Source: a virus (lineage: Duplodnaviria; Heunggongvirae; Uroviricota; Caudoviricetes). From it: a stretch of 42,541 bases of DNA. The notes under the pieces are model-generated. The model did no database searches, was not told where the DNA came from, and saw only the letters and a program-made list of their open reading frames with translations. The translations under genes were made by a program, and so were the position numbers. The DNA is taken from IMG/VR virus record IMGVR_UViG_2529293215_000009; one strand, given 5' to 3'. Of this stretch, positions 1-42,541 are shown in pieces. How positions within the stretch are numbered: position 1 is the first letter of the stretch; every line of letters starts with the position of its first letter.

Positions 1-76
1 GAATGAATCCTGGCGGTACGACGGGAGTGATAAATACCCGTGGCCACAGCCGGTGCTGTACCACATTTGCCTCGAG

Positions 77-292
77 ATGCGTGACAGAGGGATTGAGCGG
101 CAGATGACGGAAGGTGAGTTAAAACGACTTGCAGAACGGCAACTGACGAAATGGGCAAAGCAAGTTGGTAACGGGATGAGTATTCCCCCGATCCGGAGAC
201 AACTCGCATCGCCGAAGTGCCCGCAAGGGCCAACGCCAATTGAATTACTGAAACAGGAATACGAGCGCCGGAAGGCGGCTGGTTTTGTTTGA
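77..292 (+). CDS. hypothetical protein (flanking prophage-like DNA)
   Basis: ORF 53..292 in track begins at GTG; first in-frame ATG at 77; no recognisable motif. Confidence 0.3.
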   Translation: MRDRGIERQMTEGELKRLAERQLTKWAKQVGNGMSIPPIRRQLASPKCPQGPTPIELLKQEYERRKAAGFV

Positions 293-325
293 ATCTGAGA
301 AACGATTTTGTCGGAGGAAATTTTA

Positions 326-1042
326 ATGGAAACCGTATCTGACGCACTGAAAGCACTGAAAAGAGCCTCTTCACATGTGGTGGCAGCTCGCCTTGGAATT
401 AGTCGTGAAGAGGCTGTCAACGAACTGTGGAAACTGAAACGCCGTGGAGAAGCGGATAACAAGGGGGCGATATGGTGGCTGACTCAGGCTGGTGAAAGTG
501 AACCGGTGTCACCGGTACCGAAAGTGACGGCGCAAATGCTGACAGAGGCGATTGAACAACATGGCCCACAAACGGCGGATGAACTGGCATTGATGTTCGG
601 AATTACCTCCCGCCGGGCGAATTCATCGCTGGCAATGGCAATCAGCAAAGGGTGTCTGATTCGCGTGAATCAGGATGGTAAATTTCGTTACTGCATACCG
701 GGCGTTGATTTACCGGCAGAGCCGAAAGCAGCATCCGTAGCTGAAACGGAGGGTAAAGCCCTTCCTCAGCCAGCTGGTGTTGCGTTACCAGTCCAGGAAA
801 CGGCTGCACAGGAAGAAATTAAAACAGAAGCGGTGGAGGACATTGTGAAGTTGCAGCAATCGTTCACTGAAGCGAAAGCAGATGACCTGATTCTACCATC
901 GCTGCATGTGGCTAACCGCGAGCTGCGCCGGGCGAAAAGTAATGTTCAGAAGTGGGAGCGAGTCTGTGCTGCGCTACGGGAACTGAACAAACACAGGGAT
1001 ATTCTCCGGGATATTACCGCCACCAGAGAGCAGCAGCGGTGA
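326..1042 (+). CDS. hypothetical protein, possible winged-helix DNA-binding repeats
   Basis: ORF 308..1042; GGAGG at 313-317 then ATG 326; two segments resembling wHTH ([38 protein letters not shown]). Confidence 0.45.
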
Positions 1043-1356
1043 GTGGCTGGAAGAAGTGGCGCTGGGCTGAAATCCTGATACTCCGGCAGTGTGCGGGAAC
1101 GATGAGAGTCGAAAGCATCGGTTATCTGATTGGCCGTAGTGAGTCAGCCGTCAGGACGAAAGCGCGGGAACTGGGTATCAGCATGATGTTACGGGGTGAT
1201 TATCACCAGTCAGCCAAATGTTCACAGCGTGATATTGAGCTGGCGTGGCAACTGCATCAGCGTGGTGTACCCCGACGGGAAATTGCCGAAAAGTTTGGGA
1301 TGAAGTTGGGCGCAGTGAATAACTACGTTTATTTCGACAGGAGGGTTCAGGAGTGA
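1039..1356 (+). CDS. hypothetical HTH-like protein
   Basis: GTG at 1039 overlaps stop of upstream ORF (GTGA); motif [18 protein letters not shown] suggests HTH; start uncertain. Confidence 0.35.
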
Positions 1357-1655
1357 GGGTGAGGGTTTATATCGCCGGTCCGATGACGGGATATGAAAAT
1401 TTTAACCGCGAGGCATTTCACAAAACGGAAGAGGTGCTGAAACGGGAAGGGCATACCGTTTTAAACCCGGCAGTACTTCCGGACGGGCTGACTCAGCCAC
1501 ACTACATGGATATTTGCATGGCAATGCTCCGTTGCGTGGATGCGGTTTACATGCTGAAAGGCTGGCAGCAGTCGGCAGGTGCAGGGGCTGAGCTGGCACT
1601 GGAGGAGAAACCGGGCCATGCGGTGATTTTTCAGGAGGTGGGCAGTGAATATTGA
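1353..1655 (+). CDS. DUF4406-like prophage protein (nucleoside 2-deoxyribosyltransferase-like fold)
   Basis: N-terminus VYIAGPMTGYENFNREAF...GHTVLNPA typical of DUF4406 family found in lambdoid prophages; GTG start overlapping previous stop. Confidence 0.5.
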   Translation: MRVRVYIAGPMTGYENFNREAFHKTEEVLKREGHTVLNPAVLPDGLTQPHYMDICMAMLRCVDAVYMLKGWQQSAGAGAELALEEKPGHAVIFQEVGSEY

Positions 1656-1684
1656 CCCGGCGATAACGATTGATATGGCCCTGA

Positions 1685-1689
1685 ACGCC
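1685..1689. repeat. candidate 5-bp target-site duplication (ACGCC), left copy
   Basis: ACGCC directly precedes putative left terminus TGTAACC; identical pentamer at 40909..40913 directly after right terminus. Confidence 0.45.
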
Positions 1690-1862
1690 TGTAACCAGGT
1701 GAATCATTTGATACCAACGAGGGTTTTAGTGAAAGGAGGTGAAATCACCTGTAAGATACTGAAATAAAACAGGTGATGTCTGGATGAGCGCTTAAAGTCT
1801 ATTTGATACCGATTGTGCAATAATTAATCGTTTATTCTAAAATCGGCAAAACTTTTGATACT
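1690..1862 (+). repeat. left end (attL-like) with three TTTGATAC(C/T) putative transposase-binding repeats
   Basis: TTTGATACC at 1707..1715 and 1802..1810, TTTGATACT at 1854..1862; same motif in inverted orientation three times at right end; starts 5'-TGTA like Mu. Confidence 0.55.
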
Positions 1863-1939
1863 GCGATCTCAACTTTTTAAAGCGTTTAAAACTTCATTAA
1901 ATCTATATGGCAACTAACATACGGGCCAGCCTCGCCAAA

Positions 1940-2470
1940 CTAACCCGCTTTAGATTCTACCGGATTTGATTGCCTACTTGTCTCGGTTTTTTCCAAAATC
2001 TCTCTGACGCAATCGTCTGGCATATCTACAATCATCAACGCAGCCAGGCGCTTCCTGCCTTCTAGTTGTAATAAATCCTGGTTTTCTTTATCCAGCAGTG
2101 TCAGAACCGTCTCTACACCTTTGCGAGCAAGGAGATTGGTTAACTGTTCTCGTTCGTCTTTCGTAAGGAATGAAAGCATCTGTGTAAGTTGATCTCCCTT
2201 ATCACCAGAACAACCAAAATTACCACAAATACCAACATCGTTTGGTGATTCACCCTTGCCCTCTTTAAGCCACTCAAGACTAACTCCTTCACTTTCAGAA
2301 ATTCGTATAAGGATACTTTCTCTGGGGGCTGGTTGTGTTTGTCCTCCCTTGAAATAGCTGTTTAATGTGTTGATATTGATTCCCCACGCTCTGGCAGCTG
2401 CACTTCTTGAAGGGTAGCGCTTTGTAAGCATTCCAATACGTTCAATAACAGGTTCTTTTCCCTGCGACAT
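1940..2470 (-). CDS. c: prophage repressor (c-like), HTH DNA-binding
   Basis: Minus-strand ORF next to left end and divergent from ner as in Mu; HTH-like SRSAAARAWGININTLNSYFKGG; start taken at ATG 2470 (MSQGKEP) with upstream AGAGG. Confidence 0.65.
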   Translation of the reverse strand: MSQGKEPVIERIGMLTKRYPSRSAAARAWGININTLNSYFKGGQTQPAPRESILIRISESEGVSLEWLKEGKGESPNDVGICGNFGCSGDKGDQLTQMLSFLTKDEREQLTNLLARKGVETVLTLLDKENQDLLQLEGRKRLAALMIVDMPDDCVREILEKTETSRQSNPVESKAG

Positions 2471-2552
2471 AAAGATACCTCTTGGTGCTTTTCTAAGGAA
2501 AGGTTTCTTTCTATTTATCCAATTGAAAAATAAGGATAAAAGCAAAAATTAG

Positions 2553-2587
2553 CCAAAATACCAAAAATACCTTGATTTGGTATTTTT
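2553..2587. promoter_or_regulatory. operator-like repeats between c and ner
   Basis: CCAAAATACC AAAAATACC ttgattt GGTATTTTT: perfect 9-bp inverted repeat with 7-bp spacer plus a direct copy, in the divergent c/ner control region. Confidence 0.5.
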
Positions 2588-2600
2588 AGTGATGCATTAT

Positions 2601-2640
2601 TTACCCGTGCAGATATCCGCACGAATATCCGCGCGGGTAA
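2601..2640. promoter_or_regulatory. second operator-like element (inverted TTACCCG arms enclosing tandem ATATCCGC)
   Basis: TTACCCG at 2601..2607 and CGGGTAA at 2634..2640; ATATCCGC at 2613..2620 and 2625..2632, about 20 bp upstream of ner ATG. Confidence 0.4.
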
Positions 2641-2660
2641 CTTTTTAGAATAGAGGAAGT

Positions 2661-2909
2661 ATGAGTAGAAGAGAAGTTTCAGATCACGATTGGCCGCCTG
2701 AAATCATCAAGGCGCGCTTACACATGGCTGGCTTATCACTGCGCTCTTTATCTTTAAAGGCTGGTTACAGCAGGGATTCGCTGAAAAGCGTATTACGTAC
2801 TCCTTGCCGACCGTATCAGCAAATAATTGCTGATGCTCTTGGGGTATCGCCTGAAGAAATCTGGCCCAGTAGATACCAGGTTAAGAGCTATATGAGAAAG
2901 GCGTCATGA
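2661..2909 (+). CDS. ner: Ner-like DNA-binding regulator (Nlp/Ner family)
   Basis: 82 aa; C-terminal QQIIADALGVSPEEIWPSRYQ closely matches Mu Ner EQIIANALETKPEVIWPSRYQ; position immediately upstream of transposase. Confidence 0.85.
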   Translation: MSRREVSDHDWPPEIIKARLHMAGLSLRSLSLKAGYSRDSLKSVLRTPCRPYQQIIADALGVSPEEIWPSRYQVKSYMRKAS

Positions 2910-2910
2910 T

Positions 2911-5001
2911 ATGTATGTCATTGCAAAAGAACTGATTGGCGCGCCCGGAATGCCTGCTACAACAAAAGGTATTCGCCAGGCATTACAACGTTACGTACAA
3001 GGGAAAAGCTGTTGTTCCCGTCGTCGCTCAGGCTCTAAAGCAACTGAATACAGCATCGACTGTTTACCTGAAGTGACGCAGCAGGCATTACGTGAACGTT
3101 ATGCCCTGCAACTGATGACGCAAAAAGCCGATGAATCACCGGCTCCGGTAGTGACAAAGGCCAGGCGCTCACCTGCCGTGGTTGATGCGGTGGAGGCATA
3201 TCGCGGATCACCACAACTGATGGTCGAACGCCTTAATGCCCTGACTGAAAACCAGCGCCAGGTGGCTGATGCACGAATCGCGATCGTCAGCGAAGTTCTG
3301 AAAGTCGCGCAACAACCTGGTTTCAGCTGTGCGAAGGCTATCCGGTTTATCGTTGACAACCTGGCACGTTCGCAGCTGGACGAGCGCATTGTGGCAATGG
3401 TTGAGACGGCGAACGCCAAAAAGGGAAACAGCCGCGCGTTAAGTGAAATCACGCTGAAACGCTGGATTGCGGCCTTTAACAAGGCGCAGAACGCCGCTGA
3501 ACGCCTGCTTTTACTGGCACCGGGTAAGCGCCAGGAAATAAAAGCCGAAGATATTAACTGGCTGCCCGAATTTCTGGCGCAGTATCGCCAGTCAAACGGC
3601 CGACCAATGACCGAGGCTTACGAGGATTTTGTCGCTGAATGGCAGCACCGGCACGCTGATGAGCCTTATATGCTCGATATCATGCCGTCTTATGACACCA
3701 TTCGCCGCGCAATGAAGAAACTGCCGGAAGTGGTGAAACAAAAAGGCCGGGTGACCGGCAGTGAATACCGCCAGCTTGAGGGATTCACGCGCCGCGACTG
3801 GTCAAAAATGCCGGTGAATTATGTCTGGATTGGTGACGGTCACGGCATGAAGCTGAAATGCGCACACCCGGTTCACGGTCGGCCATTTGCACCGGAAGTG
3901 ACCTTTGTTATCGACGGTGGCACGCGCTTTGTGGTGGGCTGGAGCCTTGACCTGGCTGAAAATGTTTTCGCCGTAGCCGGTGCCATACAGCACGGCATTC
4001 GCCATCACGGCAAACCGTTTCTGTATTACTCGGATAACGGCTCCGGGGAAACCGCCGACATCCTGGATAAGGAGGTTGTGGGGATACTGCCGCGACTGGG
4101 GATTAATCACCCGACCGGGATTGCCGGTAATCCGCAGGGACGAGGCATTATCGAACGGCTTAACCGCACATTACCGATGCGCATAGCCCGTAAATACCGC
4201 ACCTATTTCGGGAAAGGTGCAGATCGCGAGACGTTACGCAAAACCAACCGCGATTTACGCTCGGCATTTACTGCCCTGCAACAGGGCAAACGGCTGAACG
4301 CCCGGCAGCAGTCAGCGATGCGTGATTTACCGTCCTGGTCTGAACTGATTGATGCCATTCGTGATGGTGTTGAGTGGTACAACAACCGGCCGCACGATGA
4401 ATTACCGGTGAAGCCGAACGGCAAGCATTACAGCCCGGCGGAGTTCAGAAAAAAACGCCTGGCGGAAGAGGACACGGAAATTGAATGGCTGTCCGATGTG
4501 GAATTGCGGGACATGTTCCGGCCGATGGTGGAACGCCCTGTAAGACGCTGTGAAATACGCTGGCTGAATAATATTTACTACGCGCCCGAGCTGCGTGATG
4601 AGCATGGCCGCAAGGTGCTTATCAGCTATGACATTCATGATGCCGAACGAATTACCGTACGTCGCCTGGATGGCAGCGTGATTTGCGAGGCGGTATGGGA
4701 CGGTAATAAACGCGAAGCCTTCCCGGTTAGCGCGGAATACTACAAACAGCAGCAACGCCTTAAAGGCATGCGTAAACGCGCAGAGGAAAAAATCCGTGAT
4801 GCCGAGGATGAGGTTGTCAACGTGCTGGAGCACAAGCCGCAGGAGCCCTGGCTGGAAAACATCTATCGCCCGGTAGGTAATACGGTGGCCGTTCAGCAAC
4901 CTGCCGTTGATGATGAGCCTGATGAAGAATACGAGCGCAATTTCCAGCGGGGATTGCAGTTGCTCGAAGCGAAATTAAAAGAAAATGACCCGCTGGCCTG
5001 A
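2911..5001 (+). CDS. A: Mu-type DDE transposase A
   Basis: 696 aa after ner; DDE-like blocks NYVWIGDGHGMK, LYYSDNGSGE, GNPQGRGIIERLNRTL; size and position as MuA. Confidence 0.9.
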   Translation: MYVIAKELIGAPGMPATTKGIRQALQRYVQGKSCCSRRRSGSKATEYSIDCLPEVTQQALRERYALQLMTQKADESPAPVVTKARRSPAVVDAVEAYRGSPQLMVERLNALTENQRQVADARIAIVSEVLKVAQQPGFSCAKAIRFIVDNLARSQLDERIVAMVETANAKKGNSRALSEITLKRWIAAFNKAQNAAERLLLLAPGKRQEIKAEDINWLPEFLAQYRQSNGRPMTEAYEDFVAEWQHRHADEPYMLDIMPSYDTIRRAMKKLPEVVKQKGRVTGSEYRQLEGFTRRDWSKMPVNYVWIGDGHGMKLKCAHPVHGRPFAPEVTFVIDGGTRFVVGWSLDLAENVFAVAGAIQHGIRHHGKPFLYYSDNGSGETADILDKEVVGILPRLGINHPTGIAGNPQGRGIIERLNRTLPMRIARKYRTYFGKGADRETLRKTNRDLRSAFTALQQGKRLNARQQSAMRDLPSWSELIDAIRDGVEWYNNRPHDELPVKPNGKHYSPAEFRKKRLAEEDTEIEWLSDVELRDMFRPMVERPVRRCEIRWLNNIYYAPELRDEHGRKVLISYDIHDAERITVRRLDGSVICEAVWDGNKREAFPVSAEYYKQQQRLKGMRKRAEEKIRDAEDEVVNVLEHKPQEPWLENIYRPVGNTVAVQQPAVDDEPDEEYERNFQRGLQLLEAKLKENDPLA

Positions 5002-5071
5002 AATAAAAAATAACCCGAGCGGCGACTCAGGTTATTTGATTAAACAAGGTATCAAATGAGAGGTTAATAAT

Positions 5072-6004
5072 ATGACTGATATTAACGATGTAATCAAGAC
5101 CATTGATGAACTTATTGATGGCGGCGTACTGACGCAGTATGCCATCGCCAGAGAGGCGGGAATTTCCGACGGCACATTATCGGCTTTCCGCAAGGGGAAA
5201 TATAAAGGCGATAACGCCGCTGTGGCTGCTTCCCTGCGTTCCTGGTATGAGAACTGGAATAAACAAAGCGCACTGCCGGAACCGCCGCAGTTTGTGGAAA
5301 CGCAGACAGTTCAGGAGCTGCGCGCACTGTTTCAGGCGGTTCGCCTGATGGGCTGTATTAACGTCATTGTGGGCGTGCCGGGGGTAGGTAAAACGGCCAC
5401 CGCCCGTAATTACTGCCAGGAGCAACCAAACACCTGGATGATCACCCTGTCACCCGCGCACTCCAGCGTCACGGAGTGTCTGCTGGAGCTGGCCGATGCG
5501 CTGGGGATTGATTACACCCGCGCGAACAAAGGGGCATTATCCCGCGCCATCCGCCGTCGCCTGATGGGAACGCGTGGACTGGTGATTGTGGATGAGGCGG
5601 ATCATCTTGGTATTGACGGTCTGGAGCAACTCCGGGCAATTCAGGACGCCACGGGGATCGGGATGGTGCTTATTGGTAACCCGCGCGGATTGTTTAAAGG
5701 TGGACGCCGCGCCTTTGATGATTTATCGCGCCTGTTCAGCCGTCTTGCCCGTACAAAACAACTTCGCAAGGCCAAAAAGGCGGATGTGCTGGCCATTGCC
5801 AGGGCATGGGGTATCAGTGGTGAGGCCGAGCTGGCCGTCATGCAGGCTATCGCTGAAAAGCCGGGAGCGTTACGCGTTCTGACACATACGCTTAACCAGG
5901 CGTGGCTCACCGCCAGCGGTGAAGGTGCGGCGCTGACAGAAAAACATATTAATGCGGCCTTTAAAGAGGTTTATACCAACCCTGAATTACTCTCACAGGT
6001 GTGA
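5072..6004 (+). CDS. B: Mu B-like transposition ATPase (AAA+)
   Basis: 310 aa; Walker A GVPGVGKT, Walker B LVIVDEADHLG; immediately after A. Confidence 0.9.
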   Translation: MTDINDVIKTIDELIDGGVLTQYAIAREAGISDGTLSAFRKGKYKGDNAAVAASLRSWYENWNKQSALPEPPQFVETQTVQELRALFQAVRLMGCINVIVGVPGVGKTATARNYCQEQPNTWMITLSPAHSSVTECLLELADALGIDYTRANKGALSRAIRRRLMGTRGLVIVDEADHLGIDGLEQLRAIQDATGIGMVLIGNPRGLFKGGRRAFDDLSRLFSRLARTKQLRKAKKADVLAIARAWGISGEAELAVMQAIAEKPGALRVLTHTLNQAWLTASGEGAALTEKHINAAFKEVYTNPELLSQV

Positions 6005-6006
6005 TT

Positions 6007-6228
6007 ATGGCGGTATTTTATATTCCTGATATTTACGGACGCTTTTACCTGGTTAATTTCGATAACGTGAAGGTGATTTCACTGGCCGAAAATAAAGAAT
6101 GTGGCGATTTACTTTTTGAATTTAATGACCGCACACGAATGGTGATATCTGCCGGACTTGATCGCGAAGGTGCGACAGAAGTTTACAGCGGAATATGCCG
6201 TTCTGTTGGTGCGAAACAAGTCAGCTAA
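6007..6228 (+). CDS. hypothetical protein (accessory early region)
   Basis: ORF 6001..6228; ATG at 6007 just after B stop; no recognisable motif. Confidence 0.4.
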   Translation: MAVFYIPDIYGRFYLVNFDNVKVISLAENKECGDLLFEFNDRTRMVISAGLDREGATEVYSGICRSVGAKQVS

Positions 6229-6240
6229 ATGAGGTGTTAT

Positions 6241-6495
6241 ATGAATATGCAATCCTGCGGTAACAAAATGAATTTATTCGACTCCCTGAACAGCGCGCGC
6301 CGTCTGACCGAACTTGCCGGTGCGGTACTGGAACGCAGTAAGCGCTACCCACAACGTTTTGCACTGAAAACCACGCCGCCGGTAGGCAACGTGCAGGGAA
6401 CCGGTGAAATTGAAATCACCATACAGACCAACGGCCTGCGCCGCCGTGTGAAGGCCACCCGCATCAGCGGCTGCACGGTTTACTGGGAGGTGTGA
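6241..6495 (+). CDS. hypothetical protein (accessory early region)
   Basis: ORF 6229..6495; GAGGTG then ATG at 6241. Confidence 0.4.
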   Translation: MNMQSCGNKMNLFDSLNSARRLTELAGAVLERSKRYPQRFALKTTPPVGNVQGTGEIEITIQTNGLRRRVKATRISGCTVYWEV

Positions 6496-6496
6496 G

Positions 6497-6778
6497 GTGA
6501 AAAAAAATCTCATTGCATGGGCGTGGTCGAGTGGTCTTATTGAGTTTGGTTACGTCCTGCCGGAAGGTGCATTGCCGATAGTTGCCGGAAAGCCTGCCAC
6601 GGTACGGCATGTGATTGAGGTTATGGCGCGTCATGGACGTGATGAACAGGAGCAGTTACTGGTTCCGGGGATACCGGAAGCGGTGACGGAGGAAGAAGCC
6701 TTTAATGCCATGATTCGGTTCTGCCGTGAGGTCAGACGCCGGGTCAGTTATCCAAACAGAACGAGGACCAGAGGATGA
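6497..6778 (+). CDS. hypothetical protein (accessory early region)
   Basis: GTG start preceded by GGAGGTGTGAGG; 93 aa; tightly packed in operon. Confidence 0.4.
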   Translation: MKKNLIAWAWSSGLIEFGYVLPEGALPIVAGKPATVRHVIEVMARHGRDEQEQLLVPGIPEAVTEEEAFNAMIRFCREVRRRVSYPNRTRTRG

Positions 6779-7047
6779 GTAAAGTCGTACGCATTATTTT
6801 CGAATACAAGGAGCACGTTATCCATAAAAACGCTGATGGAACAGTGCGCATGGGGGTAAGTCTGGACATACGTTCAACCGGGATAAAGCAGAAAGGTGAT
6901 GGACCCGCCATGATTTTTGGGGTGGTTATGCTCGCGGAAAGCAGAGACTTTGCTGAACTTGTGGCAATGAAAGCCAGTGCGCTCATGAAAGATATGAGCA
7001 TGCGTTCCGGGGTTATTAAAGGTAATGAATTTAATCAGCAGGGGTAA
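6775..7047 (+). CDS. hypothetical protein, paralog 1 of a tandem pair
   Basis: N-terminus MSKVVRIIFEYKEHVIHKNADGTV parallels the next ORF. Confidence 0.45.
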   Translation: MSKVVRIIFEYKEHVIHKNADGTVRMGVSLDIRSTGIKQKGDGPAMIFGVVMLAESRDFAELVAMKASALMKDMSMRSGVIKGNEFNQQG

Positions 7048-7051
7048 TTCC

Positions 7052-7345
7052 ATGAGCAAAGTACGCGTTATTTTTGAATTTAAGCATGTTTCGCATGACG
7101 AAAAACCGGCAGGCAATGACTGTGTTGAAGTGCATGAAAAGATTGGTGTGGATGTAAAAACAGAACGTGATACGAATAACAGGCCGACGTCACTCTGTGA
7201 CGTTTATGCAAGTATTCTCCAGTATCACAGCCCTGAAATTATTCAGTTTCTCTCAGCGGAATTTCAGGCATCTGTACAGGCTTTTGGGGCGGATGCCATC
7301 ATTAAACGCCACCGCGTGCATAAAGCATCAGGCACACTGCAATAA
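7052..7345 (+). CDS. hypothetical protein, paralog 2 of a tandem pair
   Basis: ORF 7025..7345, ATG at 7052; N-terminus MSKVRVIFEFKHVSHDEKPAGNDCV parallels the previous ORF. Confidence 0.45.
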   Translation: MSKVRVIFEFKHVSHDEKPAGNDCVEVHEKIGVDVKTERDTNNRPTSLCDVYASILQYHSPEIIQFLSAEFQASVQAFGADAIIKRHRVHKASGTLQ

Positions 7346-7356
7346 GGAAAAACAAA

Positions 7357-7887
7357 ATGGCAAAACGCGTTACAAAATTAAAGGCCGCAGCAGAGGCGGC
7401 ACCGCAGACCCGTGAAGAGGTCAGCCGCGATATCCGCACCCTGGGCGATATTCAGCGAGAGGCGCTGCGCCTGGAAACAGCGATGAATGATGAAGTGGCA
7501 GAAATCACCGCCCGTTATACGCCGCAGATTGAAAACCTTAAAAAAGAAATCAAAGTGCTTTTTAAGGGGATTCAGGACTGGTGCAAAACCAACCGTGATG
7601 AGCTGACGAACGGCGGCAAAACCAAAACTGCCAATCTGACCACCGGAACGGTGTCATGGCGACTGGGGAATCCATCATGCAGCGTCAGTCGTGATGTGGA
7701 AGGTGTGATTGAAATGCTGCGCCGTATGGGCCTTGAGCGTTTTATCCGCACGAAAGAGGAAGTGAACAAGGAAGCGGTCCTGGCGGAGCCGGATGCGGTG
7801 AAAGGGATTGCCGGTATTAAGGTGAATAAAGGCGCTGAAAGTTTTTATGTCGAGCCTTTTGAACAGGACGCCGGACTGAATAAATAA
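7357..7887 (+). CDS. gam: host-nuclease inhibitor Gam (Ku-like DNA end-binding)
   Basis: 176 aa; RLETAMNDEVAEIT, NRDELTNGGKTKTANLTTGTVSWR, LERFIRTKEEVNKEA closely match Mu Gam. Confidence 0.9.
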   Translation: MAKRVTKLKAAAEAAPQTREEVSRDIRTLGDIQREALRLETAMNDEVAEITARYTPQIENLKKEIKVLFKGIQDWCKTNRDELTNGGKTKTANLTTGTVSWRLGNPSCSVSRDVEGVIEMLRRMGLERFIRTKEEVNKEAVLAEPDAVKGIAGIKVNKGAESFYVEPFEQDAGLNK

Positions 7888-7984
7888 CACCGCATTAATC
7901 AATTAAATATCACTTCGTTTTAATTATGGCGCTCGCGTCAGGGGACTGCCTGCGCCTGTAAACTGAAAATAAGGAACAGGATAT

Positions 7985-8527
7985 ATGGCATATTTTTATT
8001 TCAAATTAGACCGTGTGCAGACAAATAAATATTTCACCAAATATCAACAGACTGTTTTACCGCTACGCAACAGTATTCTTCGGGCATTACTGAAAAATAC
8101 AGGCGCTGCCGGATTGCGCTTAAAGCCGTTTGCCATGGACGTAATCAGTGAGTTTTATTTTTCTGGTGCTCTGCCTGCGGGCTGGCGTAAGCGCGATGAT
8201 GTGGCTTTTATCGGGGACGGACCGTGCTTTATTGCCAGACCTGATGAGTCATGCCCTGAAGGTCCGGCGATTGCCGCAATGATTGAAACCGCTGAACGTG
8301 AGTTAAGAAAGCGTCCTGATTTCCTTGTCTGGCTCTGTGAAAAGCTGGGGGTAATGAGAATCCCCTCCATGTTTAACACGGACTCCTGGTGGACCCCGTC
8401 GCTCTCCCGTGATGCCCTGTGCGTGGTGTTTAAAGTAGGCGCTTATGGCAGGGAAATAAAAGGGTGTATTCCTGAAGAATGCCAGGAAATTAAACATTCT
8501 GAATATGTGGCGCTGACGGAGGAATAA
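7985..8527 (+). CDS. hypothetical protein (accessory early region)
   Basis: 180 aa ORF with ATG start; no recognisable motif. Confidence 0.4.
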   Translation: MAYFYFKLDRVQTNKYFTKYQQTVLPLRNSILRALLKNTGAAGLRLKPFAMDVISEFYFSGALPAGWRKRDDVAFIGDGPCFIARPDESCPEGPAIAAMIETAERELRKRPDFLVWLCEKLGVMRIPSMFNTDSWWTPSLSRDALCVVFKVGAYGREIKGCIPEECQEIKHSEYVALTEE

Positions 8528-8530
8528 TTC

Positions 8531-9064
8531 ATGATTGATGCAAAAGTGCTTGAAGGGGTTAAAAACTGGCTGAGTATTTACGGGCGTCTGACCTGCGGCA
8601 TTCTGGCTGAAAAAATGAATATGCCGCCATCCTCGATGGTTTATTTTCTGCGTGATGCGGTCGATGCCGGGGTGCTGACGGAATGTAACGGTTTTTATGA
8701 TATTCCGCGTCCCCGCCCGGTGCAGCCGGTTCGTCGCAAATGCAGCCAGGAAGGTGCGGCTGATGATGTTCAGTGGTGCAGCTTCAGAAAGTCCCTGCCG
8801 TGGATTGAGGGGCATGATATTCCGTCGATGGCGTGGGAATTTGCTCAGGGCGTACTGACCTGCGAAACCGTTTATGTGGTGGCTGAAGTTGATGAGCAGG
8901 CCATGAAAGAAGGCGTGCCCCAGTTTGTGATGGCGTATATCGACATTCGCCTGGGTGTCATTATCTGCGGTTTAAGCGGCTGGAATATCACCGAACATGT
9001 TCTGCGTTACCTGATTGTTGACCGGACGGCTGCGCCTGCCGGGATATCTGCGGAGGTGGCGTAA
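8531..9064 (+). CDS. hypothetical protein, possible N-terminal winged helix
   Basis: 177 aa; N-terminal VKNWLSIYGRLTCGILAEKMNMPPSSMVYFLRDAVDAGVL resembles wHTH. Confidence 0.4.
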   Translation: MIDAKVLEGVKNWLSIYGRLTCGILAEKMNMPPSSMVYFLRDAVDAGVLTECNGFYDIPRPRPVQPVRRKCSQEGAADDVQWCSFRKSLPWIEGHDIPSMAWEFAQGVLTCETVYVVAEVDEQAMKEGVPQFVMAYIDIRLGVIICGLSGWNITEHVLRYLIVDRTAAPAGISAEVA

Positions 9065-9579
9065 TGTTCTTTAAAACATCAAACCCTTCCGCGCTGGCTG
9101 CGTGGCAAAAATACCAGCAGGACTACAAGAAAGTTAAGGATGAGGCAAAACGTCTTGAGGCCGTGCTGAATGTTGATTGTCGGTCGGTATTTGTATCCGG
9201 TATCAATGGTTTTTATTTTAAAGGACTGCGTTTTACGGATAACAAATATCCTTTTCATCGCGACTTATGGCGAAAACCGACTGCGTCGAATGGCTGGAGC
9301 TGCACGCCGCGCACATCGTGTATTCCCAAAGCCCTGTGCGCTGCCTCTGACGAACTTAACAGTCTGTGGCGTGAATATTCGCCCGTCACGTATGCCAGAA
9401 CCGATGCCCTGTTGTTCTGGCTGGGTATTGATTTCTCGGCAATCCTGTTTGGCCCTGTGGAGTGGTTCTGCGTTGACGATGTGATTTACCTTCAGTGCGG
9501 CGTAAAACCCGCAAAACAGAAAATGACCGAAATTCTGTCTGATGAGTTTTATGCTGCTGAAAAGCGAGTCAGGGGGTGA
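9064..9579 (+). CDS. hypothetical protein (accessory early region)
   Basis: 171 aa; start overlaps upstream stop (TAATG). Confidence 0.4.
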   Translation: MFFKTSNPSALAAWQKYQQDYKKVKDEAKRLEAVLNVDCRSVFVSGINGFYFKGLRFTDNKYPFHRDLWRKPTASNGWSCTPRTSCIPKALCAASDELNSLWREYSPVTYARTDALLFWLGIDFSAILFGPVEWFCVDDVIYLQCGVKPAKQKMTEILSDEFYAAEKRVRG

Positions 9580-9582
9580 TGT

Positions 9583-10134
9583 ATGATGATTTTACAACCC
9601 ATGGGGCGAAAAGGCCGTGCACCCGCTCATGTCCGTGCGTGGACACCTGAAGAAGATGCACTGCTGATTGCGCTTTATCCATCCACCCCGGTTAAGGATA
9701 TTGCTGTCAGGGTAAAAAGAAGTTTCTGGGGTGTACATAACCGGATTGTTTTATTACGCGGTACTTACCCGGAGTTGCTCAAATGCAAACGTCCAAGATT
9801 TAAACATGATGAAGATAAATTTATCCGAAAAAATGCCAGAACGATGACCGGTAAGCAAATAGGAGAATATCTGGGGCGAGACCGGGATTCTGTCCACAAA
9901 CGGGCGCGATATATTGGCGTAAGCATGAAAAAATACGGAGAGTTGCTGCCCTTCACCCGTATACCTGATGATGATGTTCATCTTATTCGTGAATTACGGG
10001 ATGCTGAATCACCACGACGTCTTACCTTCCGGGAAATAGGCGAGAAATTTGAATTATCCGAGAGTACGGTGAATTTTATTTATCACCATCGCCGGACTGC
10101 CGAAGATGTTGTATTACGGGAGTTAATGCCATGA
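9583..10134 (+). CDS. hypothetical protein with three HTH-like repeats
   Basis: Three internally repeated segments (WTPEEDALLIALYPSTPVKDIAVRV, DEDKFIRKNARTMTGKQIGEYLG, DDDVHLIRELRDAESPRRLTFREIGEKF). Confidence 0.45.
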   Translation: MMILQPMGRKGRAPAHVRAWTPEEDALLIALYPSTPVKDIAVRVKRSFWGVHNRIVLLRGTYPELLKCKRPRFKHDEDKFIRKNARTMTGKQIGEYLGRDRDSVHKRARYIGVSMKKYGELLPFTRIPDDDVHLIRELRDAESPRRLTFREIGEKFELSESTVNFIYHHRRTAEDVVLRELMP

Positions 10135-10442
10135 TAACGACATTATTTGTTGAATCAGACGAGCCTCTGGTATGTGCCGCCGGAATGTCGGTTTGTGGCG
10201 GAACGCTGACCGGTGTTTATTTCGGGGATTTGCGCGGTTATCCCTGGCATTCACTGGATGACGCATTTCCGCCTGATATGGAGGCTGTCGTGCTGATTGT
10301 TCAGTATGGTGACCAACAGGAACTGCGCATCGGCCATATGGGGTATGAAGGCTTTTTTATTGATGAAGAAACCGGAGCCTGCCTTGAAGATGAGGACGGA
10401 CAGGTGACGCACTGGTGCCATATTTCAGCTTTACCGGAATGA
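10131..10442 (+). CDS. hypothetical protein (accessory early region)
   Basis: 103 aa; start overlaps upstream stop (ATGA). Confidence 0.4.
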   Translation: MITTLFVESDEPLVCAAGMSVCGGTLTGVYFGDLRGYPWHSLDDAFPPDMEAVVLIVQYGDQQELRIGHMGYEGFFIDEETGACLEDEDGQVTHWCHISALPE

Positions 10443-10456
10443 CGGGAGGTGAATGC

Positions 10457-10807
10457 GTGAGAAGTTATATTGATAATGAAAAACTGAAGACAATCAGCGA
10501 CTGTCTTAGCTTGCTGGCAAAAATAAAAGAAACCATTGAAGAGATTAAATTTCAGCTTGAATACGAACCCTGTGGCGATGATACATGGCGTAACTCTGCC
10601 AGAAAAGCACTGGCTGTCTTTCAGAAACAACGCCGGACTGTTGAATACCGCCTTGCTGTATTGCGCCAGGAGGAAAAGGAAAGAAATATAAGACGTCATG
10701 AACTCGTTAATGATTTTCTTGTTCGTGAATTAAAGGAGCGTGTGCCGGAGTCGGTATTTTTTGAGTGTGAGGCTGTTGCCCGTAGCAAAGCACTGGAAAC
10801 TGATTAA
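10457..10807 (+). CDS. hypothetical protein (start uncertain)
   Basis: ORF 10415..10807; GTG at 10457 preceded by GGGAGGTGA; coiled-coil-like composition. Confidence 0.35.
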   Translation: MRSYIDNEKLKTISDCLSLLAKIKETIEEIKFQLEYEPCGDDTWRNSARKALAVFQKQRRTVEYRLAVLRQEEKERNIRRHELVNDFLVRELKERVPESVFFECEAVARSKALETD

Positions 10808-10819
10808 ACAGGCAGGTGA

Positions 10820-11155
10820 ATGATGAGTATTGAATTAAGATCGTCTTATGAATATCGTAAAATTCTCATCGCCGGAGGCATGAAACCGGAAGATGCAGAA
10901 AAAATCGTTTCTTTTATGGATAAAGAATGTGACAAACGGGATATGCCAGAAATTATTATGGATGACATGATTCTGCATTCAGCCGTAGCGTTAAGCCCGT
11001 TATGGATTGTGCATTCTCTTGCTGAAATTGCCAAAGGCACCGATAAACAGGCAGCTGTTGCTGCCCTTCAGACGCTTAATGAAATGCGTATATCTCCACG
11101 CCCGACATTAATACATATGATTCTGTCCAGCATGGAGGATAAAGCAAATGAATAG
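10820..11155 (+). CDS. hypothetical protein (accessory early region)
   Basis: 111 aa ORF. Confidence 0.4.
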   Translation: MMSIELRSSYEYRKILIAGGMKPEDAEKIVSFMDKECDKRDMPEIIMDDMILHSAVALSPLWIVHSLAEIAKGTDKQAAVAALQTLNEMRISPRPTLIHMILSSMEDKANE

Positions 11156-11345
11156 TCTACCCGCTGGATGGGCGCGGCCACTAATGGCCAGGAAGCATCA
11201 TTTTTTTAAAACAGGCGAAAATATCAGTATATGTGGACGGTGGTTATATCTGGCTCATAATCGCGAGCCGGATACATTTGAAAGCCCTGATGACTGTGCC
11301 GAATGCCGCAGAAGAGTGAATAAGGAGAAAGATAATGGACAATAG
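11148..11345 (+). CDS. hypothetical small protein, possible Cys-rich metal-binding
   Basis: 65 aa; Cys at ICGRW and DDCAECRRR. Confidence 0.35.
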   Translation: MNSLPAGWARPLMARKHHFFKTGENISICGRWLYLAHNREPDTFESPDDCAECRRRVNKEKDNGQ

Positions 11346-11631
11346 TTCTCTGTTGTTCTGGTGCTTATATATCACATCCTTTTTCGGCGCATTTGTTATT
11401 ACCCGGTGGTTATGTCGAAAAATCATCTGCTTTTTTGATAAAAGACATCCGGTTGAACGGGCGGCTGATGCGCTCATTCAGCAGGCCATTGTGTTATATA
11501 GCGGTGAATTTTTCTGCCGGATAACAACCAGAGATGGCTGGCACATAATGATTATTCCACCAACACACCATGCCCGGTGGGATGAGGCAGAAAAGGCTTT
11601 CCATGTCCGTAAAAAGGTAAATACGGTATGA
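11335..11631 (+). CDS. hypothetical small membrane protein
   Basis: 98 aa; hydrophobic N-terminus LLFWCLYITSFFGAFVITRWL. Confidence 0.35.
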   Translation: MDNSSLLFWCLYITSFFGAFVITRWLCRKIICFFDKRHPVERAADALIQQAIVLYSGEFFCRITTRDGWHIMIIPPTHHARWDEAEKAFHVRKKVNTV

Positions 11632-12137
11632 GAGGAAAACTGATATCCGCCATTCATGTGGCAAAGCGCGAGCTTGCCCTGGATGATGAGACTTATACAT
11701 CCGCGCTGCTGGCAGCCACCGGCAAAACCAGCTGCCGGGATATGTCACCGGATGAGTTATCCCGCGTGCTGGATGTTTTCAAAAAACGCGGTTTTAAAGT
11801 GCGTCAGAACCCGGTTAACCGGGCCTTAAAACCGGGTACGGTGACCGCCAAAATTCGCGCCATCTGGAAGGTGATGCACCGGCAGGGCTTTATCACCGAT
11901 GGTGCGGAAACCGCCCTTAACCGCTGGGTGAAATCGCAGACGGCCGCGCAGAACGGCGGCGAAGGTGTGGCAAACTGGCAGTGGCTGGAGCAACACCCCG
12001 CCCTGGCCTCAGATGTGCTGGAGCGTCTCAAGCGATGGCACCGCCGCAAAATGCTGGCCGCGATGGGAATGCCCGAACGCACGCTGATGGGGTATGACGC
12101 CGTTTGCAGGCAGTATGAAAAATCACTTCCCCGTTAA
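11628..12137 (+). CDS. gemA: GemA-like protein (Mu gp16 family)
   Basis: N-terminus LISAIHVAKRELALDDETYTSALLAATGKTS...FKKRGFKV matches the conserved gp16/GemA pattern; sits just before mor as in Mu. Confidence 0.75.
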   Translation: MRGKLISAIHVAKRELALDDETYTSALLAATGKTSCRDMSPDELSRVLDVFKKRGFKVRQNPVNRALKPGTVTAKIRAIWKVMHRQGFITDGAETALNRWVKSQTAAQNGGEGVANWQWLEQHPALASDVLERLKRWHRRKMLAAMGMPERTLMGYDAVCRQYEKSLPR

Positions 12138-12142
12138 CCCCA

Positions 12143-12172
12143 AATCCCGCCACAACGCGGGATTTTTATTTT
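12143..12172 (+). terminator. intrinsic terminator at end of early operon
   Basis: AAATCCCGC cacaac GCGGGATTT hairpin followed by TTTTATTTT, right after gemA stop. Confidence 0.65.
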
Positions 12173-12206
12173 AAACTTACCGGGAACGCGAGAACCGGAG
12201 GCTGAT

Positions 12207-12632
12207 ATGGCAGAAACTCAGATGAGCATGTTTGGTGGTGACAGTGAGCAACTGCACGCCCTTATCGACCGCCTTGATGACATCCCTGATGATGTTCTCA
12301 AAAAGAACTGGCCGCGGACCCTGTCAGAACTGGTTGAAGTCACCGGCGCAGAACTTCAGCGTCAGGGGATTGAGCCGGTACTGGCCGGTAAACTGGCACG
12401 CAAGGTGGCTGCGGCTCAGGCAGCCTATATGGGCGGACGGGGTTATTACCTGCCGGTCGGGGAATCTCTCTTTGCCGAGCTGCGAAACAATGAGATATTT
12501 TCGCGCTGGGACCGGGGCGAGAAAATTGAATCCCTTCGCCGCCATTACCGGATGTCAGAAACCCAGATTTATACCGTCATACGTGAACAGCGCCGTCTGC
12601 ATCTGGCAAGAACGCAACCGCCACTTTTCTGA
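12207..12632 (+). CDS. mor: Mor/C-family transcriptional activator
   Basis: 141 aa; LRNNEIFSRWDRGEKIESLRRHYRMSETQIYTVIREQRR parallels Mu Mor IRDLRIWNDFNGRNVSELTTRYGVTFNTVYKAIRRMRR. Confidence 0.8.
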   Translation: MAETQMSMFGGDSEQLHALIDRLDDIPDDVLKKNWPRTLSELVEVTGAELQRQGIEPVLAGKLARKVAAAQAAYMGGRGYYLPVGESLFAELRNNEIFSRWDRGEKIESLRRHYRMSETQIYTVIREQRRLHLARTQPPLF

Positions 12633-12703
12633 TATTCCGCAAAGCCTGCCGCCTTTCCTTCACCGTTACGCTGACTCAGAGAACATCATGAGACAGCGTA
12701 ACA

Positions 12704-13204
12704 ATGCCAAAACTCCCCGCACCACTGCGTAAAAAGCTGATTGCCCTTGTTCTGGCCGGTGCCGGGACGTTCACGATTGCCACGCATTACACCGGTTACT
12801 GGGAAGGGAAAGAAAACTCCACGTATATCGATCCCACCGGTACACCCACCATCTGTTACGGCCATACCGGCCCGGATGTGAAACCGGGTATGACCCTGAC
12901 GGATGAAGAATGCCTGGAACTACTGGAAAAGGACATGAAATGGGCCTTTGCGGCCATTGATCGGCGTGTTCAGGTGCCGCTTACCCGTGGTCAGACTGTG
13001 GCGCTGGCTTCGTGGATCTTCTGGGCCGGTGAAACGAACTTCCGCAACTCCACGCTTCTGCGCCTGATCAATGCCGGGCAGATGCCCGCGTCCTGTAAGC
13101 AGTATATCCGCTGGATTTATTCAAAGGGGGTGAAACTCCCCGGCCTTGAGGCCCGCCGTTCGGCGGATGAATGGTTATGTCGCTACGACTTGCCGAAAGT
13201 CTGA
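12704..13204 (+). CDS. lys: endolysin (lysozyme-like) with N-terminal signal-anchor (SAR type)
   Basis: Hydrophobic N-terminus KLIALVLAGAGTFTIATHY then E-x8-D-x5-T lysozyme catalytic spacing in EGKENSTYIDPTGTPTICYGHT. Confidence 0.8.
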   Translation: MPKLPAPLRKKLIALVLAGAGTFTIATHYTGYWEGKENSTYIDPTGTPTICYGHTGPDVKPGMTLTDEECLELLEKDMKWAFAAIDRRVQVPLTRGQTVALASWIFWAGETNFRNSTLLRLINAGQMPASCKQYIRWIYSKGVKLPGLEARRSADEWLCRYDLPKV

Positions 13205-13316
13205 ACCGCTTCTGGCGACCGCTCATGATAGCGCTGCTGTGTGCGGTACTGCTGTTACGGGGTGTCCTGTGGCTGCGGTGAATAATGCCTTACCGGCCCT
13301 GATTGCCGGGGCGTGC

Positions 13317-13667
13317 ATGGCGGCGCTGGGGATTATCGCTGTACTGGTTGCCGCGATATGGGGAATGCACCAGAAGACGCAGCGCCTTGAAGACAATAAT
13401 CAGGTGCTTGTGCGTGAGCGGGATGAGGCGCGTCAGGTGCTGGCAAATCAGCAGCACACCCTGCAACTCATTTCACAAATCAGTGAGGCGGCCACGAATG
13501 AAAAACAACAGAACATTCAGCACAGCGAGGGGCAGCAGAGCGTTGTCCGCCGGTCGCTGGCAGCAGTGCCTGCGGCCTCTGCCCCTGTTCCTGATGATGT
13601 GGCTGATCGGGTGCGCCGGGCCGTCTGTGAAATACGTGCCTGTGAAGCCGGTGCCGATCCCCGCTGA
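13317..13667 (+). CDS. i-spanin (Rz-like)
   Basis: N-terminal TM MAALGIIAVLVAAIW followed by coiled-coil-like QRLEDNNQVLVRERDEARQVL; directly after endolysin; start chosen at first ATG after lys. Confidence 0.55.
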   Translation: MAALGIIAVLVAAIWGMHQKTQRLEDNNQVLVRERDEARQVLANQQHTLQLISQISEAATNEKQQNIQHSEGQQSVVRRSLAAVPAASAPVPDDVADRVRRAVCEIRACEAGADPR

Positions 13668-13869
13668 ATGGCTGGCTGACTGCCTGGTCCCTCCTGCGCC
13701 GGAGCCGTTCACGTTTGGGGCATCGGTCACTTACAACCTGCAACTGCTGGCGGTGATCAAGAACTGCAACGTGGACAAGGCCAGTATTCGTCGTCTGGAG
13801 ACGCGGCGACAACATGAATTTACTGATATGGCCGGAACGCCTGCTGTTCCGGCAGGAAAAACGAAGTAA
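13498..13869 (+). CDS. o-spanin candidate (Rz1-like lipoprotein), overlapping i-spanin in another frame
   Basis: Alternate-frame ORF with lipobox-like LIGC and proline-rich mature region (VKYVPVKPVPIPAEW...PPAPEP); start uncertain. Confidence 0.45.
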   Translation: MKNNRTFSTARGSRALSAGRWQQCLRPLPLFLMMWLIGCAGPSVKYVPVKPVPIPAEWLADCLVPPAPEPFTFGASVTYNLQLLAVIKNCNVDKASIRRLETRRQHEFTDMAGTPAVPAGKTK

Positions 13870-13878
13870 GGAAAAGGT

Positions 13879-14106
13879 ATGGATGATTCAGATCGTGCTC
13901 AGGCTGTGATGGAGCGGGGATCAGAACGCGCCCTTTGTAACCGGCTGACACGTAAGCGCCAGGCAGTGGATACGCCGGGCAGACGTGTCTGCGCGGACTG
14001 TGGCGGAGAGATCCCCGCCGCACGTCTTGTTGCTGTGCCTGATGCCATCCGTTGTGTGAACTGCCAGAACATCATGGAGGCCCGTAATGTGGGTCAGCAT
14101 CGTTAA
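13879..14106 (+). CDS. TraR/DksA-family C4 zinc-finger protein
   Basis: 75 aa with CADCGGEIPAARL...IRCVNCQ four-Cys arrangement typical of TraR/DksA. Confidence 0.6.
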   Translation: MDDSDRAQAVMERGSERALCNRLTRKRQAVDTPGRRVCADCGGEIPAARLVAVPDAIRCVNCQNIMEARNVGQHR

Positions 14107-14395
14107 AGATTATGTTGTGCCGATCCTTTCGGCGACGGCAACCGCTGGCGGGATATTCATGGCGCTGATGCGCAAAACGTTTGTCCCCCGCGAGGCCTTT
14201 GAAAAACTCTCCGACCGCGTTGAGAAGGTGGAAACCCGCCTGTCGTCACTGCCGACAGAAGCCGAGGTCAACCGTCTGAATGTGGAAATCGTGACCCTGC
14301 GGGGTGAACTGAAAACCACGAACGCCACGCTCCGCTCTGTCTCCTATCAGAACGAACTGCTGCTGGAGCAGGCTGTAAGGAAAAAAACGCAATGA
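14087..14395 (+). CDS. small membrane protein (positional equivalent of Mu gp25)
   Basis: 102 aa; N-terminal TM VVPILSATATAGGIFMALM then coiled-coil; lies between lysis genes and terminase genes. Confidence 0.4.
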   Translation: MWVSIVKDYVVPILSATATAGGIFMALMRKTFVPREAFEKLSDRVEKVETRLSSLPTEAEVNRLNVEIVTLRGELKTTNATLRSVSYQNELLLEQAVRKKTQ

Positions 14396-14682
14396 GTGAT
14401 TTCATTACTGAAGATCAGCGTCTGGTCATTCTGCGGTCGCTGGCAGATTACAACGGTGAACTGGGTGAATCCGTGCTCCAGGACTGTCTGGATGATTACG
14501 GCCACCGCGTGTCCCGCGACACCGTTCACACCCACATTGCCTGGCTTGCCGAGCAGGGACTGGTGCGCAAACGCGTTCTGATTAACGGTTATTTCATCGC
14601 AGAGCTGACCGGCCGGGGGCAGGATGTGGCGGAAGGCCGGGCCTGCGTTCCGGGTGTGAAGAAACCACGCGCAAGGGGGTAA
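14392..14682 (+). CDS. hypothetical protein (Mu gp26 position)
   Basis: 96 aa ORF translationally coupled to neighbours, just upstream of small-terminase-like gene. Confidence 0.45.
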   Translation: MSDFITEDQRLVILRSLADYNGELGESVLQDCLDDYGHRVSRDTVHTHIAWLAEQGLVRKRVLINGYFIAELTGRGQDVAEGRACVPGVKKPRARG

Positions 14683-14684
14683 CG

Positions 14685-15266
14685 ATGGACAAGCCGACGC
14701 GTGGTCGTGTACGCAAGGTGGATTTGCTCCCCGACAGCATCCGTAAGCCGCTGCTGGAAATGCTGCGTGAAAAACGTCTGACGCAGGTCCAGATCCGCGA
14801 GGAAATCAACCGTCTGATCCGTGAGGCGGGCCTGCCGGAAGAGCAGCAGCTTTCACCGGCGGCCATCAGCCGGGAAGCCTCCCGTAATGAGCTGATTGCC
14901 CGTAACCTGCGTGATTTACGCGAGCAGACAAAAGCCATGATGGCCGAACTGGGGGACAAGCCAACCGGTGAAACCACAGCGCTGATTCTGGAAATGTCCC
15001 GCGCCCTGATGTACCGCCGCCTGCGTGCCGCGACCGAATCTCTGAACAGCGACAGCGACGTGGATATGCGCCTCATCAAAGACATCCTCCTGTCAGCACA
15101 GCGTGCGGAAAGTGCCGCCGAGCGCAGCATTAAGCGTGAAAAAGAAATCCGGGCCGCATTTGCTGAAGAGATGGCAAACGCGGTCACCGACGAGCTGCGC
15201 GGCGTGGACGGGATGAGTGAACAGCTTGAGTCCCGTATTAAGGGGATTCTGTTGGGTAAAGCCTGA
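14685..15266 (+). CDS. terminase small-subunit-like protein (Mu gp27 position)
   Basis: 193 aa, basic N-terminus, immediately upstream of large terminase with overlapping stop/start. Confidence 0.6.
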   Translation: MDKPTRGRVRKVDLLPDSIRKPLLEMLREKRLTQVQIREEINRLIREAGLPEEQQLSPAAISREASRNELIARNLRDLREQTKAMMAELGDKPTGETTALILEMSRALMYRRLRAATESLNSDSDVDMRLIKDILLSAQRAESAAERSIKREKEIRAAFAEEMANAVTDELRGVDGMSEQLESRIKGILLGKA

Positions 15267-16930
15267 TGAATAACGCCGAAGAACTCTCACCCTTACTGAC
15301 GAATACCGTCTCCACCCGCAAAATTGATCTGGCCGGTGAAAAAGCCCTGCTGGGCGTGGATGTGCCGGACAGCCTTGATTTGCCCGGTGATATGCCGGTG
15401 TTTCTGGATTATCAGGCCCGCTGGTTTGAGGATGAAAGCGAGGTCTGCATCGCGGAAAAATCCCGCCGTACCGGGCTTACCTGGGCGGAAGCCGGGCGTA
15501 ACGTCATTACCGCTGCAAAACCGAAGCGGCGCGGTGGCCGCAATGTGTTTTATGTGGGGTCAAAGCAGGAGATGGCGCTGGAATATATTTCTGCCTGCGC
15601 ACTGTTCTCCCGTGCCTTTAACCAGCTGGCAGATGCTGATGTGTATGAGCAGACCTTCTGGGATCGGGATAAAAAAGAAGAAATTCTGACCTACATGATC
15701 CGCTTTCCGAACAGTGGATTCAAAATTCAGGCACTGTCTTCCCGTCCGTCAAACCTGCGCGGCCTTCAGGGGGATGTGGTGATTGATGAAGCCGCGTTCC
15801 ACGAGTCACTGGATGAGCTTCTCAAGGCGGCAATGGCGCTCACCATGTGGGGCGCGCGCGTGCGTATTATCTCCACGCATAACGGCGTCGATAATCTGTT
15901 TAATCAGTACATTCAGGAAGCCCGCGAGGGGCGCAAGGATTACAGCGTCCACCGCATTACCCTGGATGATGCCATTGCGGACGGGCTGTACCGTCGTATC
16001 TGTTATGTCACCGGCCGCGAATGGTCGCCGGAAAGCGAGCAGAAGTGGCGTGATGATCTCTACAAAAACGCCCCGACCCGTGAGGATGCCGACGAGGAAT
16101 ACGGCTGTATCCCGAAAAAATCCGGCGGTGCCTATATTCCTCACGCGCTTATTGAAATGGCGATGATCCGCGACATCCCGATTCTGACGTTTGAAGCCCC
16201 GGACGACTTCATCAGCCGTGCCGCATGGCTGCGTGAATCGGAGGTTTTAACCTGGTCTGAAGAACATTTAAAACCGCTTTTAGAGGCGTTAAATCCCCGT
16301 TCCCGCTTCAGCTTCGGGGAAGACTTTGCCCGCACCGGTGACCTCTCCTGCTTTGTGCTGCTGGAAATCACTGAATCCCTGGCAAAACGCGAGGTGTTTC
16401 GCGTGGAGCTGCGTAACCTGCCATATGCCCAGCAGGAGCAGGTGATGATGTACATCCTGACCCGCGTTCCGGCCCTGGTTGGTGCAGCGTTCGACGCCAC
16501 CGGTAACGGCGGCTATCTGGCCGAAGCCGCGCTGCTGGCCTTTGGCCCGGACATCATCGACAGCGTGATGTTATCGCCGAAGTGGTACGGCGAGTGGATG
16601 CCAAAACTGAAGGCCGAGTTTGAAGATCAGAATATCCTCGTCGCCCGCCATCAGACCACGCTTGATGATTTGCGCCATGTGAAGGTGGTTAACGGTATCC
16701 CGCAAATCGACAAGGGGCGTACGAAGGACCAGAACGCAACGGCTGTGAACGCCCGCCGCCATGGTGATTTTGCCGTGGCGCTCTGTATGGCAAACCGGGC
16801 GTCATACATGGAGGGCTTCATCCTGGATGAATCAGCCTGTCAGGCGCTGCCGGAGCGGTCGCGGGCAATAGAGGGCGGTTATCGTGATGACGATGAGGCA
16901 TATCATGAATTTGATCGGGGGTGCTGGTAG
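15266..16930 (+). CDS. terminase large subunit (Mu gp28-like)
   Basis: 554 aa; position between small terminase-like gene and portal; acidic nuclease-like motifs (VIDEAAF). Confidence 0.8.
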   Translation: MNNAEELSPLLTNTVSTRKIDLAGEKALLGVDVPDSLDLPGDMPVFLDYQARWFEDESEVCIAEKSRRTGLTWAEAGRNVITAAKPKRRGGRNVFYVGSKQEMALEYISACALFSRAFNQLADADVYEQTFWDRDKKEEILTYMIRFPNSGFKIQALSSRPSNLRGLQGDVVIDEAAFHESLDELLKAAMALTMWGARVRIISTHNGVDNLFNQYIQEAREGRKDYSVHRITLDDAIADGLYRRICYVTGREWSPESEQKWRDDLYKNAPTREDADEEYGCIPKKSGGAYIPHALIEMAMIRDIPILTFEAPDDFISRAAWLRESEVLTWSEEHLKPLLEALNPRSRFSFGEDFARTGDLSCFVLLEITESLAKREVFRVELRNLPYAQQEQVMMYILTRVPALVGAAFDATGNGGYLAEAALLAFGPDIIDSVMLSPKWYGEWMPKLKAEFEDQNILVARHQTTLDDLRHVKVVNGIPQIDKGRTKDQNATAVNARRHGDFAVALCMANRASYMEGFILDESACQALPERSRAIEGGYRDDDEAYHEFDRGCW

Positions 16931-18519
16931 TGGGACGCATAATTGATCTTGACGGAAAACCTTTCTCCTTTGACCCGGAGATGCAGAGTGCCGCGCTGGA
17001 TATTCCGCAGATTGCCAGCCGTTATATTGAACATCCGGCCTCGGGTATCACCCCGAACCGGGCGGCACAGTGCCTTCGCGGGGCTGAACGTGGCGATCTG
17101 ATTGCCCAGTCCGATCTTGCCGCTGACATTGAAGAAAAGGATACCCACCTTTTTGCTGAGCTGGGCAAGCGACGCCTTGCCATTCAGGGGGTGCCCTGGA
17201 GTATTGAGCCGCCACCGAACGCCAGCGCGAATGAGAAAAAGGACGCGGAAATGCTCGACGAATATCTGCATTCCGCCGACTGGTTTGATGCCATGCTGTT
17301 TGATGCCACCGATGCCATCCTGAAAGGCTATTCCTGCATGGAGATTGAGCACGGGATGCTCGGTAAAATGCACATCATCCGCGCCATCCGCTGGCGTGAC
17401 AGCGGGCATTTCTGCCTTAACCCGGATGATTTGAGCGAACTGCGGCTGCGTGACGGCAGCCATGCCGGGGTGGCGTTTCAGCCCTTTGGCTGGATAGTGC
17501 ATCAGTCACGTTCACGCACCGGTTACGGCGGCGCAACGGGGCTTGTCAGGACGCTTATCTGGCCGTTCATTTTCAAAAACTATTCCGTGCGCGATCTGGC
17601 TGAATTTCTGGAGGTGTACGGCCTGCCGATGAAGGTCGGTAAATACCCGTCCGGGGCAACGCCGGAGCAGAAAAGCGCCCTGATGCGGGCGGTGATGGAT
17701 ATCGGGCGACGTACAGGCGGGATCATCCCGGCCGGGATGTCGCTGGAGTTTCAGGCGGCAGCGAACGGTCAGGCCGATCCGTTTGAAACCATGATTTCGT
17801 GGGGGGAGCGTTCCATCTCCAAAGCTATCCTCGGCGGCACGCTGACCACGGAAGCCGGAGACAAGGGCGCGCGCTCGCTGGGTGAAGTGCATAACGAGGT
17901 GCGCCGGGAAATCAGGGATTCTGATTTACGTCAGCTGGCCGCCACGCTGAACCGCGATCTGGTGTATCCGCTGTATGCCCTGAACACCGCCCACGCCATA
18001 GATATCCGTCGCCTGCCGCGTATCTGTTTCCAGACAAAAGAGCCGGGGGATATCACCAAAATCACCAGTGCGGTGATGCAGCTCAGTACGGGGATGGATA
18101 TTTCTGATCCCTGGATACGTGAGCAGACGGGTATTCCGCAGCCCACGCCCGGCGAAGCCATCTTCCGTGTCCGTCAGAGTGGCAATGAACCTGCTCAGAC
18201 AGACAAAGAGATGCCACCGGAAAAACAGGAGAAGACAGAGCAGACGGCGCTGGCTGCCAGACTGCCGGAAGCGAAGAGCAGCCCCCGAGATGAACTGGAC
18301 GACATGGGGGATGCGGTGCCTGCCCGTCGGTTACAGGAGGCCATCGACCCGGTACTGGAGCCGGTCATTGATGCCATCAGAACGCGGGGGCTGGCGGAGG
18401 CACTGGCAGACCTGCCTGCCCTTTACCGTGAAATGGATGATTCCCGCCTGATGACGCTGCTCAGTGATGCCATGTTTGCTGCGGAAATGAAGGGGATGCT
18501 GGATGGCACAAGGGATTGA
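16921..18519 (+). CDS. portal protein (Mu gp29-like)
   Basis: 532 aa directly after large terminase and before F-like gene; GTG start at 16921 uncertain. Confidence 0.75.
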   Translation: MLVVGRIIDLDGKPFSFDPEMQSAALDIPQIASRYIEHPASGITPNRAAQCLRGAERGDLIAQSDLAADIEEKDTHLFAELGKRRLAIQGVPWSIEPPPNASANEKKDAEMLDEYLHSADWFDAMLFDATDAILKGYSCMEIEHGMLGKMHIIRAIRWRDSGHFCLNPDDLSELRLRDGSHAGVAFQPFGWIVHQSRSRTGYGGATGLVRTLIWPFIFKNYSVRDLAEFLEVYGLPMKVGKYPSGATPEQKSALMRAVMDIGRRTGGIIPAGMSLEFQAAANGQADPFETMISWGERSISKAILGGTLTTEAGDKGARSLGEVHNEVRREIRDSDLRQLAATLNRDLVYPLYALNTAHAIDIRRLPRICFQTKEPGDITKITSAVMQLSTGMDISDPWIREQTGIPQPTPGEAIFRVRQSGNEPAQTDKEMPPEKQEKTEQTALAARLPEAKSSPRDELDDMGDAVPARRLQEAIDPVLEPVIDAIRTRGLAEALADLPALYREMDDSRLMTLLSDAMFAAEMKGMLDGTRD

Positions 18520-19834
18520 TTTAGGTTATGCCGCCACACTTGCCTCAAAAGAGGCGGTGGCATACTTCCGCGCCAAAGGGGCGCATATCAGCTGGAACTG
18601 GTTCGAAACAGACGCGGATGTTCATGCCCGTTCATTCACGGCGGCAAAAGTGGCACGCCTGGACGTACTGACCACACTACAGGCGGAAGTGCAGCGTGCT
18701 GTTGATGAGGGGATTTCACAGAAAGCATTTATTCGCACGCTGACACCCCGCCTGCAAAAGCTGGGATGGTGGGGAAAACAGATTGTGGTGGACAGTGCCG
18801 GTAACGCGGAAGAAGTGCAGCTGGGCAGTCCCCGCCGTCTGGCGCTGATTTACAACGTGAACACCCGTGTGGCTTACAATGCCGGGCGTTACACGCAGAT
18901 GATGAACAACACGGACACGCATCCGTTCTGGCAGTATGTGGCGGTGATGGACAGCCGCACCCGCCCGGCACATTCCGCCCTTAACGGGCTGGTATTCCGC
19001 TATGACGATCCGTTCTGGAATACACACTACCCGCCCAATGGCTGGAACTGTCGCTGCCGTGTCCGGCCATTGTCTCAGGCCCGTCTGGATGCGATGGGGC
19101 TGTCTGTTTCATCCGGTCAGGATCATCTCTCCACCCGCAATGTTGAGGCTGGCGTGGATAAGCAGACCGGAGAAGTCAGAGAAATGCCGGTGACCACATA
19201 TTCAGATGGCACCAGAACCATGACACCGGATGTGGGCTGGTCATATAACCCCGGCTCGGCGGCGTTCGGCACAGACCAGGCGTTGATCCGTAAACTGATC
19301 GAGGTGAAAAGCCCGGCGCTGCGGGAAATGGTAGTGCAGGAGATGAACAACAGCCCGGAGCGGCAGCTGGCGTTCCGCATCTGGGCAAAAAACATCATGA
19401 AAACCCGGCGAGGCGGTAACGATATCCGCACGCTGGGCTTTATGACCGAAAGCATTGCGCAGGCGGTGGAAAGCCGGACGGGAACGCCACCGGCCCGCCT
19501 GCTGGCGATGAGCGGTAAAAATGTGCTCCATGCGGACAGCATGAAACATCAGAATGACGGTATCGCCCTGACGCCGGAGGATTTCGGTCGATTACCGGCA
19601 ATGCTGGCAAAGCCAAAAGCGGTGCTGTGGGACAAACGCCACAACAATCTGATGTATATCGTGGAAAGTAAGGATAGCAGTGTGCAGATTGCCGTTAATG
19701 CGCCGTACAGCCTGAAGCGTCAGCCGGATAAACTGGATGTGATTGTGAATGCTTACCGGGTTATCAATATGGATAAGCTGAAATCGGATATCCGGGGTGG
19801 AATGCTTGAGGTACTGGAAGGAGATATTGATTAA
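18503..19834 (+). CDS. head morphogenesis protein (Mu F-like)
   Basis: 443 aa following portal with overlapping start. Confidence 0.75.
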   Translation: MAQGIDLGYAATLASKEAVAYFRAKGAHISWNWFETDADVHARSFTAAKVARLDVLTTLQAEVQRAVDEGISQKAFIRTLTPRLQKLGWWGKQIVVDSAGNAEEVQLGSPRRLALIYNVNTRVAYNAGRYTQMMNNTDTHPFWQYVAVMDSRTRPAHSALNGLVFRYDDPFWNTHYPPNGWNCRCRVRPLSQARLDAMGLSVSSGQDHLSTRNVEAGVDKQTGEVREMPVTTYSDGTRTMTPDVGWSYNPGSAAFGTDQALIRKLIEVKSPALREMVVQEMNNSPERQLAFRIWAKNIMKTRRGGNDIRTLGFMTESIAQAVESRTGTPPARLLAMSGKNVLHADSMKHQNDGIALTPEDFGRLPAMLAKPKAVLWDKRHNNLMYIVESKDSSVQIAVNAPYSLKRQPDKLDVIVNAYRVINMDKLKSDIRGGMLEVLEGDID

Positions 19835-19955
19835 CGGTCAGTGGCGGGGGTTGAACCCGCATACATGATCCACCCGGAGGCAGGCACCGACTTTACCAGT
19901 TAAGCGTACACTGACCGCCTGTTTATTTTATATTCATCCTTTATGCGGAGGCAAT

Positions 19956-20429
19956 ATGTCATCCATTGATGCCGCTGTCGTTGTTGACGTTACGCGTCTC
20001 CAGCGGGTCTTTGCCCGGCTTCAGTTTGTGGGTGGAGGGAAAGACCTGGCCCGCAGTGTGGCGGCGAGTCTTCTGTCATCGTCAGAAATGGCGTTTGAAC
20101 AGGAAAAAGAGCCGGACGGCGAACGCTGGCATGACTGGTCAGATCCTTACCGCAAGTGGCGTACCCGTAAGGGATACATGCCCGGCAAAATCCTGACGCT
20201 GAACGGCGATCTGGCCCGACGCCTGACCACGGATTATGGCGATACCTGGGCGCTGATTGGATCAAATGAGCCTTATGCGGCCATTCATCAGTGGGGTGGC
20301 CTGCCTGGTATGCCACCGGGACCGGCGGCCATTGGCGCACGCCCGTATATGGGCTTTGATCAGGTGGCAGAGCAGGAGATCATGGACGAAATCAGAAAAC
20401 GCTTTAAAAAGGCCACAGAAACGCCTTAA
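19956..20429 (+). CDS. virion morphogenesis protein (Mu G-like)
   Basis: 157 aa; conserved position between F and protease I. Confidence 0.65.
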   Translation: MSSIDAAVVVDVTRLQRVFARLQFVGGGKDLARSVAASLLSSSEMAFEQEKEPDGERWHDWSDPYRKWRTRKGYMPGKILTLNGDLARRLTTDYGDTWALIGSNEPYAAIHQWGGLPGMPPGPAAIGARPYMGFDQVAEQEIMDEIRKRFKKATETP

Positions 20430-20605
20430 TTGTTTAAGGTATGCAAATGCATTACCTTACCCCCTTCAGGCGCGTGTCGTGATTTTCTAACCTGTATTTA
20501 ACGGGCTTTAAAATCTGCGTGAAGCGCCTTTGTATTTTTCCCCTGGAAGCACTTCCTGAAATCCCGCAAAACCCGCCCTGAAAATTCCCGGCTTATGCTG
20601 CCGGA

Positions 20606-21730
20606 ATGAAGACGAAAAACACGCCCAAACTTGCTTATGCCATTCTGAATGCCATCAGCCTGTCCGCAGACGGGGACGGTGACTGGTGTCAGATCATGCC
20701 AGCCGGTCGGGTAAAGGCCCGTGACGGTCGCCCGGAAAAACCGGCCGAGGGCTGGCTGATTAACCGTGCGACCGTTGAGCGCATGGTATCCCGGGTTGTG
20801 GCGCTCAATCAGCCGGTGAAAATTGACTACAACCACCAGACCCTGATTAAGGGGCATCAGGCACCGGCTGCCGGTTTTGTGATGGCCTCACCGGAGAATT
20901 TTCGCTTCAGTGAAGAGCGTGGCTTCGAGGTGCGCCCGAAGTGGAACCCTCCGGCCCTTGAACATCTGCGTAATAACGAATTCCCCTGGTTTTCACCGGT
21001 GATTGGCTATGACGAGAACACCGGCGAACCTGTCGAACTTCGGATGCTGGCTATTACCGGTGACCCCGGTCTGACCGGCATGAATCCTGTCGCCGCGCTG
21101 TCGGCGGATGACCTTTATAACGCCTTAAACCCTCCTTTAAAGGATACCTCCATGAATGAGCAATTACGCCAGTTGCTGACGGCGCTCGGTCTGACCGTGG
21201 CTGACGGTGACGAATTTACGCCGGAGCTGGGCACGGCGGCGCTGTCTGCCCTCACCGGGATCAAAACCCGTGCGGATGCACACGACAACCTGAAAACACA
21301 GGTCGCCAGTCTGTCGGCAGAGCTGGAAACCGCAAAAGGCACACCGGCTGGCGGCATTATTGATCTGACGAAATACGTGCCCGTTGAAACGTATAACGCC
21401 CTGCGTACCGAATACGTTGCGCTGTCGGCGCAGCACGGCAGCACCACGCTGGAGCAGGTGCTGGACAAGGCTGAATCCGAAGGGCGCATCTTCAAAAGCG
21501 AACGCGGCTATCTGGAACAACTGGGCGGGCAGATTGGCGTTGCGGCACTTTCTGCACAGCTTGACGCCCGCCAGCCGGTTGCGGCCCTGACCTCTCTTCA
21601 GACCGACACCGTGACCGTGCCGGATAAAAAGACTGCCACCGCTGCGCTGTCGGCTGAAGATATCGCGGCCGCCAAACTGCTGGGTAAAACCGAAGCCGAG
21701 TTCCTGAAAATGAAAGAGGAAATGCAATAA
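20606..21730 (+). CDS. prohead protease / scaffold (Mu I-like)
   Basis: 374 aa immediately upstream of major capsid gene; Ala-rich coiled-coil C-terminal half typical of scaffold. Confidence 0.7.
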   Translation: MKTKNTPKLAYAILNAISLSADGDGDWCQIMPAGRVKARDGRPEKPAEGWLINRATVERMVSRVVALNQPVKIDYNHQTLIKGHQAPAAGFVMASPENFRFSEERGFEVRPKWNPPALEHLRNNEFPWFSPVIGYDENTGEPVELRMLAITGDPGLTGMNPVAALSADDLYNALNPPLKDTSMNEQLRQLLTALGLTVADGDEFTPELGTAALSALTGIKTRADAHDNLKTQVASLSAELETAKGTPAGGIIDLTKYVPVETYNALRTEYVALSAQHGSTTLEQVLDKAESEGRIFKSERGYLEQLGGQIGVAALSAQLDARQPVAALTSLQTDTVTVPDKKTATAALSAEDIAAAKLLGKTEAEFLKMKEEMQ

Positions 21731-22677
21731 TGCCTACCCCGATTACACCGGCGATGATCACCGCCCTGATGACGGGCTACCGTTCTGATTTTCAGGCCGG
21801 GATGTCCATGGCCCCGTCGCAGTATAAAAAAATTGCGATGACCGTGCCCTCCACATCGAAATCCAACACCTACGGCTGGCTGGGGCAGTTCCCGCAGTTC
21901 CGTGAGTGGATCGGCTCCCGCGTCATCGAGAAGATGAAAGCCTATGGCTATGCCATCGTGAACAAAACTTTTGAAGGCACTGTCGCCATTAGCCGCGATG
22001 ACTTCGAAGACGACAACCTCGGTATTTATTCCCCGTTGTTCCAGGAGATGGGGCGCGCTGCGGCGGTACAACCGGATGAGCTGGTCTTTGCTGCCCTGCG
22101 TGACGGGATCAGTGCGGCCTGCTATGACGGTCAGAACTTCTTTGATACCGAACATCCGGTTTACCCCAAAGTGGATGGCTCCGGGGATGCGCAGATGGTC
22201 AGCAATATGTTTGTGGCAAAAACCGGCTCTGTCGGCGCACAGGCTGATTACAGCGGTCCGGCCTGGTATCTGCTTGACTGCTCCCGCGCGGTAAAACCGC
22301 TGATTTATCAGGATCGCCGTAAGGCTGAACTGGTTGCCCAGACCAAAGTCGATGAAGGTCGCGCATTCACCGATAACGAATTTGTGTTTGGTGCATCCGC
22401 CCGTCGCAATGTGGGCTACGGCTTCTGGCAGATGGCCTACATGATGCAGTCACCGCTGACGCTGGATGCACTGTGGCACGGCTGGTCAGCCATGCGCGAA
22501 TTTACCGCTGACGGTGGCCGCAAACTCGGCATTAAACCCACCCATATTGTTGTCCCCACCTCGCTGGAAAAACAGGCGGTGCAGCTGCTGGAGCGTGAAC
22601 TGTTCGCAGACGGAAACGCAACCGTCTCTAACGAGATGAAGGGCAAGCTGGAGCTGGTTGTCGCGGATTATCTGTAA
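21730..22677 (+). CDS. major capsid protein (Mu T-like)
   Basis: 315 aa; follows protease/scaffold with ATGCAATAATG overlap; length typical of Mu-type major head subunit. Confidence 0.8.
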   Translation: MPTPITPAMITALMTGYRSDFQAGMSMAPSQYKKIAMTVPSTSKSNTYGWLGQFPQFREWIGSRVIEKMKAYGYAIVNKTFEGTVAISRDDFEDDNLGIYSPLFQEMGRAAAVQPDELVFAALRDGISAACYDGQNFFDTEHPVYPKVDGSGDAQMVSNMFVAKTGSVGAQADYSGPAWYLLDCSRAVKPLIYQDRRKAELVAQTKVDEGRAFTDNEFVFGASARRNVGYGFWQMAYMMQSPLTLDALWHGWSAMREFTADGGRKLGIKPTHIVVPTSLEKQAVQLLERELFADGNATVSNEMKGKLELVVADYL

Positions 22678-22684
22678 ACGGTGA

Positions 22685-22703
22685 GCCGGGCTTACGGCCC
22701 GGC
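22685..22703 (+). other. GC stem-loop after capsid gene
   Basis: GCCGGGC ttacg GCCCGGC, perfect 7-bp stem 8 nt after capsid stop, no U-tract. Confidence 0.4.
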
Positions 22704-22720
22704 CCCTGCGGAGGGCAAAT

Positions 22721-23095
22721 ATGAATGAACATCACACTGTGGCAGCAACAGATGATTCAGGTCTTCAGGTCAGTGGTGACAATTCTGTCACGGTGCTGGC
22801 AGAAGTGCGTTGCAGTCGTTCGGCGTTTCGTCGTGCGGGGTTCCTGTTCACGCGTGGACGTCAGCAGGTTGAGGTCACCCCGGAGCAGCTTGCCCGACTG
22901 GAGGAGGAGCCATGCCTCACTGTGCGAATACTACAGACGTCTGCTGATGATGCGGGGAGCGTGGCGGGTGTGGTTCATGCAGTGGCCGGTACAGATTTAG
23001 CCGAAGCCGAAGCCGAAGCCGAAGCCGAAGCCGAAGCCGGACAGGATGCTCCCCGGAAAAAGACCGGTAACAAAGCGGAACAGGCCCGTGCATGA
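22721..23095 (+). CDS. small head-region protein with (Ala-Glu)6 repeat (Mu gp35 position)
   Basis: GGAGGG then ATG 22721; 124 aa; contains AEAEAEAEAEAEAG encoded by (GCCGAA)6. Confidence 0.55.
   Translation: MNEHHTVAATDDSGLQVSGDNSVTVLAEVRCSRSAFRRAGFLFTRGRQQVEVTPEQLARLEEEPCLTVRILQTSADDAGSVAGVVHAVAGTDLAEAEAEAEAEAEAGQDAPRKKTGNKAEQARA
23000..23035 (+). repeat. perfect hexanucleotide microsatellite (GCCGAA)6 inside CDS
   Basis: Six tandem GCCGAA units in frame, encoding (AE)6. Confidence 0.95.
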
Positions 23096-23511
23096 ATTAC
23101 GCCACTGAAACCGATATGCGGGCGCGTTACCGCGAGGATTTGCTCAGGCCGTTACTGGCTGTGCCCCGTTCGGATGAGCCGGACACGCGCAAGCTGAACC
23201 GGGCGCTGACAGATGCGTCAGCCCTTATCGACAGCTATCTGTCCGCCCGTTACACGTTGCCGCTGGAGGTTATTCCGGCCGTTCTTGTTCAGCACTGTTG
23301 CGCGATTGCCTTTTATTACCTGTGCGATCAGCGAGCCTCCGATCAGGCGCGTGACCGTTACCGTGAAGCGCTGGCCTGGCTGAAAGATGTCATGAACGGC
23401 AATGTGCCGGTCGGTGTGGATACGAACGGTGCGGCCCCTGAATCCGGGGATTTACCACAGGTTCAGTCTGATGCAGCGGTATTCGGGCGCAACCAGAAGG
23501 GCTTCATATGA
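23092..23511 (+). CDS. head completion/connector-like protein (Mu gp36 position)
   Basis: 139 aa, overlapping start (ATGA), downstream of capsid. Confidence 0.6.
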   Translation: MNYATETDMRARYREDLLRPLLAVPRSDEPDTRKLNRALTDASALIDSYLSARYTLPLEVIPAVLVQHCCAIAFYYLCDQRASDQARDRYREALAWLKDVMNGNVPVGVDTNGAAPESGDLPQVQSDAAVFGRNQKGFI

Positions 23512-24068
23512 TTACGGAAACCGAACAGGCATACATCGCCCGTATCCGTGAGTATTTCGGGAATGAACTGGTGTCTGTTGACACGCATCCCGGCGACTGG
23601 AGCGACAGCGTACTGCGCACCATGCTGATTAACGCCCCGGCGATCTACGTTGCCTGGCTGGGTGCCGGTGAAGGCCGTACCCGTGGTCGCCTGGTCAGTC
23701 ACTGGGTGTTCTACGTCATCGGCGACATGCTCAACGGGCGTGAGGCCAGCCGTCCCGGACTGTATCAGATTGTGGCCCGGCTGATTGCCGTGCTTAACGG
23801 CTTCAGAACAGAAAAAACCTCACCGCTTTACTTTGAAAAGGCGGTCAACGGTTACACCGAAACCCAGGCGGACAGTGGTGCGGTGATGTATGCGCTTTAT
23901 TTCTCCTGCGAGGAAATGATCGCACCGCTGACCGATACCAGCTCGCTGGACGACTTCCTGCGTCATTACGAAACCTTTGTGGAGCCGCCCGGTACGCCGC
24001 CGTTTGAGGCACATATTGATTTGCCGGGGAACACGACAACGGCGGTCGAACCGCCGGAGGAACTGTAA
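23508..24068 (+). CDS. structural protein (Mu gp37 position)
   Basis: 186 aa, overlapping start, between head and tail sheath genes. Confidence 0.6.
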   Translation: MITETEQAYIARIREYFGNELVSVDTHPGDWSDSVLRTMLINAPAIYVAWLGAGEGRTRGRLVSHWVFYVIGDMLNGREASRPGLYQIVARLIAVLNGFRTEKTSPLYFEKAVNGYTETQADSGAVMYALYFSCEEMIAPLTDTSSLDDFLRHYETFVEPPGTPPFEAHIDLPGNTTTAVEPPEEL

Positions 24069-24314
24069 ATGAAAACCATCTTTATCAAACCCGCGCCGGG
24101 ACGCCTGATTCGTGATCCCGACACAATGCGCCCGCTGGCACAGGAGGGGGAGGAAAAGCCCTTTACGCCGTTCTGGTGTCGGCGTCTTGATGACGGCGAT
24201 GTCATTCAGGCTGAAAAAGCCGCTGAAGAGGCTCCGGCTGTATCTGCGGATGCAACGACTGCGACAGAAAAACCGGTCGCCCAACCGGCATCCGATAAGG
24301 AGAAACCGCAATGA
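24069..24314 (+). CDS. small structural-module protein (Mu gp38 position)
   Basis: 81 aa ORF between gp37-like and sheath. Confidence 0.5.
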   Translation: MKTIFIKPAPGRLIRDPDTMRPLAQEGEEKPFTPFWCRRLDDGDVIQAEKAAEEAPAVSADATTATEKPVAQPASDKEKPQ

Positions 24315-25813
24315 TTAATTTTGACGGGATCGGTAATGACCGCCGTATACCGCTGATTGAGGTTGAGTTTAATAACTCCATGGCTGTCACCGGCACTCCG
24401 GCACAGCGTCAGTGTGTGCTGCTGTTTGGTCAGGCGAGAATGAAAGAGAATGCCGTGGACGGTGCCGGTGTTCTGGATGTTCCGGTCAGGATCACCCGTG
24501 CGTCTCAGGCAACAGAACTCTGGGGGCGCGGCTCCATGATTGCCCTGATGGTGGCGGAATTTATCGCCATCAATCCTGATGCTGAACTGTATGCCATTGC
24601 TCAGGGGAACGGCACCGGACAGGCAACGGCTGCGGCCATGAATCTGACCGGAACGGTCACCCGTGACGGGATTGTTTATGCCTGCGTGGGGGGGCGGCGT
24701 TATACACTCCCGGCACCAAAAGGTAAGAAAGGCAAAGAACTGACCGACGAGCTGGCCGCGCTGATCAATGCCGATCCTGACGCGCCCTTCACGGCCTCCT
24801 CTGGTGCAGGAAGTGGTGATAATGGCGCAGGTCTGAAAGGGTCTCTGGGGATCACCGCCCGCTTTACCGGTGAATGCTCCGTTCATGATGTGCGCCTGAA
24901 CTATCACGACGGGGAAGCAACCCCGGAAGGAATACAGGTCGCTATAGCCTATCCGAAACAAAAAGCGGCTAACCCGGATATCACCCGAAGCGTGGCGGGT
25001 ATGGGCGATCGCCAGTACAACTATGTCGTCATGCCCTATAAGGATGATGCAAACCTGAAAATCATCAGTGATGAGCTTCTGAAACGCTGGGGACCGGCCA
25101 AAATGTCTGACGGCGTGCTGTGGCTGGCACATACCGGCACGTTTGGTGAGGTGCAGGCATTCGGGGCAAAACGCAATGATTTTCTGGCGACCTGCACATC
25201 CATTCCCAAAGCCCCTGAACCGGATTACCTCTGGGCAGCGGCGGTCTGTGCCACCTGTGCACCCTCTCTGGGAGCAGATCCTGCGCGTCCGCTTCAGACG
25301 CTGGCGCTTCCGTCACGCATGGCCCCGGCTCCGGCCGATCGTCTGACGCGTGAAGAGCGTAACAGTCTGCTGTGGGGAGGGATTGCCACGGTCAGTGTGG
25401 CTGCCGGTGATGTGGTTCAGATCGAACGTCAGGTGACCATGTATCGCCAGAACGTGTACGGCGAAAGTGATCCCAGCTATCTGGATGTGGAAACCATCTA
25501 CACCCTCTCCTGGCTGCGTTATTCCCTGCGTACTTTTATCACACAACGTTTTCCGCGCCATAAACTGGCTGATGACGGGACGCCCGTTCGTGCCGGTCAG
25601 AATATCGTGACGCCGGAGATCATGAAGCTTCAGTTAATTTCGCTGGGTGAAGAGTGGGTGGAACTCGGGCTGGTCGAAAATCTGGACACCTTTAAAAAGA
25701 ATCTGCTTGTGGAGCGTAATGCGTCAGATCGAAACCGTCTTGACGTGTTATGCACGCCGGATCTGGTTAACCAGTTCCGCTTCCTGGCAGCACAGATCCG
25801 TTTCATTTTGTGA
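24311..25813 (+). CDS. tail sheath protein (Mu L-like)
   Basis: 500 aa followed by small tube gene, the usual contractile-tail arrangement. Confidence 0.8.
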   Translation: MINFDGIGNDRRIPLIEVEFNNSMAVTGTPAQRQCVLLFGQARMKENAVDGAGVLDVPVRITRASQATELWGRGSMIALMVAEFIAINPDAELYAIAQGNGTGQATAAAMNLTGTVTRDGIVYACVGGRRYTLPAPKGKKGKELTDELAALINADPDAPFTASSGAGSGDNGAGLKGSLGITARFTGECSVHDVRLNYHDGEATPEGIQVAIAYPKQKAANPDITRSVAGMGDRQYNYVVMPYKDDANLKIISDELLKRWGPAKMSDGVLWLAHTGTFGEVQAFGAKRNDFLATCTSIPKAPEPDYLWAAAVCATCAPSLGADPARPLQTLALPSRMAPAPADRLTREERNSLLWGGIATVSVAAGDVVQIERQVTMYRQNVYGESDPSYLDVETIYTLSWLRYSLRTFITQRFPRHKLADDGTPVRAGQNIVTPEIMKLQLISLGEEWVELGLVENLDTFKKNLLVERNASDRNRLDVLCTPDLVNQFRFLAAQIRFIL

Positions 25814-25821
25814 GGTAAGGC

Positions 25822-26187
25822 ATGAGCGGAAAACAGTATCAGGGTACGGCCACTATCCGTGTGAACGGTCAGGAATACGAGACGCTTGAGGGGGCTACAT
25901 TTTCTCCGTCTGGTTTTGAACGTGAAGTGGTGAAAGGCGCGAAAGTCTATGGTTACCGCCAGAAACCACGTGAAGCGACGCTGGACTGCAAATTTCCGGC
26001 AGGCGGAGAAGGTTCACCAGCCGCCGATGAAATCAACAACTGGACTGCGGTCACTATCGAGTTTGTGGCGGATACCGGCGAAGTCCACATGATGACGAAG
26101 GCCTGGAGCAGTGAACCGGCCTCGCTTGACGGTGGCGGGGAGATCTCCGTGAAGTTCGCCAGCGCCTCCAGTACCCGTGTTCAGTGA
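25822..26187 (+). CDS. tail tube protein (Mu M-like)
   Basis: 121 aa right after sheath. Confidence 0.75.
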   Translation: MSGKQYQGTATIRVNGQEYETLEGATFSPSGFEREVVKGAKVYGYRQKPREATLDCKFPAGGEGSPAADEINNWTAVTIEFVADTGEVHMMTKAWSSEPASLDGGGEISVKFASASSTRVQ

Positions 26188-26201
26188 TCAGGAAAAATAA
26201 A

Positions 26202-26678
26202 ATGACCACACGTAAGAAAAAAACGGCAGTTTCCGAGGCAGCCGTGATGGAGGCAATCCGGGAAGCACTTGAGGGGGCTGATCCACGCACTGCCGGGCTG
26301 ACAGAGCAACTGGCAAAGGGATATGTGGATCTGCTTGATGGTCTGCCGTTTGGTGAGACCCGTGAATATCGTGTCACGTTCCGGGAACTGACAGCGAAAG
26401 ACAGTATTGACGCAGAAGCAGAAGCCGAGCGCGTGGTGGAGACAAACAATGGCCCGATGCTGATAGCGTCTCCGTCGTTACGCGGTGTTGCACTGCTGCG
26501 CCGTCAGATTGCCGCAGTGGGAGACATTGAAGGTCCGTTGTCACCCCGTCAGATTGGACAGTTAAGCGAGCGCGATCTCTCCCGCCTGATGGCAGCGGTC
26601 AGCCTGCTGGATACCGCGCTTGCCGGAAAGCTGGCAGCTGACCGGGGGCGATCAGGCGCAGTGTCGGGATCAGATTGA
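26202..26678 (+). CDS. tail assembly chaperone
   Basis: ORF 26184..26678, ATG at 26202; between tube and tape measure; overlapped at 3' end by a +1-frame ORF. Confidence 0.6.
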   Translation: MTTRKKKTAVSEAAVMEAIREALEGADPRTAGLTEQLAKGYVDLLDGLPFGETREYRVTFRELTAKDSIDAEAEAERVVETNNGPMLIASPSLRGVALLRRQIAAVGDIEGPLSPRQIGQLSERDLSRLMAAVSLLDTALAGKLAADRGRSGAVSGSD

Positions 26679-26802
26679 AGAAGCGGCAATTATCCTGGGG
26701 ATGGTGACAAAAAGCGGTCCGGAATGGGCGCTTAACCTCCCCCTGTCGCAACTTTACCGGCACTGCCGACAGACAGAAAAAATCATCAGAACGAAGCAGT
26801 AA
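26620..26802 (+). CDS. candidate frameshift extension of tail assembly chaperone
   Basis: +1-frame ORF overlapping chaperone 3' end and ending 2 nt before tape measure start; GGGGG run at 26644..26648 in overlap. Confidence 0.4.
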   Translation: MPESWQLTGGDQAQCRDQIEEAAIILGMVTKSGPEWALNLPLSQLYRHCRQTEKIIRTKQ

Positions 26803-26804
26803 GT

Positions 26805-28880
26805 ATGGCCCGAAATCTCAGAGCATCTCTGATAGTTGATTTGCTCGGCAATATCTCAGCCAAATCCCGCCAGTGGTCACAGGAGCTGGGGGCATTCTCA
26901 CGCTCCGGCCAGGCGGGGCTGGGTGGCCTGGGAAATGCTGCCCGCCGTGCCGGGCAGGAAACAGATGTACTCGGAAGCAGAATGCAGCGCACGCTGGCCG
27001 GGGTGCGGGGCAGTATCCGCCATGTCACTTCTGATTTTGACCGTCTTCAGGGCAGTATTACCGGCACCATCGGGCGGATCAGCAATCTTTACGGAATGCT
27101 GGCCGGTGGTGCTGCTGTATATGGCTTTAACCGGGGATTTATTCGCCCGGCAGCGGAGATGGAAACCTATATGATTCGCCTGAACTCCCTTTACAAAGGG
27201 GATCGGGCGAAAACTGATGATGTCCGCAGGTGGGCAATACAGAATGCGAAGGAAACCACCTGGGGGCTGGCTGGCGTCATGCAGGAATATACGTCCAGTC
27301 TGGGCTTTGGTATGAGTGACAGGGAGGCCCGAAATTTTGTCACCATGCTTCAGGATCAGGGTGCCGTGGGCGGCTGGTCACTGTCCGATGCACAGGGGGC
27401 ATCCCTGCAACTGAAACAGATGTATGCAAGAGGCAGTATTCAGGCGGCGGATGCAAATATTCTTGCCACCTACGGCATTAATGCCTACCGCGTGCTGGCT
27501 GATCGTCTGGGTGTGGACCAGAAAGTGGTCAGAAAACTTGGTGAAAAAGGGCTGCTTGGGCCGGACAGTATTCGCCTGTTATTTCAGACGCTGGCGGAAC
27601 AGGCCAGGGGAGCACAAAAGGACGCAATGAATTCCTGGAGTGGCCTGACGGCCATGATGGGTGACGTCTGGGACCAGTTTGCCCGGGATGTGATGGACAG
27701 TGGGCCATTTGAAAAACTGAAGGGTAATCTCAGGGGATTTCTTTCATGGGTTGACAGTGCCAAATCTGATGGCAGTTACCATTCCCTGGCGGAAAGCACG
27801 GCATCAGCCATGAACCAGGGCTTTGAGTATGCCCGTGATGCAGTGACAGGGTTTTATCAGGCGATCAGAAAGGTACGCGACACGCTTCAGGCTCTGCGGG
27901 ATGCGGGCTATGGTGATGCGCTGGATCGCATTGGTCAGGGGGCACAGACTGCCGCGAAATACCTGCTGTACATGTATCTCGCCACCCGTGCCCTGAAAAT
28001 GGCGCGGGCTGTCGGAACGGGGATTATACGTCCGGGTGCTGCATTGCTGGGATACGGATTATCAGCGGCGGCCTTCCTGACTTCACCTTTCCGGCGCTCT
28101 CCTCCGGCCGGAACACCACCAGGCACATCTCAGGGACGAGGGCAACGTTTTATAAACTTTCTTACCGGGGTAAATCCGGCAGCCGTTCAGCCAGTACTTG
28201 TAACAAACTGGCCCACAGGAGGACTGTCCGGCACCGGCGCGACCGATACATCCTCAGGCGGACGTCAGGGGCGGGGCCGCAGGAAACGCGGACCGGGGCG
28301 CGGAAGACCGGTCACGCCTCCCCTGCCACCGTCCCCAGTGCCACCGTCTCCCTCTTCTGGTGGGGCAGGGTTCTGGGGGCGCATGATGGGGCGCGCCGGT
28401 GGGTTACTTTCGTCTGTCGGTAGCCGCATGGGGCTGGGGCGTTTCTCCGGCTTTTTCCGCAGTGCCGGTGGACTGGCCGGCCGGCTGGGTGGAGGTGCCC
28501 TGTGGGCTGGCGCGATGGCAGCCCCGGTTCTGCTGGATGGCAGCGCCAGTGCCACAGACAAGGGAGAAGCGGTCGGCTCTCTTGCAGGCAGTATTGCCGG
28601 TGGTGCGCTGGGGGCGGCAGCCGGACCTGTGGGGATTGCCATTGGTTCTACGGTGGGCAGCTATCTCGGTAACTATCTGGGGGGATGGCTGACTGAAGCC
28701 TGGCAGAAATTACGGGGCAGTGATGATGAAAGCAGTGGACAGGCGGTACAAAAAGCCTCTGCCCGTGTGGAGCTGGTTGCCCCGGAAGGGTGGCAGGCTC
28801 GCAGTATTGATATTGATGACACGTCCGGTCACGGACTGGATGTGAATGTCTGGAACGGAGGGAATTATGGCCTCTGGTGA
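26805..28880 (+). CDS. tail tape measure protein
   Basis: 691 aa; Gly-rich and proline-rich low-complexity C-terminal half; between chaperone and baseplate genes. Confidence 0.8.
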   Translation: MARNLRASLIVDLLGNISAKSRQWSQELGAFSRSGQAGLGGLGNAARRAGQETDVLGSRMQRTLAGVRGSIRHVTSDFDRLQGSITGTIGRISNLYGMLAGGAAVYGFNRGFIRPAAEMETYMIRLNSLYKGDRAKTDDVRRWAIQNAKETTWGLAGVMQEYTSSLGFGMSDREARNFVTMLQDQGAVGGWSLSDAQGASLQLKQMYARGSIQAADANILATYGINAYRVLADRLGVDQKVVRKLGEKGLLGPDSIRLLFQTLAEQARGAQKDAMNSWSGLTAMMGDVWDQFARDVMDSGPFEKLKGNLRGFLSWVDSAKSDGSYHSLAESTASAMNQGFEYARDAVTGFYQAIRKVRDTLQALRDAGYGDALDRIGQGAQTAAKYLLYMYLATRALKMARAVGTGIIRPGAALLGYGLSAAAFLTSPFRRSPPAGTPPGTSQGRGQRFINFLTGVNPAAVQPVLVTNWPTGGLSGTGATDTSSGGRQGRGRRKRGPGRGRPVTPPLPPSPVPPSPSSGGAGFWGRMMGRAGGLLSSVGSRMGLGRFSGFFRSAGGLAGRLGGGALWAGAMAAPVLLDGSASATDKGEAVGSLAGSIAGGALGAAAGPVGIAIGSTVGSYLGNYLGGWLTEAWQKLRGSDDESSGQAVQKASARVELVAPEGWQARSIDIDDTSGHGLDVNVWNGGNYGLW

Positions 28881-30216
28881 CGGTCGTGGTGCGTTCCGTG
28901 GTGTGCCGTTCCTCGTCTGGCGTGAGCAGCGCGAACGTGGCGGGCGAAACATTGTCCGTCGGGAATATCCGTTACGGGAAACCGGTGGTGCAGACGATCT
29001 GGGACCTAAACTGGCTGAATTTACGTTCAGTGTACTTGTGATGGGGGATGATGTTCAGACACAGCGAAATCGTCTGCGTGATGCCCTTCGTGCACCCGGT
29101 GCCGGGGAGCTGCTTCACCCGGATTACGGCACGTTAAATGTGCTGATAAACAGCTTTGAAAGTCGTTATAACGCTGCTGAACAGGGCGTGGTTGAGTTCA
29201 CCATTAATGTCACGCCGGTAAGTGATGATACCGCACCTGCTGTCACACAGGACACGGCCGCCATTCTGGAGCAGAAGAGTACCACCGCGCTCGGGAAGGT
29301 TTTTGAAACCCTGGAAGCGGGCTGGACGGTGATTTCTGACGGAATGCACGATGTCCAGGCAATGACCGAAACCATCAGCGATAAGGTGTCCGCCCTGGAA
29401 AATGCCGTTTCCGGCATGGGGATTGTACAGGATATCAGTGCCTTTACTGCCACGTTCACGGCGCTGAAAGGGAATGCCACGGCATTACTGACAGCACCTT
29501 CCCGCATGGCCTCATCTTTTGCGGGGCTTTTCAGTGCCCTGATCACCCTGCCATCGCTGCCGTCACTGTCTTCAGGAGGCCTGAATACCCGGCCCGGTGG
29601 CAGTATCGGCCGGACGACATCCGCCGTCTCTCAGGGAATGCCGCAACTGTACAGGACATTATCTTCCCTGCGTTACGTGCTGGATGAGCAGGATAATCCG
29701 CAGACTCTCATCGGTCTGACACCGGCAGCACAAAAGAATATTCGTCTGATACGGGCGGTAATGCAGAGTGCTGCCGTGGTGGCCCAGGCACAGACCGTGG
29801 GAAAACTGCTGGATCAGGTTCTCAGTCAGGAAACCCTGCCGGACAGTGACGCAGCCCACCGTACCTGGCCTGTCTGGCTGGAAAGTTCAGTTGATCTTCA
29901 GCGCATTAACCGTGACTTAAGCGAAGCGCTCGAACGGCAGGTGATGACACTGTCCGGGCAGGGGTATACCGCCACGGCGCTGACGCTTCGTGATGCCAGA
30001 CTGGCACTGACAGAGGATCTGAATACACGGGGAGTTCAGCTACCCGGTGCAACAGTAGTGACTGTACGTACCACCGAGCCTGCACTGGTGACCCTGTACC
30101 GTGCCACCGGGAACAGTACCGGCTGGCAACGTTTTGTGCGCCGTAACGGTATTGTTGATCCGCTGTTCATTCCCGGAGGCCATTCAGTGGAGGTGATTAG
30201 TGAGCAGCAGGGTTGA
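28867..30216 (+). CDS. tail/DNA circularisation protein (Mu N-like)
   Basis: ORF 28846..30216; GGAGGG then ATG 28867; follows tape measure. Confidence 0.65.
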   Translation: MASGDGRGAFRGVPFLVWREQRERGGRNIVRREYPLRETGGADDLGPKLAEFTFSVLVMGDDVQTQRNRLRDALRAPGAGELLHPDYGTLNVLINSFESRYNAAEQGVVEFTINVTPVSDDTAPAVTQDTAAILEQKSTTALGKVFETLEAGWTVISDGMHDVQAMTETISDKVSALENAVSGMGIVQDISAFTATFTALKGNATALLTAPSRMASSFAGLFSALITLPSLPSLSSGGLNTRPGGSIGRTTSAVSQGMPQLYRTLSSLRYVLDEQDNPQTLIGLTPAAQKNIRLIRAVMQSAAVVAQAQTVGKLLDQVLSQETLPDSDAAHRTWPVWLESSVDLQRINRDLSEALERQVMTLSGQGYTATALTLRDARLALTEDLNTRGVQLPGATVVTVRTTEPALVTLYRATGNSTGWQRFVRRNGIVDPLFIPGGHSVEVISEQQG

Positions 30217-31324
30217 ACTGTATCTGGGCGGTGAGATTTTTTCCGGCTGGCTGACGGTGAGTGTTCGTCGCTCTCTTGAACATCTGGCGGGCTCCTTTGA
30301 ACTGGGGGTAATGATGCCCGGTGTACGCCTTCCGTCATCCGTCCGTGCCGGTCAGTCTCTGGAATTGCGCATTGACGGTCAGCCTGTGATCACTGGCTGG
30401 CTGGATCAGGTCCGGCAGCGCATCAGCGCCACGCGTTTTCAGATCACGCTCAGCGGACGGGATAAAACCGGTGACCTGGTGGACTGTTCAGCCATTCATC
30501 CGGGCAGCCAGTGGAGGAACCGCACGCTGGAGCACATTGCTTCAGATTTGTGTGCTCCGTTCGGGGTCACGGTGCGCTGGCAGGTAAATGATGCAACGGC
30601 AGCCCGGCCCTTTTCCACCTTCACACTGGAAAACTCAGAAACCGTGGCAGATGCGCTGACACGGGCCGCGAGACACAGAGGCGTCCTGGTAACCAGTAAT
30701 GCCGCCGGTGAACTGGTTTTCACTCAGGCCGGCAGTCAGCGTGGCGACACGCTGACGCTGGGCGAAAATCTGCTGGATTTGGATCACAACGTGGATCACC
30801 GTCTGCGCCACAGTGAATACCGTGTACGGGGGCACGGGCGTGGTGGTGGTCATGCCGGGGATGCACTGACAGCCGGAACGCTGGCCGCACCCGTTGGTAC
30901 GGTGACAGACAGTGCCATCCACCGTTACAGACCGAAAATTGTGCTGGCGGATCATGCTGTTGATGCAGACGGTGCACGCCAGAGGGCTGTCCGGGAAATG
31001 CGCCGGGCGGTTGCCCGCTCTGTGCGCCTGACAGCCACCGTGCGGCACTGGTTTCGGGAGAACGGCCAGTTGTGGGATATCAACCTGCTGACGGCTGTCA
31101 CGGCTCCCCGCACCGGAGTGGAAGAGCGTGATCTTCTTGTCTGTCAGGTGGAGTTTTCGCTGGATGCAAATCACGGCGAAACCACCCGTCTGATTCTGGC
31201 ACCCCGTGACGGCTTTATTGTTCCGGCAGAGCCGGGAAACAGCGGAAGCGGAAATGCGGGTGACGTGGACGCCTTCGTGCGGGCACAGATGAAAAAACAG
31301 GGGATTAAATTCAATGATGAATGA
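30200..31324 (+). CDS. baseplate hub / tail protein (Mu P-like)
   Basis: 374 aa; GTG start after GGAGGTGA; position after N. Confidence 0.65.
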   Translation: MSSRVELYLGGEIFSGWLTVSVRRSLEHLAGSFELGVMMPGVRLPSSVRAGQSLELRIDGQPVITGWLDQVRQRISATRFQITLSGRDKTGDLVDCSAIHPGSQWRNRTLEHIASDLCAPFGVTVRWQVNDATAARPFSTFTLENSETVADALTRAARHRGVLVTSNAAGELVFTQAGSQRGDTLTLGENLLDLDHNVDHRLRHSEYRVRGHGRGGGHAGDALTAGTLAAPVGTVTDSAIHRYRPKIVLADHAVDADGARQRAVREMRRAVARSVRLTATVRHWFRENGQLWDINLLTAVTAPRTGVEERDLLVCQVEFSLDANHGETTRLILAPRDGFIVPAEPGNSGSGNAGDVDAFVRAQMKKQGIKFNDE

Positions 31325-31928
31325 CGAAGTCATCAGCCGCCTTCTGGCCCCCGTGATGCGGGGTGTTCGTCTGCTGTTCGGGCGTGGTGTACTGACCGGC
31401 ACAACGGACACGATGAAAATCCAGAATGTGCAAATCACCGGTATGGATGGTGAAACCTTTGATGACGTTGAACGCCCCCAGCAGTACGGGCAAATCAGCG
31501 TCCCCCTGCCTGGTGCGGAAGTTTTTCTGGCCTGTGCTGGCGGACAACGGGATCAGGCCGTGGTGCTTGTGGTGGAAGACCGCCGCAGTCGCCCGACCGG
31601 ACTTACCGCCGGAGATACCGGCGTGTATCACCATGAGGGGCACCGTATACGTCTGACAAAGAACGGCCGGATCATTGTGACCTGTAAGACGCTGGAGATT
31701 TACGCCGATGAAGGTGTTCAGGTGGATACACCGGAGGCTCACTTTACCGGTAATGTCACAGTGGATAAGAACCTGCATGTCAAAGGCAATGTGTCCATTG
31801 ACGGCACCGGAAGATCACAGGGGACGTTCACGATGTCCGAAGCGGTTATTGCCGGGATCACCTATTCAGGTCATGTGCATCACGATAACGGTGAAGGCAG
31901 CAAAACGGGAGGACCAGAGAATGGCTGA
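31314..31928 (+). CDS. baseplate assembly protein V-like (spike; Mu gp45 position)
   Basis: 204 aa within baseplate cluster. Confidence 0.6.
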   Translation: MMNDEVISRLLAPVMRGVRLLFGRGVLTGTTDTMKIQNVQITGMDGETFDDVERPQQYGQISVPLPGAEVFLACAGGQRDQAVVLVVEDRRSRPTGLTAGDTGVYHHEGHRIRLTKNGRIIVTCKTLEIYADEGVQVDTPEAHFTGNVTVDKNLHVKGNVSIDGTGRSQGTFTMSEAVIAGITYSGHVHHDNGEGSKTGGPENG

Positions 31929-32358
31929 TATTGCTGTCGTCTGGGATCAGGGTTGCGGTTCCCTGCAACTGAACGGCGCAGATCTTCTGACGGATAACAG
32001 CCTGCTGACTGCGGTCATTATTTCACTGTTTACGGACAGGCGGGCGCTGGATTCCGATGAAATCCCTGACGGCACCCGTGACCGTCGGGGATGGTGGGGA
32101 GACAGTTTCCGGGAGCGCCCCGTTGGCTCCCGTCTCTGGCTGTTAAGCCGTGAAAAGACGCTGTCCTCCGTGGTCAGCCGTGCACAGGCCTATGCTGATG
32201 AAGCGCTGGCGTGGCTGCATAAAAGCGGTGCTGCCACATCCGTGGTATGTCATGCCATGCGTGTGGGGCATGCTCGCCTTTCGCTTTCCGTGAAAATCAC
32301 CCTGCCGGACGGAAGCAGACATCCGATGATTTTTTATGCTGATATGAAGGGGGAATGA
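31921..32358 (+). CDS. baseplate protein (GP46-like)
   Basis: ORF 31708..32358, ATG at 31921 overlapping previous stop (ATGGCTGA); 145 aa. Confidence 0.6.
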   Translation: MADIAVVWDQGCGSLQLNGADLLTDNSLLTAVIISLFTDRRALDSDEIPDGTRDRRGWWGDSFRERPVGSRLWLLSREKTLSSVVSRAQAYADEALAWLHKSGAATSVVCHAMRVGHARLSLSVKITLPDGSRHPMIFYADMKGE

Positions 32359-33440
32359 TGCCTTATCAGCCCTTACCACTGGCGCAACTGATCACACAGA
32401 CACAACAGGATATCAGCCAGCGCCTGCCCGGTTCGCAGCCGGGCGTGAATGAAACCACCCTGAATGCCATTGCGTATGCACTGGCGGGTCTGTCAGCACA
32501 GGAGCATGAACATCTGGCCTGGATCTCCCGGCAGATAATTCCGACAGAAGCTGATGAAGCCGAACTCCTGAAACACTGCGCATTCTGGGGTGTCATCCGT
32601 AAACCGGCTTCCCGCGCTGACGGACCGGTACAACTGATGCTGACCACGGATGCAGGGATCACGGAAGGCGTACTCCTTCAGCGAAGCGATGGTGTTGTGT
32701 ACCGCATCACCGGCTCTGCGACCGGAAAAGCCGGAACACTGAATGTTAATGTGGAGGCGGAAAGTGCGGGGCGCGCTGGAAATACCCCGACCGGAACCCG
32801 CCTGTCCTTTATCACGCCACAGGCGGGCATCAACCAGACAGCCACGGTCACCGGCACGGGACTCACCGGTGGTGCGGATGTGGAAACGGTGCCGGAGTTG
32901 CTGTCCAGGCTGGTATTCCGGGTACAGAACCCGCCATCAGGGGGAACACAGTATGATTTTGAACGCTGGGCACGGGAAGTACCGGGCGTGACGCGGGCAT
33001 GGTGTAAGCCTGAATGGCCTGAGGCGGGTAGTGTTGGTGTGACTTTTGTTCAGGATAATAACCCTGACATTTTCCCCGGAGAAGGTGATGTGAAGCGGGT
33101 GGCGGATTATATCCGCAGTCATGATGATCCGGCGACGGGCCAGCCCGTTGGTCAGCCACTTGGGCCGACAATCAGCGTGTTTAAGCTGACCAATAAGCCG
33201 GTGGCGTTTGAGATCAGGATTGTACCCAAAACGCCGGAAAATCAGGCTGCCGTAAAACAGGCATTAACGGACCTGCTTTATAACGAATCGCGGCCGGGTG
33301 GACTTGTATTGCCTTCATCATTCTGGCGGGCTGTTGCAGGGGTGAAAGGACTGGAGGATTTTGAAGTTCGCAGCCCGCTGAAGTCCGTGATGGCCGGAGA
33401 TACAGAGTTGCTGACCGTGGGGGAAATCACATGGCTGTAA
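32355..33440 (+). CDS. baseplate J-like protein (Mu gp47 position)
   Basis: 361 aa, overlapping start (ATGATG), between gp46-like and gp48-like. Confidence 0.7.
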   Translation: MMPYQPLPLAQLITQTQQDISQRLPGSQPGVNETTLNAIAYALAGLSAQEHEHLAWISRQIIPTEADEAELLKHCAFWGVIRKPASRADGPVQLMLTTDAGITEGVLLQRSDGVVYRITGSATGKAGTLNVNVEAESAGRAGNTPTGTRLSFITPQAGINQTATVTGTGLTGGADVETVPELLSRLVFRVQNPPSGGTQYDFERWAREVPGVTRAWCKPEWPEAGSVGVTFVQDNNPDIFPGEGDVKRVADYIRSHDDPATGQPVGQPLGPTISVFKLTNKPVAFEIRIVPKTPENQAAVKQALTDLLYNESRPGGLVLPSSFWRAVAGVKGLEDFEVRSPLKSVMAGDTELLTVGEITWL

Positions 33441-33991
33441 CCCTGACCCCGCATCAGCGTGCCCTGTTGCAGTTGCTGCCTGACGGGCTGGCATGGGATA
33501 AGCGGCCGTCATCCGTTCTTGCGGCTTTGTGCCTGGGCCTCAGTCATTCCACGGAGCGTGTTTCCTGGACCGGTAACCAGATGCTGGCAGAACGTTTTCC
33601 TGATTCATCCCGTCTGCTGCTGGAAGACTGGGAGCGTTATCTGGGGTTACCGGAATGTGATATGACCGGCGCAACAATTCAGGAGCGTCAGCGTTATGCC
33701 GGGAATAAATACCGGATGAAACCCTCTCTTAACCGTGAATTTTATATCCGGTTTGCGGCAGAGTTTGGTTATGAAATAGATATTCAGCCATCACCGGATT
33801 CACAGTGGGTCAGTATTGTCACGATTAACAGTGAAACCGGCTACCGGAATATGAATGTGCTGGATGATATTCTCACGCCGCTGCGTATTTATGAAGGCGG
33901 TGCGCTGGAATGTATTCTGAACCGTTATAAGCCTGCATGGCAGACGTTTATTTACGTGTATGCAAACAGCCATGAAGAGGAGACTATTTAA
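33431..33991 (+). CDS. tail protein (Mu gp48 position)
   Basis: 186 aa immediately upstream of tail fibre gene. Confidence 0.6.
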   Translation: MAVTLTPHQRALLQLLPDGLAWDKRPSSVLAALCLGLSHSTERVSWTGNQMLAERFPDSSRLLLEDWERYLGLPECDMTGATIQERQRYAGNKYRMKPSLNREFYIRFAAEFGYEIDIQPSPDSQWVSIVTINSETGYRNMNVLDDILTPLRIYEGGALECILNRYKPAWQTFIYVYANSHEEETI

Positions 33992-34902
33992 TGTTTCATG
34001 TTGATAATAATTCCGGCGTGGCGAATATGCCTGCGCTGGCACCGGCGCAGAGTAATACCACCACCTGGTTTACCGAAGGTGACGGACAAAAAGGTATCAG
34101 CTGGATTGGTCAGGACTGGCTGAATATTCTCCAGGCCGAACTGCTGAATATTCTGGCTGAAGCCAGTATTCAGCCGGATAAGGCGCAGTTAAACCAGCTT
34201 ACGCTGTCCATTAAAGCCATTATCGCTGCGAATGCCTTTTCCCGGAAAAACAACCTGAAAGAAATTGCTGATGCCGGTGCGGAAGCCCAGCGTCTTGCCC
34301 GTGGTTATCTTGGTCTTGGGGCGCTTGCCACAAAAAACAGTCTTGGTCCCGGTGACGTTAATGCTCTGGCGAAGGATCAGAACCTTGCCGACCTGGAGAA
34401 TGCGGGAACCGCCCGTAATAATCTGGATGTTTACAGCAAAAGCGAAGGTGATAACCGTTACCTGCGCAGGGAGCAGAACGGCGCAGACATTCCGGATAAA
34501 GGCGCTTTTATCGATAACGTCGGTTTACGGGAAACGGTAAATAAGGCTGCTGATGCCCTGCCATCGGGTGGAACCGCCGTGGCAGCAAACAGACTCGCCA
34601 CCCCAAGAAATATTAATGGCGTTCCTTTTGACGGAACGCAGGATATCAACATCACGTCAGGAATGACGCAGTCAACCGCAGATGGCCGGTATGTACAGAA
34701 TGTTCAGCTTGGAGCACAGAGCTATCATTCACCCGGAGGCAATGAAATATCATGGAATTACAGCGCACCTTCCGGTTGTATGCTTTCCGGTATTAACGTG
34801 CAGGAAACCGGCTCCCGGTCTGCGGACAATATCGGTGGGGTCTATTATCGCCCGGTTCAGATTTATATTAATAATGCCTGGAGAACGGTAAGTTCAGTGT
34901 AA
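33991..34902 (+). CDS. S: tail fibre protein S (constant part 33991..34520 fused to variable part Sv 34521..34902)
   Basis: 303 aa; gix-like site inside coding sequence at 34508..34533; C-terminal YYRPVQIYINNAWRTVSSV parallels the inverted cassette on the other strand. Confidence 0.8.
   Translation: MFHVDNNSGVANMPALAPAQSNTTTWFTEGDGQKGISWIGQDWLNILQAELLNILAEASIQPDKAQLNQLTLSIKAIIAANAFSRKNNLKEIADAGAEAQRLARGYLGLGALATKNSLGPGDVNALAKDQNLADLENAGTARNNLDVYSKSEGDNRYLRREQNGADIPDKGAFIDNVGLRETVNKAADALPSGGTAVAANRLATPRNINGVPFDGTQDINITSGMTQSTADGRYVQNVQLGAQSYHSPGGNEISWNYSAPSGCMLSGINVQETGSRSADNIGGVYYRPVQIYINNAWRTVSSV
34508..34533. promoter_or_regulatory. gix-like recombination site (left), inside S
   Basis: TTATCGATAACG TC GGTTTACGGGAA; resembles Gin/Hin site consensus TTATCCAAAACCTCGGTTTACAGGAA; core TCGGTTTACGGGA shared with right site in inverted orientation. 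Confidence 0.7.
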
Positions 34903-34936
34903 ACCACAGAAAAGGGTGCTGAATGCACCCTCTGAA

Positions 34937-35458
34937 TTATTCCGGTTTTTCCGGCCAGGGAATCGCCTGGTAATGCCCCTCACTGGCAATATCATTAAAG
35001 TGCATTTCTTTAAGCTGTCGGATATACGCCATCCAGCGCGTCAGCTGTAATTTATTTTCATCGCTAATCATGTCCAGTTTTAATTCTGTTTTCCAGTCAT
35101 CCACGGTTTCGTTGGCTTCCTGGAGCAGCGATGAGCGACGCTTTTCAGCAACCGTCTTCCAGTTTACCGGCACCTTTGATATCAGGCCATCAGAACACTG
35201 CCAGTTACCGTCAATATTCACACCTTCCGGCAGTTCGTCCACTTCAACAACAGTAAAACCTGCCGGATATAAAGCAGAGACATCTTCAGCAACAGAGCAG
35301 ATAATACCCGTTACAGGCGAAATACAGAGTTTGTATTTCTTTGTGAAAAGCGGGATAGATTCATAAAAATCCCTTCCGTCCTCACTCTGGAAATACTGAA
35401 CATCCTCACCATAGGGTTTGTGTTCCGGGTAATATCGTTTTACGTTAATAAGCTCCAT
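34937..35458 (-). CDS. tail fibre assembly protein (Tfa, U-prime equivalent)
   Basis: ORF 34937..35569; ATG at 35458 preceded by AAGGTG; C-terminus WMAYIRQLKEMHFND...AIPWPEKPE resembles Tfa family. Confidence 0.7.
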   Translation of the reverse strand: MELINVKRYYPEHKPYGEDVQYFQSEDGRDFYESIPLFTKKYKLCISPVTGIICSVAEDVSALYPAGFTVVEVDELPEGVNIDGNWQCSDGLISKVPVNWKTVAEKRRSSLLQEANETVDDWKTELKLDMISDENKLQLTRWMAYIRQLKEMHFNDIASEGHYQAIPWPEKPE

Positions 35459-35537
35459 TATTTCACCTTGTTTTTGTTGAAAAGACAAAATCATCATATA
35501 TTTATTCAGATAATCTGTTTTTTGAACTACTGCACTT

Positions 35538-35896
35538 TTATGCGCTGGAAGCTGTTTTCCACGAACCATCTATCAGAAACTGAACAGGTCGATAATATGC
35601 GGTTACCGTTGCATTACCATCACCAGCGACATCAAGCCCTGTAAGTACGCATCCGTCAGGAACTTCAAAAATATTATATTGCATTCCAATCGTTGACCTT
35701 GAACCTCTTCGAATGCTTTGAACATAACGTGAGTCAGCCACAGACTGCGTCATCCCCGATGTAATATTTATATCCTGCGTTCCGTCAAATGGGACACCAT
35801 TAATATTTCTTGGAGTGGCGAGTTTATTCGCTGCAACAGCCGTTCCGTTCGATGGCAGGGCATTCGCGGCCCTGTTTACAGTATCCCGTAAACCGA
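35538..35896 (-). CDS. promoterless alternative tail-fibre C-terminal cassette (Sv-prime)
   Basis: Minus frame open from gixR to stop at 35538..35540; encodes NLGLRDTVNRAANALPSNGTAVAANKLATPRNINGVPFDGTQDINITSGMTQS..., parallel to Sv; no start codon. Confidence 0.7.
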
Positions 35897-35908
35897 GGTT
35901 TCAGGGAT
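35883..35908. promoter_or_regulatory. gix-like recombination site (right), adjacent to gin
   Basis: ATCCCGTAAACC GA GGTTTCAGGGAT, half-sites 10/12 palindromic; central GA complements the TC of the left site. Confidence 0.7.
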
Positions 35909-35962
35909 GCCGTATATCTGCTTTAAAAGGCCTTTCCACCTCTTTTTAAGGAAGGTAAATAC

Positions 35963-36523
35963 ATGCTGATTGGCTATATACGCGTATCAACAAATGACCA
36001 GAACACCGGTTTACAAAGAAATGCGCTGGAATGTGCAGGATGTGAGCAGATTTTTGAAGACAAAATGAGTGGTAAAACGACACAGCGGCCGGGACTGAAG
36101 CGGGCACTGAAGAAACTAAAACCCGGTGACACACTGATGGTCTGGAAACTGGACAGGCTGGGGCGCAGTATGCGCCACCTTGTTGCGCTGACAGATGAAT
36201 TACAGCAACAGGGGATAAATTTTCGTAGTCTTACTGACAACATTGATACGTCAACCCCCATGGGGCGCTTCTTTTTTCACATAATGGGTGCGCTGGCAGA
36301 AATGGAGCGTGAATTAATTGTCGAACGGACACGGGCTGGTCTTGCAGCTGCCCGTGAAAGGGGACGAACCGGCGGCAGACCCCGTCGTCTCACGCAGGAA
36401 CAATACGAGCAGGTCGGGCGTTTACTGGCCGGGGGTGTCAGTCGAAGACAGGTGGCACTTATTTTTGATATCGGCCTTTCAACCCTTTATCGTTATTATC
36501 CTGCGAGCGTTTCGGAAAAATAA
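35963..36523 (+). CDS. gin: serine DNA invertase (Gin/Hin/Pin family)
   Basis: 186 aa; N-terminal MLIGYIRVSTNDQ with catalytic Ser context, C-terminal HTH; immediately next to gix-like site. Confidence 0.92.
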   Translation: MLIGYIRVSTNDQNTGLQRNALECAGCEQIFEDKMSGKTTQRPGLKRALKKLKPGDTLMVWKLDRLGRSMRHLVALTDELQQQGINFRSLTDNIDTSTPMGRFFFHIMGALAEMERELIVERTRAGLAAARERGRTGGRPRRLTQEQYEQVGRLLAGGVSRRQVALIFDIGLSTLYRYYPASVSEK

Positions 36524-36622
36524 GACGCTCCCTTTGTTGGGCCTTTACTGAATTAACGCAAAATGGCGTTTATCGGTCTGTGGATATGATAATTCAGTTT
36601 ATTCAGGAACAGGCTGATTATT

Positions 36623-42541: not shown

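Follow-up and report, generated by a model that had tools for sequence, protein, structure and literature searches.

The window, the complete stretch of 42,541 nucleotides analysed here, holds a Mu-like prophage of 39.2 kb (1690-40908) that is seated within a lambdoid/Stx prophage. Its left end (1690, TGTAACC...) was placed from three independent E. coli insertions (L003, L004 and L005), which share sequence with the window only from 1690 rightward. The right end lies at 40908, and both flanks carry the 5-bp target duplication ACGCC (1685-1689 and 40909-40913). TTTGATACY occurs three times inside each prophage end, in opposite orientation, and the window contains 8 matches in total versus 0.38 expected. 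Positions 1-1689 are lambdoid prophage DNA (DUF1627, DUF4406). For the Mu-like element, DNA with 99.9% identity is labelled 'inserted Bacteriophage Mu-like phage' in two Stx-converting phage records. Matches to the prophage family were found in 203 of 5426 complete E. coli genomes, O157:H7 among them.

Open reading frames and Pfam matches give the left-end gene order c(-), ner, A, B, which is the order in Mu. The c repressor gene (176 aa) occupies 1940-2470 on the - strand with its ATG at 2470, and ner (82 aa) lies at 2661-2909 on the + strand, preceded by the Shine-Dalgarno sequence GAGGAAG (2653-2659). The latter is followed by the genes for a Mu-type transposase (2911-5001, + strand; Mu-transpos_C, HTH_Tnp_Mu_1) and a MuB ATPase (5072-6004; Phage-MuB_C). 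An earlier sequence-only reading had described the region as a divergent c / ner control region, and this gene context was borne out. As the first gene of the early operon, ner encodes a protein that matches HTH_35 with an E value of 2.5e-19 (69.5 bits versus a cutoff of 25) and shares 43% identity with Mu Ner (E 3e-14). As in a Mu-type c/ner switch, c and ner diverge close to the left end, A and MuB come next, and the element has Mu-type ends and the 5-bp duplication. It is the region that controls lysis or lysogeny in a transposable, Mu-like prophage of E. coli.

The c protein matches PHROG 3037 ('transcriptional repressor') with an E value of 1.1e-62, with weaker matches to PHROGs 4, 8 and 2328 (E 1e-4 to 1e-5), and the same 531-nt CDS is annotated in relatives in RefSeq; of 153 homologues, most carry the label 'hypothetical protein'. 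The ancestral ATG of c is lost in the window (TTA at 2496-2494) and the start is now at 2470, with its own Shine-Dalgarno sequence (AAGAGG, the reverse complement of 2478-2483). Since a Pfam search of c gave no family above threshold (HTH_3 and Phage_CI_repr scored below it) and a profile search of PDB sequences gave no match, the Mu repressor included, the fold was taken from a predicted structure. In an AlphaFold2 model built from 37 sequences, pLDDT exceeds 90 over residues 10-70 of the N-terminal ∼70, and Foldseek superposes this domain on P22 c2, 434 Cro/repressor, SinR and 186 CI (target TM-score 0.70-0.75, rmsd 2.2-3.5 Å over about 65 residues). The N-domain is therefore predicted to be a lambda/434-type (Cro/CI-type) five-helix HTH and not the winged-helix of Mu c, while the C-terminal half, a helical C-domain, is faintly like Mu c (29% identity, E 0.035). 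Residues 1-80 of c gave no alignment with residues 1-80 of the transposase, whereas the same pair from Mu, used as control, aligned with 41% identity (E 1e-18); the N-terminus of the window transposase still aligns with that of MuA. Unlike in Mu, homology of the repressor DNA-binding domain to the transposase N-terminal (I-alpha) domain is absent here.

An alignment of Ner led to loci for comparison, 21 in reference genomes and 35 in IMG/VR. After Yersinia phage Tongde, Pseudomonas phage VW-6B and three variants from E. coli had been added, the set comprised 28 non-redundant control regions from Escherichia, Yersinia, Serratia, Kluyvera, Pseudomonas and others, and all follow one common plan of two half-site clusters and a spacer. 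Position-weight matrices place an early promoter on the + strand, with the -35 hexamer TTGATT at 2572-2577 and the -10 hexamer CATTAT at 2595-2600, separated by a 17-bp spacer. We call it Pe by analogy with Mu. At a fixed distance from the ner ATG it is the best + strand sigma-70 match in 25/28 relatives, with a mean score of 9.8 versus 4.2 in shuffles of the same stretch, and several relatives carry the consensus TTGACA with TATGAT or TATTCT. The window copy is weak, and because each hexamer has only four of six consensus bases it was missed by a generic scan. Transcription is predicted to start near 2607.

Within 2471-2660 the sequence-only reading had described two distinct repeat systems, and direct reading as well as a repeat search found both at the positions given. 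System 1 is indeed AAAAATACC-N7-GGTATTTTT with an extra direct copy: AAAAATACC at 2563-2571, the spacer TTGATTT, GGTATTTTT at 2579-2587 and the copy cAAAATACC at 2554-2562. The repeat search listed it as one perfect 11-nt inverted repeat and one of 12 nt at 92%. System 2 had been described as inverted TTACCCG arms around tandem ATATCCGC. The arms (TTACCCG at 2601-2607, CGGGTAA at 2634-2640) and both copies of ATATCCGC (2613-2620 and 2625-2632) are present, but not as separate elements, since 2601-2640 reads as a single inverted repeat with two 19-nt arms that are 84% complementary around a 2-nt centre, and all of them belong to this one 40-bp imperfect palindrome. The tandem appearance arises because the inner arm contains the self-complementary GATATC, so that the copies are the inner arms of the dyad and no third element exists. 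Of 2000 shuffles of 2471-2660 that preserved the dinucleotides, five reached a perfect 11-nt inverted repeat with a spacer of up to 12 nt, two reached arms with 16/19 complementary positions, and none reached both. The earlier reading left unassigned which system goes with which protein, and its span was incomplete: further members of system 1 lie outside it or at its edge (2451-2459, 2471-2479, 2484-2492 and 2502-2510). Lone extra copies of AAAAATACC at 9107 and of GGTATTTTT at 10753 are both single and inside ORFs, and were taken as chance.

The 40-bp dyad of system 2 (2601-2640, axis 2620/2621) is recovered by the comparison as well. Its four half-sites are TTACCC (2601-2606), GATATCC (2612-2618), GAATATCC (2623-2630) and GGGTAA (2635-2640), for which the family consensus reads TTATCC, GATAACC, GGTTATCC and GGATAA, about 11-12 bp apart and in alternating orientation. 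Among the 28 aligned distinct sequences 72.5% of the cells are complementary on the dyad axis versus 15-29% on shifted axes. Six pairs covary with two or more complementary types each; pair 22/31 is A-T in 21 sequences and T-A in four, a symmetric A to T change in both inner arms in the E. coli lineage, whose outer arms are TTACCC / GGGTAA. The dyad starts right after the -10 hexamer of Pe and extends over the predicted start to about +34. In the E. coli loci L003 and L004, the Ner protein is identical to that of the window and the transposase N-terminus is 99% identical, while c is merely 47% identical. When c is exchanged in this way, the sequence is kept from the -10 hexamer rightward, with one nucleotide difference in the block 2601-2660. 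Most likely, system 2 serves as the Ner operator at the start of Pe, a link that we draw from its position, its co-inheritance with ner, the identification of Ner as a real homologue and the analogy with Mu. The transposase gene co-inherits with the dyad as much as ner does. In the Mu annotation the Ner binding region abuts Pe likewise, and the Mu sequence shows AGCTAGCTAAGT-N6-ACTTAGTTAAAT after the promoter. The Ner site of Mu consists of two 12-bp repeats with a 6-bp spacer, right after the early promoter -10, in contrast to the 40 bp with four TTAYCC-like half-sites found here.

Alternatively, the palindrome could act as RNA, either as a 5' stem-loop that stabilises the early transcript or as an attenuator, in which a hairpin of the third and fourth dyad half-sites followed by CUUUUU terminates and a stronger hairpin of the second and third prevents termination. 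Strong hairpins are predicted (-21 kcal/mol on the + strand, z -5.2; -25.6 kcal/mol on the - strand, z -6.1), symmetric substitutions in the dyad would keep RNA pairing too, and the U-run sits within a nearly invariant block. In relatives like L001, GUUAUCC-GCAC-GGAUAAC is directly followed by UUUUUA and looks like a terminator; in the window, however, the terminator-like stem from the predicted start has just five pairs before AC-UUUUU. The left outer arm (2601-2606) lies between the -10 hexamer and the predicted start and would thus be outside the Pe transcript, yet it is conserved and is complementary to the right outer arm in 27/28, 28/28 and 24/28 cells. Its position argues for recognition at the DNA level. 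Moreover, the inner bases of the fourth half-site vary (GGA, GGG, GAG, GAC, GGT) without compensation in the third, G.T and A.C mismatches both occur with no clean strand bias, and a search of 1690-3000 gave no Rfam match at E <= 1. A G+C-rich stem followed by a U-run, as expected for an intrinsic terminator, was found in neither repeat system, and the complete stem of system 2 would require bases that precede the predicted start. We therefore regard an RNA function of the palindrome as unlikely.

The dyad could also be bound by a protein other than Ner, namely by the transposase N-terminal (I-alpha-like) domain as an enhancer or by host DnaA. The transposase N-terminus is co-inherited with the dyad upon c exchange, and the Mu enhancer is located in the corresponding region, about 1 kb from the left end (PMC3145075). 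As c and the transposase N-terminus are unrelated here, an enhancer need not coincide with the half-sites of c. The Mu enhancer, however, is built from repressor-type sites and not from the Ner site. As to DnaA, TTATCCGCA in relatives differs from a DnaA box at a single position and L061 even has a perfect TTATCCACA, but by eye the window arms TTACCC and ATATCC are four and more mismatches away, and the ACA that flanks a DnaA box shows no conservation. A dyad of four half-sites over the start of ner's promoter has the classic layout of autoregulation, so that another protein as the ligand appears very unlikely and, from the sequence comparison, less economical than a Ner operator.

System 1 brackets the -35 hexamer of Pe and belongs to a larger family of 9-bp half-sites, which have the form GGT(A/T)(T/C)TTTT. 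On the left of the hexamer, two tandem half-sites on the - strand (cAAAATACC at 2554-2562 and AAAAATACC at 2563-2571) make up one arm of a promoter-proximal operator (2554-2571). The right arm (2579-2596, + strand) consists of GGTATTTTT at 2579-2587 and a weak outer unit, aGTGATGCA (2588-2596), and fills the spacer of Pe. A second cluster (2451-2510) lies about 100-105 bp leftward over the start of c, and all relatives have one. It comprises half-site 1 (GGTTCTTTT, 2451-2459, + strand), half-site 2 (AAAGATACC, 2471-2479, which reads GGTATCTTT on the - strand), half-site 3 (GGTGCTTTT, 2484-2492, + strand) and the half-site-like site 4 (GGTTTCTTT, 2502-2510, + strand). Sequence and comparison give two putative clusters of repressor sites, 2451-2510 and 2554-2596, the latter on Pe. 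The inward-facing pairs have spacers of 4 nt (2479/2484) and 7 nt (2571/2579), and the other half-sites are direct repeats; these unequal spacers suggest flexible or higher-order repressor binding, not a rigid dimer.

Several lines of comparison connect these half-sites with c. In L003 and L004 the arms are AAAAAGAAC / GGTTCTTTT in place of those of the window, and the heteroimmune loci L003 and L034 carry promoter-proximal arms of the AAAAAGAAC type; the heteroimmune c allele of E. coli has the accession WP_001056416.1. Loci with the recognition helix ..TL(N/K)SY.. have GGTAT-type arms in seven of nine cases, versus none of 19 with ..TL(Q/K)NY.., which have GTTCTTTT-type arms instead, although these loci are not phylogenetically independent. 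The same A/T switch occurs at position 4 of half-site 2, in step with both the promoter-proximal arms and the helix (7/9 S-type versus 0/19 N-type loci have GTA). Across the 28 relatives the half-site type goes with one residue of the c recognition helix, and the comparison supports system 1 as a putative c operator on Pe. The earlier suggestion of separate operators for the lysogeny repressor and Ner finds its support in comparative evidence of this kind, namely the exchange of c, the covariation and the conservation of the dyad. That system 1 is instead a terminator of the leftward transcript, or a mere A/T-rich UP-like element, is hardly credible: a consensus scan lists 2590-2560 (- strand) as terminator-like, the - strand hairpin reaches -12.8 kcal/mol (z -3.3) and the arms are A-tracts at -37 to -53 from the predicted Pe start, but the stem has only three G-C pairs in 12, the left cluster contains the same half-site in arrangements that form no hairpin, and the terminator call was not followed because the arms change with the c allele and its recognition helix, for which neither a terminator nor an UP element has a reason.

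In most relatives half-sites 1-3 of the left cluster fall in the first ∼17 codons of c and encode K-E, G-(S/I)-F and K-E-P. Half-site 1 lies within the codons for G-K-E-P, at the same place in nearly all 28 relatives, and its conservation is inseparable from that of these codons. Half-site 3 overlaps the start codon of c in relatives, and half-sites 1 and 3 coincide there with conserved K-E codons. In relatives site 4 reads GGTTCCTTT, the reverse complement of the c Shine-Dalgarno sequence AAAGGAACC; its status as an operator is uncertain because it doubles as a ribosome-binding site there. Because of the K-E codons and this ribosome-binding site, coding or translation, and not binding, could account for the conservation in part of the left cluster, and some of its members need not bind c. 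At half-site 2 the A/T switch alters the encoded tripeptide from G-S-F to G-I-F. As GGTATTTTT codes for G-I-F and GGTTCTTTT for G-S-F, the peptide seems to go with the operator.

Between the two clusters lies an AT-rich spacer (2511-2553) with phased A-tracts and the conserved motif TATCCAATTGAA (2516-2527). In most relatives TATC-N-ATTGAW is found at a fixed distance of about 50 bp upstream of the Pe -35. The spacer occupies the place of the Mu IHF site and by analogy may have a bending or IHF-binding role; inspection by eye gave no clean match to the IHF core WATCAANNNNTTR in it. Downstream of Pe, a nearly invariant block, AACTTTTTAGAATAG (2639-2653, + strand; AACTTTTTAGGATAG in relatives), extends from the dyad to the ribosome-binding site of ner. 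The block (AACTTTTTAGRATAG) is almost 100% conserved in the 28 sequences, and it resembles TAACTTTATAGATTAC at the equivalent place in Mu (Mu positions 1062-1077). On the - strand it contains a -10-like TATTCT/TATCCT, fixed at 2652-2647 and overlapping the ribosome-binding region of ner, with a weak -35 in ner codons (scores 4-6 versus 3-4 in shuffles). As in Mu, a c promoter may face Pe from the right, with the Ner site in between; this position was not confirmed, since matrix scans of the - strand in the 28 loci gave no convincing c promoter. The best - strand candidates in the AT-rich spacer (e.g. TTGGCT-18-TATTTT, 2556-2527) scored a mean of 5.5 versus 6.0 in composition-matched shuffles over the 28 loci and were not taken as evidence for a promoter there.

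We propose that the intergenic region of c and ner, along with the first ∼20 bp of c, probably forms the immunity switch of this Mu-like prophage, with half-sites for c on Pe and a dyad for Ner. The elements, their conservation, the position of the promoter and the linkage of system 1 with c and of system 2 with the ner module are apparent from the aligned loci, and the following steps would fit this arrangement. Pe would drive ner, A and B rightward. The c repressor would recognise the 9-bp half-sites GGT(A/T)(T/C)TTTT, which in the cluster 2554-2596 form an inverted pair around the -35 with outer tandem copies in a 9-bp register. Since this pair brackets the -35, bound c would cover the hexamer, the spacer and the A-tracts upstream, and so turn Pe off. 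The left cluster (2451-2510), over the ribosome-binding site and the start of c, may also autoregulate c, and the AT-rich spacer probably permits the clusters to cooperate through looping, like O1 and O2 in Mu. Ner on the dyad (2601-2640) would throttle Pe as well as leftward transcription that crosses the dyad towards c.

This arrangement shares several features with Mu. At about 0.8-1 kb from the left end, c runs leftward and ner, A and B rightward; a site with dyad symmetry follows the Pe -10 directly, ahead of ner; and the repressor half-sites are clustered, with an AT-rich segment between the clusters and one of these on Pe (PMC3145075). The sequence-only reading compared the region with the Mu switch, which holds for the logic and the layout but not for the relationship between repressor and transposase, as the predicted DNA-binding domain of c is not of the Mu c type. 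The half-sites differ as well, GGT(A/T)(T/C)TTTT here versus CTTTT-type sites in Mu, although the CTTTT cores of the half-sites and the AACTTTTTAGRATAG block resemble the latter. Related transposable phages that differ mainly in c and its operators, the principle seen for the window and L003, are also represented by phages D108 and SfMu. In these, both c and ner diverge from Mu (in SfMu 24% and 47% identical to Mu, respectively; PMC4406740), whereas the E. coli variants studied here exchange only c and its half-sites, the exchange ending at the Pe -10. With the OR-type switches of lambda, 434 and P22 the window shares the fold predicted for the c N-domain and an inverted half-site pair overlapping a -35. 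In contrast to those systems, c has neither an S24 peptidase nor a lambda-type C-domain, the half-sites vary in orientation and spacing and form two distant clusters, and the role of antagonist would fall to a Ner-family protein with a separate putative operator instead of a Cro that competes for the same sites. Full-text literature searches found no operator, footprint or binding study for this phage family, and the switch is an uncharacterised new example of the Mu-type c/ner switches, with a repressor domain predicted to be lambda-type.

The Mu enhancer consists of two clusters of transposase-binding sites with an IHF site between them and overlaps O1-O3 (PMC3145075). There the operator doubles as transposition enhancer because repressor and transposase share their specificity. 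Since c and the transposase N-terminus are unrelated in this family, and c can be exchanged alone, the location of the enhancer becomes a testable question. It is conceivable, though rather doubtful, that in this family c has exchanged a DNA-binding domain of the Mu type for an HTH of the lambda type, with a Mu-like I-alpha domain retained by the transposase. If the enhancer is still in this region, two unrelated folds may then compete for overlapping sequences, or enhancer and operator may have become separate. In both cases putative half-sites of the repressor would form part of the first ∼17 codons of c, with G-I-F/G-S-F following operator specificity. The general picture of such switches is unchanged, and this is a real but ordinary kind of phage switch. 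The prophage family is common in pathogenic E. coli, and both genes and other prophages are disrupted by its insertions. With the putative operators, the early promoter and the bases specific for immunity described here, immunity groups can be predicted from sequence and reporter or induction experiments designed, and the family offers a natural test of a Mu-like switch once repressor and transposase share no DNA-binding domain.

The Mu-like prophage extends from its left end, TGTAACC at 1690, to a right end at 40908, a span of about 39.2 kb, with one copy of a 5-bp direct repeat, ACGCC, bordering each end (1685-1689 and 40909-40913). Its right terminus reads ...GCGCTAT, whereas Mu would be expected to end in ...CA. 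The motif TTTGATACY occurs eight times in the window against 0.38 matches expected, with three copies within each prophage end, on the plus strand at 1707, 1802 and 1854 (left) and on the minus strand at 40827, 40862 and 40884 (right), the two sets being inverted relative to each other. The transposase presumably binds the prophage ends at these terminal copies, which would be its sites L1-L3 and R1-R3. Two further copies are internal, at 5048 (minus strand) and 22141 (plus strand), and one of them sits between the A and B genes. Since the flanks (1-1689 and 40914-42541) consist of lambdoid/Stx-prophage DNA, the left one with DUF1627 and DUF4406 genes, the transposable phage has inserted into another prophage, an arrangement also annotated in the Stx phage records LC727881 and LC727895. 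An ORF at 1645-1767 crosses the prophage junction and is spurious.

Comparison of region 2470-2545 with related control regions (L001, L002, L003, L012 and others) revealed that the ancestral start codon of the repressor gene c is lost in the window, where TTA is found at 2496-2494, and c starts at 2470, about nine codons downstream of the ancestral position. In the relatives, three putative repressor half-sites lie inside the first ∼17 codons of c, and a tripeptide in these early codons, G-I-F or G-S-F, tracks the operator type. Lone copies of AAAAATACC and GGTATTTTT at 9107-9115 and 10753-10761, within ORFs of the early/middle region and without a partner half-site, are probably due to chance.

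Near the predicted early promoter Pe and ner, the block AACTTTTTAGRATAG (2639-2653) is almost invariant across 28 diverse relatives, and phage Mu (L062) carries TAACTTTATAGATTAC at an equivalent relative position (1062-1077), with 13 of 16 bases matching. The block could be a minus-strand -10 element, a U-run or a translation signal. In most relatives the conserved motif TATC-N-ATTGAW (2516-2527 in the window) lies amid phased A-tracts about 50 bp 5' of the Pe -35, and it is a candidate site for DNA bending or IHF binding.

Comparison of window positions 1940-2600 with the variants L003, L004 and L034 shows that this prophage exists in E. coli in two or more immunity types, which share their ends, ner and transposase but have a c that is just 47% identical. 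On its right side the exchanged segment stops at the Pe -10, at about 2597.

Follow-up and report, generated by a model that had tools for sequence, protein, structure and literature searches.

The gene block at positions 6007–11631 of the window (the whole 42,541-nt stretch of viral DNA that was analyzed) belongs to a Shiga-toxin E. coli Mu-like prophage of the Sp18 type, of which it is the semi-essential early region, and we put the probability that, as a whole, it forms part of a long Mu-type early operon with accessory functions at about 85%. The region is already known: its counterpart is Sp18 of E. coli O157:H7 Sakai (ECs_4947–ECs_4959, 98–99% identical), which has been annotated since publication of that genome, and the block was found in 233 of 5426 complete E. 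coli genomes. Because it is a known Sp18-type early block in which few genes are recognizable and most have no known function, we regard it as ordinary rather than as a new kind of system.

Identity of the element and layout of the early operon

The original prediction had placed the block in the semi-essential region of a Mu-like phage, between B and gemA, and this was borne out by Pfam matches to MuA, MuB, Gam, GemA, and Mor in the Mu order; homologues of Mu Kil, gp9, gp11, and gp12 add to the Mu-type architecture. Window positions 1690–10137 and 10808–40909 aligned to Sakai Sp18 (annotated as "Mu-like phage") at 98.8–98.9% identity, and a near-identical copy (98.1%) lies inside the published coordinates of phi804-3 of strain FRIK804 (PMC7430833). 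The block and its flanking features are as follows.

About 1940–2545, − strand: divergent repressor
2661–2909, + strand: ner-like HTH gene, which with A and B makes up the front of this transcription unit (Pfam; RefSeq annotation at the near-identical locus)
2911–5001, + strand: MuA-like transposase (Pfam Mu-transpos_C, HTH_Tnp_Mu_1)
5072–6004, + strand: MuB-like ATPase (Pfam Phage-MuB_C)
6007–11631, + strand: the block, from the ATG of the first ORF after B to the stop of the last ORF before gemA
11628–12137, + strand: gemA, outside the predicted range (Pfam GemA, E 3e-30; product 44% identical to Mu GemA)
12142–12165, + strand: intrinsic-terminator-like hairpin and T-run (9-bp stem with 5 GC pairs, then TTATTTT)
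12207–12632: Mor family gene, flanking

The limits originally proposed for the block were exact, coinciding with the first ATG after B and the last stop before gemA; the estimate of about 13 ORFs did not hold, and 15 were counted (14 plus gam). As had been proposed, all of them are co-directional, on the + strand. Their junctions consist of overlaps of 1–11 bases or gaps of 1–15 nt, with the sole exception of a 97-nt gap after gam, and the last ORF (w15) overlaps gemA by 4 bases. The terminator-like site at 12142–12165 sits in the gap directly after the gemA stop. Six such sites are listed on the + strand from 1800 to 13000; this one is the richest in G-C stem pairs and the only one that is both extragenic and has five of them, and it is the probable end of the early transcript.

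Because the ORFs share one strand, their junctions overlap or nearly abut, and an extragenic terminator-like site with five G-C pairs lies right after gemA, we interpret the block as belonging to one operon. It would make up the distal two thirds of an early operon comprising ner, A, B, w01–w15, and gemA. By analogy with Mu, transcription from the early promoter would follow inactivation of the divergent repressor and most likely stop at the hairpin and T-run, giving one polycistronic message from which 15 proteins would be translated across tight or overlapping junctions. In a promoter scan, sigma-70-like sites were no commoner than expected by chance, and the scan did not identify Pe. Sp18 has been reported not to be mitomycin-inducible (PMC2669165).

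Recognizable products

The ORFs of the block, all on the + strand, and one intercistronic element are listed below.

6007–6228, + strand: w01, 73 aa, acidic, directly after B (PHROG 3375, E 2e-46)
6241–6495, + strand: w02, 84 aa, basic, Kil family, distant homologue of Mu Kil
6497–6778, + strand: w03, 93 aa, large family of small proteins recurring in Mu-like early regions
6775–7047, + strand: w04, 90-aa orphan (PHROG 4107, E 1e-61; dN/dS 0.27–0.31)
7052–7345, + strand: w05, 97-aa orphan (PHROG 2230, E 2e-40; dN/dS 0.31)
7357–7887, + strand: gam, Ku-like DNA-end-binding protein (Pfam Phage_Mu_Gam, E 1.5e-41)
7918–7956, + strand: intercistronic element, invariant TTTTAATTAT, then hairpin GGCGC..CGUCAGGGGAC..GCGCC
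7985–8527, + strand: w07, 180 aa, DUF5420-related, optional slot (PHROG 2260, E 7e-75)
8531–9064, + strand: w08, 177 aa, Mu gp11 homologue, 68% identical
9064–9579, + strand: w09, 171 aa, Mu gp12 homologue, 54% identical
9583–10134, + strand: w10, 183 aa, net charge +12, repeated HTH/Myb-like units, related to Mu gp9
10131–10442, + strand: w11, 103 aa, pI 4.05, net charge −17, part of a swappable cassette
10457–10807, + strand: w12, 116 aa, charged-residue-rich orphan (PHROG 6158, E 2e-57; dN/dS 0.14)
10823–11155, + strand: w13, 110 aa, SfMu gp14 homologue, 34% identical (dN/dS 0.07–0.13)
11148–11345, + strand: w14, 65 aa, basic, 3 Cys and 3 His, orphan (PHROG 2358, E 5e-34)
11335–11631, + strand: w15, 98-aa orphan with a hydrophobic N-terminal segment (PHROG 17269, E 2e-32)

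The original prediction held that nothing but gam was recognizable. Most products indeed have no assigned function, but w02, w07, w08, w09, and w10 can also be recognized; searches of Pfam, NCBIfam, PDB, and PADLOC were mostly empty, and Kil, Gp11_C, gp12, gp9-like, and DUF5420 relations were found. Pfam gave no match for w01–w05, w07, w09, or w11–w15, NCBIfam none for the ten products scanned (w01–w05 and w07–w11), and the PADLOC defence models none for the block ORFs, among which Gam alone had sequence relatives in the PDB.

The w02 protein matched PHROG 2679 "Kil" (E 8e-46), the same PHROG that Mu Kil matches at 9e-5, and alignment of the two local MSAs with hhalign gave a probability of 85% (P 6.6e-6, 64 columns). 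Furthermore, a Salmonella protein with a precomputed Pfam PF26843 Kil_protein assignment is 72% identical to w02, and newer RefSeq records name a w02-identical protein "Kil protein family". Mu Kil blocks host division and kills. The gam product is 57% identical to Mu Gam, matches PDB 2p2u (E 1e-9), and has a dN/dS of 0.03; Gam binds linear DNA ends and shields them from RecBCD. For w07, a direct Pfam scan was negative, and the DUF5420 relation comes from SfMu gp11 (a DUF5420 family protein in RefSeq, 40% identical) and from a Salmonella protein with precomputed PF17457 (31%) and its adjacent paralogue (38%). An exhaustive HMMER search with w07 gave six clusters only, and the gene is absent in E. 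coli AF39 and HH35.

The w08 protein carries Pfam Gp11_C (E 6e-41, residues 90–167; dN/dS 0.07), has an N-terminal winged helix predicted from sequence alone (HTH_10, E 0.27), and is probably DNA-binding. For w09, a Salmonella protein with precomputed PF26885 Phage_Mu_Gp12 is 51% identical, and a 95% identical allele is a "Mu-Gp12 family protein" in RefSeq. The w10 product, a putative DNA-binding protein, matched PHROG 323 "transcriptional regulator, D5-like" (E 6e-58), as does Mu gp9, to which it is 31% identical; its Pfam signals (HTH_AsnC, Sigma70_r4, and Myb) were all sub-threshold, and its RefSeq names include "SANT/Myb-like DNA-binding domain-containing protein". No other gene has diverged as far between E. 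coli alleles (78.6% nucleotide identity, dN/dS 0.29).

A conserved hairpin after gam

The element at 7918–7956 has counterparts at this location in Mu, SfMu, and Salmonella prophages, among them one in which DUF3164 stands in for gam, and in 80 IMG/VR loci. Two stem pairs show compensatory changes (9 of 22 sequences have U-A for C-G, and 6 of 22 have A-U for G-C), and 91% of cells are paired versus 35–54% when the partners are slid. There is no U-run after the stem and no Rfam match. The hairpin may act at the RNA level, and our guess would be a processing or stability element that sets the expression of gam and the upstream genes relative to the downstream genes.

The w03 family and lineage-restricted genes

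The w03 family comprises at least 1475 small proteins. Its NCBI name is "host nuclease inhibitor protein", for which the searches made found no experimental basis. The gene repeatedly adjoins an end-protection gene (Gam or DUF3164) across many Mu-like prophages, and the Kil–w03 pair also occurs in Klebsiella and Yersinia. The likeness of w03 to MbtH-like proteins is one of shape alone, with a sequence identity of just 9–14%, no real sequence similarity, and no Pfam MbtH match at E ≤ 5; unlike those proteins, w03 has an additional C-terminal helix and no NRPS context.

The products w01, w04, w05, and w12–w15 are lineage-restricted orphans. An 80-aa protein 55% identical to w01 occupies its position in Salmonella Mu-like prophages, and w01 had no match in Pfam, NCBIfam, PDB, or PADLOC; w04 had none beyond PHROG 4107. 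The first ~15 residues are common to w04 and w05 (hhalign P 0.0015 over only 32 columns). The w12 gene was present in only 11 of 80 related IMG/VR loci and w14 in 6 of 80, the latter having one 45% identical match that adjoins gam in a gammaproteobacterial MAG. The w13 protein and SfMu gp14 share PHROG 1988. The w15 protein reaches the highest hydropathy of any product over 19 residues (1.82, at residue 5), in a hydrophobic stretch that is a possible membrane anchor, and is swapped for other genes in AF39 and HH35. The acidic w11 is possibly a divergent DUF551 domain (Pfam DUF551, E 0.2; hhalign against the DUF551 protein YfdS, P 1e-3 over 55 columns); its relatives are restricted to E. coli and Salmonella (at least 53% identity, mostly 71–97%), its AF2 model is unreliable (pLDDT 52), and in both Sakai Sp18 and PA11 a single 61-aa ORF takes the place of w11 plus w12.

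Mosaicism and possible roles of the small genes

In 42 Gam-bearing loci of other species, Gam and GemA (29 loci) are the only products that come back often. Within E. coli, w07, w11–w12, and w12–w15 are present, absent, or swapped, and in one comparison the nucleotide identity falls from >99% (w01–w03) to 79% (w10). Judging from position only, we infer "host modulation" for 9 of the 15 products: w01, w03, w04, w05, and w11–w15 may act as dispensable modulators, adapting the host to lytic transposition-replication by routes such as host shut-off, the handling of DNA ends or nucleases, and possibly counter-defence. Such small modulators would evolve by cassette exchange at two slots, one right after the post-gam hairpin and one between w10 and gemA.

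By analogy, it is reasonable to suppose that the block may hold anti-defence or host-takeover functions, as was originally suggested. A narrower explanation, which overlaps the accessory-operon reading and does not exclude it, is that the variable small genes (especially w03, w07, and w11–w15) form a counter-defence island, acting early against host or resident-prophage immunity (restriction-modification, RecBCD-linked systems, Gabija, and others), with the swaps reflecting an arms race. The early-operon position and the cassette-like presence, absence, and replacement in close relatives fit this idea, as do the recurrence of w03 beside Gam or DUF3164 and the composition of w11 (103 aa, net charge −17), which is typical of DNA-mimic inhibitors; moreover, in a Pseudomonas Mu-like phage both Gam and GemA show a genetic interaction with Gabija (PMC12407980). 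However, w01–w05 and w07–w15 matched no anti-restriction or anti-CRISPR PHROG, and no solved-structure relatives were found for the candidate products. The sole "host takeover" PHROG label is that of w03, a name not traceable to experiment, and the w11 model is unreliable for judging mimicry, its only weak similarity being to DUF551, a domain of unknown function. We hold a counter-defence island to be unlikely.

It is much less probable that some ORFs serve lysogenic conversion as "morons", being expressed while the prophage is repressed and benefiting the host through superinfection exclusion, defence, or stress tolerance. Reverse-strand genes in a slot such as that just upstream of gemA are typical of morons, and relatives carry them there, examples being the DUF2513 gene of AF39 and the small − strand ORFs of HH35, Salmonella, and SfMu; the possible membrane anchor of w15 would also suit this role. 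In the window, however, all 15 ORFs lie on the operon strand, overlapping or nearly abutting, with no upstream gap to hold a promoter and no excess of promoter-like sites. The transcript of ECs_4953, the Sakai orthologue of w07, was detected in uninfected Sakai under stress (up 2.8-fold under TiO2/UV; PMC11301168), but Sp18 late genes rose along with it, which would fit partial induction better than lysogenic expression.

Reality of the genes

The block consists of real, tightly packed genes. The same 15 CDSs are annotated in RefSeq in a 99.8% identical genome, a purine-rich SD-like motif lies ~5–12 nt upstream of 15/15 starts, and every ORF matches an existing PHROG family (E ≤ 2e-32). On the + strand, 97.9% of the sequence lies within ORFs of 60 aa or more, compared with 47% on the − strand; 1000 first-order Markov simulations averaged 28.8% and reached 58% at most. 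Among the genes whose divergence permits a test (w04, w05, gam, and w08–w13), the dN/dS was 0.03–0.31 in pairwise comparisons with diverged E. coli alleles, and w01, w02, w03, and w07 are kept at the protein level (38–72% identity) in Salmonella Mu-like prophages. The alternative that several small ORFs are chance frames or decayed pseudogenes of a defective prophage, to which the shortness of some (65–73 aa) and the restriction of w04, w05, w12, w14, and w15 to matches with close relatives, whatever the library, might point, is already largely refuted by ORF coverage far exceeding chance, the SD motif at every start, these dN/dS values, protein conservation reaching Salmonella, Shigella phage SfMu, and Pseudomonas phages, the judgment that Sp18 is intact (PMC2669165), and the presence of the Mu-like prophage at differing sites in different strains (PMC7430833).

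Comparison with known Mu-like phages

The Pseudomonas Mu-like phages (Casadabanvirus, e.g., JBD69 and JBD30) resemble the window in Gam (56%), in GemA and Mor at the end, and in a member of the w03 family, 50% identical, that lies two genes past gam, whereas their remaining small ORFs are unrelated and their transposase and late regions come from a different lineage. The Shigella phage SfMu has w07 (40%), w08, w09, and w13 in common with the window, and Salmonella prophages have w01, Kil, w03, w07/DUF5420, w08, w09, and w11; comparison with two Salmonella loci turned up no w04, w05, w10, or w12–w15 there. Many elements of the SfMu/Salmonella/Klebsiella/Yersinia group carry DUF3164 instead of Gam, and their SEE regions are shorter or differently filled.

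The semi-essential region of Mu (kil/gp5 to gp14, before gemA) has the same B–gemA position and the same strand, and shares Kil (distant), Gam (57%), gp11 (68%), gp12 (54%), a gp9-type HTH protein, and the post-gam hairpin. In contrast, Mu gp6, gp7, gp8, gp13, gp14, and gp54 have no counterpart in the window, and w01, w03, w04, w05, w07, and w11–w15 have none in Mu. The gp9-like gene follows the gp12 homologue in the window but precedes gam in Mu; furthermore, unlike in Mu, a terminator comes after gemA and mor stands apart, and the Mor-family protein resembles Mu C (39%) more closely than it does Mu Mor (26%).

Sakai Sp18 is the same element with the same gene order, with identities of 98.1% at block positions 1–4131, 99.2% at 4802–5625, and 98.8–98.9% over the whole prophage. 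The two differ in that the window has w11 and w12 (670 bp, 10138–10807) where Sakai has the 61-aa ECs_5772 (204 bp), and in their insertion sites: the prophage of the window lies inside a lambdoid prophage, whereas Sakai Sp18 lies in sorM.

Identity and spread of the element

Alignment of the whole window with Sp18, the Mu-like prophage of E. coli O157:H7 Sakai, showed 98.8–98.9% identity across 1690–10137 and 10808–40909. From this alignment, the Mu-like prophage spans approximately 1691–40914, and window positions 1–1690 and 40910–42541 are flanks. The region studied here (6007–11631, + strand), which lies between the transposition gene B and gemA, corresponds to ECs_4947–ECs_4959 of Sakai, and the Sp18 record is annotated as "Mu-like phage". 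The features that frame it are as follows.

308–1042: lambdoid-prophage gene encoding DUF1627, in the flank left of the Mu-like prophage
2911–5001, + strand: MuA-type transposase (Pfam)
5072–6004, + strand: MuB-type ATPase (Pfam)
7357–7887, + strand: Gam (Pfam, E = 1.5e−41)
11628–12137, + strand: GemA (Pfam)
12207–12632, + strand: Mor-family activator (Pfam)
35963–36523: Gin-like invertase, part of the prophage's right-end cargo
36623–38662: 679-aa protein combining DUF6645 with a sialate O-acetylesterase (SASA) domain, right-end cargo
38898–39775, − strand: two unannotated ORFs, right-end cargo
40044–40781: Mom, right-end cargo
40875–41186: lambdoid-prophage gene encoding DUF4752, in the flank right of the Mu-like prophage

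The window thus carries a complete Mu-like prophage and, because this is flanked by lambdoid genes, it is inserted within another prophage. The interrupted gene is a tail tape-measure gene in the closest RefSeq genome and sorM in Sakai. The 679-aa SASA protein of the right-end cargo recalls the NanS-p esterases that Stx phages carry.

The 5.6-kb region was present in 233 of 5,426 complete E. coli genomes and in two Stx-converting phage records, and some of the carrier insertions lay within Stx or other lambdoid prophages. A copy with 98.1% identity over the region (hit H78) falls inside prophage phi804-3 of FRIK804 as its coordinates were published; this prophage is reported to be 96.5% identical to Sp18 and to occupy a different insertion site (PMC7430833). 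The element is widespread in Shiga-toxin-producing E. coli, and host-takeover functions would be expected among its accessory early genes.

The 15 ORFs are genes

The original prediction described an operon of about 13 small co-directional ORFs in a Mu-like phage's SEE (semi-essential early) region. Its coordinates proved exact, with the first ATG at 6007 and the last stop at 11631, and the common orientation was confirmed; the ORF count was slightly low, since 15 consecutive ORFs (w01–w15, in order), all on the + strand, lie between B and gemA. The placement in the SEE region also held: Pfam matches to MuA, MuB, GemA, and Mor flank the region on the same strand, the RefSeq annotation agrees, and the pair that marks an SEE region, kil and gam, is present, Gam (w06) by its Pfam match and w02 by matches to the Kil family.

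RefSeq calls the same 15 coding sequences in an O157:H7 genome with 99.8% identity. ORFs of at least 60 aa covered 97.9% of the + strand and 47% of the − strand, against a mean of 28.8% and a maximum of 58% in 1,000 Markov simulations. An SD-like motif precedes every one of the 15 starts, and the ORFs are joined by overlaps of 1–11 bases or gaps of 1–15 nt, with the single exception of a 97-nt gap after gam. In comparisons with diverged E. coli alleles, all genes with enough substitutions gave dN/dS values of 0.03–0.31, and the products of w01, w02, w03, and w07, which are too alike within E. coli for this calculation, shared 38–72% identity with proteins of Salmonella prophages. The 15 ORFs are real genes. 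The − strand ORFs (for example, 8303–8815 and 10301–10699) were rejected as genes because the overlapping + frames carry the purifying selection. All 15 products matched an existing PHROG family; therefore, none is new to the databases.

Six products can be named

The claim that nothing except gam could be recognized stood only in part. Six genes are nameable (Kil, Gam, gp11, gp12, a gp9-like HTH protein, and a DUF5420-type protein), and a Pfam scan of w01, w03, w04, w05, and w11–w15 gave no match. The product of w02 belongs to the Kil family: it matched PHROG 2679 (E = 8e−46), as does Mu Kil, and aligned with Mu Kil in a profile–profile comparison (hhalign, P = 6.6e−6, 64 columns). It also shares 72% identity with a Salmonella protein for which a match to Pfam PF26843 had been precomputed, and "Kil protein family" is the RefSeq name of the identical protein. 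The local Pfam scan, in a copy lacking the PF26843 model, gave no match for w02. The product of w08 is a homologue of Mu gp11 (68% identity; Gp11_C, E = 6e−41), and that of w09 is a homologue of Mu gp12 (54% identity), with 51% identity to a PF26885-tagged protein. The basic protein w10 shares a PHROG with Mu gp9 and carries sub-threshold HTH and Myb signals; its RefSeq names vary among AsnC family, DNA-binding, and SANT/Myb-like.

The product of w07 (7985–8527) is 40% identical to gp11 of Shigella phage SfMu, a DUF5420 family protein by its RefSeq name, and it aligned over 190 aa with a Salmonella protein bearing a precomputed PF17457 match (31% identity, E = 5e−19). Hmmscan with the DUF5420 model (PF17457) matched neither w07 nor SfMu gp11, even at E ≤ 5. 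By these alignments, w07 is probably related to DUF5420 but beyond the reach of the model. A HMMER search of 1.84 billion representatives returned only six clusters for w07, so there were no distant relatives to build on. Its Sakai orthologue, ECs_4953, was the only Sakai locus tag of the region found in the literature, in transcriptome work in which its transcript was up 2.8-fold under TiO2/UV stress, together with the Sp18 late genes (PMC11301168); this is indirect evidence that this one gene is transcribed. No mention of the products' RefSeq accessions was found, and the literature on Mu SEE gene functions yielded general descriptions only.

The w03 family

A profile search with w03 (6497–6778, 93 aa) and four distant relatives collected at least 1,475 proteins, all without a Pfam domain, from Enterobacteriaceae, Pseudomonas, and others. 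For most members, the NCBI name is "host nuclease inhibitor protein", which ECs_4949 also bears in the Sakai annotation. However, w03 has no homology to a proven inhibitor (Mu Gam or lambda Gam): there was no similarity to Mu Gam in the window set, no Pfam Gam match, and no PDB relative in a profile search. In Pseudomonas phage records, the same name is also given to gam and to adjacent non-Gam genes. Because neither Gam nor any solved protein proved homologous to w03, the name of w03 appears, as judged from these searches, to have been carried over from a neighboring gene rather than tested, and the family is probably misnamed.

Family members invariably sit in a Mu-like early region. The gene directly follows Kil in prophages of Salmonella, Klebsiella, and Yersinia, within 1.5 kb of Gam or of DUF3164, the replacement for Gam in many of these prophages; in Pseudomonas phages, its place is two genes past gam or DUF3164. 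It does not belong to a universal core of Gam-bearing prophages, since a profile search detected it in just 4 of the 42 Gam-bearing loci that represent other species. An AF2 model of w03 (pLDDT 88) has three strands and two helices, a small beta3-alpha fold with no solved relative. An MbtH-like identity (PF03621) was rejected, with no Pfam match at E ≤ 5 and 9–14% identity to MbtH structures. Mu is without w03 and, to our knowledge, the family has never been studied, being absent from Mu.

Two side observations concern these loci. RefSeq calls of the w03 start (6497) differ between genomes, with a GTG start giving 93 aa or a downstream start giving 88 aa (3005–3271 of locus L051, from E. coli HH35) in DNA of 99.6% identity, which leaves the true start uncertain. 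Furthermore, in Mu-like prophages of Salmonella, Klebsiella, Yersinia, and Pseudomonas, a DUF3164 protein stands at the position of Gam (L047, 6577–7215; L133, 4571–5188; L134, 4269–4883; L135, 2997–3620). This position, which in L047 is directly upstream of the same hairpin that follows gam in the window, suggests that DUF3164 is a functional substitute for Gam.

The acidic protein w11 and the remaining orphans

The product of w11 (10131–10442, 103 aa) has 19 acidic and 2 basic residues, a pI of 4.05, and a net charge of −17. The 16 homologues listed by a word-indexed search came only from E. coli and Salmonella. Similarity to DUF551 (PF04448) was weak and sub-threshold (E = 0.2; 13 bits against a cut-off of 22), 2 of 15 w11 homologues matched DUF551 at E ≤ 1, and the w11 profile aligned with YfdS at P = 1e−3 and 21.7% probability (hhalign). 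DUF551 has been described as a portable phage domain of unknown function (PMC10834534). The AF2 model of w11 (pLDDT 52) was unreliable and was kept out of the fold search, and searches with the concatenated products and the w11 profile found no sequence relative in the PDB. DNA-mimic anti-restriction proteins of the Ocr and ArdA type are small and strongly acidic, with a surface charge that imitates DNA. With the DUF551 similarity weak and the AF2 model unreliable, a DNA-mimic role for w11 is only a guess from composition.

The genes other than the six named, w03, and w11 are narrow orphans in exchangeable cassettes. NCBIfam returned nothing for ten products (w01–w05 and w07–w11), and PDB sequence searches with the 15 concatenated products and the w03 and w11 profiles matched Gam alone. 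The products of w04 and w05 (6775–7345) open with nearly the same 15–17 residues, MSKVVRIIFEYKEHV and MSKVRVIFEFKHVSH, and then diverge; profile comparison (hhalign) confined the support to the N-terminal 32 columns, and the pair may be an old tandem duplication or share an N-terminal module. A single paralogous family of w04, w05, and Mu gp7 was rejected (hhalign P = 0.13–0.18 against Mu gp7), as was a relationship of w01 to Mu Mor or Kil, for which the BLAST match was at chance level.

A conserved hairpin after gam

The gap after gam holds the following element.

7918–7956: invariant AT-rich box TTTTAATTAT, then hairpin GGCGC..CGUCAGGGGAC..GCGCC, in the 97-nt gap after gam

Mu, SfMu, and Salmonella prophages carry this element behind gam as well, and in one gam-less prophage it follows DUF3164, regardless of the next gene. 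An exact-pattern scan located it in 80 IMG/VR contigs, 71 of which had a Gam homologue and 63 a gp11 homologue. Among 22 distinct sequences, two stem pairs showed compensatory changes and pairing occurred in 91% of cells, against 35–54% with the partners slid, where part of the 5′ half and loop was fixed by the search pattern and only the 3′ half is an independent test. The hairpin is followed by no U-run, an Rfam scan of the whole window gave no match, and the hairpin is not a terminator. We infer that it is an RNA-level processing or stability element. We are aware of no described function for it, and a lesser possibility is that it serves the Mu early operon as an RNA control element not yet described.

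Mosaic evolution of the region

Across 42 Gam-bearing loci of other species, only Gam and GemA recurred widely, in agreement with published remarks that no part of Mu-like genomes is less conserved than the SEE region (PMC4553209). In E. coli comparisons, w01–w03 were more than 99% identical where w10 was just 79% identical. The sole difference from Sp18 within the region is a cassette: Sakai has the 61-aa ECs_5772 where the window has w11 and w12 (10138–10807), and PA11 likewise has a 61-aa ORF there. Strains AF39 and HH35 are missing w07; in AF39, a reverse-strand DUF2513 gene replaces w14–w15, and in HH35, other small ORFs replace w12–w15. These losses and replacements therefore define two exchange slots, one after the post-gam intergenic element and the other between w10 and gemA. 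The natural loss or replacement of w07, w11–w12, and w12–w15 in otherwise similar prophages is compatible with an SEE region that can be dispensed with in plaque formation but improves growth.

Reverse-strand genes occur in the slot immediately upstream of gemA in E. coli AF39 (L049, 6151–6498, − strand, DUF2513), E. coli HH35 (L051, 6864–7103, − strand), and SfMu (L003, 5465–5731, − strand), the latter two being small ORFs where the window has w14 and w15. This slot looks like a moron insertion point.

Proposed working and comparison with known systems

By analogy with Mu, whose early operon organization is established (PMC4553209), the region would be the distal part of an early operon ner-A-B-w01..w15-gemA. 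On derepression, the Kil-type and other small proteins would act on the host, and Gam would protect DNA ends; w08 and w10 probably bind DNA, and the orphans may modulate the host or counter its defenses. What the analysis shows is the homology assignments; the roles of nine products are read from position.

The original interpretation was partly supported, and that host-takeover and anti-defense functions may reside here is a reasonable expectation by analogy. PADLOC defense models matched no product except w10, which gave a weak match to a homing-endonuclease model (E = 0.0017) that is a reflection of its HTH repeats, and no evidence for a new system was found in the region. That the uncharacterized products include at least one new inhibitor directed at a nuclease or an immune system of the host is unlikely. 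The two leading candidates would be the w03 family, by virtue of its at least 1,475 members, its confident fold without a solved relative, and its place by Kil and Gam or DUF3164 in enterobacterial and Pseudomonas Mu-like phages, and w11, by virtue of its net charge of −17 in 103 aa and its place in a cassette that is exchanged. The leads that merit an experiment are the w03 family, the acidic w11, and the post-gam hairpin. The practical value of the analysis lies in sorting the 15 genes into six named genes, the w03 family, w11 as a plausible DNA-mimic candidate, and orphans.

Compared with Mu, in which gemA and mor overlap, the window has a terminator-like hairpin and T-run (12142–12165) right after gemA and ahead of the Mor-family gene. 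A pattern scan of 1800–13000 gave six terminator-like sites on the + strand; this one has the most G–C stem pairs, and the other five all fall within genes. The Mor-family protein is 39% identical to Mu C versus 26% to Mu Mor, and lysis genes follow it directly. Given this separating site, the greater closeness to Mu C, and the adjoining lysis genes, the phage may have a single Mor/C-type activator. The region as a whole is an SEE region that had already been annotated, in a prophage family that had been described, and so is known in kind, and the current understanding of Mu-like phages is unchanged.

Follow-up and report, generated by a model that had tools for sequence, protein, structure and literature searches.

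Probable lineage-specific tandem duplication of a small early gene upstream of gam in Mu-like prophages of Escherichia coli

The early region of Mu-type phages, with Kil, Gam and GemA, is dispensable and host-directed. In Mu it runs from B through kil and several small ORFs to gam. One of the small ORFs encodes gp7 (E6; Mu_7, AAF01086.1; phrog_10252), an uncharacterized early protein of 87 aa, which is similar in size and location to the products of the two genes considered here, ORF1 and ORF2. The N-terminus of gp7, MAKVIIEIK, resembles the start of both. A weak full-length match to the ORF2 family profile, phrog_2230, was obtained (E 0.009), and hhalign placed gp7 collinear with the ORF2 family over 61 columns. 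In Mu, however, the gp7 gene does not adjoin gam, from which it is separated by E7 and E8. Membership of gp7 in either family is not supported, the hhalign scores against the ORF1 and ORF2 families (11.6 and 13.7) being at the level of noise, with probabilities <1%, and the Smith-Waterman z-scores reaching at most 1.3.

A divergent Mu-like phage in IMG/VR (L046) has its own tandem small genes, at 3515-3730 (71 aa) and 3730-3960 (76 aa), directly upstream of gam and following a homolog of the 93-aa gene that precedes ORF1. Their products begin MSKIVIELK and MAKQVITITL, and they are alike only at the start. The resemblance to ORF1 and ORF2 is confined to position and the N-terminal motif. A relationship of these genes, and of the small genes of the L081 locus, to the pair had been suggested by visual inspection; it was dropped when hhalign and Smith-Waterman shuffles gave no significant similarity to ORF1 or ORF2. 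The presence of tandem small genes in the slot upstream of gam may be a recurring pattern. The closest known systems also include the beta-hairpin/helix oligomerization subdomains of the M20 peptidase dimerization domain, the RNA polymerase alpha N-terminal domain and phage tail-terminator proteins.

Both genes fall into PHROG families of unknown function. ORF1 matches phrog_4107 over 90 of 90 positions (E 1.1e-61), and ORF2 matches phrog_2230 (E 1.3e-40), a profile to which each of the 13 sequences in the wider ORF2 family described below is also assigned, homologs from Salmonella and Serratia included. No cross-matches were found, either of ORF1 to phrog_2230 at E <= 10 or of ORF2 to phrog_4107, and PHROGs keeps the two as separate families. 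The comparisons presented here join them into one small family specific to Mu-like phages of Enterobacterales, a link that PHROGs does not record and that is new but minor.

The locus in the early operon

The DNA analyzed, referred to as the window, is a stretch of 42,541 nucleotides that represents an Sp18-type Mu-like prophage of E. coli. Positions 6000-7900 match, with 96.5% identity, a "Bacteriophage Mu-like phage" that lies within an Stx2c phage, and the 571-nt region containing the pair is 100% identical to chromosomal sequences of O157:H7, O111:H8 and other strains. The features of the region are collected in Table 1. The assignment of the MuB-like ATPase is supported by a 310-aa gene of MuB type (PF09077), which occupies that position in related prophages. 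ORF1 and ORF2 are neighbors on one strand of the early operon, between kil and gam. The first-pass annotation had described them as adjacent ORFs with similar N-termini, and both of the N-termini it quoted are present at the starts of the genes listed in the table.

Table 1. Genes and repeated segments in the early region of the window
Feature	Coordinates	Strand	Basis of assignment
696-aa ORF, transposase-sized	2911-5001	+	MuA by position only
MuB-like ATPase	5072-6004	+	Match to RefSeq WP_000129790.1, "AAA family ATPase"
75-aa ORF	6001-6228	+	phrog_3375
Kil-like	6229-6495	+	phrog_2679
93-aa early gene, upstream context	6497-6778	+	phrog_1518
ORF1, 90 aa, MSKVVRIIFEYKEHVIHKNADGTV...	6775-7047	+	phrog_4107; RefSeq WP_000049432.1, hypothetical protein
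Repeat copy 1, encoding the conserved N-terminal beta-strand of ORF1	6787-6810	+	DNA comparison
ORF2, 97 aa, MSKVRVIFEFKHVSHDEKPAGNDCV...	7052-7345	+	phrog_2230; RefSeq WP_000049304.1, hypothetical protein
Repeat copy 2, encoding the conserved N-terminal beta-strand of ORF2	7061-7084	+	DNA comparison
gam, Mu Gam-like	7357-7887	+	PF07352, E 1.5e-41

The genes are closely packed. The start codon of ORF1 and the TGA stop codon of the 93-aa gene before it share the sequence ATGA (6775-6778), with a Shine-Dalgarno-like GAGGA at 6763-6767. The TAA stop codon of ORF1 (7045-7047) is followed by a 4-nt spacer and then by ORF2, whose ATG lies 7 nt downstream of an AGGGG (7040-7044). The spacer between ORF2 and gam is 11 nt. 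The longest mechanical ORF begins at 7025; the start of ORF2 is nevertheless the ATG at 7052, since the 294-nt RefSeq gene starts there and the homologs all begin MSK or MSNK. For both ORF1 and ORF2 the RefSeq coordinates agree exactly with those in Table 1. Neither a sigma-70-like promoter nor an intrinsic terminator was found on the + strand between 5900 and 8100. As read from the sequence, ORF1 and ORF2 would be transcribed together as part of the early operon (A, B, kil ... gam), with tight translational packing.

The 93-aa gene carries the PHROGs label "host nuclease inhibitor" and is without a Pfam or NCBIfam match. It is independent of the pair: two loci lack it and keep ORF1 and ORF2 (L133, L134), and four others have it without ORF1 (L125, L127, L046, L080). 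Farther upstream, on the - strand at 5002-5072, Rfam gave a match below threshold to STnc370, an sRNA of enterobacteria (29.2 bits, E 0.51; the gathering score is 54). The match coincides with the gap between the 696-aa ORF and the MuB-like gene and is probably due to chance.

Similarity between ORF1 and ORF2

When the two proteins of the window were compared by BLASTP, only N-terminal residues aligned, with 12 identities in 17 positions between residues 1-17 of ORF1 and 1-15 of ORF2 (E 9e-4). N-termini of the MSK type are common in E. coli, which would favor the view that the two genes are unrelated and came to have a common N-terminus by convergence or chance, MSK being a favored start of well-translated genes and the remainder a generic amphipathic beta-strand. 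The restriction of the direct alignment to 17 residues fits that view, as does an identity past residue 18 that is at the random level. Several wider comparisons make it very improbable. ORF1 aligned with an ORF2 allele of a second class, class B, over 86 columns (residues 1-80 vs. 1-84) with 23% identity (E 5e-6). With shallow profiles of the ORF1 and ORF2 families, hhalign gave a probability of 81% over 45 columns (E 1.3e-5). Addition of five distant ORF2 homologs raised this to 92.9% over 66 columns, residues 1-67 of ORF1 and 1-71 of ORF2 (E 3.7e-7), with a score of 40.2. In a null distribution from shuffles of the ORF1-family columns (2 x 200), the maximum was 20.9 when the Met column was held fixed and 22.1 when MSKV was held fixed. 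The alignments over these 66-86 columns are collinear, and the predicted order of structural elements is the same in the two proteins, although the model of ORF1 is of low confidence.

Removal of the N-terminus, 17 residues from ORF1 and 15 from ORF2, left a weak signal, which stayed in the same register and scored 20.0 compared to a maximum of 17.4 in 150 shuffles. Beyond the N-terminus the matched elements are the second strand, in which GVSLDIRSTG is aligned with v-v-V, and the start of a helix of the form "DGP + aromatic + small + hydrophobic", in which DGPAMIFGVVML is aligned with DGPQDLYAHIL. Smith-Waterman comparisons of ORF1 with each member of the ORF2 family gave z-scores of 2.6-9.6, and the top value came from the class-B allele within its own phage lineage. 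Against the five homologs from Salmonella and Serratia ORF1 also scored above shuffled sequences; the empirical p was <= 0.002 in three comparisons, and 0.01 and 0.016 in the remaining ones. On these sequence comparisons the similarity is above chance and goes beyond the N-terminus, the part outside the N-terminus being weak. Pairwise alignment had been named in the first-pass annotation as the check on paralogy, with chance-level similarity in the first few residues only as the contrary outcome; what was obtained is similarity that is significant both pairwise and by profile against an empirical null. Its statement that the genes diverge in the C-terminal half is correct as to divergence and understates the extent, since the two proteins have little in common from about residue 18 onward.

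At the DNA level, the N-terminal similarity corresponds to a 24-nt direct repeat, the copies of which are 83% identical and are spaced 274 nt apart. A degenerate 27-mer derived from it occurs at these two sites only in the 42.5-kb window, with 0 expected from 100 shuffles. The idea that the repeat serves as a regulatory element, in DNA or RNA, was dropped, as the motif is found only at the two gene starts, no Rfam family scored above threshold, and the + strand of this region has neither promoter nor terminator.

The repeat, together with the abrupt fall in identity from 71% over residues 1-17 to less than 20% beyond them, is also what would be seen if ORF1 and ORF2 were old paralogs whose 5' ends had been homogenized by gene conversion, the N-terminal identity then reflecting DNA exchange rather than constraint on the protein. 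Several codons for identical N-terminal residues, however, differ in the third position (AGT/AGC, GTC/GTA, TTC/TTT and CAC/CAT), which indicates that the identity has been kept at the protein level and does not result from recent gene conversion or DNA copying; any conversion must be old. The N-terminal strand is also the most conserved segment across the ORF2 family, with V6, F8 and F10 invariant, and purifying selection is sufficient to account for its preservation. Homogenization by conversion is considered very improbable.

The relationship of ORF1 to particular members of the ORF2 family is seen mainly in the N-terminus. ORF1 and the ORF2 that resides with it have in common the signature MSKV-R-IFE-K/N-HV-H, compared to MSNK-QVIFTFE in the homologs from Salmonella and Serratia. 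From about residue 18, over 73 aligned columns, ORF1 is 8-18% identical to the ORF2 homologs and about equally distant from all of them, so that no reliable place can be given to it within the ORF2 tree. A nesting of ORF1 among the E. coli alleles is suggested by the signature and by the top Smith-Waterman score, to the extent that sequences equidistant in their other 73 columns can do so.

Distribution, mosaicism and origin of the pair

Of 5426 complete E. coli genomes, 226 (about 4%) carry the pair, scored as a match that covers 80% or more of its 571 nt; O157:H7 and O111:H8 strains are among them. Among the IMG/VR loci with a close Gam, ORF2 is present in 41 of 41 and a full-length or near-full-length ORF1 in about 37 of 41; the remaining loci are cut at a contig end, have a degraded copy, or are missing ORF1 (L021). 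In four further sampled contexts, including those that lack the 93-aa gene upstream, ORF1 is separated by 4 nt from a 97-aa ORF2, which gam follows. Relatives of ORF1 were found only in E. coli, with identities of at least 73%, or at least 79% in IMG/VR, and word- or pattern-limited searches revealed none outside the Sp18-like clade of this species.

ORF2 has a wider range. An exhaustive HMM search of 1.84 billion representatives with the ORF2 profile yielded only 11 clusters and did not recover ORF1 at E <= 0.001. Five of the 11 are full-length distant homologs, about 30% identical, from Salmonella enterica and Serratia. All five are single-copy genes of Mu-like prophages, directly upstream of either gam or a gene encoding DUF3164. 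The latter, a 212-aa protein (PF11363), replaces Gam after the ORF2 homolog in Mu-like prophages of Salmonella (3303-3941 in L125 and L126; 2803-3441 in L130), which indicates that the association of ORF2-type genes is with the position rather than with Gam. ORF2 without ORF1 also occurs in some prophages of E. coli, including that of strain CI5 and the L021 locus. The ORF2 family is therefore very small, and its members come from Mu-like prophages in E. coli, Salmonella and Serratia. A 90-aa gene upstream of two of the five, in Salmonella, was examined as a possible ortholog of ORF1 and rejected, as it proved to be homologous to the 93-aa gene (6497-6778).

The outer junctions of the pair are those of the single-copy gene. 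ORF1 keeps the upstream junction seen in Salmonella, the ATGA overlap with the 93-aa gene, and ORF2 keeps the short spacer to gam. This is exactly what a tandem duplication predicts. The occurrence of a single ORF2-type gene across the outgroups, with ORF1 limited to an E. coli clade and, in every context examined, beside ORF2, makes a lineage-specific duplication the best reading. ORF1 and ORF2 are thus probably diverged paralogs, which arose by tandem duplication in this lineage and separated rapidly. The ancestral state would have been a single ORF2-type gene directly upstream of gam; duplication would have taken place in the Sp18-like lineage of E. coli, and the upstream, derived copy, ORF1, would then have changed rapidly everywhere but in its N-terminal beta-strand. 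That the duplication occurred in situ is inferred from the distribution and the junctions, the 24-nt segment being the only trace left in the DNA. The first-pass annotation had proposed local duplication followed by diversification and had suggested a survey of copy number in related prophages. The survey bears the proposal out, with ORF2-type genes in single copy in Salmonella, Serratia and some E. coli, and ORF1 specific to one clade; homology, the single-copy outgroups, the kept outer junctions and, on a low-confidence model of ORF1, the same predicted order of elements are all in agreement with it.

Both members are real genes under purifying selection, and both change faster than gam. Among alleles taken from Sp18-type IMG/VR loci, dN/dS was 0.30 for ORF1 (17 alleles, dN 0.065) and 0.35 for ORF2 (23 alleles, dN 0.150), compared to 0.09 for gam (dN 0.017). 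The ORF2 alleles form two deeply diverged classes, A (HDEKPAGNDCVEVHEKIGVDV) and B (HEVKPAGNDSQEITEGVTATV), with dN 0.30 and dS 0.87 between them in otherwise near-identical prophages; the loci concerned are, besides the window, L006, L009, L010, L021, L022, L027, L028, L030 and L035. Either class is found with either ORF1 allele type, beside a gam that stays 94-100% identical. This free reassortment next to a near-constant gene indicates that the kil-gam interval is a recombination mosaic, and the pattern of the allele classes points to a recombination hot spot.

In such an interval ORF1 might have come from elsewhere, as a very diverged allele, or xenolog, of another Mu-like phage that was recombined in next to the resident gene. 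The reassortment of ORF2 classes with ORF1 is consistent with an arrival of this kind, as are the coming and going of the 93-aa upstream gene without regard to the pair, the replacement of gam by DUF3164 in the Salmonella relatives, and the nearly equal distance of ORF1, outside its N-terminus, from all ORF2 homologs. The exact preservation of the single-copy gene's outer junctions by the pair is evidence to the contrary, and in its N-terminal signature ORF1 resembles the ORF2 that resides with it rather than the Salmonella and Serratia homologs. A phage with an ORF1-type gene as its sole copy was not found either, an absence that is not strong because the searches for ORF1 were word- or pattern-limited. 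An origin by import is therefore considered unlikely, and duplication within the E. coli lineage is preferred. The locus would then be a clean case of lineage-specific tandem duplication and rapid divergence in the mosaic accessory region between kil and gam of transposable phages.

Predicted structure, possible role and decay

The AlphaFold2 model of ORF2 (pLDDT 84) has strands E4-21 and E24-39, which form a long hairpin, followed by helices H48-58 and H60-77. That of ORF1 is of low confidence (pLDDT 55) and has strands E4-18 and E24-38 and a helix H57-73. The predicted order of elements is alike, a long beta-hairpin and then one or two helices, with the reservation that attaches to a low-confidence model of ORF1. 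Each product, of about 10 kDa, is predicted to consist of such a hairpin packed on one or two helices. The positions that are invariant in the ORF2 family are V6, F8, F10, I55, L56, E70 and G79, that is, a hydrophobic core, one Glu and one Gly, and the variable parts are the tip of the hairpin and the C-terminus. The pI is 9.45 for ORF1 and 6.58 for ORF2, with net charges at pH 7 of about +2.7 and -1.0. A role as DNA mimics was dropped from consideration, since at these pI values neither protein is strongly acidic.

Searches of function-oriented libraries with the two proteins, their neighbors and the 13 ORF2-family members gave nothing informative as to function. With PADLOC there was no match for either protein at E <= 1. 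Pfam gave no match for ORF1 or ORF2, and isolated matches at E >= 0.054 among the 13 members of the ORF2 family. NCBIfam gave none for ORF1 and one chance-level match for ORF2 (E 0.07, 13 bits compared to a cutoff of 114). Neither protein matched any anti-phage defense or toxin-antitoxin model in these three libraries. A sequence-profile search of the PDB gave chance matches only, to a designed TIM barrel (E 4.5e-4, 30 residues) and to eL31 (E 0.12), and BFVD had no match that would give either protein a function. In the literature, searches on the accessions, the PHROG identifiers and the functions of the Mu early region turned up nothing about these genes. As it stands, the pair represents ordinary phage gene-family evolution, with no functional lead from the libraries tried.

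The invariant positions, being a hydrophobic core with one Glu and one Gly, suggest that the proteins are more likely to be binders or scaffolds than enzymes. The variable hairpin tip and C-terminus, and the location of the genes in a dispensable, host-directed early region, favor the same conclusion. A more specific proposal is speculative and, on balance, somewhat doubtful: the products may be non-essential early accessory proteins that oligomerize through the N-terminal strand and bind a target of the host or of a competitor. The conserved N-terminal edge strand would form homodimers where the gene is single-copy and possibly an ORF1-ORF2 heterodimer here, and the fast-evolving hairpin tip and C-terminus would make contact with the host or competitor target. 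Alleles of ORF1 and ORF2 reassort freely, which counts against close co-evolution of a heterodimer interface in their variable parts.

A bolder form of the proposal, for which the prospects are poor, is that ORF1 and ORF2 belong to a new family of early effectors of Mu-like phages, acting for example in anti-defense or superinfection exclusion as beta-hairpin dimers. Duplication in the E. coli lineage would then have supplied either a heterodimer or another specificity, and an arms race with a target in the host or a rival phage would account for the hypervariable hairpin tip and the two deep allele classes. Should the genes modulate the host or counter its defenses, the pair would offer a natural experiment in sub- or neo-functionalization.

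Some copies of the genes are no longer intact. In several database variants ORF2 is frameshifted into the overlapping ORF at 7167-7415, in the +1 frame (P0053, P0061, P0062 and P0050), and two loci have a truncated ORF2 or ORF1 (L042 and L022). These frameshifted and truncated copies indicate that the pair is decaying in some prophages. On one contig from E. coli, residues 1-49 of ORF1 are joined in frame to residues 80-97 of ORF2 in a 67-aa fusion (P0036). Its junction, "FG", falls at an 8-nt sequence, TTTTGGGG, that is common to both genes in the same codon phase (6915-6922 and 7282-7289), and the fusion looks like the product of a microhomology deletion, rather than of recombination between equivalent positions of the paralogs.

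Follow-up and report, generated by a model that had tools for sequence, protein, structure and literature searches.

In its early region, a Mu-like prophage of Escherichia coli O157-type strains encodes a protein of 183 amino acids that is very probably a double-stranded DNA binder with three tandem helix-turn-helix (HTH) units and that belongs, as profile comparisons and structure prediction suggest, to the family of the D5 protein of phage T5 (PHROG 323). In its entirety, the explanation that we favor depicts a compact and basic D5 relative that is produced early in the lytic phase, would bind double-stranded DNA through three tandem HTHs, and would play an accessory role. We assign to it a probability of about 0.6, a value that weights the identity and the binding mode of the protein above its biological role. 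The protein is a compact, basic addition to the catalogued but little-studied D5-like family.

The window (the whole 42.5-kb stretch of DNA that was analysed) represents this Mu-like prophage, and the gene for the triple-HTH protein resides in its semi-essential early region. The sequence-only reading had positioned the open reading frame exactly, with an ATG start codon at 9583 and a TGA stop codon at 10132-10134 (Table 1). The upstream reading frame terminates at 9577-9579, and a Shine-Dalgarno-like AGGGGG is found 6 nt in front of the ATG. Since the upstream frame ends only at position 9579, and since the downstream gene is joined through an ATGA overlap, the triple-HTH gene is part of a densely packed, translationally coupled operon. 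Scans for promoter-like and terminator-like sequences, for tRNAs and for Rfam families revealed none that is associated with the triple-HTH gene. Its coding sequence is represented in RefSeq by WP_000973026.1, a "hypothetical protein". The net charge of the protein is strongly positive (pI 10.0; family range 9.2-10.3), and it contains a single cysteine residue (C68).

Table 1. Features of the triple-HTH gene and of its product; positions refer to the window.
Feature	Position	Strand	Remarks
Complete ORF, T5 D5-like (PHROG 323) triple-HTH protein	9583..10134	+	183 aa; pI 10.0; predicted all-alpha
Shine-Dalgarno-like AGGGGG	9571..9576	+	6 nt 5' of ATG; overlaps end of upstream ORF; read from the sequence
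N-terminal basic arm, aa 1-17	9583..9633	+	net charge +3; low pLDDT; G11 and H16 invariant (alignment A1)
Repeat 1 (R1), aa 18-60	9634..9762	+	predicted Myb-like three-helix HTH; W20 invariant; helix 3 = aa 48-59
Repeat 2 (R2), aa 71-113	9793..9921	+	predicted Myb-like three-helix HTH; most basic unit; helix 3 = aa 101-110
R2-R3 linker, aa 114-124	9922..9954	+	K117 and G119 invariant across the family
Repeat 3 (R3), aa 125-172	9955..10098	+	predicted diverged HTH; sub-threshold sigma-70 r4 and AsnC-type matches
C-terminal helix, aa 173-183, acidic	10099..10131	+	AlphaFold2 model, charge count
ATGA stop/start overlap	10131..10134	+	start of downstream 103-aa ORF at 10131; translational coupling

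The sequence-only reading had described the protein by eye as a series of three HTH-like repeats. Such repeats are not demonstrable from the single sequence, because Smith-Waterman scores for the pairs R1-R2, R1-R3 and R2-R3 failed to beat those of shuffled sequences (p=0.42, 0.32, and 0.066, respectively); the claim therefore rests on family profiles and on structure, both of which bear it out. A word-indexed search recovered 33 homologues, all of about 180 amino acids and originating from E. coli, Salmonella and Citrobacter, and an exhaustive profile search gave more. When the repeats were compared by hhalign with profiles of 28 sequences, R1 aligned with R2 at a score of 64.1 (98%, E 2.7e-14), R2 with R3 at 24.5 (59%, P 9.4e-5), and R1 with R3 at 17.0 (7%). 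With 36 more diverse sequences, the scores for the same three pairs rose to 72.7 (99%), 30.6 (92.7%), and 27.0 (86.6%); 60 column-shuffled controls per pair, derived from this larger alignment, had mean scores of 8-9 and reached at most 16.3, and the scores of reversed profiles were 6.5-9.3. The repeat segments, which had been estimated at about 45 residues, correspond to a domain of about 43-47 amino acids that recurs with a period of 54 residues, and the acidic start is indeed common to all three of them (PEEDALL, HDEDKFI, and DDDVHLI). A hidden Markov model of the R1/R2-type unit barely detects R3 (i-E 0.085-0.46). As judged from these profiles, R1 and R2 are close copies of each other and R3 is a diverged one.

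Rather than a non-DNA-binding fold without internal repeats, the structure predicted by AlphaFold2 consists of three three-helix HTH bundles (helices 22-31/37-43/48-59, 75-84/90-97/101-110, and 129-140/149-156/160-169), which are followed by an extra C-terminal helix (173-181), and it contains no other fold. The model is wholly helical, without strands, and has a mean pLDDT of 84, with most 10-residue blocks within the bundles reaching about 90. Its pTM is 0.48, and the relative arrangement of the three bundles is therefore undefined. Taken with the profile homology among the repeats, the exclusively HTH-type neighbors described below and the homology to D5, the predicted bundles support the view, already put forward from the DNA sequence, that the protein is a triplicated HTH-type module that would bind DNA.

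With a net charge of -2, R3 is slightly acidic; R1 (+3) and R2 (+7) are basic. In each unit, the third, putative recognition helix is the least conserved one (0.46, 0.37, and 0.37 in R1, R2, and R3, respectively), while scaffold positions are kept; this pattern would fit a diversified sequence preference. Helices 1 and 2 of R3 form the best-conserved part of the entire family (0.76-0.77), with a conserved face that comprises D129, D131, V132, L134, R136, L138, R139, F149, I152, E154 and K155, and R3 helix 3 is variable. At the DNA level, the segment for R3 helix 1 (DVHLIRELRD) includes one copy of a 28-nt direct repeat (79%; 9974-10001), whose other copy is located two genes downstream (10710-10737; DFLVRELKE); this two-copy repeat is probably due to chance.

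What kind of HTH do these units represent? A scan of the 183-amino-acid protein against Pfam gave no model at its gathering score; the best scores, all of them sub-threshold, were those of an HTH_AsnC-type model (22.6 bits) and of Sigma70_r4 (19.4 bits) at R3 and of Myb at the start of R1. A Foldseek search of the PDB with the whole model was likewise non-significant, although the top matches were all multi-HTH DNA binders. The nearest structures and sequences are DNA-binding HTHs without exception, namely the DNA-binding domain (DBD) of GcrA, Myb R2R3, Cbp2, and HTHs of the Tc3/sigma type, and the repeat unit is accordingly predicted to be a tri-helical HTH of the Myb/SANT, GcrA-DBD or Cbp type.

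With the family profile, c-Myb R2R3 (1h88) is matched at E 2.7e-6 over residues 18-106 in such a way that R1 and R2 are in register with R2 and R3 of Myb; helix 1 opens with W-T-x-E-E-D in both proteins, and the profile of the isolated unit matches Myb3 at 1e-5. The triple-HTH protein thus shares with Myb/SANT proteins a predicted three-helix HTH fold in tandem and an R2R3-like register, and weak precomputed Myb matches are present on some of its homologues. However, the Myb models PF00249 (14.6 vs. 24.4 bits) and PF13921 (16.1 vs. 22.9 bits) stay below their thresholds and match residues 19-32 only. Furthermore, of the three spaced tryptophans of Myb only the first is kept (W20, with F73 as its R2 counterpart) while aliphatic residues occupy the other two positions, and the protein differs from Myb R2R3 by its third, diverged HTH and by its origin from a bacterial virus. 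Strict membership in the Myb family was rejected because of the sub-threshold Pfam scores and the missing tryptophans.

The best natural sequence match of a single unit in the PDB is HTH2 of Cbp2 (2lvs), which is aligned over its full length at E 7.6e-9, and Cbp1/Cbp2 also provided the top Foldseek match of the whole model, though a non-significant one (E 0.06). Like the triple-HTH protein, Cbp1 and Cbp2 are built from duplicated HTHs, two or three in number, that short linkers connect. Cbp1, with three such HTHs, binds as a monomer to one asymmetric repeat site in the 5' to 3' direction, and its HTH3 recruits Cren7 (PMC10883916). In contrast to the gene of an enterobacterial prophage studied here, Cbp1 and Cbp2 are encoded by the chromosomes of Crenarchaea and are specific for CRISPR repeats; neither a CRISPR array nor a repeated site is present in the 42.5-kb window. 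Structurally, the unit is matched best by the DBD of Caulobacter GcrA (5yiu), an N-terminal domain whose fold is present in the model. Residues R33, N34, I37 and G38 make up the m6A pocket of GcrA. The GcrA DBD reads m6A, and the C-terminal, sigma-70-interacting CCCH zinc domain of GcrA has the pattern C-X14-C-X9-C-X2-H (PMC5887438). This zinc domain is absent from the triple-HTH protein with its one cysteine, GcrA possesses one DNA-binding unit as compared with three here, and the unit profile matches the GcrA DBD only marginally (E 0.09). Full membership in the GcrA family was rejected on the grounds of the absent sigma-70-binding domain.

The relationship to D5 emerges at the level of the whole protein. 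Among the PHROG families, it matches phrog_323 ("transcriptional regulator, D5-like") at 6.3e-58; this family, which is filed under transcription regulation, also contains D5 of T5 itself (1.2e-71) and the P2-type homologues (2.8e-33 and 1.9e-36). When the family was aligned with T5 D5 by hhalign (96.6%, E 6.7e-10), residues 18-171 proved collinear with D5 residues 72-232 over three units, and a unit model trained without D5 located three units in D5, at 73-101, 141-174, and 208-233. The entire protein is, on this profile evidence, a remote and collinear homologue of T5 D5; the identity of the two proteins is too low for a connection by tblastn. D5 (T5.118, YP_006946.1) has 255 amino acids and carries an additional N-terminal region of about 70 residues that is absent from the 183-amino-acid protein, which aligns to positions 80-256 only of the 319 positions in the PHROG profile. 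In addition, D5 is near-neutral (pI 6.3) whereas the triple-HTH family is strongly basic. Given the remoteness of the relationship, the N-terminal extension and the different isoelectric points (6.3 vs. 10.0), the binding mode and the role of the two proteins may differ.

D5 binds double-stranded DNA cooperatively and abundantly. The GenBank record of T5 describes it as a DNA-binding protein on which replication and late transcription depend and which has a part in the shut-off of earlier expression. According to PMC12630848, which cites McCorquodale 1979, DNA binding by D5 was demonstrated experimentally. The D5 gene is positioned between the ligase gene and those for the DnaB-like helicase, primase and polymerase; it is an early gene that adjoins replication genes, as is the triple-HTH gene in P2-like prophages. 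D5 mutants of T5, a virulent phage, accomplish neither replication nor late transcription; the triple-HTH gene, by contrast, is accessory in temperate Mu-like and P2-like phages. A "phage-encoded DNA-binding protein" of T5 mentioned in the DRT4 paper was dropped from consideration, as it is ORF55 and unrelated to D5.

Of 5,426 complete E. coli genomes, 216 contain the coding sequence of the triple-HTH protein and 233 the MuA gene of its prophage lineage; the triple-HTH gene is therefore a near-constant component of that lineage. In the window, it is preceded by the genes for transposase A and B, gam and a Gp11-like gene, and followed by those for GemA and Mor. A Mu-like prophage of Salmonella carries it in the same slot, with Gp11-like and Gp12-like genes before it and GemA and Mor after it, and a similar slot is occupied in all 45 Mu-type IMG/VR loci. 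Beyond the Mu-type loci, P2/186-like prophages and Citrobacter phage Shae_phiSM encode full-length homologues with 31-48% identity. In these carriers, the gene precedes replication gene A by 0-1.9 kb and often overlaps the start of gene A; an early lytic operon is the setting of the homologues throughout. At E<=1e-3, tblastn found no homologue in phage records named Mu, P2 or 186, and the gene thus appears to be accessory to, or dispensable for, the replication and transcription programmes of these phages. A mechanism specific for replication is made less likely by the unrelated routes, transposition and rolling circle, through which the carriers replicate.

Several other features of the window deserve mention. 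A lambdoid prophage of the Stx type carries the Mu-like prophage within its tail tape-measure gene (positions 1-1700 and about 38900-39800 of the window); this flanking coding sequence is an incomplete pseudogene in RefSeq, and GenBank records of Stx phages label the region 'inserted Bacteriophage Mu-like phage'. An inverted repeat of 182 nt (79%; 34516-34697 and 35719-35900) flanks about 1 kb with a tail-fibre-assembly reading frame (34937-35569, minus strand) and adjoins a resolvase/invertase gene (35963-36523, plus strand; Resolvase and HTH_7 domains). This arrangement is an invertible host-range switch of the Mu G-segment/Gin type. Between the invertase gene and mom, a reading frame for 679 amino acids (36623-38662, plus strand) with SASA (sialate/carbohydrate O-acetylesterase) and DUF6645 domains has the look of a cargo gene whose product may be a tail-spike-like enzyme or one that modifies surface glycans. 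A gene for a Mom-family adenine-modification protein is located near the right end (40044-40781, plus strand; 4e-77), so that the prophage reaches at least to about 40.8 kb of the window. RefSeq lists a 'tRNA-OTHER' at about 19836-19915 (minus strand) between head-morphogenesis and virion-morphogenesis genes; ARAGORN and Rfam detected no RNA gene anywhere in the window, including this site. An intergenic 29-nt sequence beside it (19924-19952) recurs as a direct repeat at 6014-6042, and an inverted match of 36 nt (78%) pairs the extreme left prophage end (1739-1774) with a site just 3' of the B gene (6047-6082); the latter may be a transposase-binding-site-like sequence or a chance match.

How might the triple-HTH protein work? 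In the mechanism that we propose, three HTH domains generated by internal duplication and joined by short conserved linkers would bind double-stranded DNA as a monomer, like beads on a string. Successive major grooves would each accommodate the third helix of one unit such that about 20-30 bp are covered, and the basic N-terminal arm, presumably a flexible DNA-contacting element, would supply backbone or minor-groove contacts together with the linkers. The conserved outer face of R3, made up of helices 1 and 2, would be left free and may serve as a binding face for a protein partner, in analogy to the recruitment of Cren7 by HTH3 of Cbp1. As an accessory factor, the protein could participate in replication and/or in the switch from early to late transcription during lytic development, as T5 D5 does, but we place low confidence in this step. 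The biological role is the weakest element of our explanation: D5-like support of replication or late transcription, a tentative assignment made by analogy, stands ahead of a function as a specific transcription factor, and this in turn ahead of a link to DNA methylation.

The transcription-factor reading, which takes up a suggestion of the sequence-only reading and which we consider possible but somewhat doubtful, holds that each recognition helix contacts a few bases within a single asymmetric site at particular promoters of phage or host and that the protein thereby represses or activates transcription early in the lytic phase. The low conservation of the third helices on a kept scaffold is the pattern that diversifying specificity would produce, the closest analogues (Myb R2R3, Cbp1/2 and GcrA) bind DNA sequence-specifically, and PHROG 323 is categorized under transcription regulation. 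However, the window offers no repeated or conserved candidate site, since a search of its 42.5 kb for a repeated DNA target found only short, low-copy families that are probably due to chance; moreover, a promoter-like site near the gene is absent, and the carriers are unrelated phage types with different promoters.

A function tied to N6-adenine methylation is an unlikely proposal. The D5-like proteins of temperate enterobacterial phages would either resemble GcrA or SeqA and be three-domain readers of Dam-methylated or hemimethylated sites on replicating phage DNA, or they would be regulators of the phage Dam enzyme or partners that direct it to DNA. This idea draws on the m6A-reading GcrA DBD as the best structural match of the unit (PMC5887438) and on the gene neighborhood in P2-type prophages. 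In 9 of the 10 independent P2-type lineages with a D5-like gene (clustered at 80%), a Dam-type methyltransferase gene is located 0.5-1.7 kb away, as compared with Dam nearby in 17 of 80 species-level gpA loci that lack the D5-like gene (Fisher p=3.6e-5, with more distant P2-like phages as the background). Among IMG/VR loci independently sampled through gpA, two had both genes, none had the D5-like gene alone, 23 had Dam alone, and 43 had neither; Dam was thus nearby at both loci with the D5-like gene and at 23 of the 66 loci without it. The combined data, in which the D5-like gene is represented by loci L003-L008, L011, L012, L136-L157, L159, and L197, amount to 10 of 11 lineages versus 40 of 146 background loci (p=4.5e-5, a statistic that ignores phylogeny). 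The order of the D5-like and Dam genes differs in lineage L012, and the identities of the two genes are uncorrelated (Spearman 0.19), so the arrangement is not simply one frozen cassette.

Several observations speak against a role in methylation. None of the 45 Mu-type loci has a Dam gene within 7 kb, the unit resembles the GcrA DBD only marginally in sequence, and the sigma-70-binding zinc domain is missing. The D5-like and dam genes occupy one accessory slot upstream of gene A, which may be a common insertion hotspot, and the Dam statistics, as stated above, disregard phylogeny and draw their backgrounds from more distant phages. Matches in mycobacteriophage "DNA methylases" were rejected as support for this link. 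In Mycobacterium phage Bombitas (L238, 2004-3887), the gene for a C5-cytosine methylase is split into gp109, which comprises the N-terminal half of the methylase and about 295 extra residues with a two-unit Myb-like module, and gp110, which contains the C-terminal end. The split looks like a mobile insertion of the homing-endonuclease type, and the apparent fusion is a module within an element that interrupts the methylase gene and not a targeting domain. We regard the linkage to Dam in P2-type prophages as a lead and not as a finding. If the proposal held true, D5-like proteins would tie the replication state to gene expression, and the presence of the P2-type gene almost only beside a phage dam gene, directly upstream of gene A, would be explained.

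The HTH unit is widespread. A profile search returned 14,174 cluster representatives at E<=1e-3, and a structure search of BFVD returned 18 significant phage proteins, most of them unnamed and a few labeled "AsnC family", "Endonuclease" or "Transcriptional regulator"; a "Myb-like" protein and a "D5 protein" of a Vibrio phage (E 2.6e-3) were just under the cut-off. The unit resides within HNH endonucleases (phrog_1891, mycobacteriophage matches by tblastn, and the 'Endonuclease' of BFVD), and the metagenomic proteins P0035, P0036, P0039, P0044, P0078, and P0133, all uncharacterised, contain 4-11 tandem units of about 45 residues with the consensus WTxEEDxFLxxNYxxMTxxEIAxxLGRSxxSV; in P0035, the array is fused to a DEAD/ResIII helicase. 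The combination of helicase and Myb-like array in P0035 is echoed by the 'replication origin binding' protein T5.108 (L009, 9546-12332), which is annotated with SANT/Myb and helicase domains and which the unit model does not match.

The occurrence of a two-unit module in HNH endonucleases and in the methylase-splitting element, and the helicase fusion, could suggest that the 183-amino-acid protein is the DNA-binding part of a homing endonuclease or of another enzyme, left stranded and now functionless. This is highly improbable in view of the preservation of full-length proteins of about 180 residues with invariant positions at 31-40% identity in E. coli, Salmonella, Citrobacter and two phage types, of the fixed, translationally coupled position in early operons, of the near-fixation of the gene in its prophage lineage, and of the homologue D5, which is a functional free-standing protein. 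Least credible of all is an AsnC/Lrp-family regulator, the identity implied by the name 'AsnC family protein' on most database records, for which the sub-threshold HTH_AsnC-type match at residues 131-163 (E 9.2e-5) could be cited; this match covers a generic HTH only and falls short of the Pfam cut-off of 27 bits, the protein has three HTH units and groups with T5 D5 instead, and the family was rejected because no C-terminal RAM/AsnC_trans_reg alpha-beta domain is present (no Pfam match and an all-helical AlphaFold2 model), which makes the label on most database copies a misnomer.

Our favored reading, a D5-like triple-HTH protein, corrects a widespread misannotation: a cluster of over 1,500 near-identical sequences, found on over 1,000 contigs, bears the names "AsnC family protein" or "hypothetical". 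For specialists in phage biology this outcome will be unsurprising, as it comprises solid knowledge at the level of annotation and one modest comparative-genomic observation, the Dam linkage, which provides a cheaply testable hypothesis. D5 of T5, a genetically important but structurally undescribed protein, is now tied to three duplicated HTH units of a predicted Myb/Cbp-like type. In pathogenic E. coli and in Salmonella, the genes for compact D5-like proteins are accessory early components of Mu-like and P2-like prophages, and the proteins, if their role resembles that of D5, would possibly be dispensable modulators of the switch from replication to late transcription.

Follow-up and report, generated by a model that had tools for sequence, protein, structure and literature searches.

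Bacteriophage Mu, the best-studied transposable phage, carries genes for two paralogous transcription activators, mor and then C, ahead of the endolysin gene lys, an order that a preliminary description of the DNA analysed here had given and that the Mu record bears out. In this DNA (the window; 42,541 nucleotides, IMG/VR record IMGVR_UViG_2529293215_000009), the contiguous order is gemA, a hairpin, one Mor/C-family gene and lys. The locus raises the question of how a Mu-like phage with one activator, placed behind what looks like a terminator, moves from early to late transcription. The preliminary description had offered two answers: that one protein drives both middle and late promoters, or that a second activator lies elsewhere in the element. 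Every component that we describe is of a known kind, and the discovery is modest to that extent. The prophage nevertheless shows how Mu, with two serial paralogues, differs from its common relatives, which have one activator, and it offers a testable system in which the delay between early and late expression is obtained without a middle tier and the activator can be studied at two defined late promoters, those of lys and gene I.

The window contains a complete Mu-like Escherichia coli prophage, with ends at approximately 1690 and 40908, bordered on each side by the 5-bp repeat ACGCC. Because the whole element lies within the window, every one of its genes was open to a search for paralogues. 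The early operon extends from ner to gemA (approximately 2661–12137). Its last gene, gemA (11628–12137, + strand), matches Pfam GemA (PF06252, E = 3.2e-30) and is named 'gp16 family protein' by PGAP in NZ_AP018796. The endolysin gene lys (12704–13204, + strand) matches Phage_lysozyme (6.3e-37), and gene I (20606–21730, + strand), which encodes the head protease/scaffold and opens a second late unit, matches Mu-like_Pro (1.5e-76; PGAP, 'phage protease').

The activator gene (12207–12632, + strand) is preceded by a Shine–Dalgarno sequence, GGAGG, at 12197–12201, which is conserved in the common 84% allele. Its 141-residue product matches Pfam Mor (PF08765) over profile positions 2–107 of 107 (E = 2.8e-32, 111.3 bits against a cut-off of 24.9). 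It belongs to the same protein family as Mu Mor (gp17; PDB 1rr7) and lies nearer to Mu C (gp21; PDB 9l0x and 9vw8): identity with C is 39% over the full length (8e-35, 105 bits), compared with 27% for Mor (6e-14, 51.6 bits), and the closest solved structures are those of C (both 1e-26), followed by Mor (2e-9). The length is also close to the 140 residues of C. Members of the family are small proteins of approximately 100–150 residues, acidic in the N-terminal half and basic in the C-terminal half, which bears the helix-turn-helix (HTH), and have invariant residues at G70, G71, Y75, P77 and G79 in C numbering (PMC2582627). The present protein carries a net charge of -4 in residues 1–70 and +4 in residues 71–141, and keeps the invariant linker residues as G76, G77, Y81, P83 and G85, the GG..Y.P.G pattern that it has in common with C. 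Activity of Mu C requires two clamp-binding motifs, an N-terminal Qx[D/E][L/M]F and a C-terminal QPDLF (PMC12867686). Similar motifs are found at both termini here, each as a near-match: residues 5–9 are QMSMF, with S at the position expected to be D/E (the general clamp consensus QL[SD]LF permits S), and residues 137–141 are QPPLF, with P in place of the expected D. As judged by these sequence comparisons, the activator is an orthologue of the Mu late activator C and not a Mor/C hybrid.

To look for a second member, the prophage was searched in two ways. In a Pfam scan of 150 open reading frames (ORFs) of at least 72 residues on both strands, Mor was a single-member family. A family hidden Markov model (HMM) was also built from 146 members: 143 diverse relatives obtained by an exhaustive profile search, together with Mu Mor, Mu C and the protein encoded in the window. 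With filtering disabled throughout, it was run on all segments of 25 residues or more between stop codons in the six frames. It returned the segment at 12138–12629 with E = 1.7e-49, and the runner-up had E = 1. On the Mu genome, used as a positive control, the same model recovered both Mor (2.5e-34) and C (1.2e-48). Neither the ORF scan nor the six-frame search found a second Mor/C homologue anywhere in the prophage, so the observation of one such gene before the endolysin stands and the suggested second activator elsewhere in the element falls away. The PGAP annotation likewise speaks for a single activator. A tblastn match of Mu Mor at 6109–6222 (E = 0.011) was set aside as noise, the 75-residue ORF there having neither a Pfam nor a family-HMM match. 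Counts of tblastn places per phage record were likewise discarded as a measure of paralogues, because Mor lies near the E-value limit.

The Mor-dependent middle operon of Mu (gp18–20, C) ends with C, whereas here the activator gene follows gemA and the terminator. The prophage contains no counterpart of Mor or of the middle-operon genes gp18–20. With these genes missing and the activator C-like, the proposal that one protein drives both middle and late promoters is not supported: the programme is probably a two-tier one of the Mu type, and there is no middle tier for the activator to drive.

The preliminary description had treated the single activator as an oddity, a view that the relatives do not support. 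We examined 50 related loci, drawn from PGAP-annotated E. coli chromosomes, IMG/VR prophages, an Edwardsiella genome and others, with activators 44–100% identical to that of the window; viral contigs yielded 39 related loci, and genome contigs yielded one, with a narrow alignment. Each of the 50 contained exactly one family match within the up to 10 kb searched on either side, and in all of them it is one C-like activator. Published work lists a single 'Mor' for Haemophilus phage SuMu and for the Pseudomonas PaMx73 group, and in published surveys 'the late regulator Mor/C' counts as a single core marker for transposable phages. In SuMu, the PaMx73 group, B3-type phages and Pasteurella phage Pmp9, as here and in the 50 related loci, one Mor/C gene lies beside gemA and before the lysis and head genes. 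The one-activator layout is ordinary for Mu-like phages, and Mu, with two, is the exception among the phages examined here.

What the single activator would act on is indicated by two sites that resemble the C-dependent promoters of Mu. According to the Mu record, its four C-dependent promoters share ATAAyCCC, with AAyCCC beginning 26 nt before the -10 hexamer. In the prophage, a 22-bp box upstream of lys, CTGATATTCCGCAAAGCCTGCC (12629–12650, + strand; core AAAGCC at 12641), is followed 26 nt past the start of its core by a -10 hexamer, TACGCT (12667–12672). Thus, as in Mu, lys directly follows the activator gene, and a -35-less promoter, Plys, separates the two; the stretch from the -10 to the start, TAcgCTGaCTCAGAGAA, resembles that of Mu Plys, TAgaCTGcCaTCAGAGAA. 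A second box, CTGAAATCCCGCAAAACCCGCC (20556–20577, + strand; core AAAACC at 20568), precedes gene I and is followed by the -10 hexamer TATGCT (20594–20599), with the ATG of gene I 6 nt later; relatives have CACACT-N6-ATG at this place. The boxes of Plys and PI agree at 18 of 22 positions and are the only matches of 18 or more in the window, the next best being 17/22 on the opposite strand and 16/22 on the + strand. Their shared form, CTGAwATyCCGCAAArCC, differs from the TTAT-N5-6-ATAA(y)CCC of Mu. The 26-nt spacing from core to -10 is constant across Plys, PI, the four C promoters of Mu and the Plys and PI of five diverged relatives. Those relatives, with activators 44–60% identical, carry (G)TAA(A/T)CCC 26 nt ahead of a -10 hexamer that reads TAnnCT at Plys and CACACT at PI, and their late promoters have a common upstream half, ACTGAnAnACCG. 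By homology and conservation at the sequence level, Plys and PI are bona fide C-type promoters. Activators of the family bind a dyad or bipartite site that overlaps the -35 region of promoters without a -35 hexamer and activate sigma-70 RNA polymerase; the two boxes are candidate sites of this kind.

The search for shared activator-site motifs that the preliminary description had suggested took in gene P and com as well as lys and I. Box comparison and regular-expression searches across the window found no further box upstream of P, the tail genes or com/mom, so that a shared box was found for lys and I and not for the other two. The prophage thus has two identified late boxes compared with four in Mu, and a promoter model with two late promoters only may be incomplete. 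One regular-expression match, at 35886, is presumably the Gin recombination site and not a promoter. A position weight matrix combining box and -10, built from Mu and the relatives, was tried for promoters of P and mom and abandoned: its random maximum was approximately 13 bits, and the true promoters of the window score 10–13. The 9-mer AWATYCCGC occurs 15 times in the window compared with 1.85 expected from dinucleotide shuffles, which do not preserve codon usage. Of these copies, only those of Plys and PI have a correctly spaced -10; the others, which lie in coding sequence or terminators, probably reflect codon usage.

We then consider how the activator itself would be expressed. GemA stops 69 nt before the activator ATG, and this gap holds a hairpin that begins 4 nt past the gemA stop (12142–12165, + strand), identified by terminator scan and folding and consisting of a left arm, AAATCCCGC, a 6-nt loop, CACAAC, and a right arm, GCGGGATTT. 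The preliminary description had placed a 9-bp GC stem and a U-tract between gemA and the Mor-like gene. The hairpin, the U-tract and the length of the stem agree with that account, whereas the stem is not all GC, having five G-C and four A-U pairs. The terminator was also called strong there; its folding energy is about that of the hairpin that ends early transcription in Mu. TTATTTT follows directly 3' of the hairpin, giving a T-tract, TTTTTATTTT (12163–12172), of which the first three T form the end of the right arm. The predicted fold is one 9-bp stem with an energy of -13.5 kcal/mol (z = -4.13); shuffled sequences averaged -4.95 (s.d. 2.07), and none of 200 folded as well. A GC-rich stem-loop with a U-tract, in an intergenic position where a transcription unit ends, is what characterizes an intrinsic terminator, and the hairpin shows these features. 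It is the first canonical terminator-like site on the + strand after the early promoter region, and the terminator scan found no other comparable + strand site from that region to gemA. As far as sequence can tell, the hairpin looks like a genuine Rho-independent terminator closing the early operon, in agreement with the earlier reading. No Rfam family matched the window at gathering thresholds, nor the region 11900–12900 at E up to 1.

A hairpin of similar build and energy, AAAGCCGG-TTAAT-CCGGCTTT with a T-run (-14 kcal/mol), is annotated as a terminator in Mu, where it adjoins the first activator gene. For the Mu terminator and promoter we used the annotation of AF083977; the terminator name 't9.2' is presumably the one in use, and a literature search for that name gave no match. 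In the Mu annotation the hairpin lies after mor, inside the middle promoter Pm, whereas that of the prophage lies before the sole activator gene. The hairpin described here is the positional counterpart of the Mu hairpin after mor.

Hairpins are also found at the gemA–activator junction in lineages with activators 44–60% identical, with differing loops. The element is retained in six diverged lineages, and five diverged lineages with unalignable flanks share the same arms. By contrast, in the distant single-activator relatives L055–L057 the activator gene overlaps the preceding early gene, and neither they nor Pmp9, which lacks the hairpin, have an interposed terminator. The terminator before the sole activator is a trait of the enterobacterial clade. 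In the distant relatives the activator gene just closes the early set, a layout consistent with an ancestral state in which early transcription supplied the activator.

The hairpin could instead be a mere boundary at which gene modules are swapped, with the activator fully co-transcribed with the early genes. Such a boundary would account for the extra genes found exactly at the gemA–activator junction in several relatives (L006, L007–9, L010–12, L033 and L034), for the duplication of the hairpin on either side of the inserted genes in L006 and L010, and for the distant relatives entirely without it. However, a GC stem followed by a tract with T at nine of ten positions on the transcribed strand is expected to stop some transcripts, and the element has been kept in the six diverged lineages. 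We consider full co-transcription across a passive boundary the least credible of the readings weighed here, and very improbable.

The hairpin and the activator ATG are 41 nt apart, and no -35/-10 pair for sigma-70 was found in this interval; the first activator would therefore most likely come from early transcripts that continue past the hairpin. Our preferred reading, which we regard as reasonably probable, is that the hairpin works as an attenuator and that a C-like activator then fires the late promoters of lys and I. Early transcription would stop at an ordinary terminator (12142–12165), and a fraction of transcripts, on the assumption that termination is partial, would pass the hairpin and give the first activator. 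The attenuator would keep the activator low and late, and would alone supply the delay that the Mor-to-C relay gives Mu. A weak -35-less promoter with its -10 just past the T-tract may add to this supply; the candidate is TAAACT (12172–12177, + strand), which adjoins the T-tract and has similar sequences at the same place in relatives. The activator would then bind the bipartite box whose core begins 26 nt upstream of the -10 and switch on -35-less late promoters, with at least two targets, upstream of lys and of I. A near-complete stop at the hairpin would exclude read-through as the source.

Some features of the relatives sit less easily with an attenuator. At the position of TAAACT, relatives have TATAAT (L047, L050) or TATACT (L045, L049), and the sequence farther downstream is not conserved. 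A good -10 past the T-tract is thus kept in four diverged lineages amid unalignable flanks, where selection seems to be for something other than termination; termination alone does not account for this conserved proximal -10. The T-tract is poor in L043 and L009 despite retention of the hairpin, and where genes have been inserted in L006, L010 and L034, a copy of the hairpin remains beside the activator gene.

A different possibility is positive autoregulation, in which the activator, once a trickle of read-through has produced it, would attach to the DNA of the hairpin and raise its own synthesis from a -35-less promoter at TAAACT that overlaps the terminator. The geometry has some appeal: AAATCCC in the left arm would lie about where the ATAAyCCC half-site of Mu C sits, and the arrangement would parallel that of Mu Pm, which provides a precedent in that the annotated Mu terminator lies inside a Mor-dependent promoter. 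The left arm is identical to a 9-mer in the PI box, and a loose pattern, yAAwCC followed by N19-21 and a -10, matches only three + strand sites in the window: Plys, PI and the hairpin. The distance from AATCCC in the left arm to TATAAT or TATACT is 27–28 nt in relatives, compared with 26 in the late promoters, and there is again no -35. Furthermore, E. coli alleles do not vary from the hairpin through TAAACTT and diverge on both flanks, and it is this block that remains with the activator gene where extra genes follow gemA.

Against autoregulation, the hairpin is of a generic type. At least 116 IMG/VR viral contigs carry the pattern AAATCCCGC-N4-8-GCGGGATTT; among the matches listed, only 17 have a Mor/C gene and approximately 99 (about 85%) have none, and a second copy in the window, at 38665, is a minus-strand terminator. 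This wide occurrence in contigs without Mor/C marks it as a generic terminator and not a dedicated operator. When a box matrix was derived from the late promoters of the other genomes, hairpin sites scored -4.7 to +4.7, compared with 10–24 for the true late promoters of L043, L045, L049 and L050. The left half of the late box is absent at the hairpin and the AATCCC half alone is present; in the window its distance to TAAACT is 29 nt (24 to TATTTT) instead of 26. Moreover, the left arm has been lost in L033 and changed without compensation in L036 and L038. Given how common the arms are in unrelated phage contigs, and given the missing left half of the box, their role as a specific operator of the activator was largely rejected.

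The comparison with Pm points the same way. In Mu, the Mor-binding dyad is the terminator hairpin itself, centred at -43.5 (PMC4287176), whereas in the prophage the hairpin centre, at 12153.5, lies 18.5 nt before TAAACT, the one plausible -10, which puts it near -30. We also tried and rejected a geometry like that of Mor, in which a -10 would lie 31.5 nt past the hairpin centre: hand counting gave TGTAAT there in the common 84% allele, AACGCG in the allele of the window and inconsistent sequences in other lineages. Autoregulation at the hairpin is, on balance, unlikely. The same holds to the same degree for the broader scheme that builds on it, in which one protein would serve as a timer replacing the Mor-to-C relay throughout the clade, by way of a trickle, self-amplification at the terminator-overlapping promoter and then the late promoters. 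What keeps such a timer in consideration is the AAATCCC half-site, together with the conserved -10; the generic hairpin and the missing left half of the box keep it from being favoured.

The conserved -10 without a -35 would require some activator, and a non-homologous early DNA-binding protein could act as Mor does at the hairpin promoter, so that three tiers are kept. The candidate is a protein of 183 residues encoded at 9583–10134, which has weak HTH matches, among them AsnC-type (9e-5), sigma-70 region 4 (8e-4) and Myb-like, and whose homologues PGAP names 'SANT/Myb-like DNA-binding' or 'AsnC family'. However, every Pfam match of this ORF falls under the curated cut-off, no motif ties the protein to the hairpin, and among the annotations of the more distant relatives that retain the hairpin and the -10, no corresponding gene was noticed. 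A substitute for Mor is, in our estimate, highly improbable, though marginally less so than the passive boundary, and read-through past an attenuator continues to be the preferred source of the activator.

The region 11000–14500 of the window is 99% identical to stretches annotated as 'inserted Bacteriophage Mu-like phage' in two records of Stx-converting phages, and the region 10800–13300 is present in 231 of 5,426 complete E. coli genomes. Shiga-toxin strains are among the carriers, and there the prophage lies inside Stx phages. In strain E2855 (NZ_AP018796), its insertion splits a DUF1367 gene of a lambdoid prophage.

The ATG of gene I (20606–21730) lies only 6 nt 3′ of the −10 element of its C-type late promoter, in the arrangement TATGCT-GCCGGA-ATG (window 20594–20608), and relatives have an equivalent layout at gene I, CACACT-N6-ATG. 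This short spacing, kept in relatives, predicts that the late mRNA of gene I is leaderless or nearly so. In most relatives, the N-terminal alignment of the gene I protein starts at residue 1. In Mu, the corresponding leader differs, being ~26 nt long and containing a ribosome-binding site.

A tRNA-like structured element occupies the minus strand at 19836–19916, between F (18503–19834) and G (19956–20429). It is annotated by PGAP as ‘tRNA-OTHER’ in NZ_AP018796, the E. coli E2855 genome, and neither ARAGORN nor Rfam returned a match for it. Among the related Mu-like loci fetched for comparison, the element is kept at the same junction in L033, L045 and L047 (Edwardsiella), as well as in Pasteurella phage Pmp9; L043, L049 and L050 are without it. 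The alignment fold (four sequences) contains a 9-bp acceptor-like stem, in which seven pairs show changes on both sides, and a T-arm, GCGGG-TTCAACC-CCCGC.

The junction between gemA and the activator gene (window equivalent, 12138–12206) is a hot spot at which extra genes are inserted, as observed in L006, L007–L012, L033 and L034. The inserts of L010–L012 encode, for example, a secreted-looking protein of 140 amino acids. In L006 and L010, the terminator hairpin is present in duplicate, flanking the insert on either side. A weak σ70-like match, ATAACA-17-CATAAT, is located ~80 nt 5′ of gemA (11521–11549); overall, σ70-like matches of this kind are no more numerous than expected by chance. The Mu record (AF083977) annotates a ‘semi-early promoter’ before gemA, at roughly the same place.

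Towards the right end, the sequence at 35880–35905 (CCCGTAAACCGAGGTTTCAGGG), which resembles the Gin recombination site, adjoins a resolvase/invertase-type gene (35963–36523; Pfam Resolvase, 1.4e-51, among the ORFs). Together, the Gin-like site and its adjoining gene suggest that, like Mu, this prophage carries an invertible tail-fibre segment. A 679-amino-acid ORF (36623–38662), with the invertase gene on one side and the com/mom-like region on the other, occupies a position at which Mu has no gene. Directly beyond it, a hairpin (38665–38700) reads as a terminator of the minus-strand genes at 38898–39775. A com-like ORF and a Mom-family gene follow at about 39880–40781. GATC sites are clustered 5′ of these genes (39820–39860), with CGATCG occurring twice within about 20 nt, an arrangement similar to that of the region of Mu Pmom controlled by Dam and OxyR. 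A C-type box, the activator-type site of late promoters, was not recognized at 39820–39860.

The Mu-like prophage is itself inserted in a second prophage, a lambdoid element of the Stx type represented by the flanks (1–1689 and 40914–42541). The insertion divides a DUF1367 gene in two, with a 5-bp duplication, ACGCC, on either side of it at 1685–1689 and 40909–40913.

Follow-up and report, generated by a model that had tools for sequence, protein, structure and literature searches.

A lysis cassette homologous to that of phage Mu, with a conserved additional small open reading frame, in a Mu-like Escherichia coli prophage

Results

The cassette lies in the late operon of a Mu-like prophage

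The window analysed here, the whole stretch of 42,541 nt of DNA, contains genes for transposase A/B, Gam, GemA, Mor/C and gp26-gp27, Mu-type head and tail genes, and com/mom. Positions 12704-14395 are the lysis cassette of this complete Mu-like (transposable) E. coli prophage, and are located in its late operon (Table 1). The ORFs that a preliminary description had listed for the cassette are all in place, well beyond chance expectation. Among 5426 complete E. coli genomes, 231 have a near-identical prophage (99.7% identity). The prophage has also been seen integrated within Stx phages, under the label 'Mu-like phage'. The lineage is spread over E. coli, Shigella and Citrobacter, and includes many Shiga-toxin-producing strains (STEC).

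Table 1. Features of the lysis cassette and the adjoining activator gene
Feature	Position	Strand	Main evidence
Mor/C-family late transcription activator	12207..12632	+	Pfam Mor, E=3e-32
SAR-type (signal-anchor-release) GH24 endolysin, 166 aa (lys)	12704..13204	+	Pfam PF00959 Phage_lysozyme, E=6e-37
Unannotated small ORF, 34 aa: MSLRLAESLNRFWRPLMIALLCAVLLLRGVLWLR	13177..13281	+	one TMD, conservation, coding signature
i-spanin (inner-membrane spanin subunit), 132 aa from GTG 13269	13269..13667	+	PHROG 214 Rz-like spanin, E=2e-32
o-spanin (outer-membrane lipoprotein subunit), 123 aa from conserved ATG	13498..13869	+	Pfam LysC/Rz1-like PF23793, E=6e-16
TraR/DksA-type C4 zinc-finger protein, 75 aa, position of Mu gene 24	13879..14106	+	Pfam zf-dskA_traR, E=3e-12
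DUF2730 protein, 102 aa, Mu gp25 'releasin' homologue	14087..14395	+	Pfam PF10805, E=7e-20

The gene order matches Mu C-22-23-23.1-24-25-26-27 gene for gene, so that the counterparts of gp22, gp23/gp23.1, gp24 and gp25 are found, as in Mu, downstream of a C-type activator and upstream of gp26/gp27. Five cassette proteins are homologous to those of Mu, with 27-40% identity. The values are 39% for the endolysin (gp22, 165 aligned columns), 27% for the i-spanin (gp23), 40% for the o-spanin (gp23.1) and 35% for the DUF2730 protein (gp25, over 91 aa, E=5e-17); further downstream, they rise to 63% for gp26 and 57% for gp27. The activator gene is the sole Mor/C-family gene of the prophage and adjoins the cassette on the upstream side. 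Its product is 40% identical to Mu C and 27% identical to Mu Mor, and is presumed to activate the lys promoter. A terminator-like hairpin (12142-12165) separates gemA from this gene. A sigma-70 promoter scan of positions 12100-15300 found no promoter, as expected for activator-dependent late promoters. In contrast to Mu, the prophage has neither the middle-operon transmembrane (TM) genes 19/20 nor a separate Mor gene. The counterpart of Mu gene 24 is a clear member of the TraR/DksA family (TIGR02419, E=4e-22), with weak similarity to the zinc finger of Mu gp24. We know of no lysis role for this protein, although its gene is within the cassette.

A likely SAR endolysin is accompanied by a releasin homologue

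The endolysin had been described as signal-anchored, and comparison with characterized enzymes points in the same direction. The protein matches PHROG 7 (endolysin, E=8e-51) and has the GH24 catalytic motif E-x8-D-x5-T as E34-x8-D43-x5-T49. Its N-terminus reads MPKLPAPLRKK, followed by LIALVLAGAGTFTIAT. The predicted membrane segment (residues 12-27, nt 12737-12784) is only weakly hydrophobic, with Ala, Gly or Thr at 9 of 16 positions. It is preceded by four basic residues (K3, R9, K10 and K11), and the catalytic glutamate is 7 residues past it. The nearest solved structures are those of the SAR endolysins R21 of phage 21 (3HDE) and RrrD of DLP12 (4ZPU), with E about 1e-24. Both alignments begin at residue 5 of the endolysin, and thus include the anchor. 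With R21 and RrrD the endolysin shares the GH24 E-D-T lysozyme and, as predicted, a membrane-tethered inactive precursor. The Mu homologue gp22 is itself a proven SAR endolysin, and its N-terminus is likewise of the SAR type, with a basic cluster. By homology to these three enzymes, and in analogy to the experiments on Mu, the endolysin would be expected to behave as a SAR protein.

The match to the Mu N-terminus is not exact. The endolysin lacks the run of six Gly residues that is found in the Mu SAR domain. The two lysines that confer releasin dependence on Mu gp22, K6 and K7 (PMC9239132), align with A6 and P7, and their place is taken by a basic cluster, R9-K10-K11, that abuts the membrane segment. 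As K6 and K7 are not kept by position, dependence of the endolysin on the DUF2730 protein is an extrapolation from Mu. The layout of basic cluster and weak transmembrane domain (TMD) is kept across all related clades.

In Mu, the holin is replaced by the 'releasin' gp25 (Chamblee et al., mBio 2022, PMC9239132). According to the same work, gp22 is released by a pinholin, gp22 and gp25 together are sufficient for lysis, deletion of gp25 abolishes timely lysis, and gp19, gp20 and gp25 are not holins. The counterpart of gp25 in the present cassette had been noted as the only nearby membrane candidate. It is indeed a TM protein and a DUF2730/releasin homologue, but it is not alone, because a small TMD-containing ORF at 13177/13171-13281 had been missed. 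Residues 6-97 of the DUF2730 protein correspond to positions 3-101 of the 102 positions of PF10805, a full-length match that includes the N-terminal TMD. The protein also matches PHROG 736 (E=9e-32), and its similarity to gp25 is of type I, as opposed to types II and III. A PDB search with the sequence gave no meaningful match.

The releasin hallmarks are an N-terminal TMD, two adjacent basic residues (Arg-Arg or Arg-Lys) at the junction of membrane and cytoplasm, and a gene located at most five genes downstream of the endolysin gene (PMC9239132). In the DUF2730 protein, the TMD spans residues 9-28 (YVVPILSATATAGGIFMALM) and is followed by R29-K30 at the junction. Counting the small ORF, the gene comes fifth after lys and is thus within the five-gene limit, in the late operon of a transposable phage. 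The positive-inside rule alone suggests a single-TMD topology with the N-terminus out and the C-terminus in. In contrast to gp25, the TMD is rich in Ala, Thr and Gly, and the predicted 74-aa cytoplasmic domain is net basic (11 acidic and 14 basic residues, no His). The gp25 domain has been called 'predominantly anionic' (PMC9239132), a descriptive feature and not a formal criterion, which does not hold for the DUF2730 protein; the same count for gp25 gives 12 acidic against 11 basic residues, which makes the charge difference modest. Most DUF2730 families accompany endolysins that lack SAR domains (PMC9239132), and membership in the family is therefore no proof of releasin function. By analogy with gp25, the DUF2730 protein would release the SAR endolysin from the inner membrane. 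A cassette experiment with and without the gene at 14087-14395, which had been suggested for this locus, corresponds to one that has been published for Mu gp25 (PMC9239132).

The same pairing of most DUF2730 families with non-SAR endolysins would fit a different role for the N-terminus of the endolysin, as an ordinary cleavable Sec signal. The enzyme would then be soluble in the periplasm, and the role of the DUF2730 protein would be unrelated to its release. An n-region, an h-region and a possible signal peptidase site, a T-I-A|T motif after residue 26 that was judged by eye, are compatible with a Sec signal. Nevertheless, we consider it very unlikely, since the homology to proven SAR endolysins covers the N-terminal segment, the h-region is rich in Ala, Gly and Thr, and the combination of basic cluster and weak TMD is conserved in all related clades. 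Moreover, an active muramidase that is secreted constitutively from the onset of late expression would kill the host prematurely.

No holin gene is found in the prophage

No class I or class II holin had been evident in the preliminary description, and a broader search agrees. A hydropathy scan of the whole window on both strands did not reveal a small protein with two or three TMDs in a plausible gene. There were no matches to Pfam or PHROG holin families among the cassette proteins and nine others (single-TMD candidates and early-region ORFs), and NCBIfam scans of the single-TMD candidates and early-region ORFs were also negative for holins. Using Mu gp18/19/20 as tblastn queries, we found no homologue in the prophage. 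[quoted passage not shown] Here, no such protein is present, and a DUF2730 protein is found instead. Since the prophage contains a gp25 homologue, and neither a gp19/20-type protein nor a holin-like protein with two or three TMDs, the published work on Mu already accounts for the apparent lack of a holin.

A holin gene at another place in the prophage, be it for a canonical or an unconventional holin, is most improbable. Two products, a 98-aa protein with an N-terminal TMD (11335-11631) and a DUF1378 membrane protein (38809-38991), are small and have a single TMD, and in Stx phages DUF1378 is found directly upstream of the holin-endolysin-spanin genes. Yet neither product matches a holin family. 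The first gene is in the early/semi-essential region, upstream of gemA, and the second is in the accessory region that adjoins com/mom. In Stx phages, the DUF1378 protein accompanies a separate bona fide holin and does not replace one. Moreover, the non-late TM proteins gp19/20 of Mu have been tested and are not holins (PMC9239132).

The spanin genes overlap, and their annotated starts need revision

The overlapping spanin pair was confirmed: a proline-rich ORF in an alternate frame runs past the stop codon of the i-spanin gene; the i-spanin matches PHROG 214, and the alternate-frame product matches the Pfam LysC family. The i-spanin has an N-terminal TMD (…MAALGIIAVLVAAIWGM, Kyte-Doolittle 2.8), which is followed by a putative periplasmic helical domain. 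The start of the o-spanin gene is within the i-spanin gene, in the +1 frame; the two genes share 170 nt, and the o-spanin gene continues for 202 nt past the i-spanin stop. [quoted passage not shown] The overlapped architecture is as in P2, and the o-spanin is a member of the LysC family. As in P2 and Mu, the o-spanin gene extends beyond the i-spanin stop, whereas Rz1 of lambda is wholly embedded in Rz.

For the i-spanin, the frame and the end of the ORF proposed earlier (13317-13667) stand, but its start probably does not. The ATG at 13317 would give a product of 116 aa. The GTG at 13269 appears most likely from sequence conservation, because a CGGGG Shine-Dalgarno sequence and an A/GTG start at this position are conserved in five clades. 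Between 13282 and 13316, most of the variation affects third positions of the i-spanin frame, which fits coding in this region. Upstream of 13269, dN/dS in the same frame is about 2, which argues against coding there. The RefSeq start, GTG 13239, has no Shine-Dalgarno sequence and is not conserved, and was rejected as unlikely. Starts that overlap lys as in Mu (ATG 13167 or TTG 13146) were rejected, because dN/dS of the frame is about 2 over 13206-13277 and because one clade (L047) has an in-frame stop codon. From GTG 13269, the i-spanin starts about 65 nt downstream of the lys stop, whereas gp23 of Mu starts inside the 3' end of lys. In RefSeq, the i-spanin is named 'endopeptidase'.

The o-spanin matches PHROG 3001 (E=7e-42). 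As claimed earlier, the alternate-frame ORF has a lipobox, LIGC, with Ala (and not Asp) at position +2; presumably, it fits a PS00013-type pattern. The lipobox cysteine, Cys39, is encoded by nt 13612-13614, and the mature part has 85 aa, 11 of them Pro. Counted from the conserved ATG, Cys39 exceeds the usual 15-35 range, and the signal peptide would have an unusually long, basic n-region. The MKNN start is kept in all clades. An internal TTG (13543), which would place the cysteine at position 24, is a possible alternative start. The GTG at 13627 that is used in RefSeq for this LysC protein was rejected, as it is downstream of the lipobox cysteine.

A conserved small ORF separates lys and the i-spanin gene

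The only new feature of the cassette is the small ORF in the interval between lys and the i-spanin gene, a conserved 34-codon TM ORF that Mu does not have. With an alternative ATG at 13171, its product would have 36 aa. The 5' part of the ORF overlaps the final 28 nt of lys, and its stop codon (13279-13281) overlaps the conserved i-spanin start. The encoded peptide has a basic N-terminus, a strong predicted TMD (Kyte-Doolittle 2.6-2.9) and a conserved intramembrane Arg-Gly. The ORF is intact at 72 loci, which represent 21 unique peptides from five clades with lys identity as low as 49%. A further locus (L043, 38% lys identity) was left out of this set, since it belongs to an unrelated phage with a holin, a SAR endolysin and an embedded spanin. 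The length is 34-37 codons, and the consensus is M..R.A......WR, then 11-13 hydrophobic residues, then LRGVLWL.

Substitution patterns suggest that the small ORF is coding. The values of dN/dS or pN/pS are 0.43-0.57 in its frame, but 1.7-2.2 in one of the other frames and about 1.0 in the remaining one. Synonymous variation is confined to this frame, and the codons of the LRGVLWL motif vary synonymously between clades. The start ATG arises from rare TTA/CTA Leu codons of lys in 20 of the 21 peptide variants. The i-spanins of the clades are only about 40% identical, yet the peptides keep their hydrophobicity, their length and the motifs WR and LRGVLWL. Part of the conserved motif, CGG GGN, also serves as the Shine-Dalgarno sequence of the i-spanin gene. 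The small ORF is probably a real, expressed gene for a putative membrane peptide.

The ORF is absent altogether from Mu and from several other Mu-like clades that have an equivalent set of endolysin, releasin and spanin genes. An exact-sequence look-up and a protein search with a 48-aa version of the peptide gave no match in protein databases. A GTDB genome scan for further clades with lys as the query returned one locus only, in Citrobacter braakii. An IMG/VR scan with a degenerate DNA pattern returned known contigs and chance matches only.

Two further links to the i-spanin were considered and rejected. A recent tandem duplication as the source of the TMDs of the small ORF and the i-spanin does not fit, since their DNA similarity is limited to the 13-nt physical overlap. 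A programmed -1 frameshift from the small ORF into the i-spanin gene is not supported either, as there is no slippery heptamer in 13269-13281; judging from the sequence, a fusion would place the periplasmic domain of the spanin in the cytoplasm.

The ORF may also lack a functional protein product. It could be left over from the N-terminus of an ancestral i-spanin, or be a mere translational-coupling bridge, which ribosomes would translate only on their way to the overlapping i-spanin start at 13269; we regard this reading as possible but on balance doubtful. The stop codon over the i-spanin start and the start codon inside the 3' end of lys represent the classic coupling geometry. Moreover, in clades without the ORF, the i-spanin TMD ends in a stretch that is weakly similar to the C-terminal LRGVLWLR motif of the small ORF (SGGLWHR in Mu gp23, GGWLWQR in L046), the constraint is not strong (pN/pS 0.4-0.6), and gene callers have never called the ORF. 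However, a bridge requires only an open frame, yet hydrophobicity, both motifs and length are maintained, and synonymous changes are specific to the frame of the small ORF.

Discussion

The cassette probably works like that of phage Mu, without a holin, as a Mu-type late-operon lysis cassette. Sec-dependent export would leave the endolysin enzymatically inactive and anchored in the inner membrane through the weakly hydrophobic SAR segment at its N-terminus. K3, R9, K10 and K11 at the cytoplasmic N-terminus may hold it in the membrane. If the releasin dependence of gp22 carries over from the Mu experiments, the membrane-tethered, cytoplasmic DUF2730 protein would help the SAR segment to leave the bilayer. 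The freed endolysin would refold in the periplasm and degrade the peptidoglycan. As the spanin function of the Mu proteins suggests, a complex of the i-spanin and the lipoprotein o-spanin would then span the periplasm and disrupt the outer membrane. The timing of lysis would result from the accumulation of endolysin and releasin, and not from holin triggering.

For a cassette without a holin, no new biology is needed, because it represents the 2022 Mu releasin paradigm in a widespread prophage lineage. At 35-39% identity to Mu gp22/gp25, the pair of endolysin and DUF2730 protein provides a second test system for the releasin model. As the basic cluster is at other positions than in Mu, the pair is also a naturally occurring variant for testing the published proposal that releasin dependence is dictated by the charge arrangement in the SAR N-terminus.

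Tentatively, the small ORF may be an unrecognized sixth lysis-cassette gene in an enterobacterial subgroup of Mu-like phages, with a peptide that is expressed and acts in lysis control, although we would not bet on it. [quoted passage not shown] A timing element would thereby be restored to an otherwise holin-less system, and holin-independent lysis would have a small regulator of a new class. If functional in lysis, the ORF would also show how systematically frames of about 35 codons are overlooked in lysis cassettes.

[quoted passage not shown] Collapse of the proton motive force releases SAR endolysins, and single-TMD peptides of 20-50 aa, such as type I toxins, can depolarize membranes. 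The position of the ORF in the late lysis operon, between endolysin and spanin genes, would be suitable. Its conservation in five clades, the coding signature solely in its own frame, the strong TMD, the intramembrane Arg-Gly and the basic N-terminus are also in favor of such a role. In contrast, known holins and pinholins have at least two TMDs, or one TMD and a large periplasmic domain. The constraint on the ORF is moderate only, and its motif is in part the i-spanin Shine-Dalgarno sequence. Mu and several Mu-like clades manage without the ORF, which is therefore not essential to the mechanism. Moreover, lysis by Mu is delayed, and not triggered, by depolarization (PMC9239132). If the small TM peptide did act on the membrane, the term 'holin-less' would be wrong for this phage.

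Finally, the start sites and names discussed above concern hundreds of RefSeq records, in which the o-spanin start is truncated past the lipobox and the i-spanin appears as an 'endopeptidase' with a misplaced start.

A probable holin-independent lysis cassette of the Mu type

The lysis genes at 12704-14395 form a cassette of the Mu-type, holin-independent SAR endolysin-releasin-spanin kind, which is known and recently characterized. All ORFs listed in the preliminary description are present, and the finding is real and was correctly read. Nucleotide BLAST fails to align phage Mu with the window, because the two are too diverged, but pairwise protein comparison shows them to be collinear.

Features of the lysis region and their counterparts in phage Mu
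Feature	Position	Family match	Mu counterpart (protein identity)
Terminator-like hairpin, strong, between gemA and the Mor/C-family gene	12142-12165		
Mor/C-family activator	12207-12632		C (40%)
lys (endolysin)	12704-13204	GH24 lysozyme; Pfam E=6e-37; PHROG 'endolysin' E=8e-51	gp22 (39%)
Small ORF	13171/13177-13281		
i-spanin	13269-13667	Rz-like; PHROG 214 E=2e-32	gp23 (27%)
o-spanin (+1 frame)	13498-13869	Rz1/LysC; Pfam E=6e-16; PHROG 3001 E=7e-42	gp23.1 (40%)
Zinc-finger gene	13879-14106		gp24 position (weak similarity)
DUF2730 gene, single N-terminal TMD	14087-14395	DUF2730, full length, E=7e-20	gp25 (35%, E=5e-17)
Two genes after the DUF2730 gene			gp26, gp27 (63%, 57%)

In Mu, gp22 is a SAR endolysin, gp23 and gp23.1 are an overlapped spanin pair, and there is no holin; gp19, gp20 and gp25 failed the energy-poison lethality test. 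gp22 requires gp25, the founding DUF2730 protein, named 'releasin', to leave the inner membrane, and owes this dependence to its basic residues K6/K7 (Chamblee et al., mBio 2022, PMC9239132).

That no holin is evident had been noted from the sequence, and the searches agree. When all ORFs of 25 aa or more on either strand were scanned for hydropathy, no plausible gene encoded a small protein with two to three TMDs. In tblastn, Mu gp18, gp19 and gp20 had no homologue in the window, and no holin family in Pfam, PHROG or NCBIfam matched the cassette proteins, the candidates with one TMD or the early-region ORFs. A single TMD occurs only in the DUF2730 protein, the small ORF product, a 98-aa early-region protein (11335-11631) and a DUF1378 protein (38809-38991). 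In view of the Mu homologies and the published results, the puzzle of the missing holin is thus already answered by the Mu solution, and the experiment proposed earlier, a cassette with and without the TM gene, is the one published for gp25. What is new here is a conserved, unannotated small TM ORF, together with corrections to the annotation.

The 98-aa protein, encoded just upstream of gemA, has a strong N-terminal TMD (LLFWCLYITSFFGAFVI) and matches PHROG 17269 (unknown function); it has no Pfam match and no Mu counterpart in the compared region. The DUF1378 protein (60 aa) lies in an accessory region between invertase and com/mom (36623-39272), next to DUF6645 (679 aa) and DUF826 genes. 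In Stx-converting phages, a DUF1378-DUF826 pair (53% protein identity) is located directly upstream of the holin-endolysin-Rz/Rz1 genes and is preceded by a large ORF of about 1.9 kb, annotated there as a pseudogene. The window carries the DUF6645-DUF1378-DUF826 module without any holin.

Endolysin and releasin homologue

The endolysin has the catalytic triad E34-x8-D43-x5-T49. Its N-terminus, MPKLPAPLRKK, leads into LIALVLAGAGTFTIAT, a segment with Ala, Gly or Thr at 9 of its 16 positions. The nearest solved structures are the SAR endolysins R21 (3HDE) and RrrD (4ZPU), and since the alignment begins at residue 5, it covers the anchor. Homology to these enzymes and to gp22 supports the signal anchor of the preliminary description.

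Judged from its sequence, the DUF2730 protein has the releasin features listed in PMC9239132: a predicted TMD (residues 9-28), Arg-Lys at the junction (29-30), a gene no more than five positions after that of the endolysin, and type-I gp25 similarity. The TMD (14111-14170) reads YVVPILSATATAGGIFMALM; being weakly hydrophobic and rich in Ala/Thr/Gly/Ser, it is SAR-like, in contrast to the more hydrophobic TMD of gp25.

Extrapolation from Mu is limited in several respects. Most DUF2730 families are paired with non-SAR endolysins (PMC9239132). [quoted passage not shown]

By analogy with Mu, the single Mor/C activator would switch on the late lys operon. Sec would insert the endolysin, and the SAR segment and basic N-terminus would keep it inactive in the inner membrane until the DUF2730 protein had built up and promoted exit of the SAR segment. 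The refolded muramidase would then degrade the peptidoglycan, and the putative i-spanin/o-spanin complex would disrupt the outer membrane. More speculatively, the 34-aa peptide may modulate SAR exit or membrane energization.

A small ORF between lys and the i-spanin gene

The product of 14087-14395 is a TM protein, as first described, but it is not the only nearby membrane candidate. The small ORF (MVMSLRLAESLNRFWRPLMIALLCAVLLLRGVLWLR; 36 codons from ATG 13171 or 34 from ATG 13177) overlaps the 3' end of lys, stops 13 nt into the i-spanin gene and has a strong TMD (Kyte-Doolittle 2.6-2.9). It is unannotated in all seven RefSeq regions examined, its exact sequence had no match among about 15 billion collected proteins, and for a 48-aa version from one clade, none of 5.8 billion protein clusters had a word in common with it.

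Intact copies of the ORF occur in 72 loci and encode 21 different peptides. They belong to five clades, in which identity to the window falls to 49% for the endolysin and about 40% for the i-spanin. All five retain 34-37 codons, a WR motif, the hydrophobic core and, at the C-terminus, LRG(V/I)L(W/L)…. The LRGVLWL codons differ synonymously between clades (TTA/CTG/TTG, GGT/GGG/GGA, GTC/GTG, CTG/TTA/TTG/CTA). The Nei-Gojobori ratio in the ORF frame is 0.43 (E. coli vs Citrobacter-type clade) or 0.57 (four clades), whereas the two remaining frames give 1.7-2.2 and about 1.0. ATG 13177 depends on a lys Leu codon being TTA or CTA, the two rarest for this residue; a single peptide variant has lost it and retains the upstream ATG. 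The small ORF is probably a real gene. A mere translational-coupling bridge would also suit the geometry, with a start within lys and a stop on the i-spanin start, and the Arg-Gly codons CGG-GGN double as the i-spanin Shine-Dalgarno sequence.

Mu itself lacks the ORF, as do three further Mu-like clades (L046, L050 and L102/L104 types); in all of these, the i-spanin gene, with its TMD, begins within the 3' end of lys. The C-terminus of the small ORF product bears a weak resemblance to the end of the i-spanin TMD in clades without the ORF, suggesting that it derives from the N-terminus of an ancestral i-spanin; a duplication was not detectable at the DNA level. In one related locus (L031 = L113 = L206, IMGVR_UViG_2526164665_000023), loss of 1 nt close to the end of lys joins its frame to the small ORF (…DEWLCRYDLPKSLNRFWRPLMIALLCAVLLLRGVLWLR), either as a natural fusion or by sequencing error.

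Spanin genes and their annotation

The proline-rich lipobox ORF reported in the alternate frame is an o-spanin gene of the Rz1/LysC family, with the lipobox L-I-G-C, Ala at +2 and 11 prolines among 85 mature residues. The RefSeq start of LysC, GTG 13627, lies downstream of the lipobox cysteine (13612-13614) and was rejected. ATG 13498 (MKNN…) is the only start kept in all clades and places the cysteine at position 39; the internal TTG 13543 may be an alternative (Cys24).

The i-spanin was correctly recognized as such in the preliminary description. Its start, called at ATG 13317 there and at GTG 13239 in RefSeq, is more likely GTG 13269. In the five clades compared, an ATG or GTG is conserved at this site, 6-9 nt behind a CGGGG Shine-Dalgarno sequence. 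Upstream of it, dN/dS of the i-spanin frame is about 2, so that this frame is probably not coding there, and in 13282-13316 variation is mainly at third positions of the frame. ATG 13317, preceded by GGGG in the window and GGAGG in close relatives, is a possible second start.

The RefSeq/PGAP annotation of the cassette is systematically off (13239-13869 in the window; related loci L001 and L003-L007). The i-spanin is called 'endopeptidase' or 'hypothetical', starting at 13239 or 13317 depending on the genome, and LysC begins 15-31 nt past the lipobox cysteine, which shortens it to 80 or 72 aa. Some Citrobacter-type loci (L034, L035, L040) have about 250-300 nt extra, containing an ORF, between the o-spanin and TraR/DksA zinc-finger genes (locus coordinates about 3620-3950), an insertion that the window lacks.

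The prophage and its relatives

A complete Mu-like transposable prophage lies in the window of 42.5 kb. Besides the lysis cassette, it comprises a repressor/Ner region, transposases A and B, Gam, GemA, a single Mor/C-family activator, gp26/gp27/terminase, head, tail and baseplate genes of Mu type, invertase and com/mom. This activator resembles Mu C more than Mu Mor, and the Mu middle operon, C-type activator excepted, is missing. With a single Mor/C-family gene and Mu 18-20 homologues absent, the two-step Mor-then-C cascade of Mu seems to be cut to one activator.

Over the 2.7 kb around the cassette, 231 of the 5426 complete E. coli genomes have prophages with 99.5-99.7% identity to the window, and two Stx-converting phages carry an inserted 'Mu-like phage' that is 98.9% identical over this stretch. 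At 10134-10820, the window has about 467 nt extra relative to the prophage of strain 13E0780 (L003, otherwise 99.7% identical), which has a frameshifted pseudogene there. The two differ in insertion site: the 13E0780 copy interrupts the type VI secretion gene icmH/dotU, and other copies sit inside Stx phages, which fits active Mu-like transposition.

Follow-up and report, generated by a model that had tools for sequence, protein, structure and literature searches.

The G-I spacer of an Sp18-type Mu-like prophage as a probable version of the Mu central strong gyrase site, shared with a predicted late promoter of I

Between its genes G and I, phage Mu carries the classic example of a DNA site at which a host topoisomerase is recruited, so that a mobile element of 37-40 kb is folded and its ends meet; this strong gyrase site (SGS) also serves as the usual substrate in single-molecule and cryoEM studies of gyrase. 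The question raised by the present window (the whole stretch of 42,541 nucleotides that was analysed) is whether the spacer between its G-like and I-like genes is a site of this kind, as had been proposed in a reading made from the letters alone (hereafter the sequence-only reading), and which parts of the spacer speak for it. The reading favoured here, with a probability of roughly 85%, is that the spacer is an Sp18-type version of the Mu central SGS, which shares its 176 bp with the late promoter of I (Table 1).

Homology breakpoints against E. coli genomes delimit a Mu-like prophage of the Sp18 type at 1690-40909 of the window (39,220 bp, plus strand): E. coli genome homology breaks at 1689/1690, the phage begins with TGTAACCAGG, and a 5-bp target duplication, ACGCC, flanks the element at 1685-1689 and 40910-40914. 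Compared with Sp18 of E. coli O157:H7 Sakai, which carries the annotation 'Mu-like phage', the prophage aligns in two blocks of 98.8-98.9% identity (98.9% overall). The repressor, transposase A and B, GemA and Mor/C-family activator genes lie 5' of the spacer region, and I, the major head gene, the tail genes, the invertase, com and mom lie 3' of it. A segment of the semi-essential early region (window 10138-10807) is replaced with respect to Sakai Sp18, 670 bp standing in for 204 bp, and owing to this segment the prophage exceeds Sp18 by 466 bp in its left half.

Some peculiarities of the element were seen at its borders. The left end shows the usual TG, whereas the right end reads ...CGCCGCGCTAT(A) instead of the ...CA-3' expected for a Mu-type transposon; Sakai Sp18 (locus L003, positions 10970 and 49724) has the same unusual right end, and its perfect flanking duplication is only 4 bp long (TAAA). 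The window flanks, 1-1689 and 40910-42541, place the Mu-like prophage within another, lambdoid prophage, the flanking genes corresponding to DUF4406, DUF4752 and a DNA-binding protein in the annotation of many STEC genomes; two records of Stx-converting phages contain a related 'inserted Mu-like phage' that is 93% identical.

The spacer had been delimited correctly, the G-like ORF stopping at 20429 and the I-like ORF beginning at 20606. The best-conserved part of gene G is 68.5% identical to Mu G at the DNA level (blastn), and the I-like protein is 47.6% identical to Mu I. The position ascribed to the spacer, near the centre of the element, is also borne out: its midpoint lies at 48.0% of the prophage length as measured between the ends 1690 and 40909, the geometric centre being at ~21300, and the predicted cut position falls at 47.8%, compared with 48.7% for the Mu cut. 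In near-full-length related viral contigs the start of I is found mostly at 46-52% of the length, the provirus borders there being approximate. For Mu, the central position of the SGS has been found to be optimal (review PMC10052514). The description of the spacer as non-coding stands in that it lies between ORFs, but the spacer is not empty, its right third being occupied by a predicted promoter. It is also not, as had been claimed, the only sizeable non-coding gap of the structural module: the late region of the Sp18 annotation has further gaps of 118-211 bp, namely 118 bp between F and G (a gap of 121 bp in the window, 19835-19955), 126 bp before the tape measure gene (window about 26679-26804) and 211 bp in the lysis module, the G-I gap being the largest among those between head and tail genes. 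Rfam gave no match in the spacer at E<=1, and none at the gathering score in the whole window.

As regards the F-G gap, genes F and G overlap in Mu, unlike in the window. The gap contains a perfect 9-bp inverted repeat, CGGTCAGTG / CACTGACCG, at 19836-19844 and 19909-19917, and its RNA (19835-19955) folds no better than shuffled sequences (z=0.07).

Table 1. Features of the G-I region and the basis on which each was placed (window coordinates).
Feature	Position	Strand	Basis
G-like virion morphogenesis gene, left border of the spacer	19956..20429	+	ORF; Pfam Phage_tail_S E=9e-34; blastn match to Mu G
G-I intergenic spacer, 176 bp	20430..20605		ORF borders; comparison with Sp18
Putative gyrase G segment / cleavage core	20436..20458		position relative to the Mu cuts only
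Conserved block, homologue of the Mu SGS right arm (gyrase-wrapped T segment arm)	20464..20531		alignment with Mu; conservation across lineages
Phased A/T tracts in the block	20481-20490 (GATTTTCTAA); 20494-20500 (TATTTAA); 20506-20514 (CTTTAAAAT)		
Variable T/C-rich linker	20532..20550		14 variable positions (15 alignment columns) in 14 Sp18-clade spacers
Predicted Mor/C-family late activator box, CTGAAATCCCGCAAAACCCGCC	20556..20577	+	recurs upstream of lys; spacing to the hexamer
Dyad CCGGC-TTATGCT-GCCGG enclosing the -10 hexamer	20588..20604		DNA fold z=-3.4; conserved as sequence
Predicted -10 hexamer of P_I, TATGCT	20594..20599	+	invariant in 14/14 clade variants
I-like protease/scaffold gene, right border of the spacer	20606..21730	+	ORF; Pfam Mu-like_Pro E=1.5e-76

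The closest relative of the spacer is the site of Sakai Sp18. The two spacers have the same length, 176 bp, and are identical at 175 of 176 positions, the sole difference being base 20593, T here and C in Sp18, which adjoins the predicted -10 hexamer and lies ~145 bp from the predicted cut. The Sakai site is reportedly cleaved specifically by gyrase both in vitro and in vivo, with processive supercoiling enhanced. When heterologous sites were put in place of the Mu SGS, that of the Sakai Mu-like prophage was the only one among those tested that promoted Mu replication (Oram & Pato 2004, per review PMC10052514); in the SGS of Mu itself, the right arm is essential and the left arm can be deleted or altered (review by Toussaint and Higgins, PMC10052514). 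Since the Sp18 site region is identical to the present one save for one base, and since the Sakai site was tested in 2004 (per the review), the proposal of a gyrase site appears to be right but not new. Judged by its sequence, the spacer corresponds to the Sp18-type strong gyrase site of the literature; as the window carries the version that has already been tested, there is no need to postulate a novel class of element.

Comparison with Mu points in the same direction. In the G-I spacer of both Mu records, an annotated gyrase cut lies at 17879/17880, 20 nt past the G stop codon, in agreement with the placing of the Mu site on which the sequence-only reading had built; 3' of the cut follow a predicted TransTermHP terminator (17908-17953) and then the late promoter P_I (17977-18043). 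According to the cryoEM paper on the Mu SGS, the bottom strand is cut at 5'-T/GATTT and the top strand between two A, i.e., ATAA^AATC^AGCC, and the right arm wraps a GyrA CTD with its AT tracts facing the protein. The distance from the G stop codon to the motif GATTTT is 51 nt in Mu and in the window alike, so that the two spacers align ungapped. In this alignment, anchored on the stop codon, 20477-20504 of the window is identical to 17907-17934 of the Mu right arm at 23 of 28 positions, an agreement that exceeds the DNA identity of the best-conserved part of gene G and that none of 20,000 shuffles reaches (shuffle maximum, 20). Alignment with the Mu site, which had been suggested as a check, was thus positive over the right arm.

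The first 30 nt of the spacer, which include the palindrome and the Mu cut position, are only 20% identical to Mu, and similarity to the Mu cleavage core ATAA^AATC^AGCC is absent, AAAT alone being common to both at the aligned cut. Because core and left arm are reported in the literature to tolerate change, likeness in the core is not strictly defining for an SGS. Homology, conservation, position and the literature on the Sakai site together support the spacer as a probable strong gyrase site. A scan of Mu and the window with the published 133-nt Topo-Seq gyrase consensus, both exact and as a G/C-versus-A/T pattern, did not bring the Mu SGS near the top; it was dropped as supporting neither side, having failed this positive control.

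The distribution of conserved positions was followed in a wider set of loci. Searched with an I-protein profile, viral contigs yielded 70 loci, and a scan of genome contigs with a single I protein gave one locus; with other loci and the window included, the set came to 45 distinct G-I spacers from 70 sources in which both genes were present, the G proteins being 27-100% identical to the best query (the G of the window or that of Mu). The alignment of 22 lineage representatives shows one conserved block, free of indels in 21 of them. In it stand three A/T tracts, of the types TTTTAAAACG, GATTTTTAAAC and GTTTTAAAC, and the centre-to-centre distances are 21 and 11-12 bp. The window keeps the second and third tracts, has CCCCCTTCAGG instead of the first, and carries a further tract, CTTTAAAAT, 12 bp on. 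Among 14 distinct spacers of the Sp18 clade there are just 4 variable sites in 20455-20531; the variable linker that follows the block stands where the annotated terminator of Mu has its T-run.

Phasing of these tracts was assessed with a simple Fourier measure of A/T periodicity, for which the Mu right arm served as positive control and gave the second strongest peak in the Mu genome. The right-arm homologue of the window reaches a moderate value, at about the 97th-99th percentile; it lacks the first tract, and the highest peak of the window falls in another part of the spacer.

The near-palindrome AAGGTATGCAAATGCATTACCTT, which the sequence-only reading had singled out, is indeed present at 20436-20458, and is built as AAGGTATGCA-AA-TGCAT(T)ACCTT, with 10-bp arms, one bulged T and a 2-nt centre. 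Its DNA fold has z=-2.8, with 3 of 200 shuffles folding equally well; equal folding is found in 3.2% of all 27-nt windows of the 42.5 kb and in 0.15% of those matched for composition (G+C), so that the palindrome is unusual for such an AT-rich sequence and not unique. The Mu cuts at 17875^17876 (top strand) and 17879^17880 (bottom strand) map by position to 20445^20446 and 20449^20450, with the stagger AATG, and these mapped cuts fall one base from the palindrome centre. However, the 12 nt of that centre (20443-20454) contain 6 variable sites in the 14 Sp18-clade spacers, none of them compensatory. Only its position thus suggests a role for the palindrome, since its sequence is unrelated to that of the Mu core and changes among close relatives with no compensating substitutions.

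The clade counts, 4 variable sites in 20455-20531 vs 6 in the 12-nt palindrome centre, point to selection on the right-arm block and not on the palindrome, a pattern that agrees with what is reported for Mu, where core and left arm can be dispensed with and the right arm cannot. It is the block at 20464-20531 that makes the case for the site, and not the palindrome that the sequence-only reading had stressed. Within the favoured reading, the palindrome is the least supported part; the firm features are the conserved right arm and the late promoter. A hairpin following the G stop codon and common to all lineages was considered and rejected, as 23 folded representatives gave z values between -2.3 and +1.9, showing no trend, and as the palindrome of the Sp18 clade changes without compensating substitutions.

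The right third of the spacer has a different character. A box matching that upstream of I, CTGATATTCCGCAAAGCCTGCC, is found upstream of lys at 12629-12650, and the 14-nt core of the two occurs exactly only at these two places in the window. In both cases the hexamer TAYGCT stands 19-20 nt past the core CCGCAAARCC, 16 nt past the last base of the box, and the combined pattern of box and TAYGCT is likewise found in the window only upstream of lys and upstream of I; the lys promoter hexamer, TACGCT, has identical spacing, the shared regions being 20556-20608 and 12629-12672. This geometry is that of the four annotated late promoters of Mu (box CATAACCCC, 20 nt, hexamer), the box is conserved across lineages, and a Mor/C-family activator gene is present at 12207-12632 (Pfam Mor, E=2.8e-32). 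Read on these patterns, 20556-20605 is a predicted Mor/C-type late promoter, with a start point that is placed by spacing. The dyad enclosing the hexamer was examined for covariation, and its pair counts were no better than those of shuffles. An alternative -10, GAAAAT at 20580-20585, suggested by the pairwise alignment with Mu and by lineage L047, was disfavoured: its final T is lost in several clade variants, and a proper box at the right spacing is lacking.

In the region of the activator gene, a single Mor/C-family gene was seen between gemA and lys (11628-12703), in contrast to the two of Mu, mor and C. Between gemA and the activator gene, at 12142-12175, lies a strong terminator-like hairpin, AAATCCCGC...GCGGGATTT TTATTTT.

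The hexamer TATGCT ends 6 nt ahead of the ATG of I, and a Shine-Dalgarno sequence is absent. From this spacing, the start of P_I is predicted at ~20606, i.e., on the A of the I start codon, which together with the missing Shine-Dalgarno sequence predicts a leaderless I mRNA. The layout of hexamer, 6-7 nt and ATG is kept in four other lineages (L005, L029, L031 and L042), and Mu, L043 and L047 have a leader of ~30 nt with a Shine-Dalgarno sequence (~27 nt in Mu). It may tentatively be suggested, with more doubt than confidence, that in the Sp18 type and several other lineages I is made from a leaderless mRNA; if so, this would be a built-in way of holding down the amount of full-length protease compared with the capsid protein and with the scaffold, which is initiated internally, and gyrase arm, promoter and start codon would be packed in one 176-bp unit.

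The strongest ~12-bp A/T periodicity of the 42.5-kb window lies not in the right-arm block but at 20559-20626 (ranked first in 64-nt windows and second in 50-nt windows), where it overlies the predicted I promoter and the first I codons. At 110-180 bp from the predicted cut, this segment is outside one gyrase wrap, and its periodicity could reflect promoter curvature, chance or a cleavage further to the right in Sp18. In the last case the gyrase site would be in the spacer, but cleavage would occur at ~20520-20545, the tracts at 20480-20515 forming the left arm and 20559-20626 the right arm, with the palindrome incidental. This arrangement would account for the place of the strongest periodicity, for a palindrome centre that varies freely in close relatives and for the lack of sequence similarity between the palindrome region and the Mu core. 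It is nevertheless unlikely, given that 20477-20504 is homologous to the right and not to the left arm of Mu, that the distance from stop codon to block is 51 nt as in Mu, where cleavage occurs 16-20 nt after the stop, that the equivalent promoter region of Mu is not strongly periodic, and that lineages with a long leader have a quite different sequence at that place.

Still lower is the chance that the spacer is a transcription boundary only, i.e., the end of the late operon from lys to G followed by the I promoter, with the block acting as a terminator stem-loop or other RNA element. The promoter part of this explanation is well supported, the TransTermHP terminator of the Mu record at 17908-17953 exactly overlies the conserved block, and the RNA of the spacer has a fold more stable than that of shuffled sequences (z=-3.6), in which a GAUUUU...AAAAUC hairpin covers the block. 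However, a scan of 20430-20605 for a terminator, that is, a G+C-rich stem followed by a T-run, finds none: the hairpin over the block is a 6-bp A/U stem with no T-run directly after it, and the predicted hairpins are A/U-rich or have no T-run. Conservation moreover tracks the phase of the A/T tracts, without indels, and not stem complementarity, and the literature reports the Sakai site to be functional (PMC10052514). Citrobacter-type relatives (L005, Citrobacter braakii, at 1320-1345; L033 and L035-L037) have a canonical terminator, AAATGGATC...GATCCATTTT (GGATC...GATCC TTTT), between the A/T block and the I promoter, which the Sp18 type does not have; as these lineages keep the block despite a separate terminator downstream of it, termination does not explain its conservation.

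Least probable of all, and by our estimate very improbable, is that the phased repeats of the TTTnAAAC type are sites for a phage or host DNA-binding protein (a nucleoid protein or late activator) with no special part for gyrase, for although direct repeats ~11-12 and 21 bp apart are present and the unit GATTTTTAAAC / GTTTTGAAAC is recognisable in lineages of several genera, the box common to the two late promoters of the phage differs from them in sequence, and genetics, footprinting and cryoEM in Mu assign the arm to gyrase (PMC10052514; cryoEM paper).

Under the favoured reading, that of an Sp18-type SGS sharing its spacer with a late promoter, host DNA gyrase would bind the spacer following induction, as homology with Mu suggests. 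It would cleave and hold a G segment just past the G stop codon, probably in the near-palindrome at ~20446-20449, while the phased A/T-tract arm at 20464-20531 would wrap the GyrA C-terminal domain as T segment, leading to highly processive supercoiling. A supercoiled loop would then grow from the site and, because the site is midway between the prophage ends, would bring 1690 and 40909 together for synapsis by the transposase, which would speed replicative transposition. The stretch 20556-20605 would act separately, as a Mor/C-dependent late promoter from which I, T and the downstream genes are transcribed.

The comparative set may be of modest help in selecting natural variants that could explain why a gyrase site is 'strong': the right arm is free of indels even where the G protein is 27% identical to that of Mu, the core varies freely, and the one heterologous site reported to work lacks the first A/T tract. 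A small by-product, open to test, is the prediction of a leaderless promoter for I.

Among known systems, the plasmid sites of pSC101 and pBR322 and the chromosomal REP/BIME sites are likewise preferred sites of gyrase binding and cleavage, the BIMEs being palindromic and located at operon ends. They have no sequence relationship to the spacer, they function independently of the centre of a transposable prophage, and they fail to substitute for the Mu SGS (review PMC10052514).

The promoter half of the spacer resembles Mu P_I (Margolin, Rao & Howe 1989, PMID 2522923, annotated in AF083977) in its place at the 3' end of the G-I spacer, and the C-dependent late promoters of Mu in general in having a box 19-20 nt upstream of a weak -10 and a Mor/C activator encoded upstream of lys. 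In contrast, the box is CCGCAAAACCC here and CATAACCCC in Mu, and Mu P_I has a leader of ~27 nt with a Shine-Dalgarno sequence, whereas here the hexamer is 6 nt from the ATG and the mRNA is predicted to be leaderless.

With the SGS of Mu, which is cut at 17875/17879 and has a right arm reaching to about +90, the spacer shares the G-I location, the central position, the distance from stop codon to right arm, the core identity of the right arm and, in part, the phased A/T tracts. It differs in a cleavage core that is unrelated in sequence and near-palindromic, in the first A/T tract of the right arm (ATTTTTTAAAA in Mu, with CCCCCTTCAGG in its place here), in the extra tract CTTTAAAAT, which the Mu right arm does not have, and in an A/T periodicity weaker than that of Mu. 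The SGS of Sakai Sp18, finally, is the same element, with the same flanking genes, spacer length and position in the prophage; the Mu-like prophage that carries it lies in sorM in Sakai and inside a lambdoid prophage here.

Follow-up and report, generated by a model that had tools for sequence, protein, structure and literature searches.

A hexanucleotide repeat in the gp35-like gene of Sp18-type Mu-like prophages of Escherichia coli corresponds to the MLVA marker EHC-5 and varies in length by whole in-frame units

Our analyses of a 42,541-nucleotide stretch of viral DNA (the window; IMG/VR record IMGVR_UViG_2529293215_000009, Caudoviricetes) have focused on a perfect six-unit GCCGAA repeat located within a gene of the phage head module. 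This repeat is very probably the VNTR known as EHC-5, a marker for tandem-repeat typing (MLVA), carried in the gp35-like gene of a Sp18-type Mu-like prophage of Shiga-toxin-producing E. coli, and its length variation would be driven by slippage and would be neutral or nearly neutral, without the action of any switch. The sequence characteristics of this repeat, its distribution among different E. coli genomes, and the alternative explanations that may be offered for its variability are discussed below.

Results and Discussion

The repeat array and the prophage that carries it

The array consists of six exact copies of GCCGAA, without a single mismatch, at positions 23000–23035 of the plus strand, and direct reading of the window sequence agrees with the first-pass annotation on the number of units, their coordinates and their in-frame status. 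It begins at codon 94, 279 nt from the start, of an ORF of 124 amino acids (aa) located at 22721–23095 on the plus strand, and because GCC specifies Ala and GAA specifies Glu it encodes (Ala-Glu)6 at aa 94–105. A variant unit, GCCGGA (Ala-Gly; 23036–23041, plus strand), directly follows the six units on their 3' side and ends the array in every allele that was read at the DNA level, while in some database proteins this terminal AG unit is itself expanded to (AG)n. Tandem Repeats Finder reports the repeat at 22999–23039 (period 6, 6.8 copies, 100% matches, score 82) as the strongest tandem repeat in the entire window, the runner-up having a score of 44, and when the window was shuffled 100 times with its dinucleotides preserved, a run of three GCCGAA units occurred 0 times. 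Hairpin potential is absent from the tract, which folds worse than shuffled sequence (z = +1.83), and a hairpin-driven expansion was therefore rejected. In an antisense ORF of 58 aa (22917–23093, minus strand) the repeat is translated as (Arg-Leu)n. This ORF was rejected as a gene: it is a mechanical consequence of the repeat, and no evidence supports it.

The ORF that contains the array is located between the genes for the Mu-like major head subunit gpT (21730–22677, plus strand; PF10124, E = 6.6e-119) and a gp36 homologue (23092–23511, plus strand; Phage_Mu_Gp36, PF07030), whose ATG overlaps the stop codon of the gp35-like ORF (ATGA). This arrangement supports the head-module location that had been proposed at the outset. 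Pfam matches identify a Mu-like protease I upstream and gp37, DUF2635 and tail sheath proteins downstream. In terms of both position and sequence, the ORF is the counterpart of Mup35 of phage Mu and of ECs_4975 in prophage Sp18 of E. coli O157:H7 Sakai, and the RefSeq product name for the counterpart gene is "HI1506-related protein". The locus is carried by a complete Mu-like prophage (1690–40908, plus strand) that is 98.9% identical to Sakai Sp18. A 5-bp direct repeat, ACGCC, borders the prophage at 1685–1689 and 40909–40913, as expected for a target-site duplication of the Mu type. Its integration sites vary (viz. sorM in Sakai, beside a fimbrial operon in strains 113–121, and inside Stx phages), and on account of these differing sites between genomes the prophage looks intact and mobile.

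Some other features of this prophage and its surroundings were also observed. The flanks of the prophage in the window (1–1689 and 40914–42541) contain DUF1627, DUF4406 and Ead/Ea22-like ORFs, and the host of the Mu-like insertion appears, from its gene content, to be another, lambdoid prophage. GenBank records of Stx1a and Stx2c phages contain a "region of the inserted Bacteriophage Mu-like phage" that is 95–97% identical to the locus. In the early region, about 670 bp of the window (10137–10808) stand in place of about 200 bp in Sakai Sp18 (L013 19418–19623), and at this position the window resembles strain 118 (L002); this apparent replacement would indicate mosaicism among the Sp18-like prophages.

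Correspondence of the repeat to the MLVA marker EHC-5

The two primers for the marker EHC-5 bracket the repeat and match the window with 0 mismatches. The forward primer, ATACTACAGACGTCTGCTGATGA, is located at 22928–22950 on the plus strand and the reverse primer, CCGCTTTGTTACCGGTCTTTTTC, at 23056–23078 on the minus strand; the predicted amplicon in the window is 151 bp, and no chance matches to these primers were obtained in shuffles. The primers are provided in S5 Table of Hirai et al. (2023; PMC10062581) as part of the MLVA scheme of Japanese public institutes, a scheme attributed, as cited in that article, to Izumiya et al. (2010, Microbiol Immunol 54:569). Based on these primer matches, we identify the window repeat with the published marker EHC-5, a locus that is already known and in routine use; the two differ in nothing of kind, an offset of one in the counting being possible.

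In Japanese O157 isolates, EHC-5 is recorded as 0 (absent) in most cases and as 2, 3, 5–7 or 9–14 in the others (PMC10062581). These published null and numbered alleles agree with the uneven distribution of the prophage and with the range of alleles found in our work. The terminal GCCGGA is possibly included when units are counted, and hence EHC-5 counts may be offset by one; the published value of "2", which is a frequent one, probably represents a one-unit allele plus the terminal GCCGGA, and the EHC-5 type of the window would be about 6 or 7.

Several other identities were considered and rejected. The forward primer for O157-3 is absent from the window, and O157-10 was set aside once the EHC-5 primers had matched. 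The marker EHC-6 is often absent together with EHC-5 (PMC10062581), and it was considered as a second VNTR of the same prophage; neither of its primers matches the window, and EHC-5 and EHC-6 are unlinked in S2 Table of the same source. A search of the full text of the literature for GCCGAA, in all 12 rotations and strands, returned no relevant paper on the repeat. The classical hexanucleotide VNTRs of O157:H7 (viz. O157-3, -9, -10, -17, -19, -25 and -37; PulseNet MLVA) resemble EHC-5 in that they also have 6-bp units, change by whole units and show null alleles where the carrier element is lacking. However, they are different loci, and the EHC-5 locus rides on a transposable Mu-like prophage, so that both its presence and its chromosomal position vary.

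Length polymorphism of the array among related prophages

An 801-nt query surrounding the repeat identified 229 records in 228 of the 5426 complete E. coli genomes, all of them full-length, whereas no match to the locus was found among the GTDB species-representative genomes. In the 229 records this query matches spans of 780–885 nt, whose lengths differ by steps of 3 or 6. The conversion of these spans to unit numbers allows for two variants of the tail sequence that follows the array, and it agreed with all 13 of the loci that were read directly. Among the 89 complete E. coli genomes listed, 19 array sizes are present (1–18 and 20 units). The alleles read directly have 8 (Sakai), 9, 10, 10, 11, 12, 13, 13, 14, 15, 17, 18 and 20 units, seven IMG/VR contigs have 4, 4, 5, 6, 7, 8 and 11 units, and the representatives in the protein database contain (AE)1–8 together with the variant units AG, VE, SE and TE. 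One-unit alleles (LAEAGQD) are common, being found in 9 of the 89 listed genomes, and one database representative of them (P0056) stands for 150 member sequences. In apparently intact prophages, the length of the Ala-Glu stretch thus spans 2 to 40 residues. The expectation that would have spoken against a variable locus, viz. an identical repeat number in all relatives, fails in this comparison of related prophages. The first-pass annotation had suggested a contingency or length-polymorphic locus, and with 1–20 units in complete genomes and 4–11 in IMG/VR the second description holds, while the first is not supported, a 6-nt unit providing no on/off state.

All of the alleles consist of whole two-codon units, and the reading frame is kept in 14 of 14 directly read arrays, including the six units of the window. 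The annotation's proposal that slippage would alter a linker without shifting the frame is therefore correct with respect to the frame, although the term linker is only roughly right, since a tail of 18–21 aa rather than a domain follows the array. Contingency loci are switched by changes in promoter spacing or by repeat units whose length is not divisible by three. Those of Haemophilus and Neisseria likewise involve a hypermutable simple repeat in a coding region that changes by slippage, but they switch on and off, whereas the ORF in the window type of gene stays open in every allele read; in the 14 arrays the 6-nt unit lies inside the ORF, and neither a frame shift nor a change in promoter spacing of the kind that defines a phase-variable locus was found. 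Frameshifted variants are present in the protein database (P0052, P0054 and P0073); these are rare and are not caused by the number of units. In one of them (P0073, a single member sequence) the repeat region is read as (KP)n and the frame is restored before the basic tail, making it a compensated frameshift allele.

The units of the array have identical nucleotide sequences and show no synonymous variation. The exception is GTCGAA, which two alleles carry as their units 2 and 4; these alleles differ from each other only in their pure 3' part (13 vs. 6 pure units). Variation is located in the uninterrupted part of the array. The array is still present in lineages of the gene that have diverged to 89.7% identity, one example being the marmot strain STEC299, which has 10 units.

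The possibility that these copy-number alleles are artefacts of assembly or sequencing, in which collapsed or expanded repeats mimic true variation, also needs to be considered, because many of the proteins in the database are "partial" and stop within (AE)n or immediately ahead of it (e.g., P0058, with 82 members; P0064, with 35 members; P0065; P0068; and P0070), which indicates that short-read assemblies often break at the repeat. However, the alleles described above come from complete-genome records, each has a pure repeat structure and a length exactly divisible by 6 nt, and the arrays of 36–120 bp are shorter than long reads. In addition, fragment sizing by PCR in routine MLVA detects the same polymorphism independently (PMC10062581). 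Hence, an artefactual origin of this polymorphism is extremely unlikely. Each allele also receives its own RefSeq WP accession, which inflates the apparent diversity of the protein.

Rapid change in near-clonal isolates and its likely mechanism

The speed at which the array changes is illustrated by three cattle isolates, strains 113, 118 and 121, which have 14, 15 and 13 units, respectively. The sequences that flank the array in these strains (20,400 nt on the left and 20,365 nt on the right, 40,765 bases in all) show 0 mismatches, and all of their other prophage proteins have the same accessions. In a wider series of near-identical chromosomes from the same project, there are nine arrays of 13 units, 11 of 14 units and a single one of 15 units. 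Whole units are therefore gained and lost much faster than point substitutions arise in the surrounding DNA. In principle, these near-clonal differences could reflect consensus calling from mixed populations or errors of assembly; against this are the exact 6-bp multiples and the recurrence of two of the three alleles in many independent assemblies.

Replication slippage is the accepted mechanism for loci of this kind. In the mechanism that we propose, slipped-strand mispairing that does not depend on RecA would add or remove GCCGAA units during replication of the prophage; with a unit of two codons, the frame would always be kept and only the length of the Ala-Glu stretch would change. Slippage is the most likely process at the EHC-5 array; by analogy, the mutation rates measured for other 6-bp VNTRs of O157 lie between 4.4e-5 and 1.8e-3 per generation, almost every mutation being a whole-unit change (PMC3777172).

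Unequal homologous recombination, either between sister chromosomes or between two copies of the prophage, would also generate arrays of different lengths, and the 2–4 copies of the region that are present in some genomes (e.g., strains 98E11, 2013C-3252 and RM13322) are possible partners for such exchanges. The median, however, is one copy per genome, and the near-clonal isolates differ mostly by single-unit steps (13, 14, 15). Efficient RecA-dependent exchange usually needs a length at or above that of the arrays in question (36–120 bp). In view of these observations, we consider it highly unlikely that recombination takes the place of slippage at this locus.

Architecture of the gp35-like protein

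The gp35-like protein contains a single recognisable domain, in its N-terminal part. The match to FluMu_N (PF17891) covers aa 36–72 with 35.3 bits against a cutoff of 25.8, and homology to HI1506 (PDB 2OUT) extends over residues 25–92 (phmmer E = 1.5e-4), ending at aa 92, before the repeat. PDB 2OUT, the NMR structure of Haemophilus HI1506, is also the top Foldseek hit (probability 1.00) for the AlphaFold2 model of the protein, which was built on an alignment of 14 sequences. The model is confident at residues ~23–78 (pLDDT 82–91), and we take these residues (22787–22954, plus strand) as the predicted folded N-terminal domain; pLDDT is below 50 at residues 79–124, which include both the repeat and the tail. 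The tail, QDAPRKKTGNKAEQARA, is short, rich in Lys and Arg and predicted to be disordered (23042–23092, plus strand). The model thus suggests that (AE)n is an acidic spacer within a predicted disordered C-terminal region, having the N-terminal domain on one side and the basic tail on the other. The predicted N-terminal domain also superposes on YqbF from a Bacillus subtilis prophage (PDB 2HJQ) with an rmsd of 1.8 A over 43 residues, a weak Foldseek match (E = 2.0, rank 31) that may point to a remote relationship between small proteins of the head module in unrelated prophages.

Following the N-terminal domain, proteins of the Sp18 type have the arrangement ...DL-(AE)n-AGQDAPRKKTGNKAEQARA, or a tail that is three residues longer and ends in ...NKAKQAKKARA. 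The position of this difference is 23066–23092, where the window and Sakai have ...NKAEQARA and the longer variant has an additional 9 nt; this indel represents a second small polymorphism of the EHC-5 gene, located outside the primer pair.

The proteins Mu gp35 (Mup35; "hypothetical protein, HI1506 homolog") and FluMu HI1506 occupy the same slot, between T and gp36, and have a homologous N-terminal domain. However, in Mu gp35, HI1506 and the proteins from other bacteria a C-terminal domain of about 50 aa follows a non-repetitive linker, whereas the Sp18-type protein has (AE)n and the short basic tail instead. In our alignment, the combination of N-terminal domain, non-repetitive linker and conserved C-terminal domain of about 50 residues is present in Mu gp35, in an Edwardsiella homologue and in seven of eight more distant relatives drawn from the library of 1.84 billion proteins, the remaining one (P0093) having a different C-terminal part. 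This domain is absent from the window protein when it is aligned with Mup35 (L014:1645-2055), P0084, P0087 and P0089. The alignment thus suggests that the Sp18-type gp35 of E. coli has lost the C-terminal domain and has the Lys/Arg-rich tail of 18–21 aa in its place.

When 1.84 billion representatives were searched with the N-terminal domain as a single sequence, only 14 matches were obtained, and none of these 14 has a repeat at this position, which indicates that the repeat is specific to a lineage and not a trait of the family. The linker of Mu contains ...LAEAGG..., which is similar in the alignment to the ...LAEAGQ... of the one-unit allele. This resemblance makes an origin of the array by duplication of a single GCCGAA plausible. 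With regard to function, PHROG 3622 and 2498 are both described as "unknown function", and NCBIfam contains no match to the gp35-like protein.

Consequences of the variation in spacer length

Since the spacer is located in a predicted disordered region, changes in its length would be tolerated and would be neutral or nearly so, constituting neither a regulatory nor a programmed switch. We infer this neutrality from the predicted disorder, from the range of 2–40 residues in apparently intact prophages and from the lack of the repeat outside E. coli/Shigella.

A different interpretation is that the array serves as an adaptive tuning knob or contingency locus, in which the length of (AE)n alters the gp35-like protein (e.g., how far it reaches, how its charge is balanced with that of the basic tail, or whether a host defence recognises it) and hypermutability is kept by selection. 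The persistence of the array in lineages that have diverged to 89.7% identity, the coexistence of a wide range of array sizes and the intact and mobile appearance of a prophage found at different sites per genome are compatible with this interpretation. Further, an in-frame repeat whose variation is reported to have a phenotype is found in E. coli tolA (PMC3477136), in which copy number likewise varies among strains in a low-complexity spacer region. However, the phenotype of tolA, stress tolerance, is reported to have been tested experimentally, whereas the gene in the window is a prophage gene without a known phenotype.

Other observations are more difficult to reconcile with selection on spacer length. 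On/off switching is impossible with a 6-nt unit, the segment is predicted to be disordered, and the relatives from other species lack a repeat there. The protein has no known function in PHROGs, nor is it known to be an exposed part of the virion. Alleles with one unit cannot slip, and the frequent occurrence of such non-slipping alleles argues against hypermutability being maintained. In addition, the perfect nucleotide identity of the units points to recent turnover at the DNA level rather than conservation at the protein level. We regard the tuning-knob or contingency interpretation, overall, as very unlikely. A more specific proposal, to which we give very little credence, is that after the loss of the C-terminal domain the spacer length came to set the reach or charge masking of the basic and possibly DNA-binding tail, or to allow escape from a defence that senses the protein, with maintained hypermutability. 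While slippage with neutral or nearly neutral consequences is the interpretation that we favour, spacer length may affect the assembly or stability of the virion.

Significance of the repeat

The locus described here already serves as an epidemiological marker for Shiga-toxin E. coli, and the location of EHC-5 on a transposable Mu-like prophage explains its many null alleles. The repeat breaks short-read assemblies and multiplies the RefSeq accessions for one gene, which is of relevance for pangenome and cgMLST work. In biological terms the yield is small, the array being a textbook slippage-prone hexamer in a tail that is predicted to be disordered. It is mildly interesting that, in its E. 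coli lineage, Mu gp35 appears to have swapped a whole C-terminal domain for a repeat and a basic tail.
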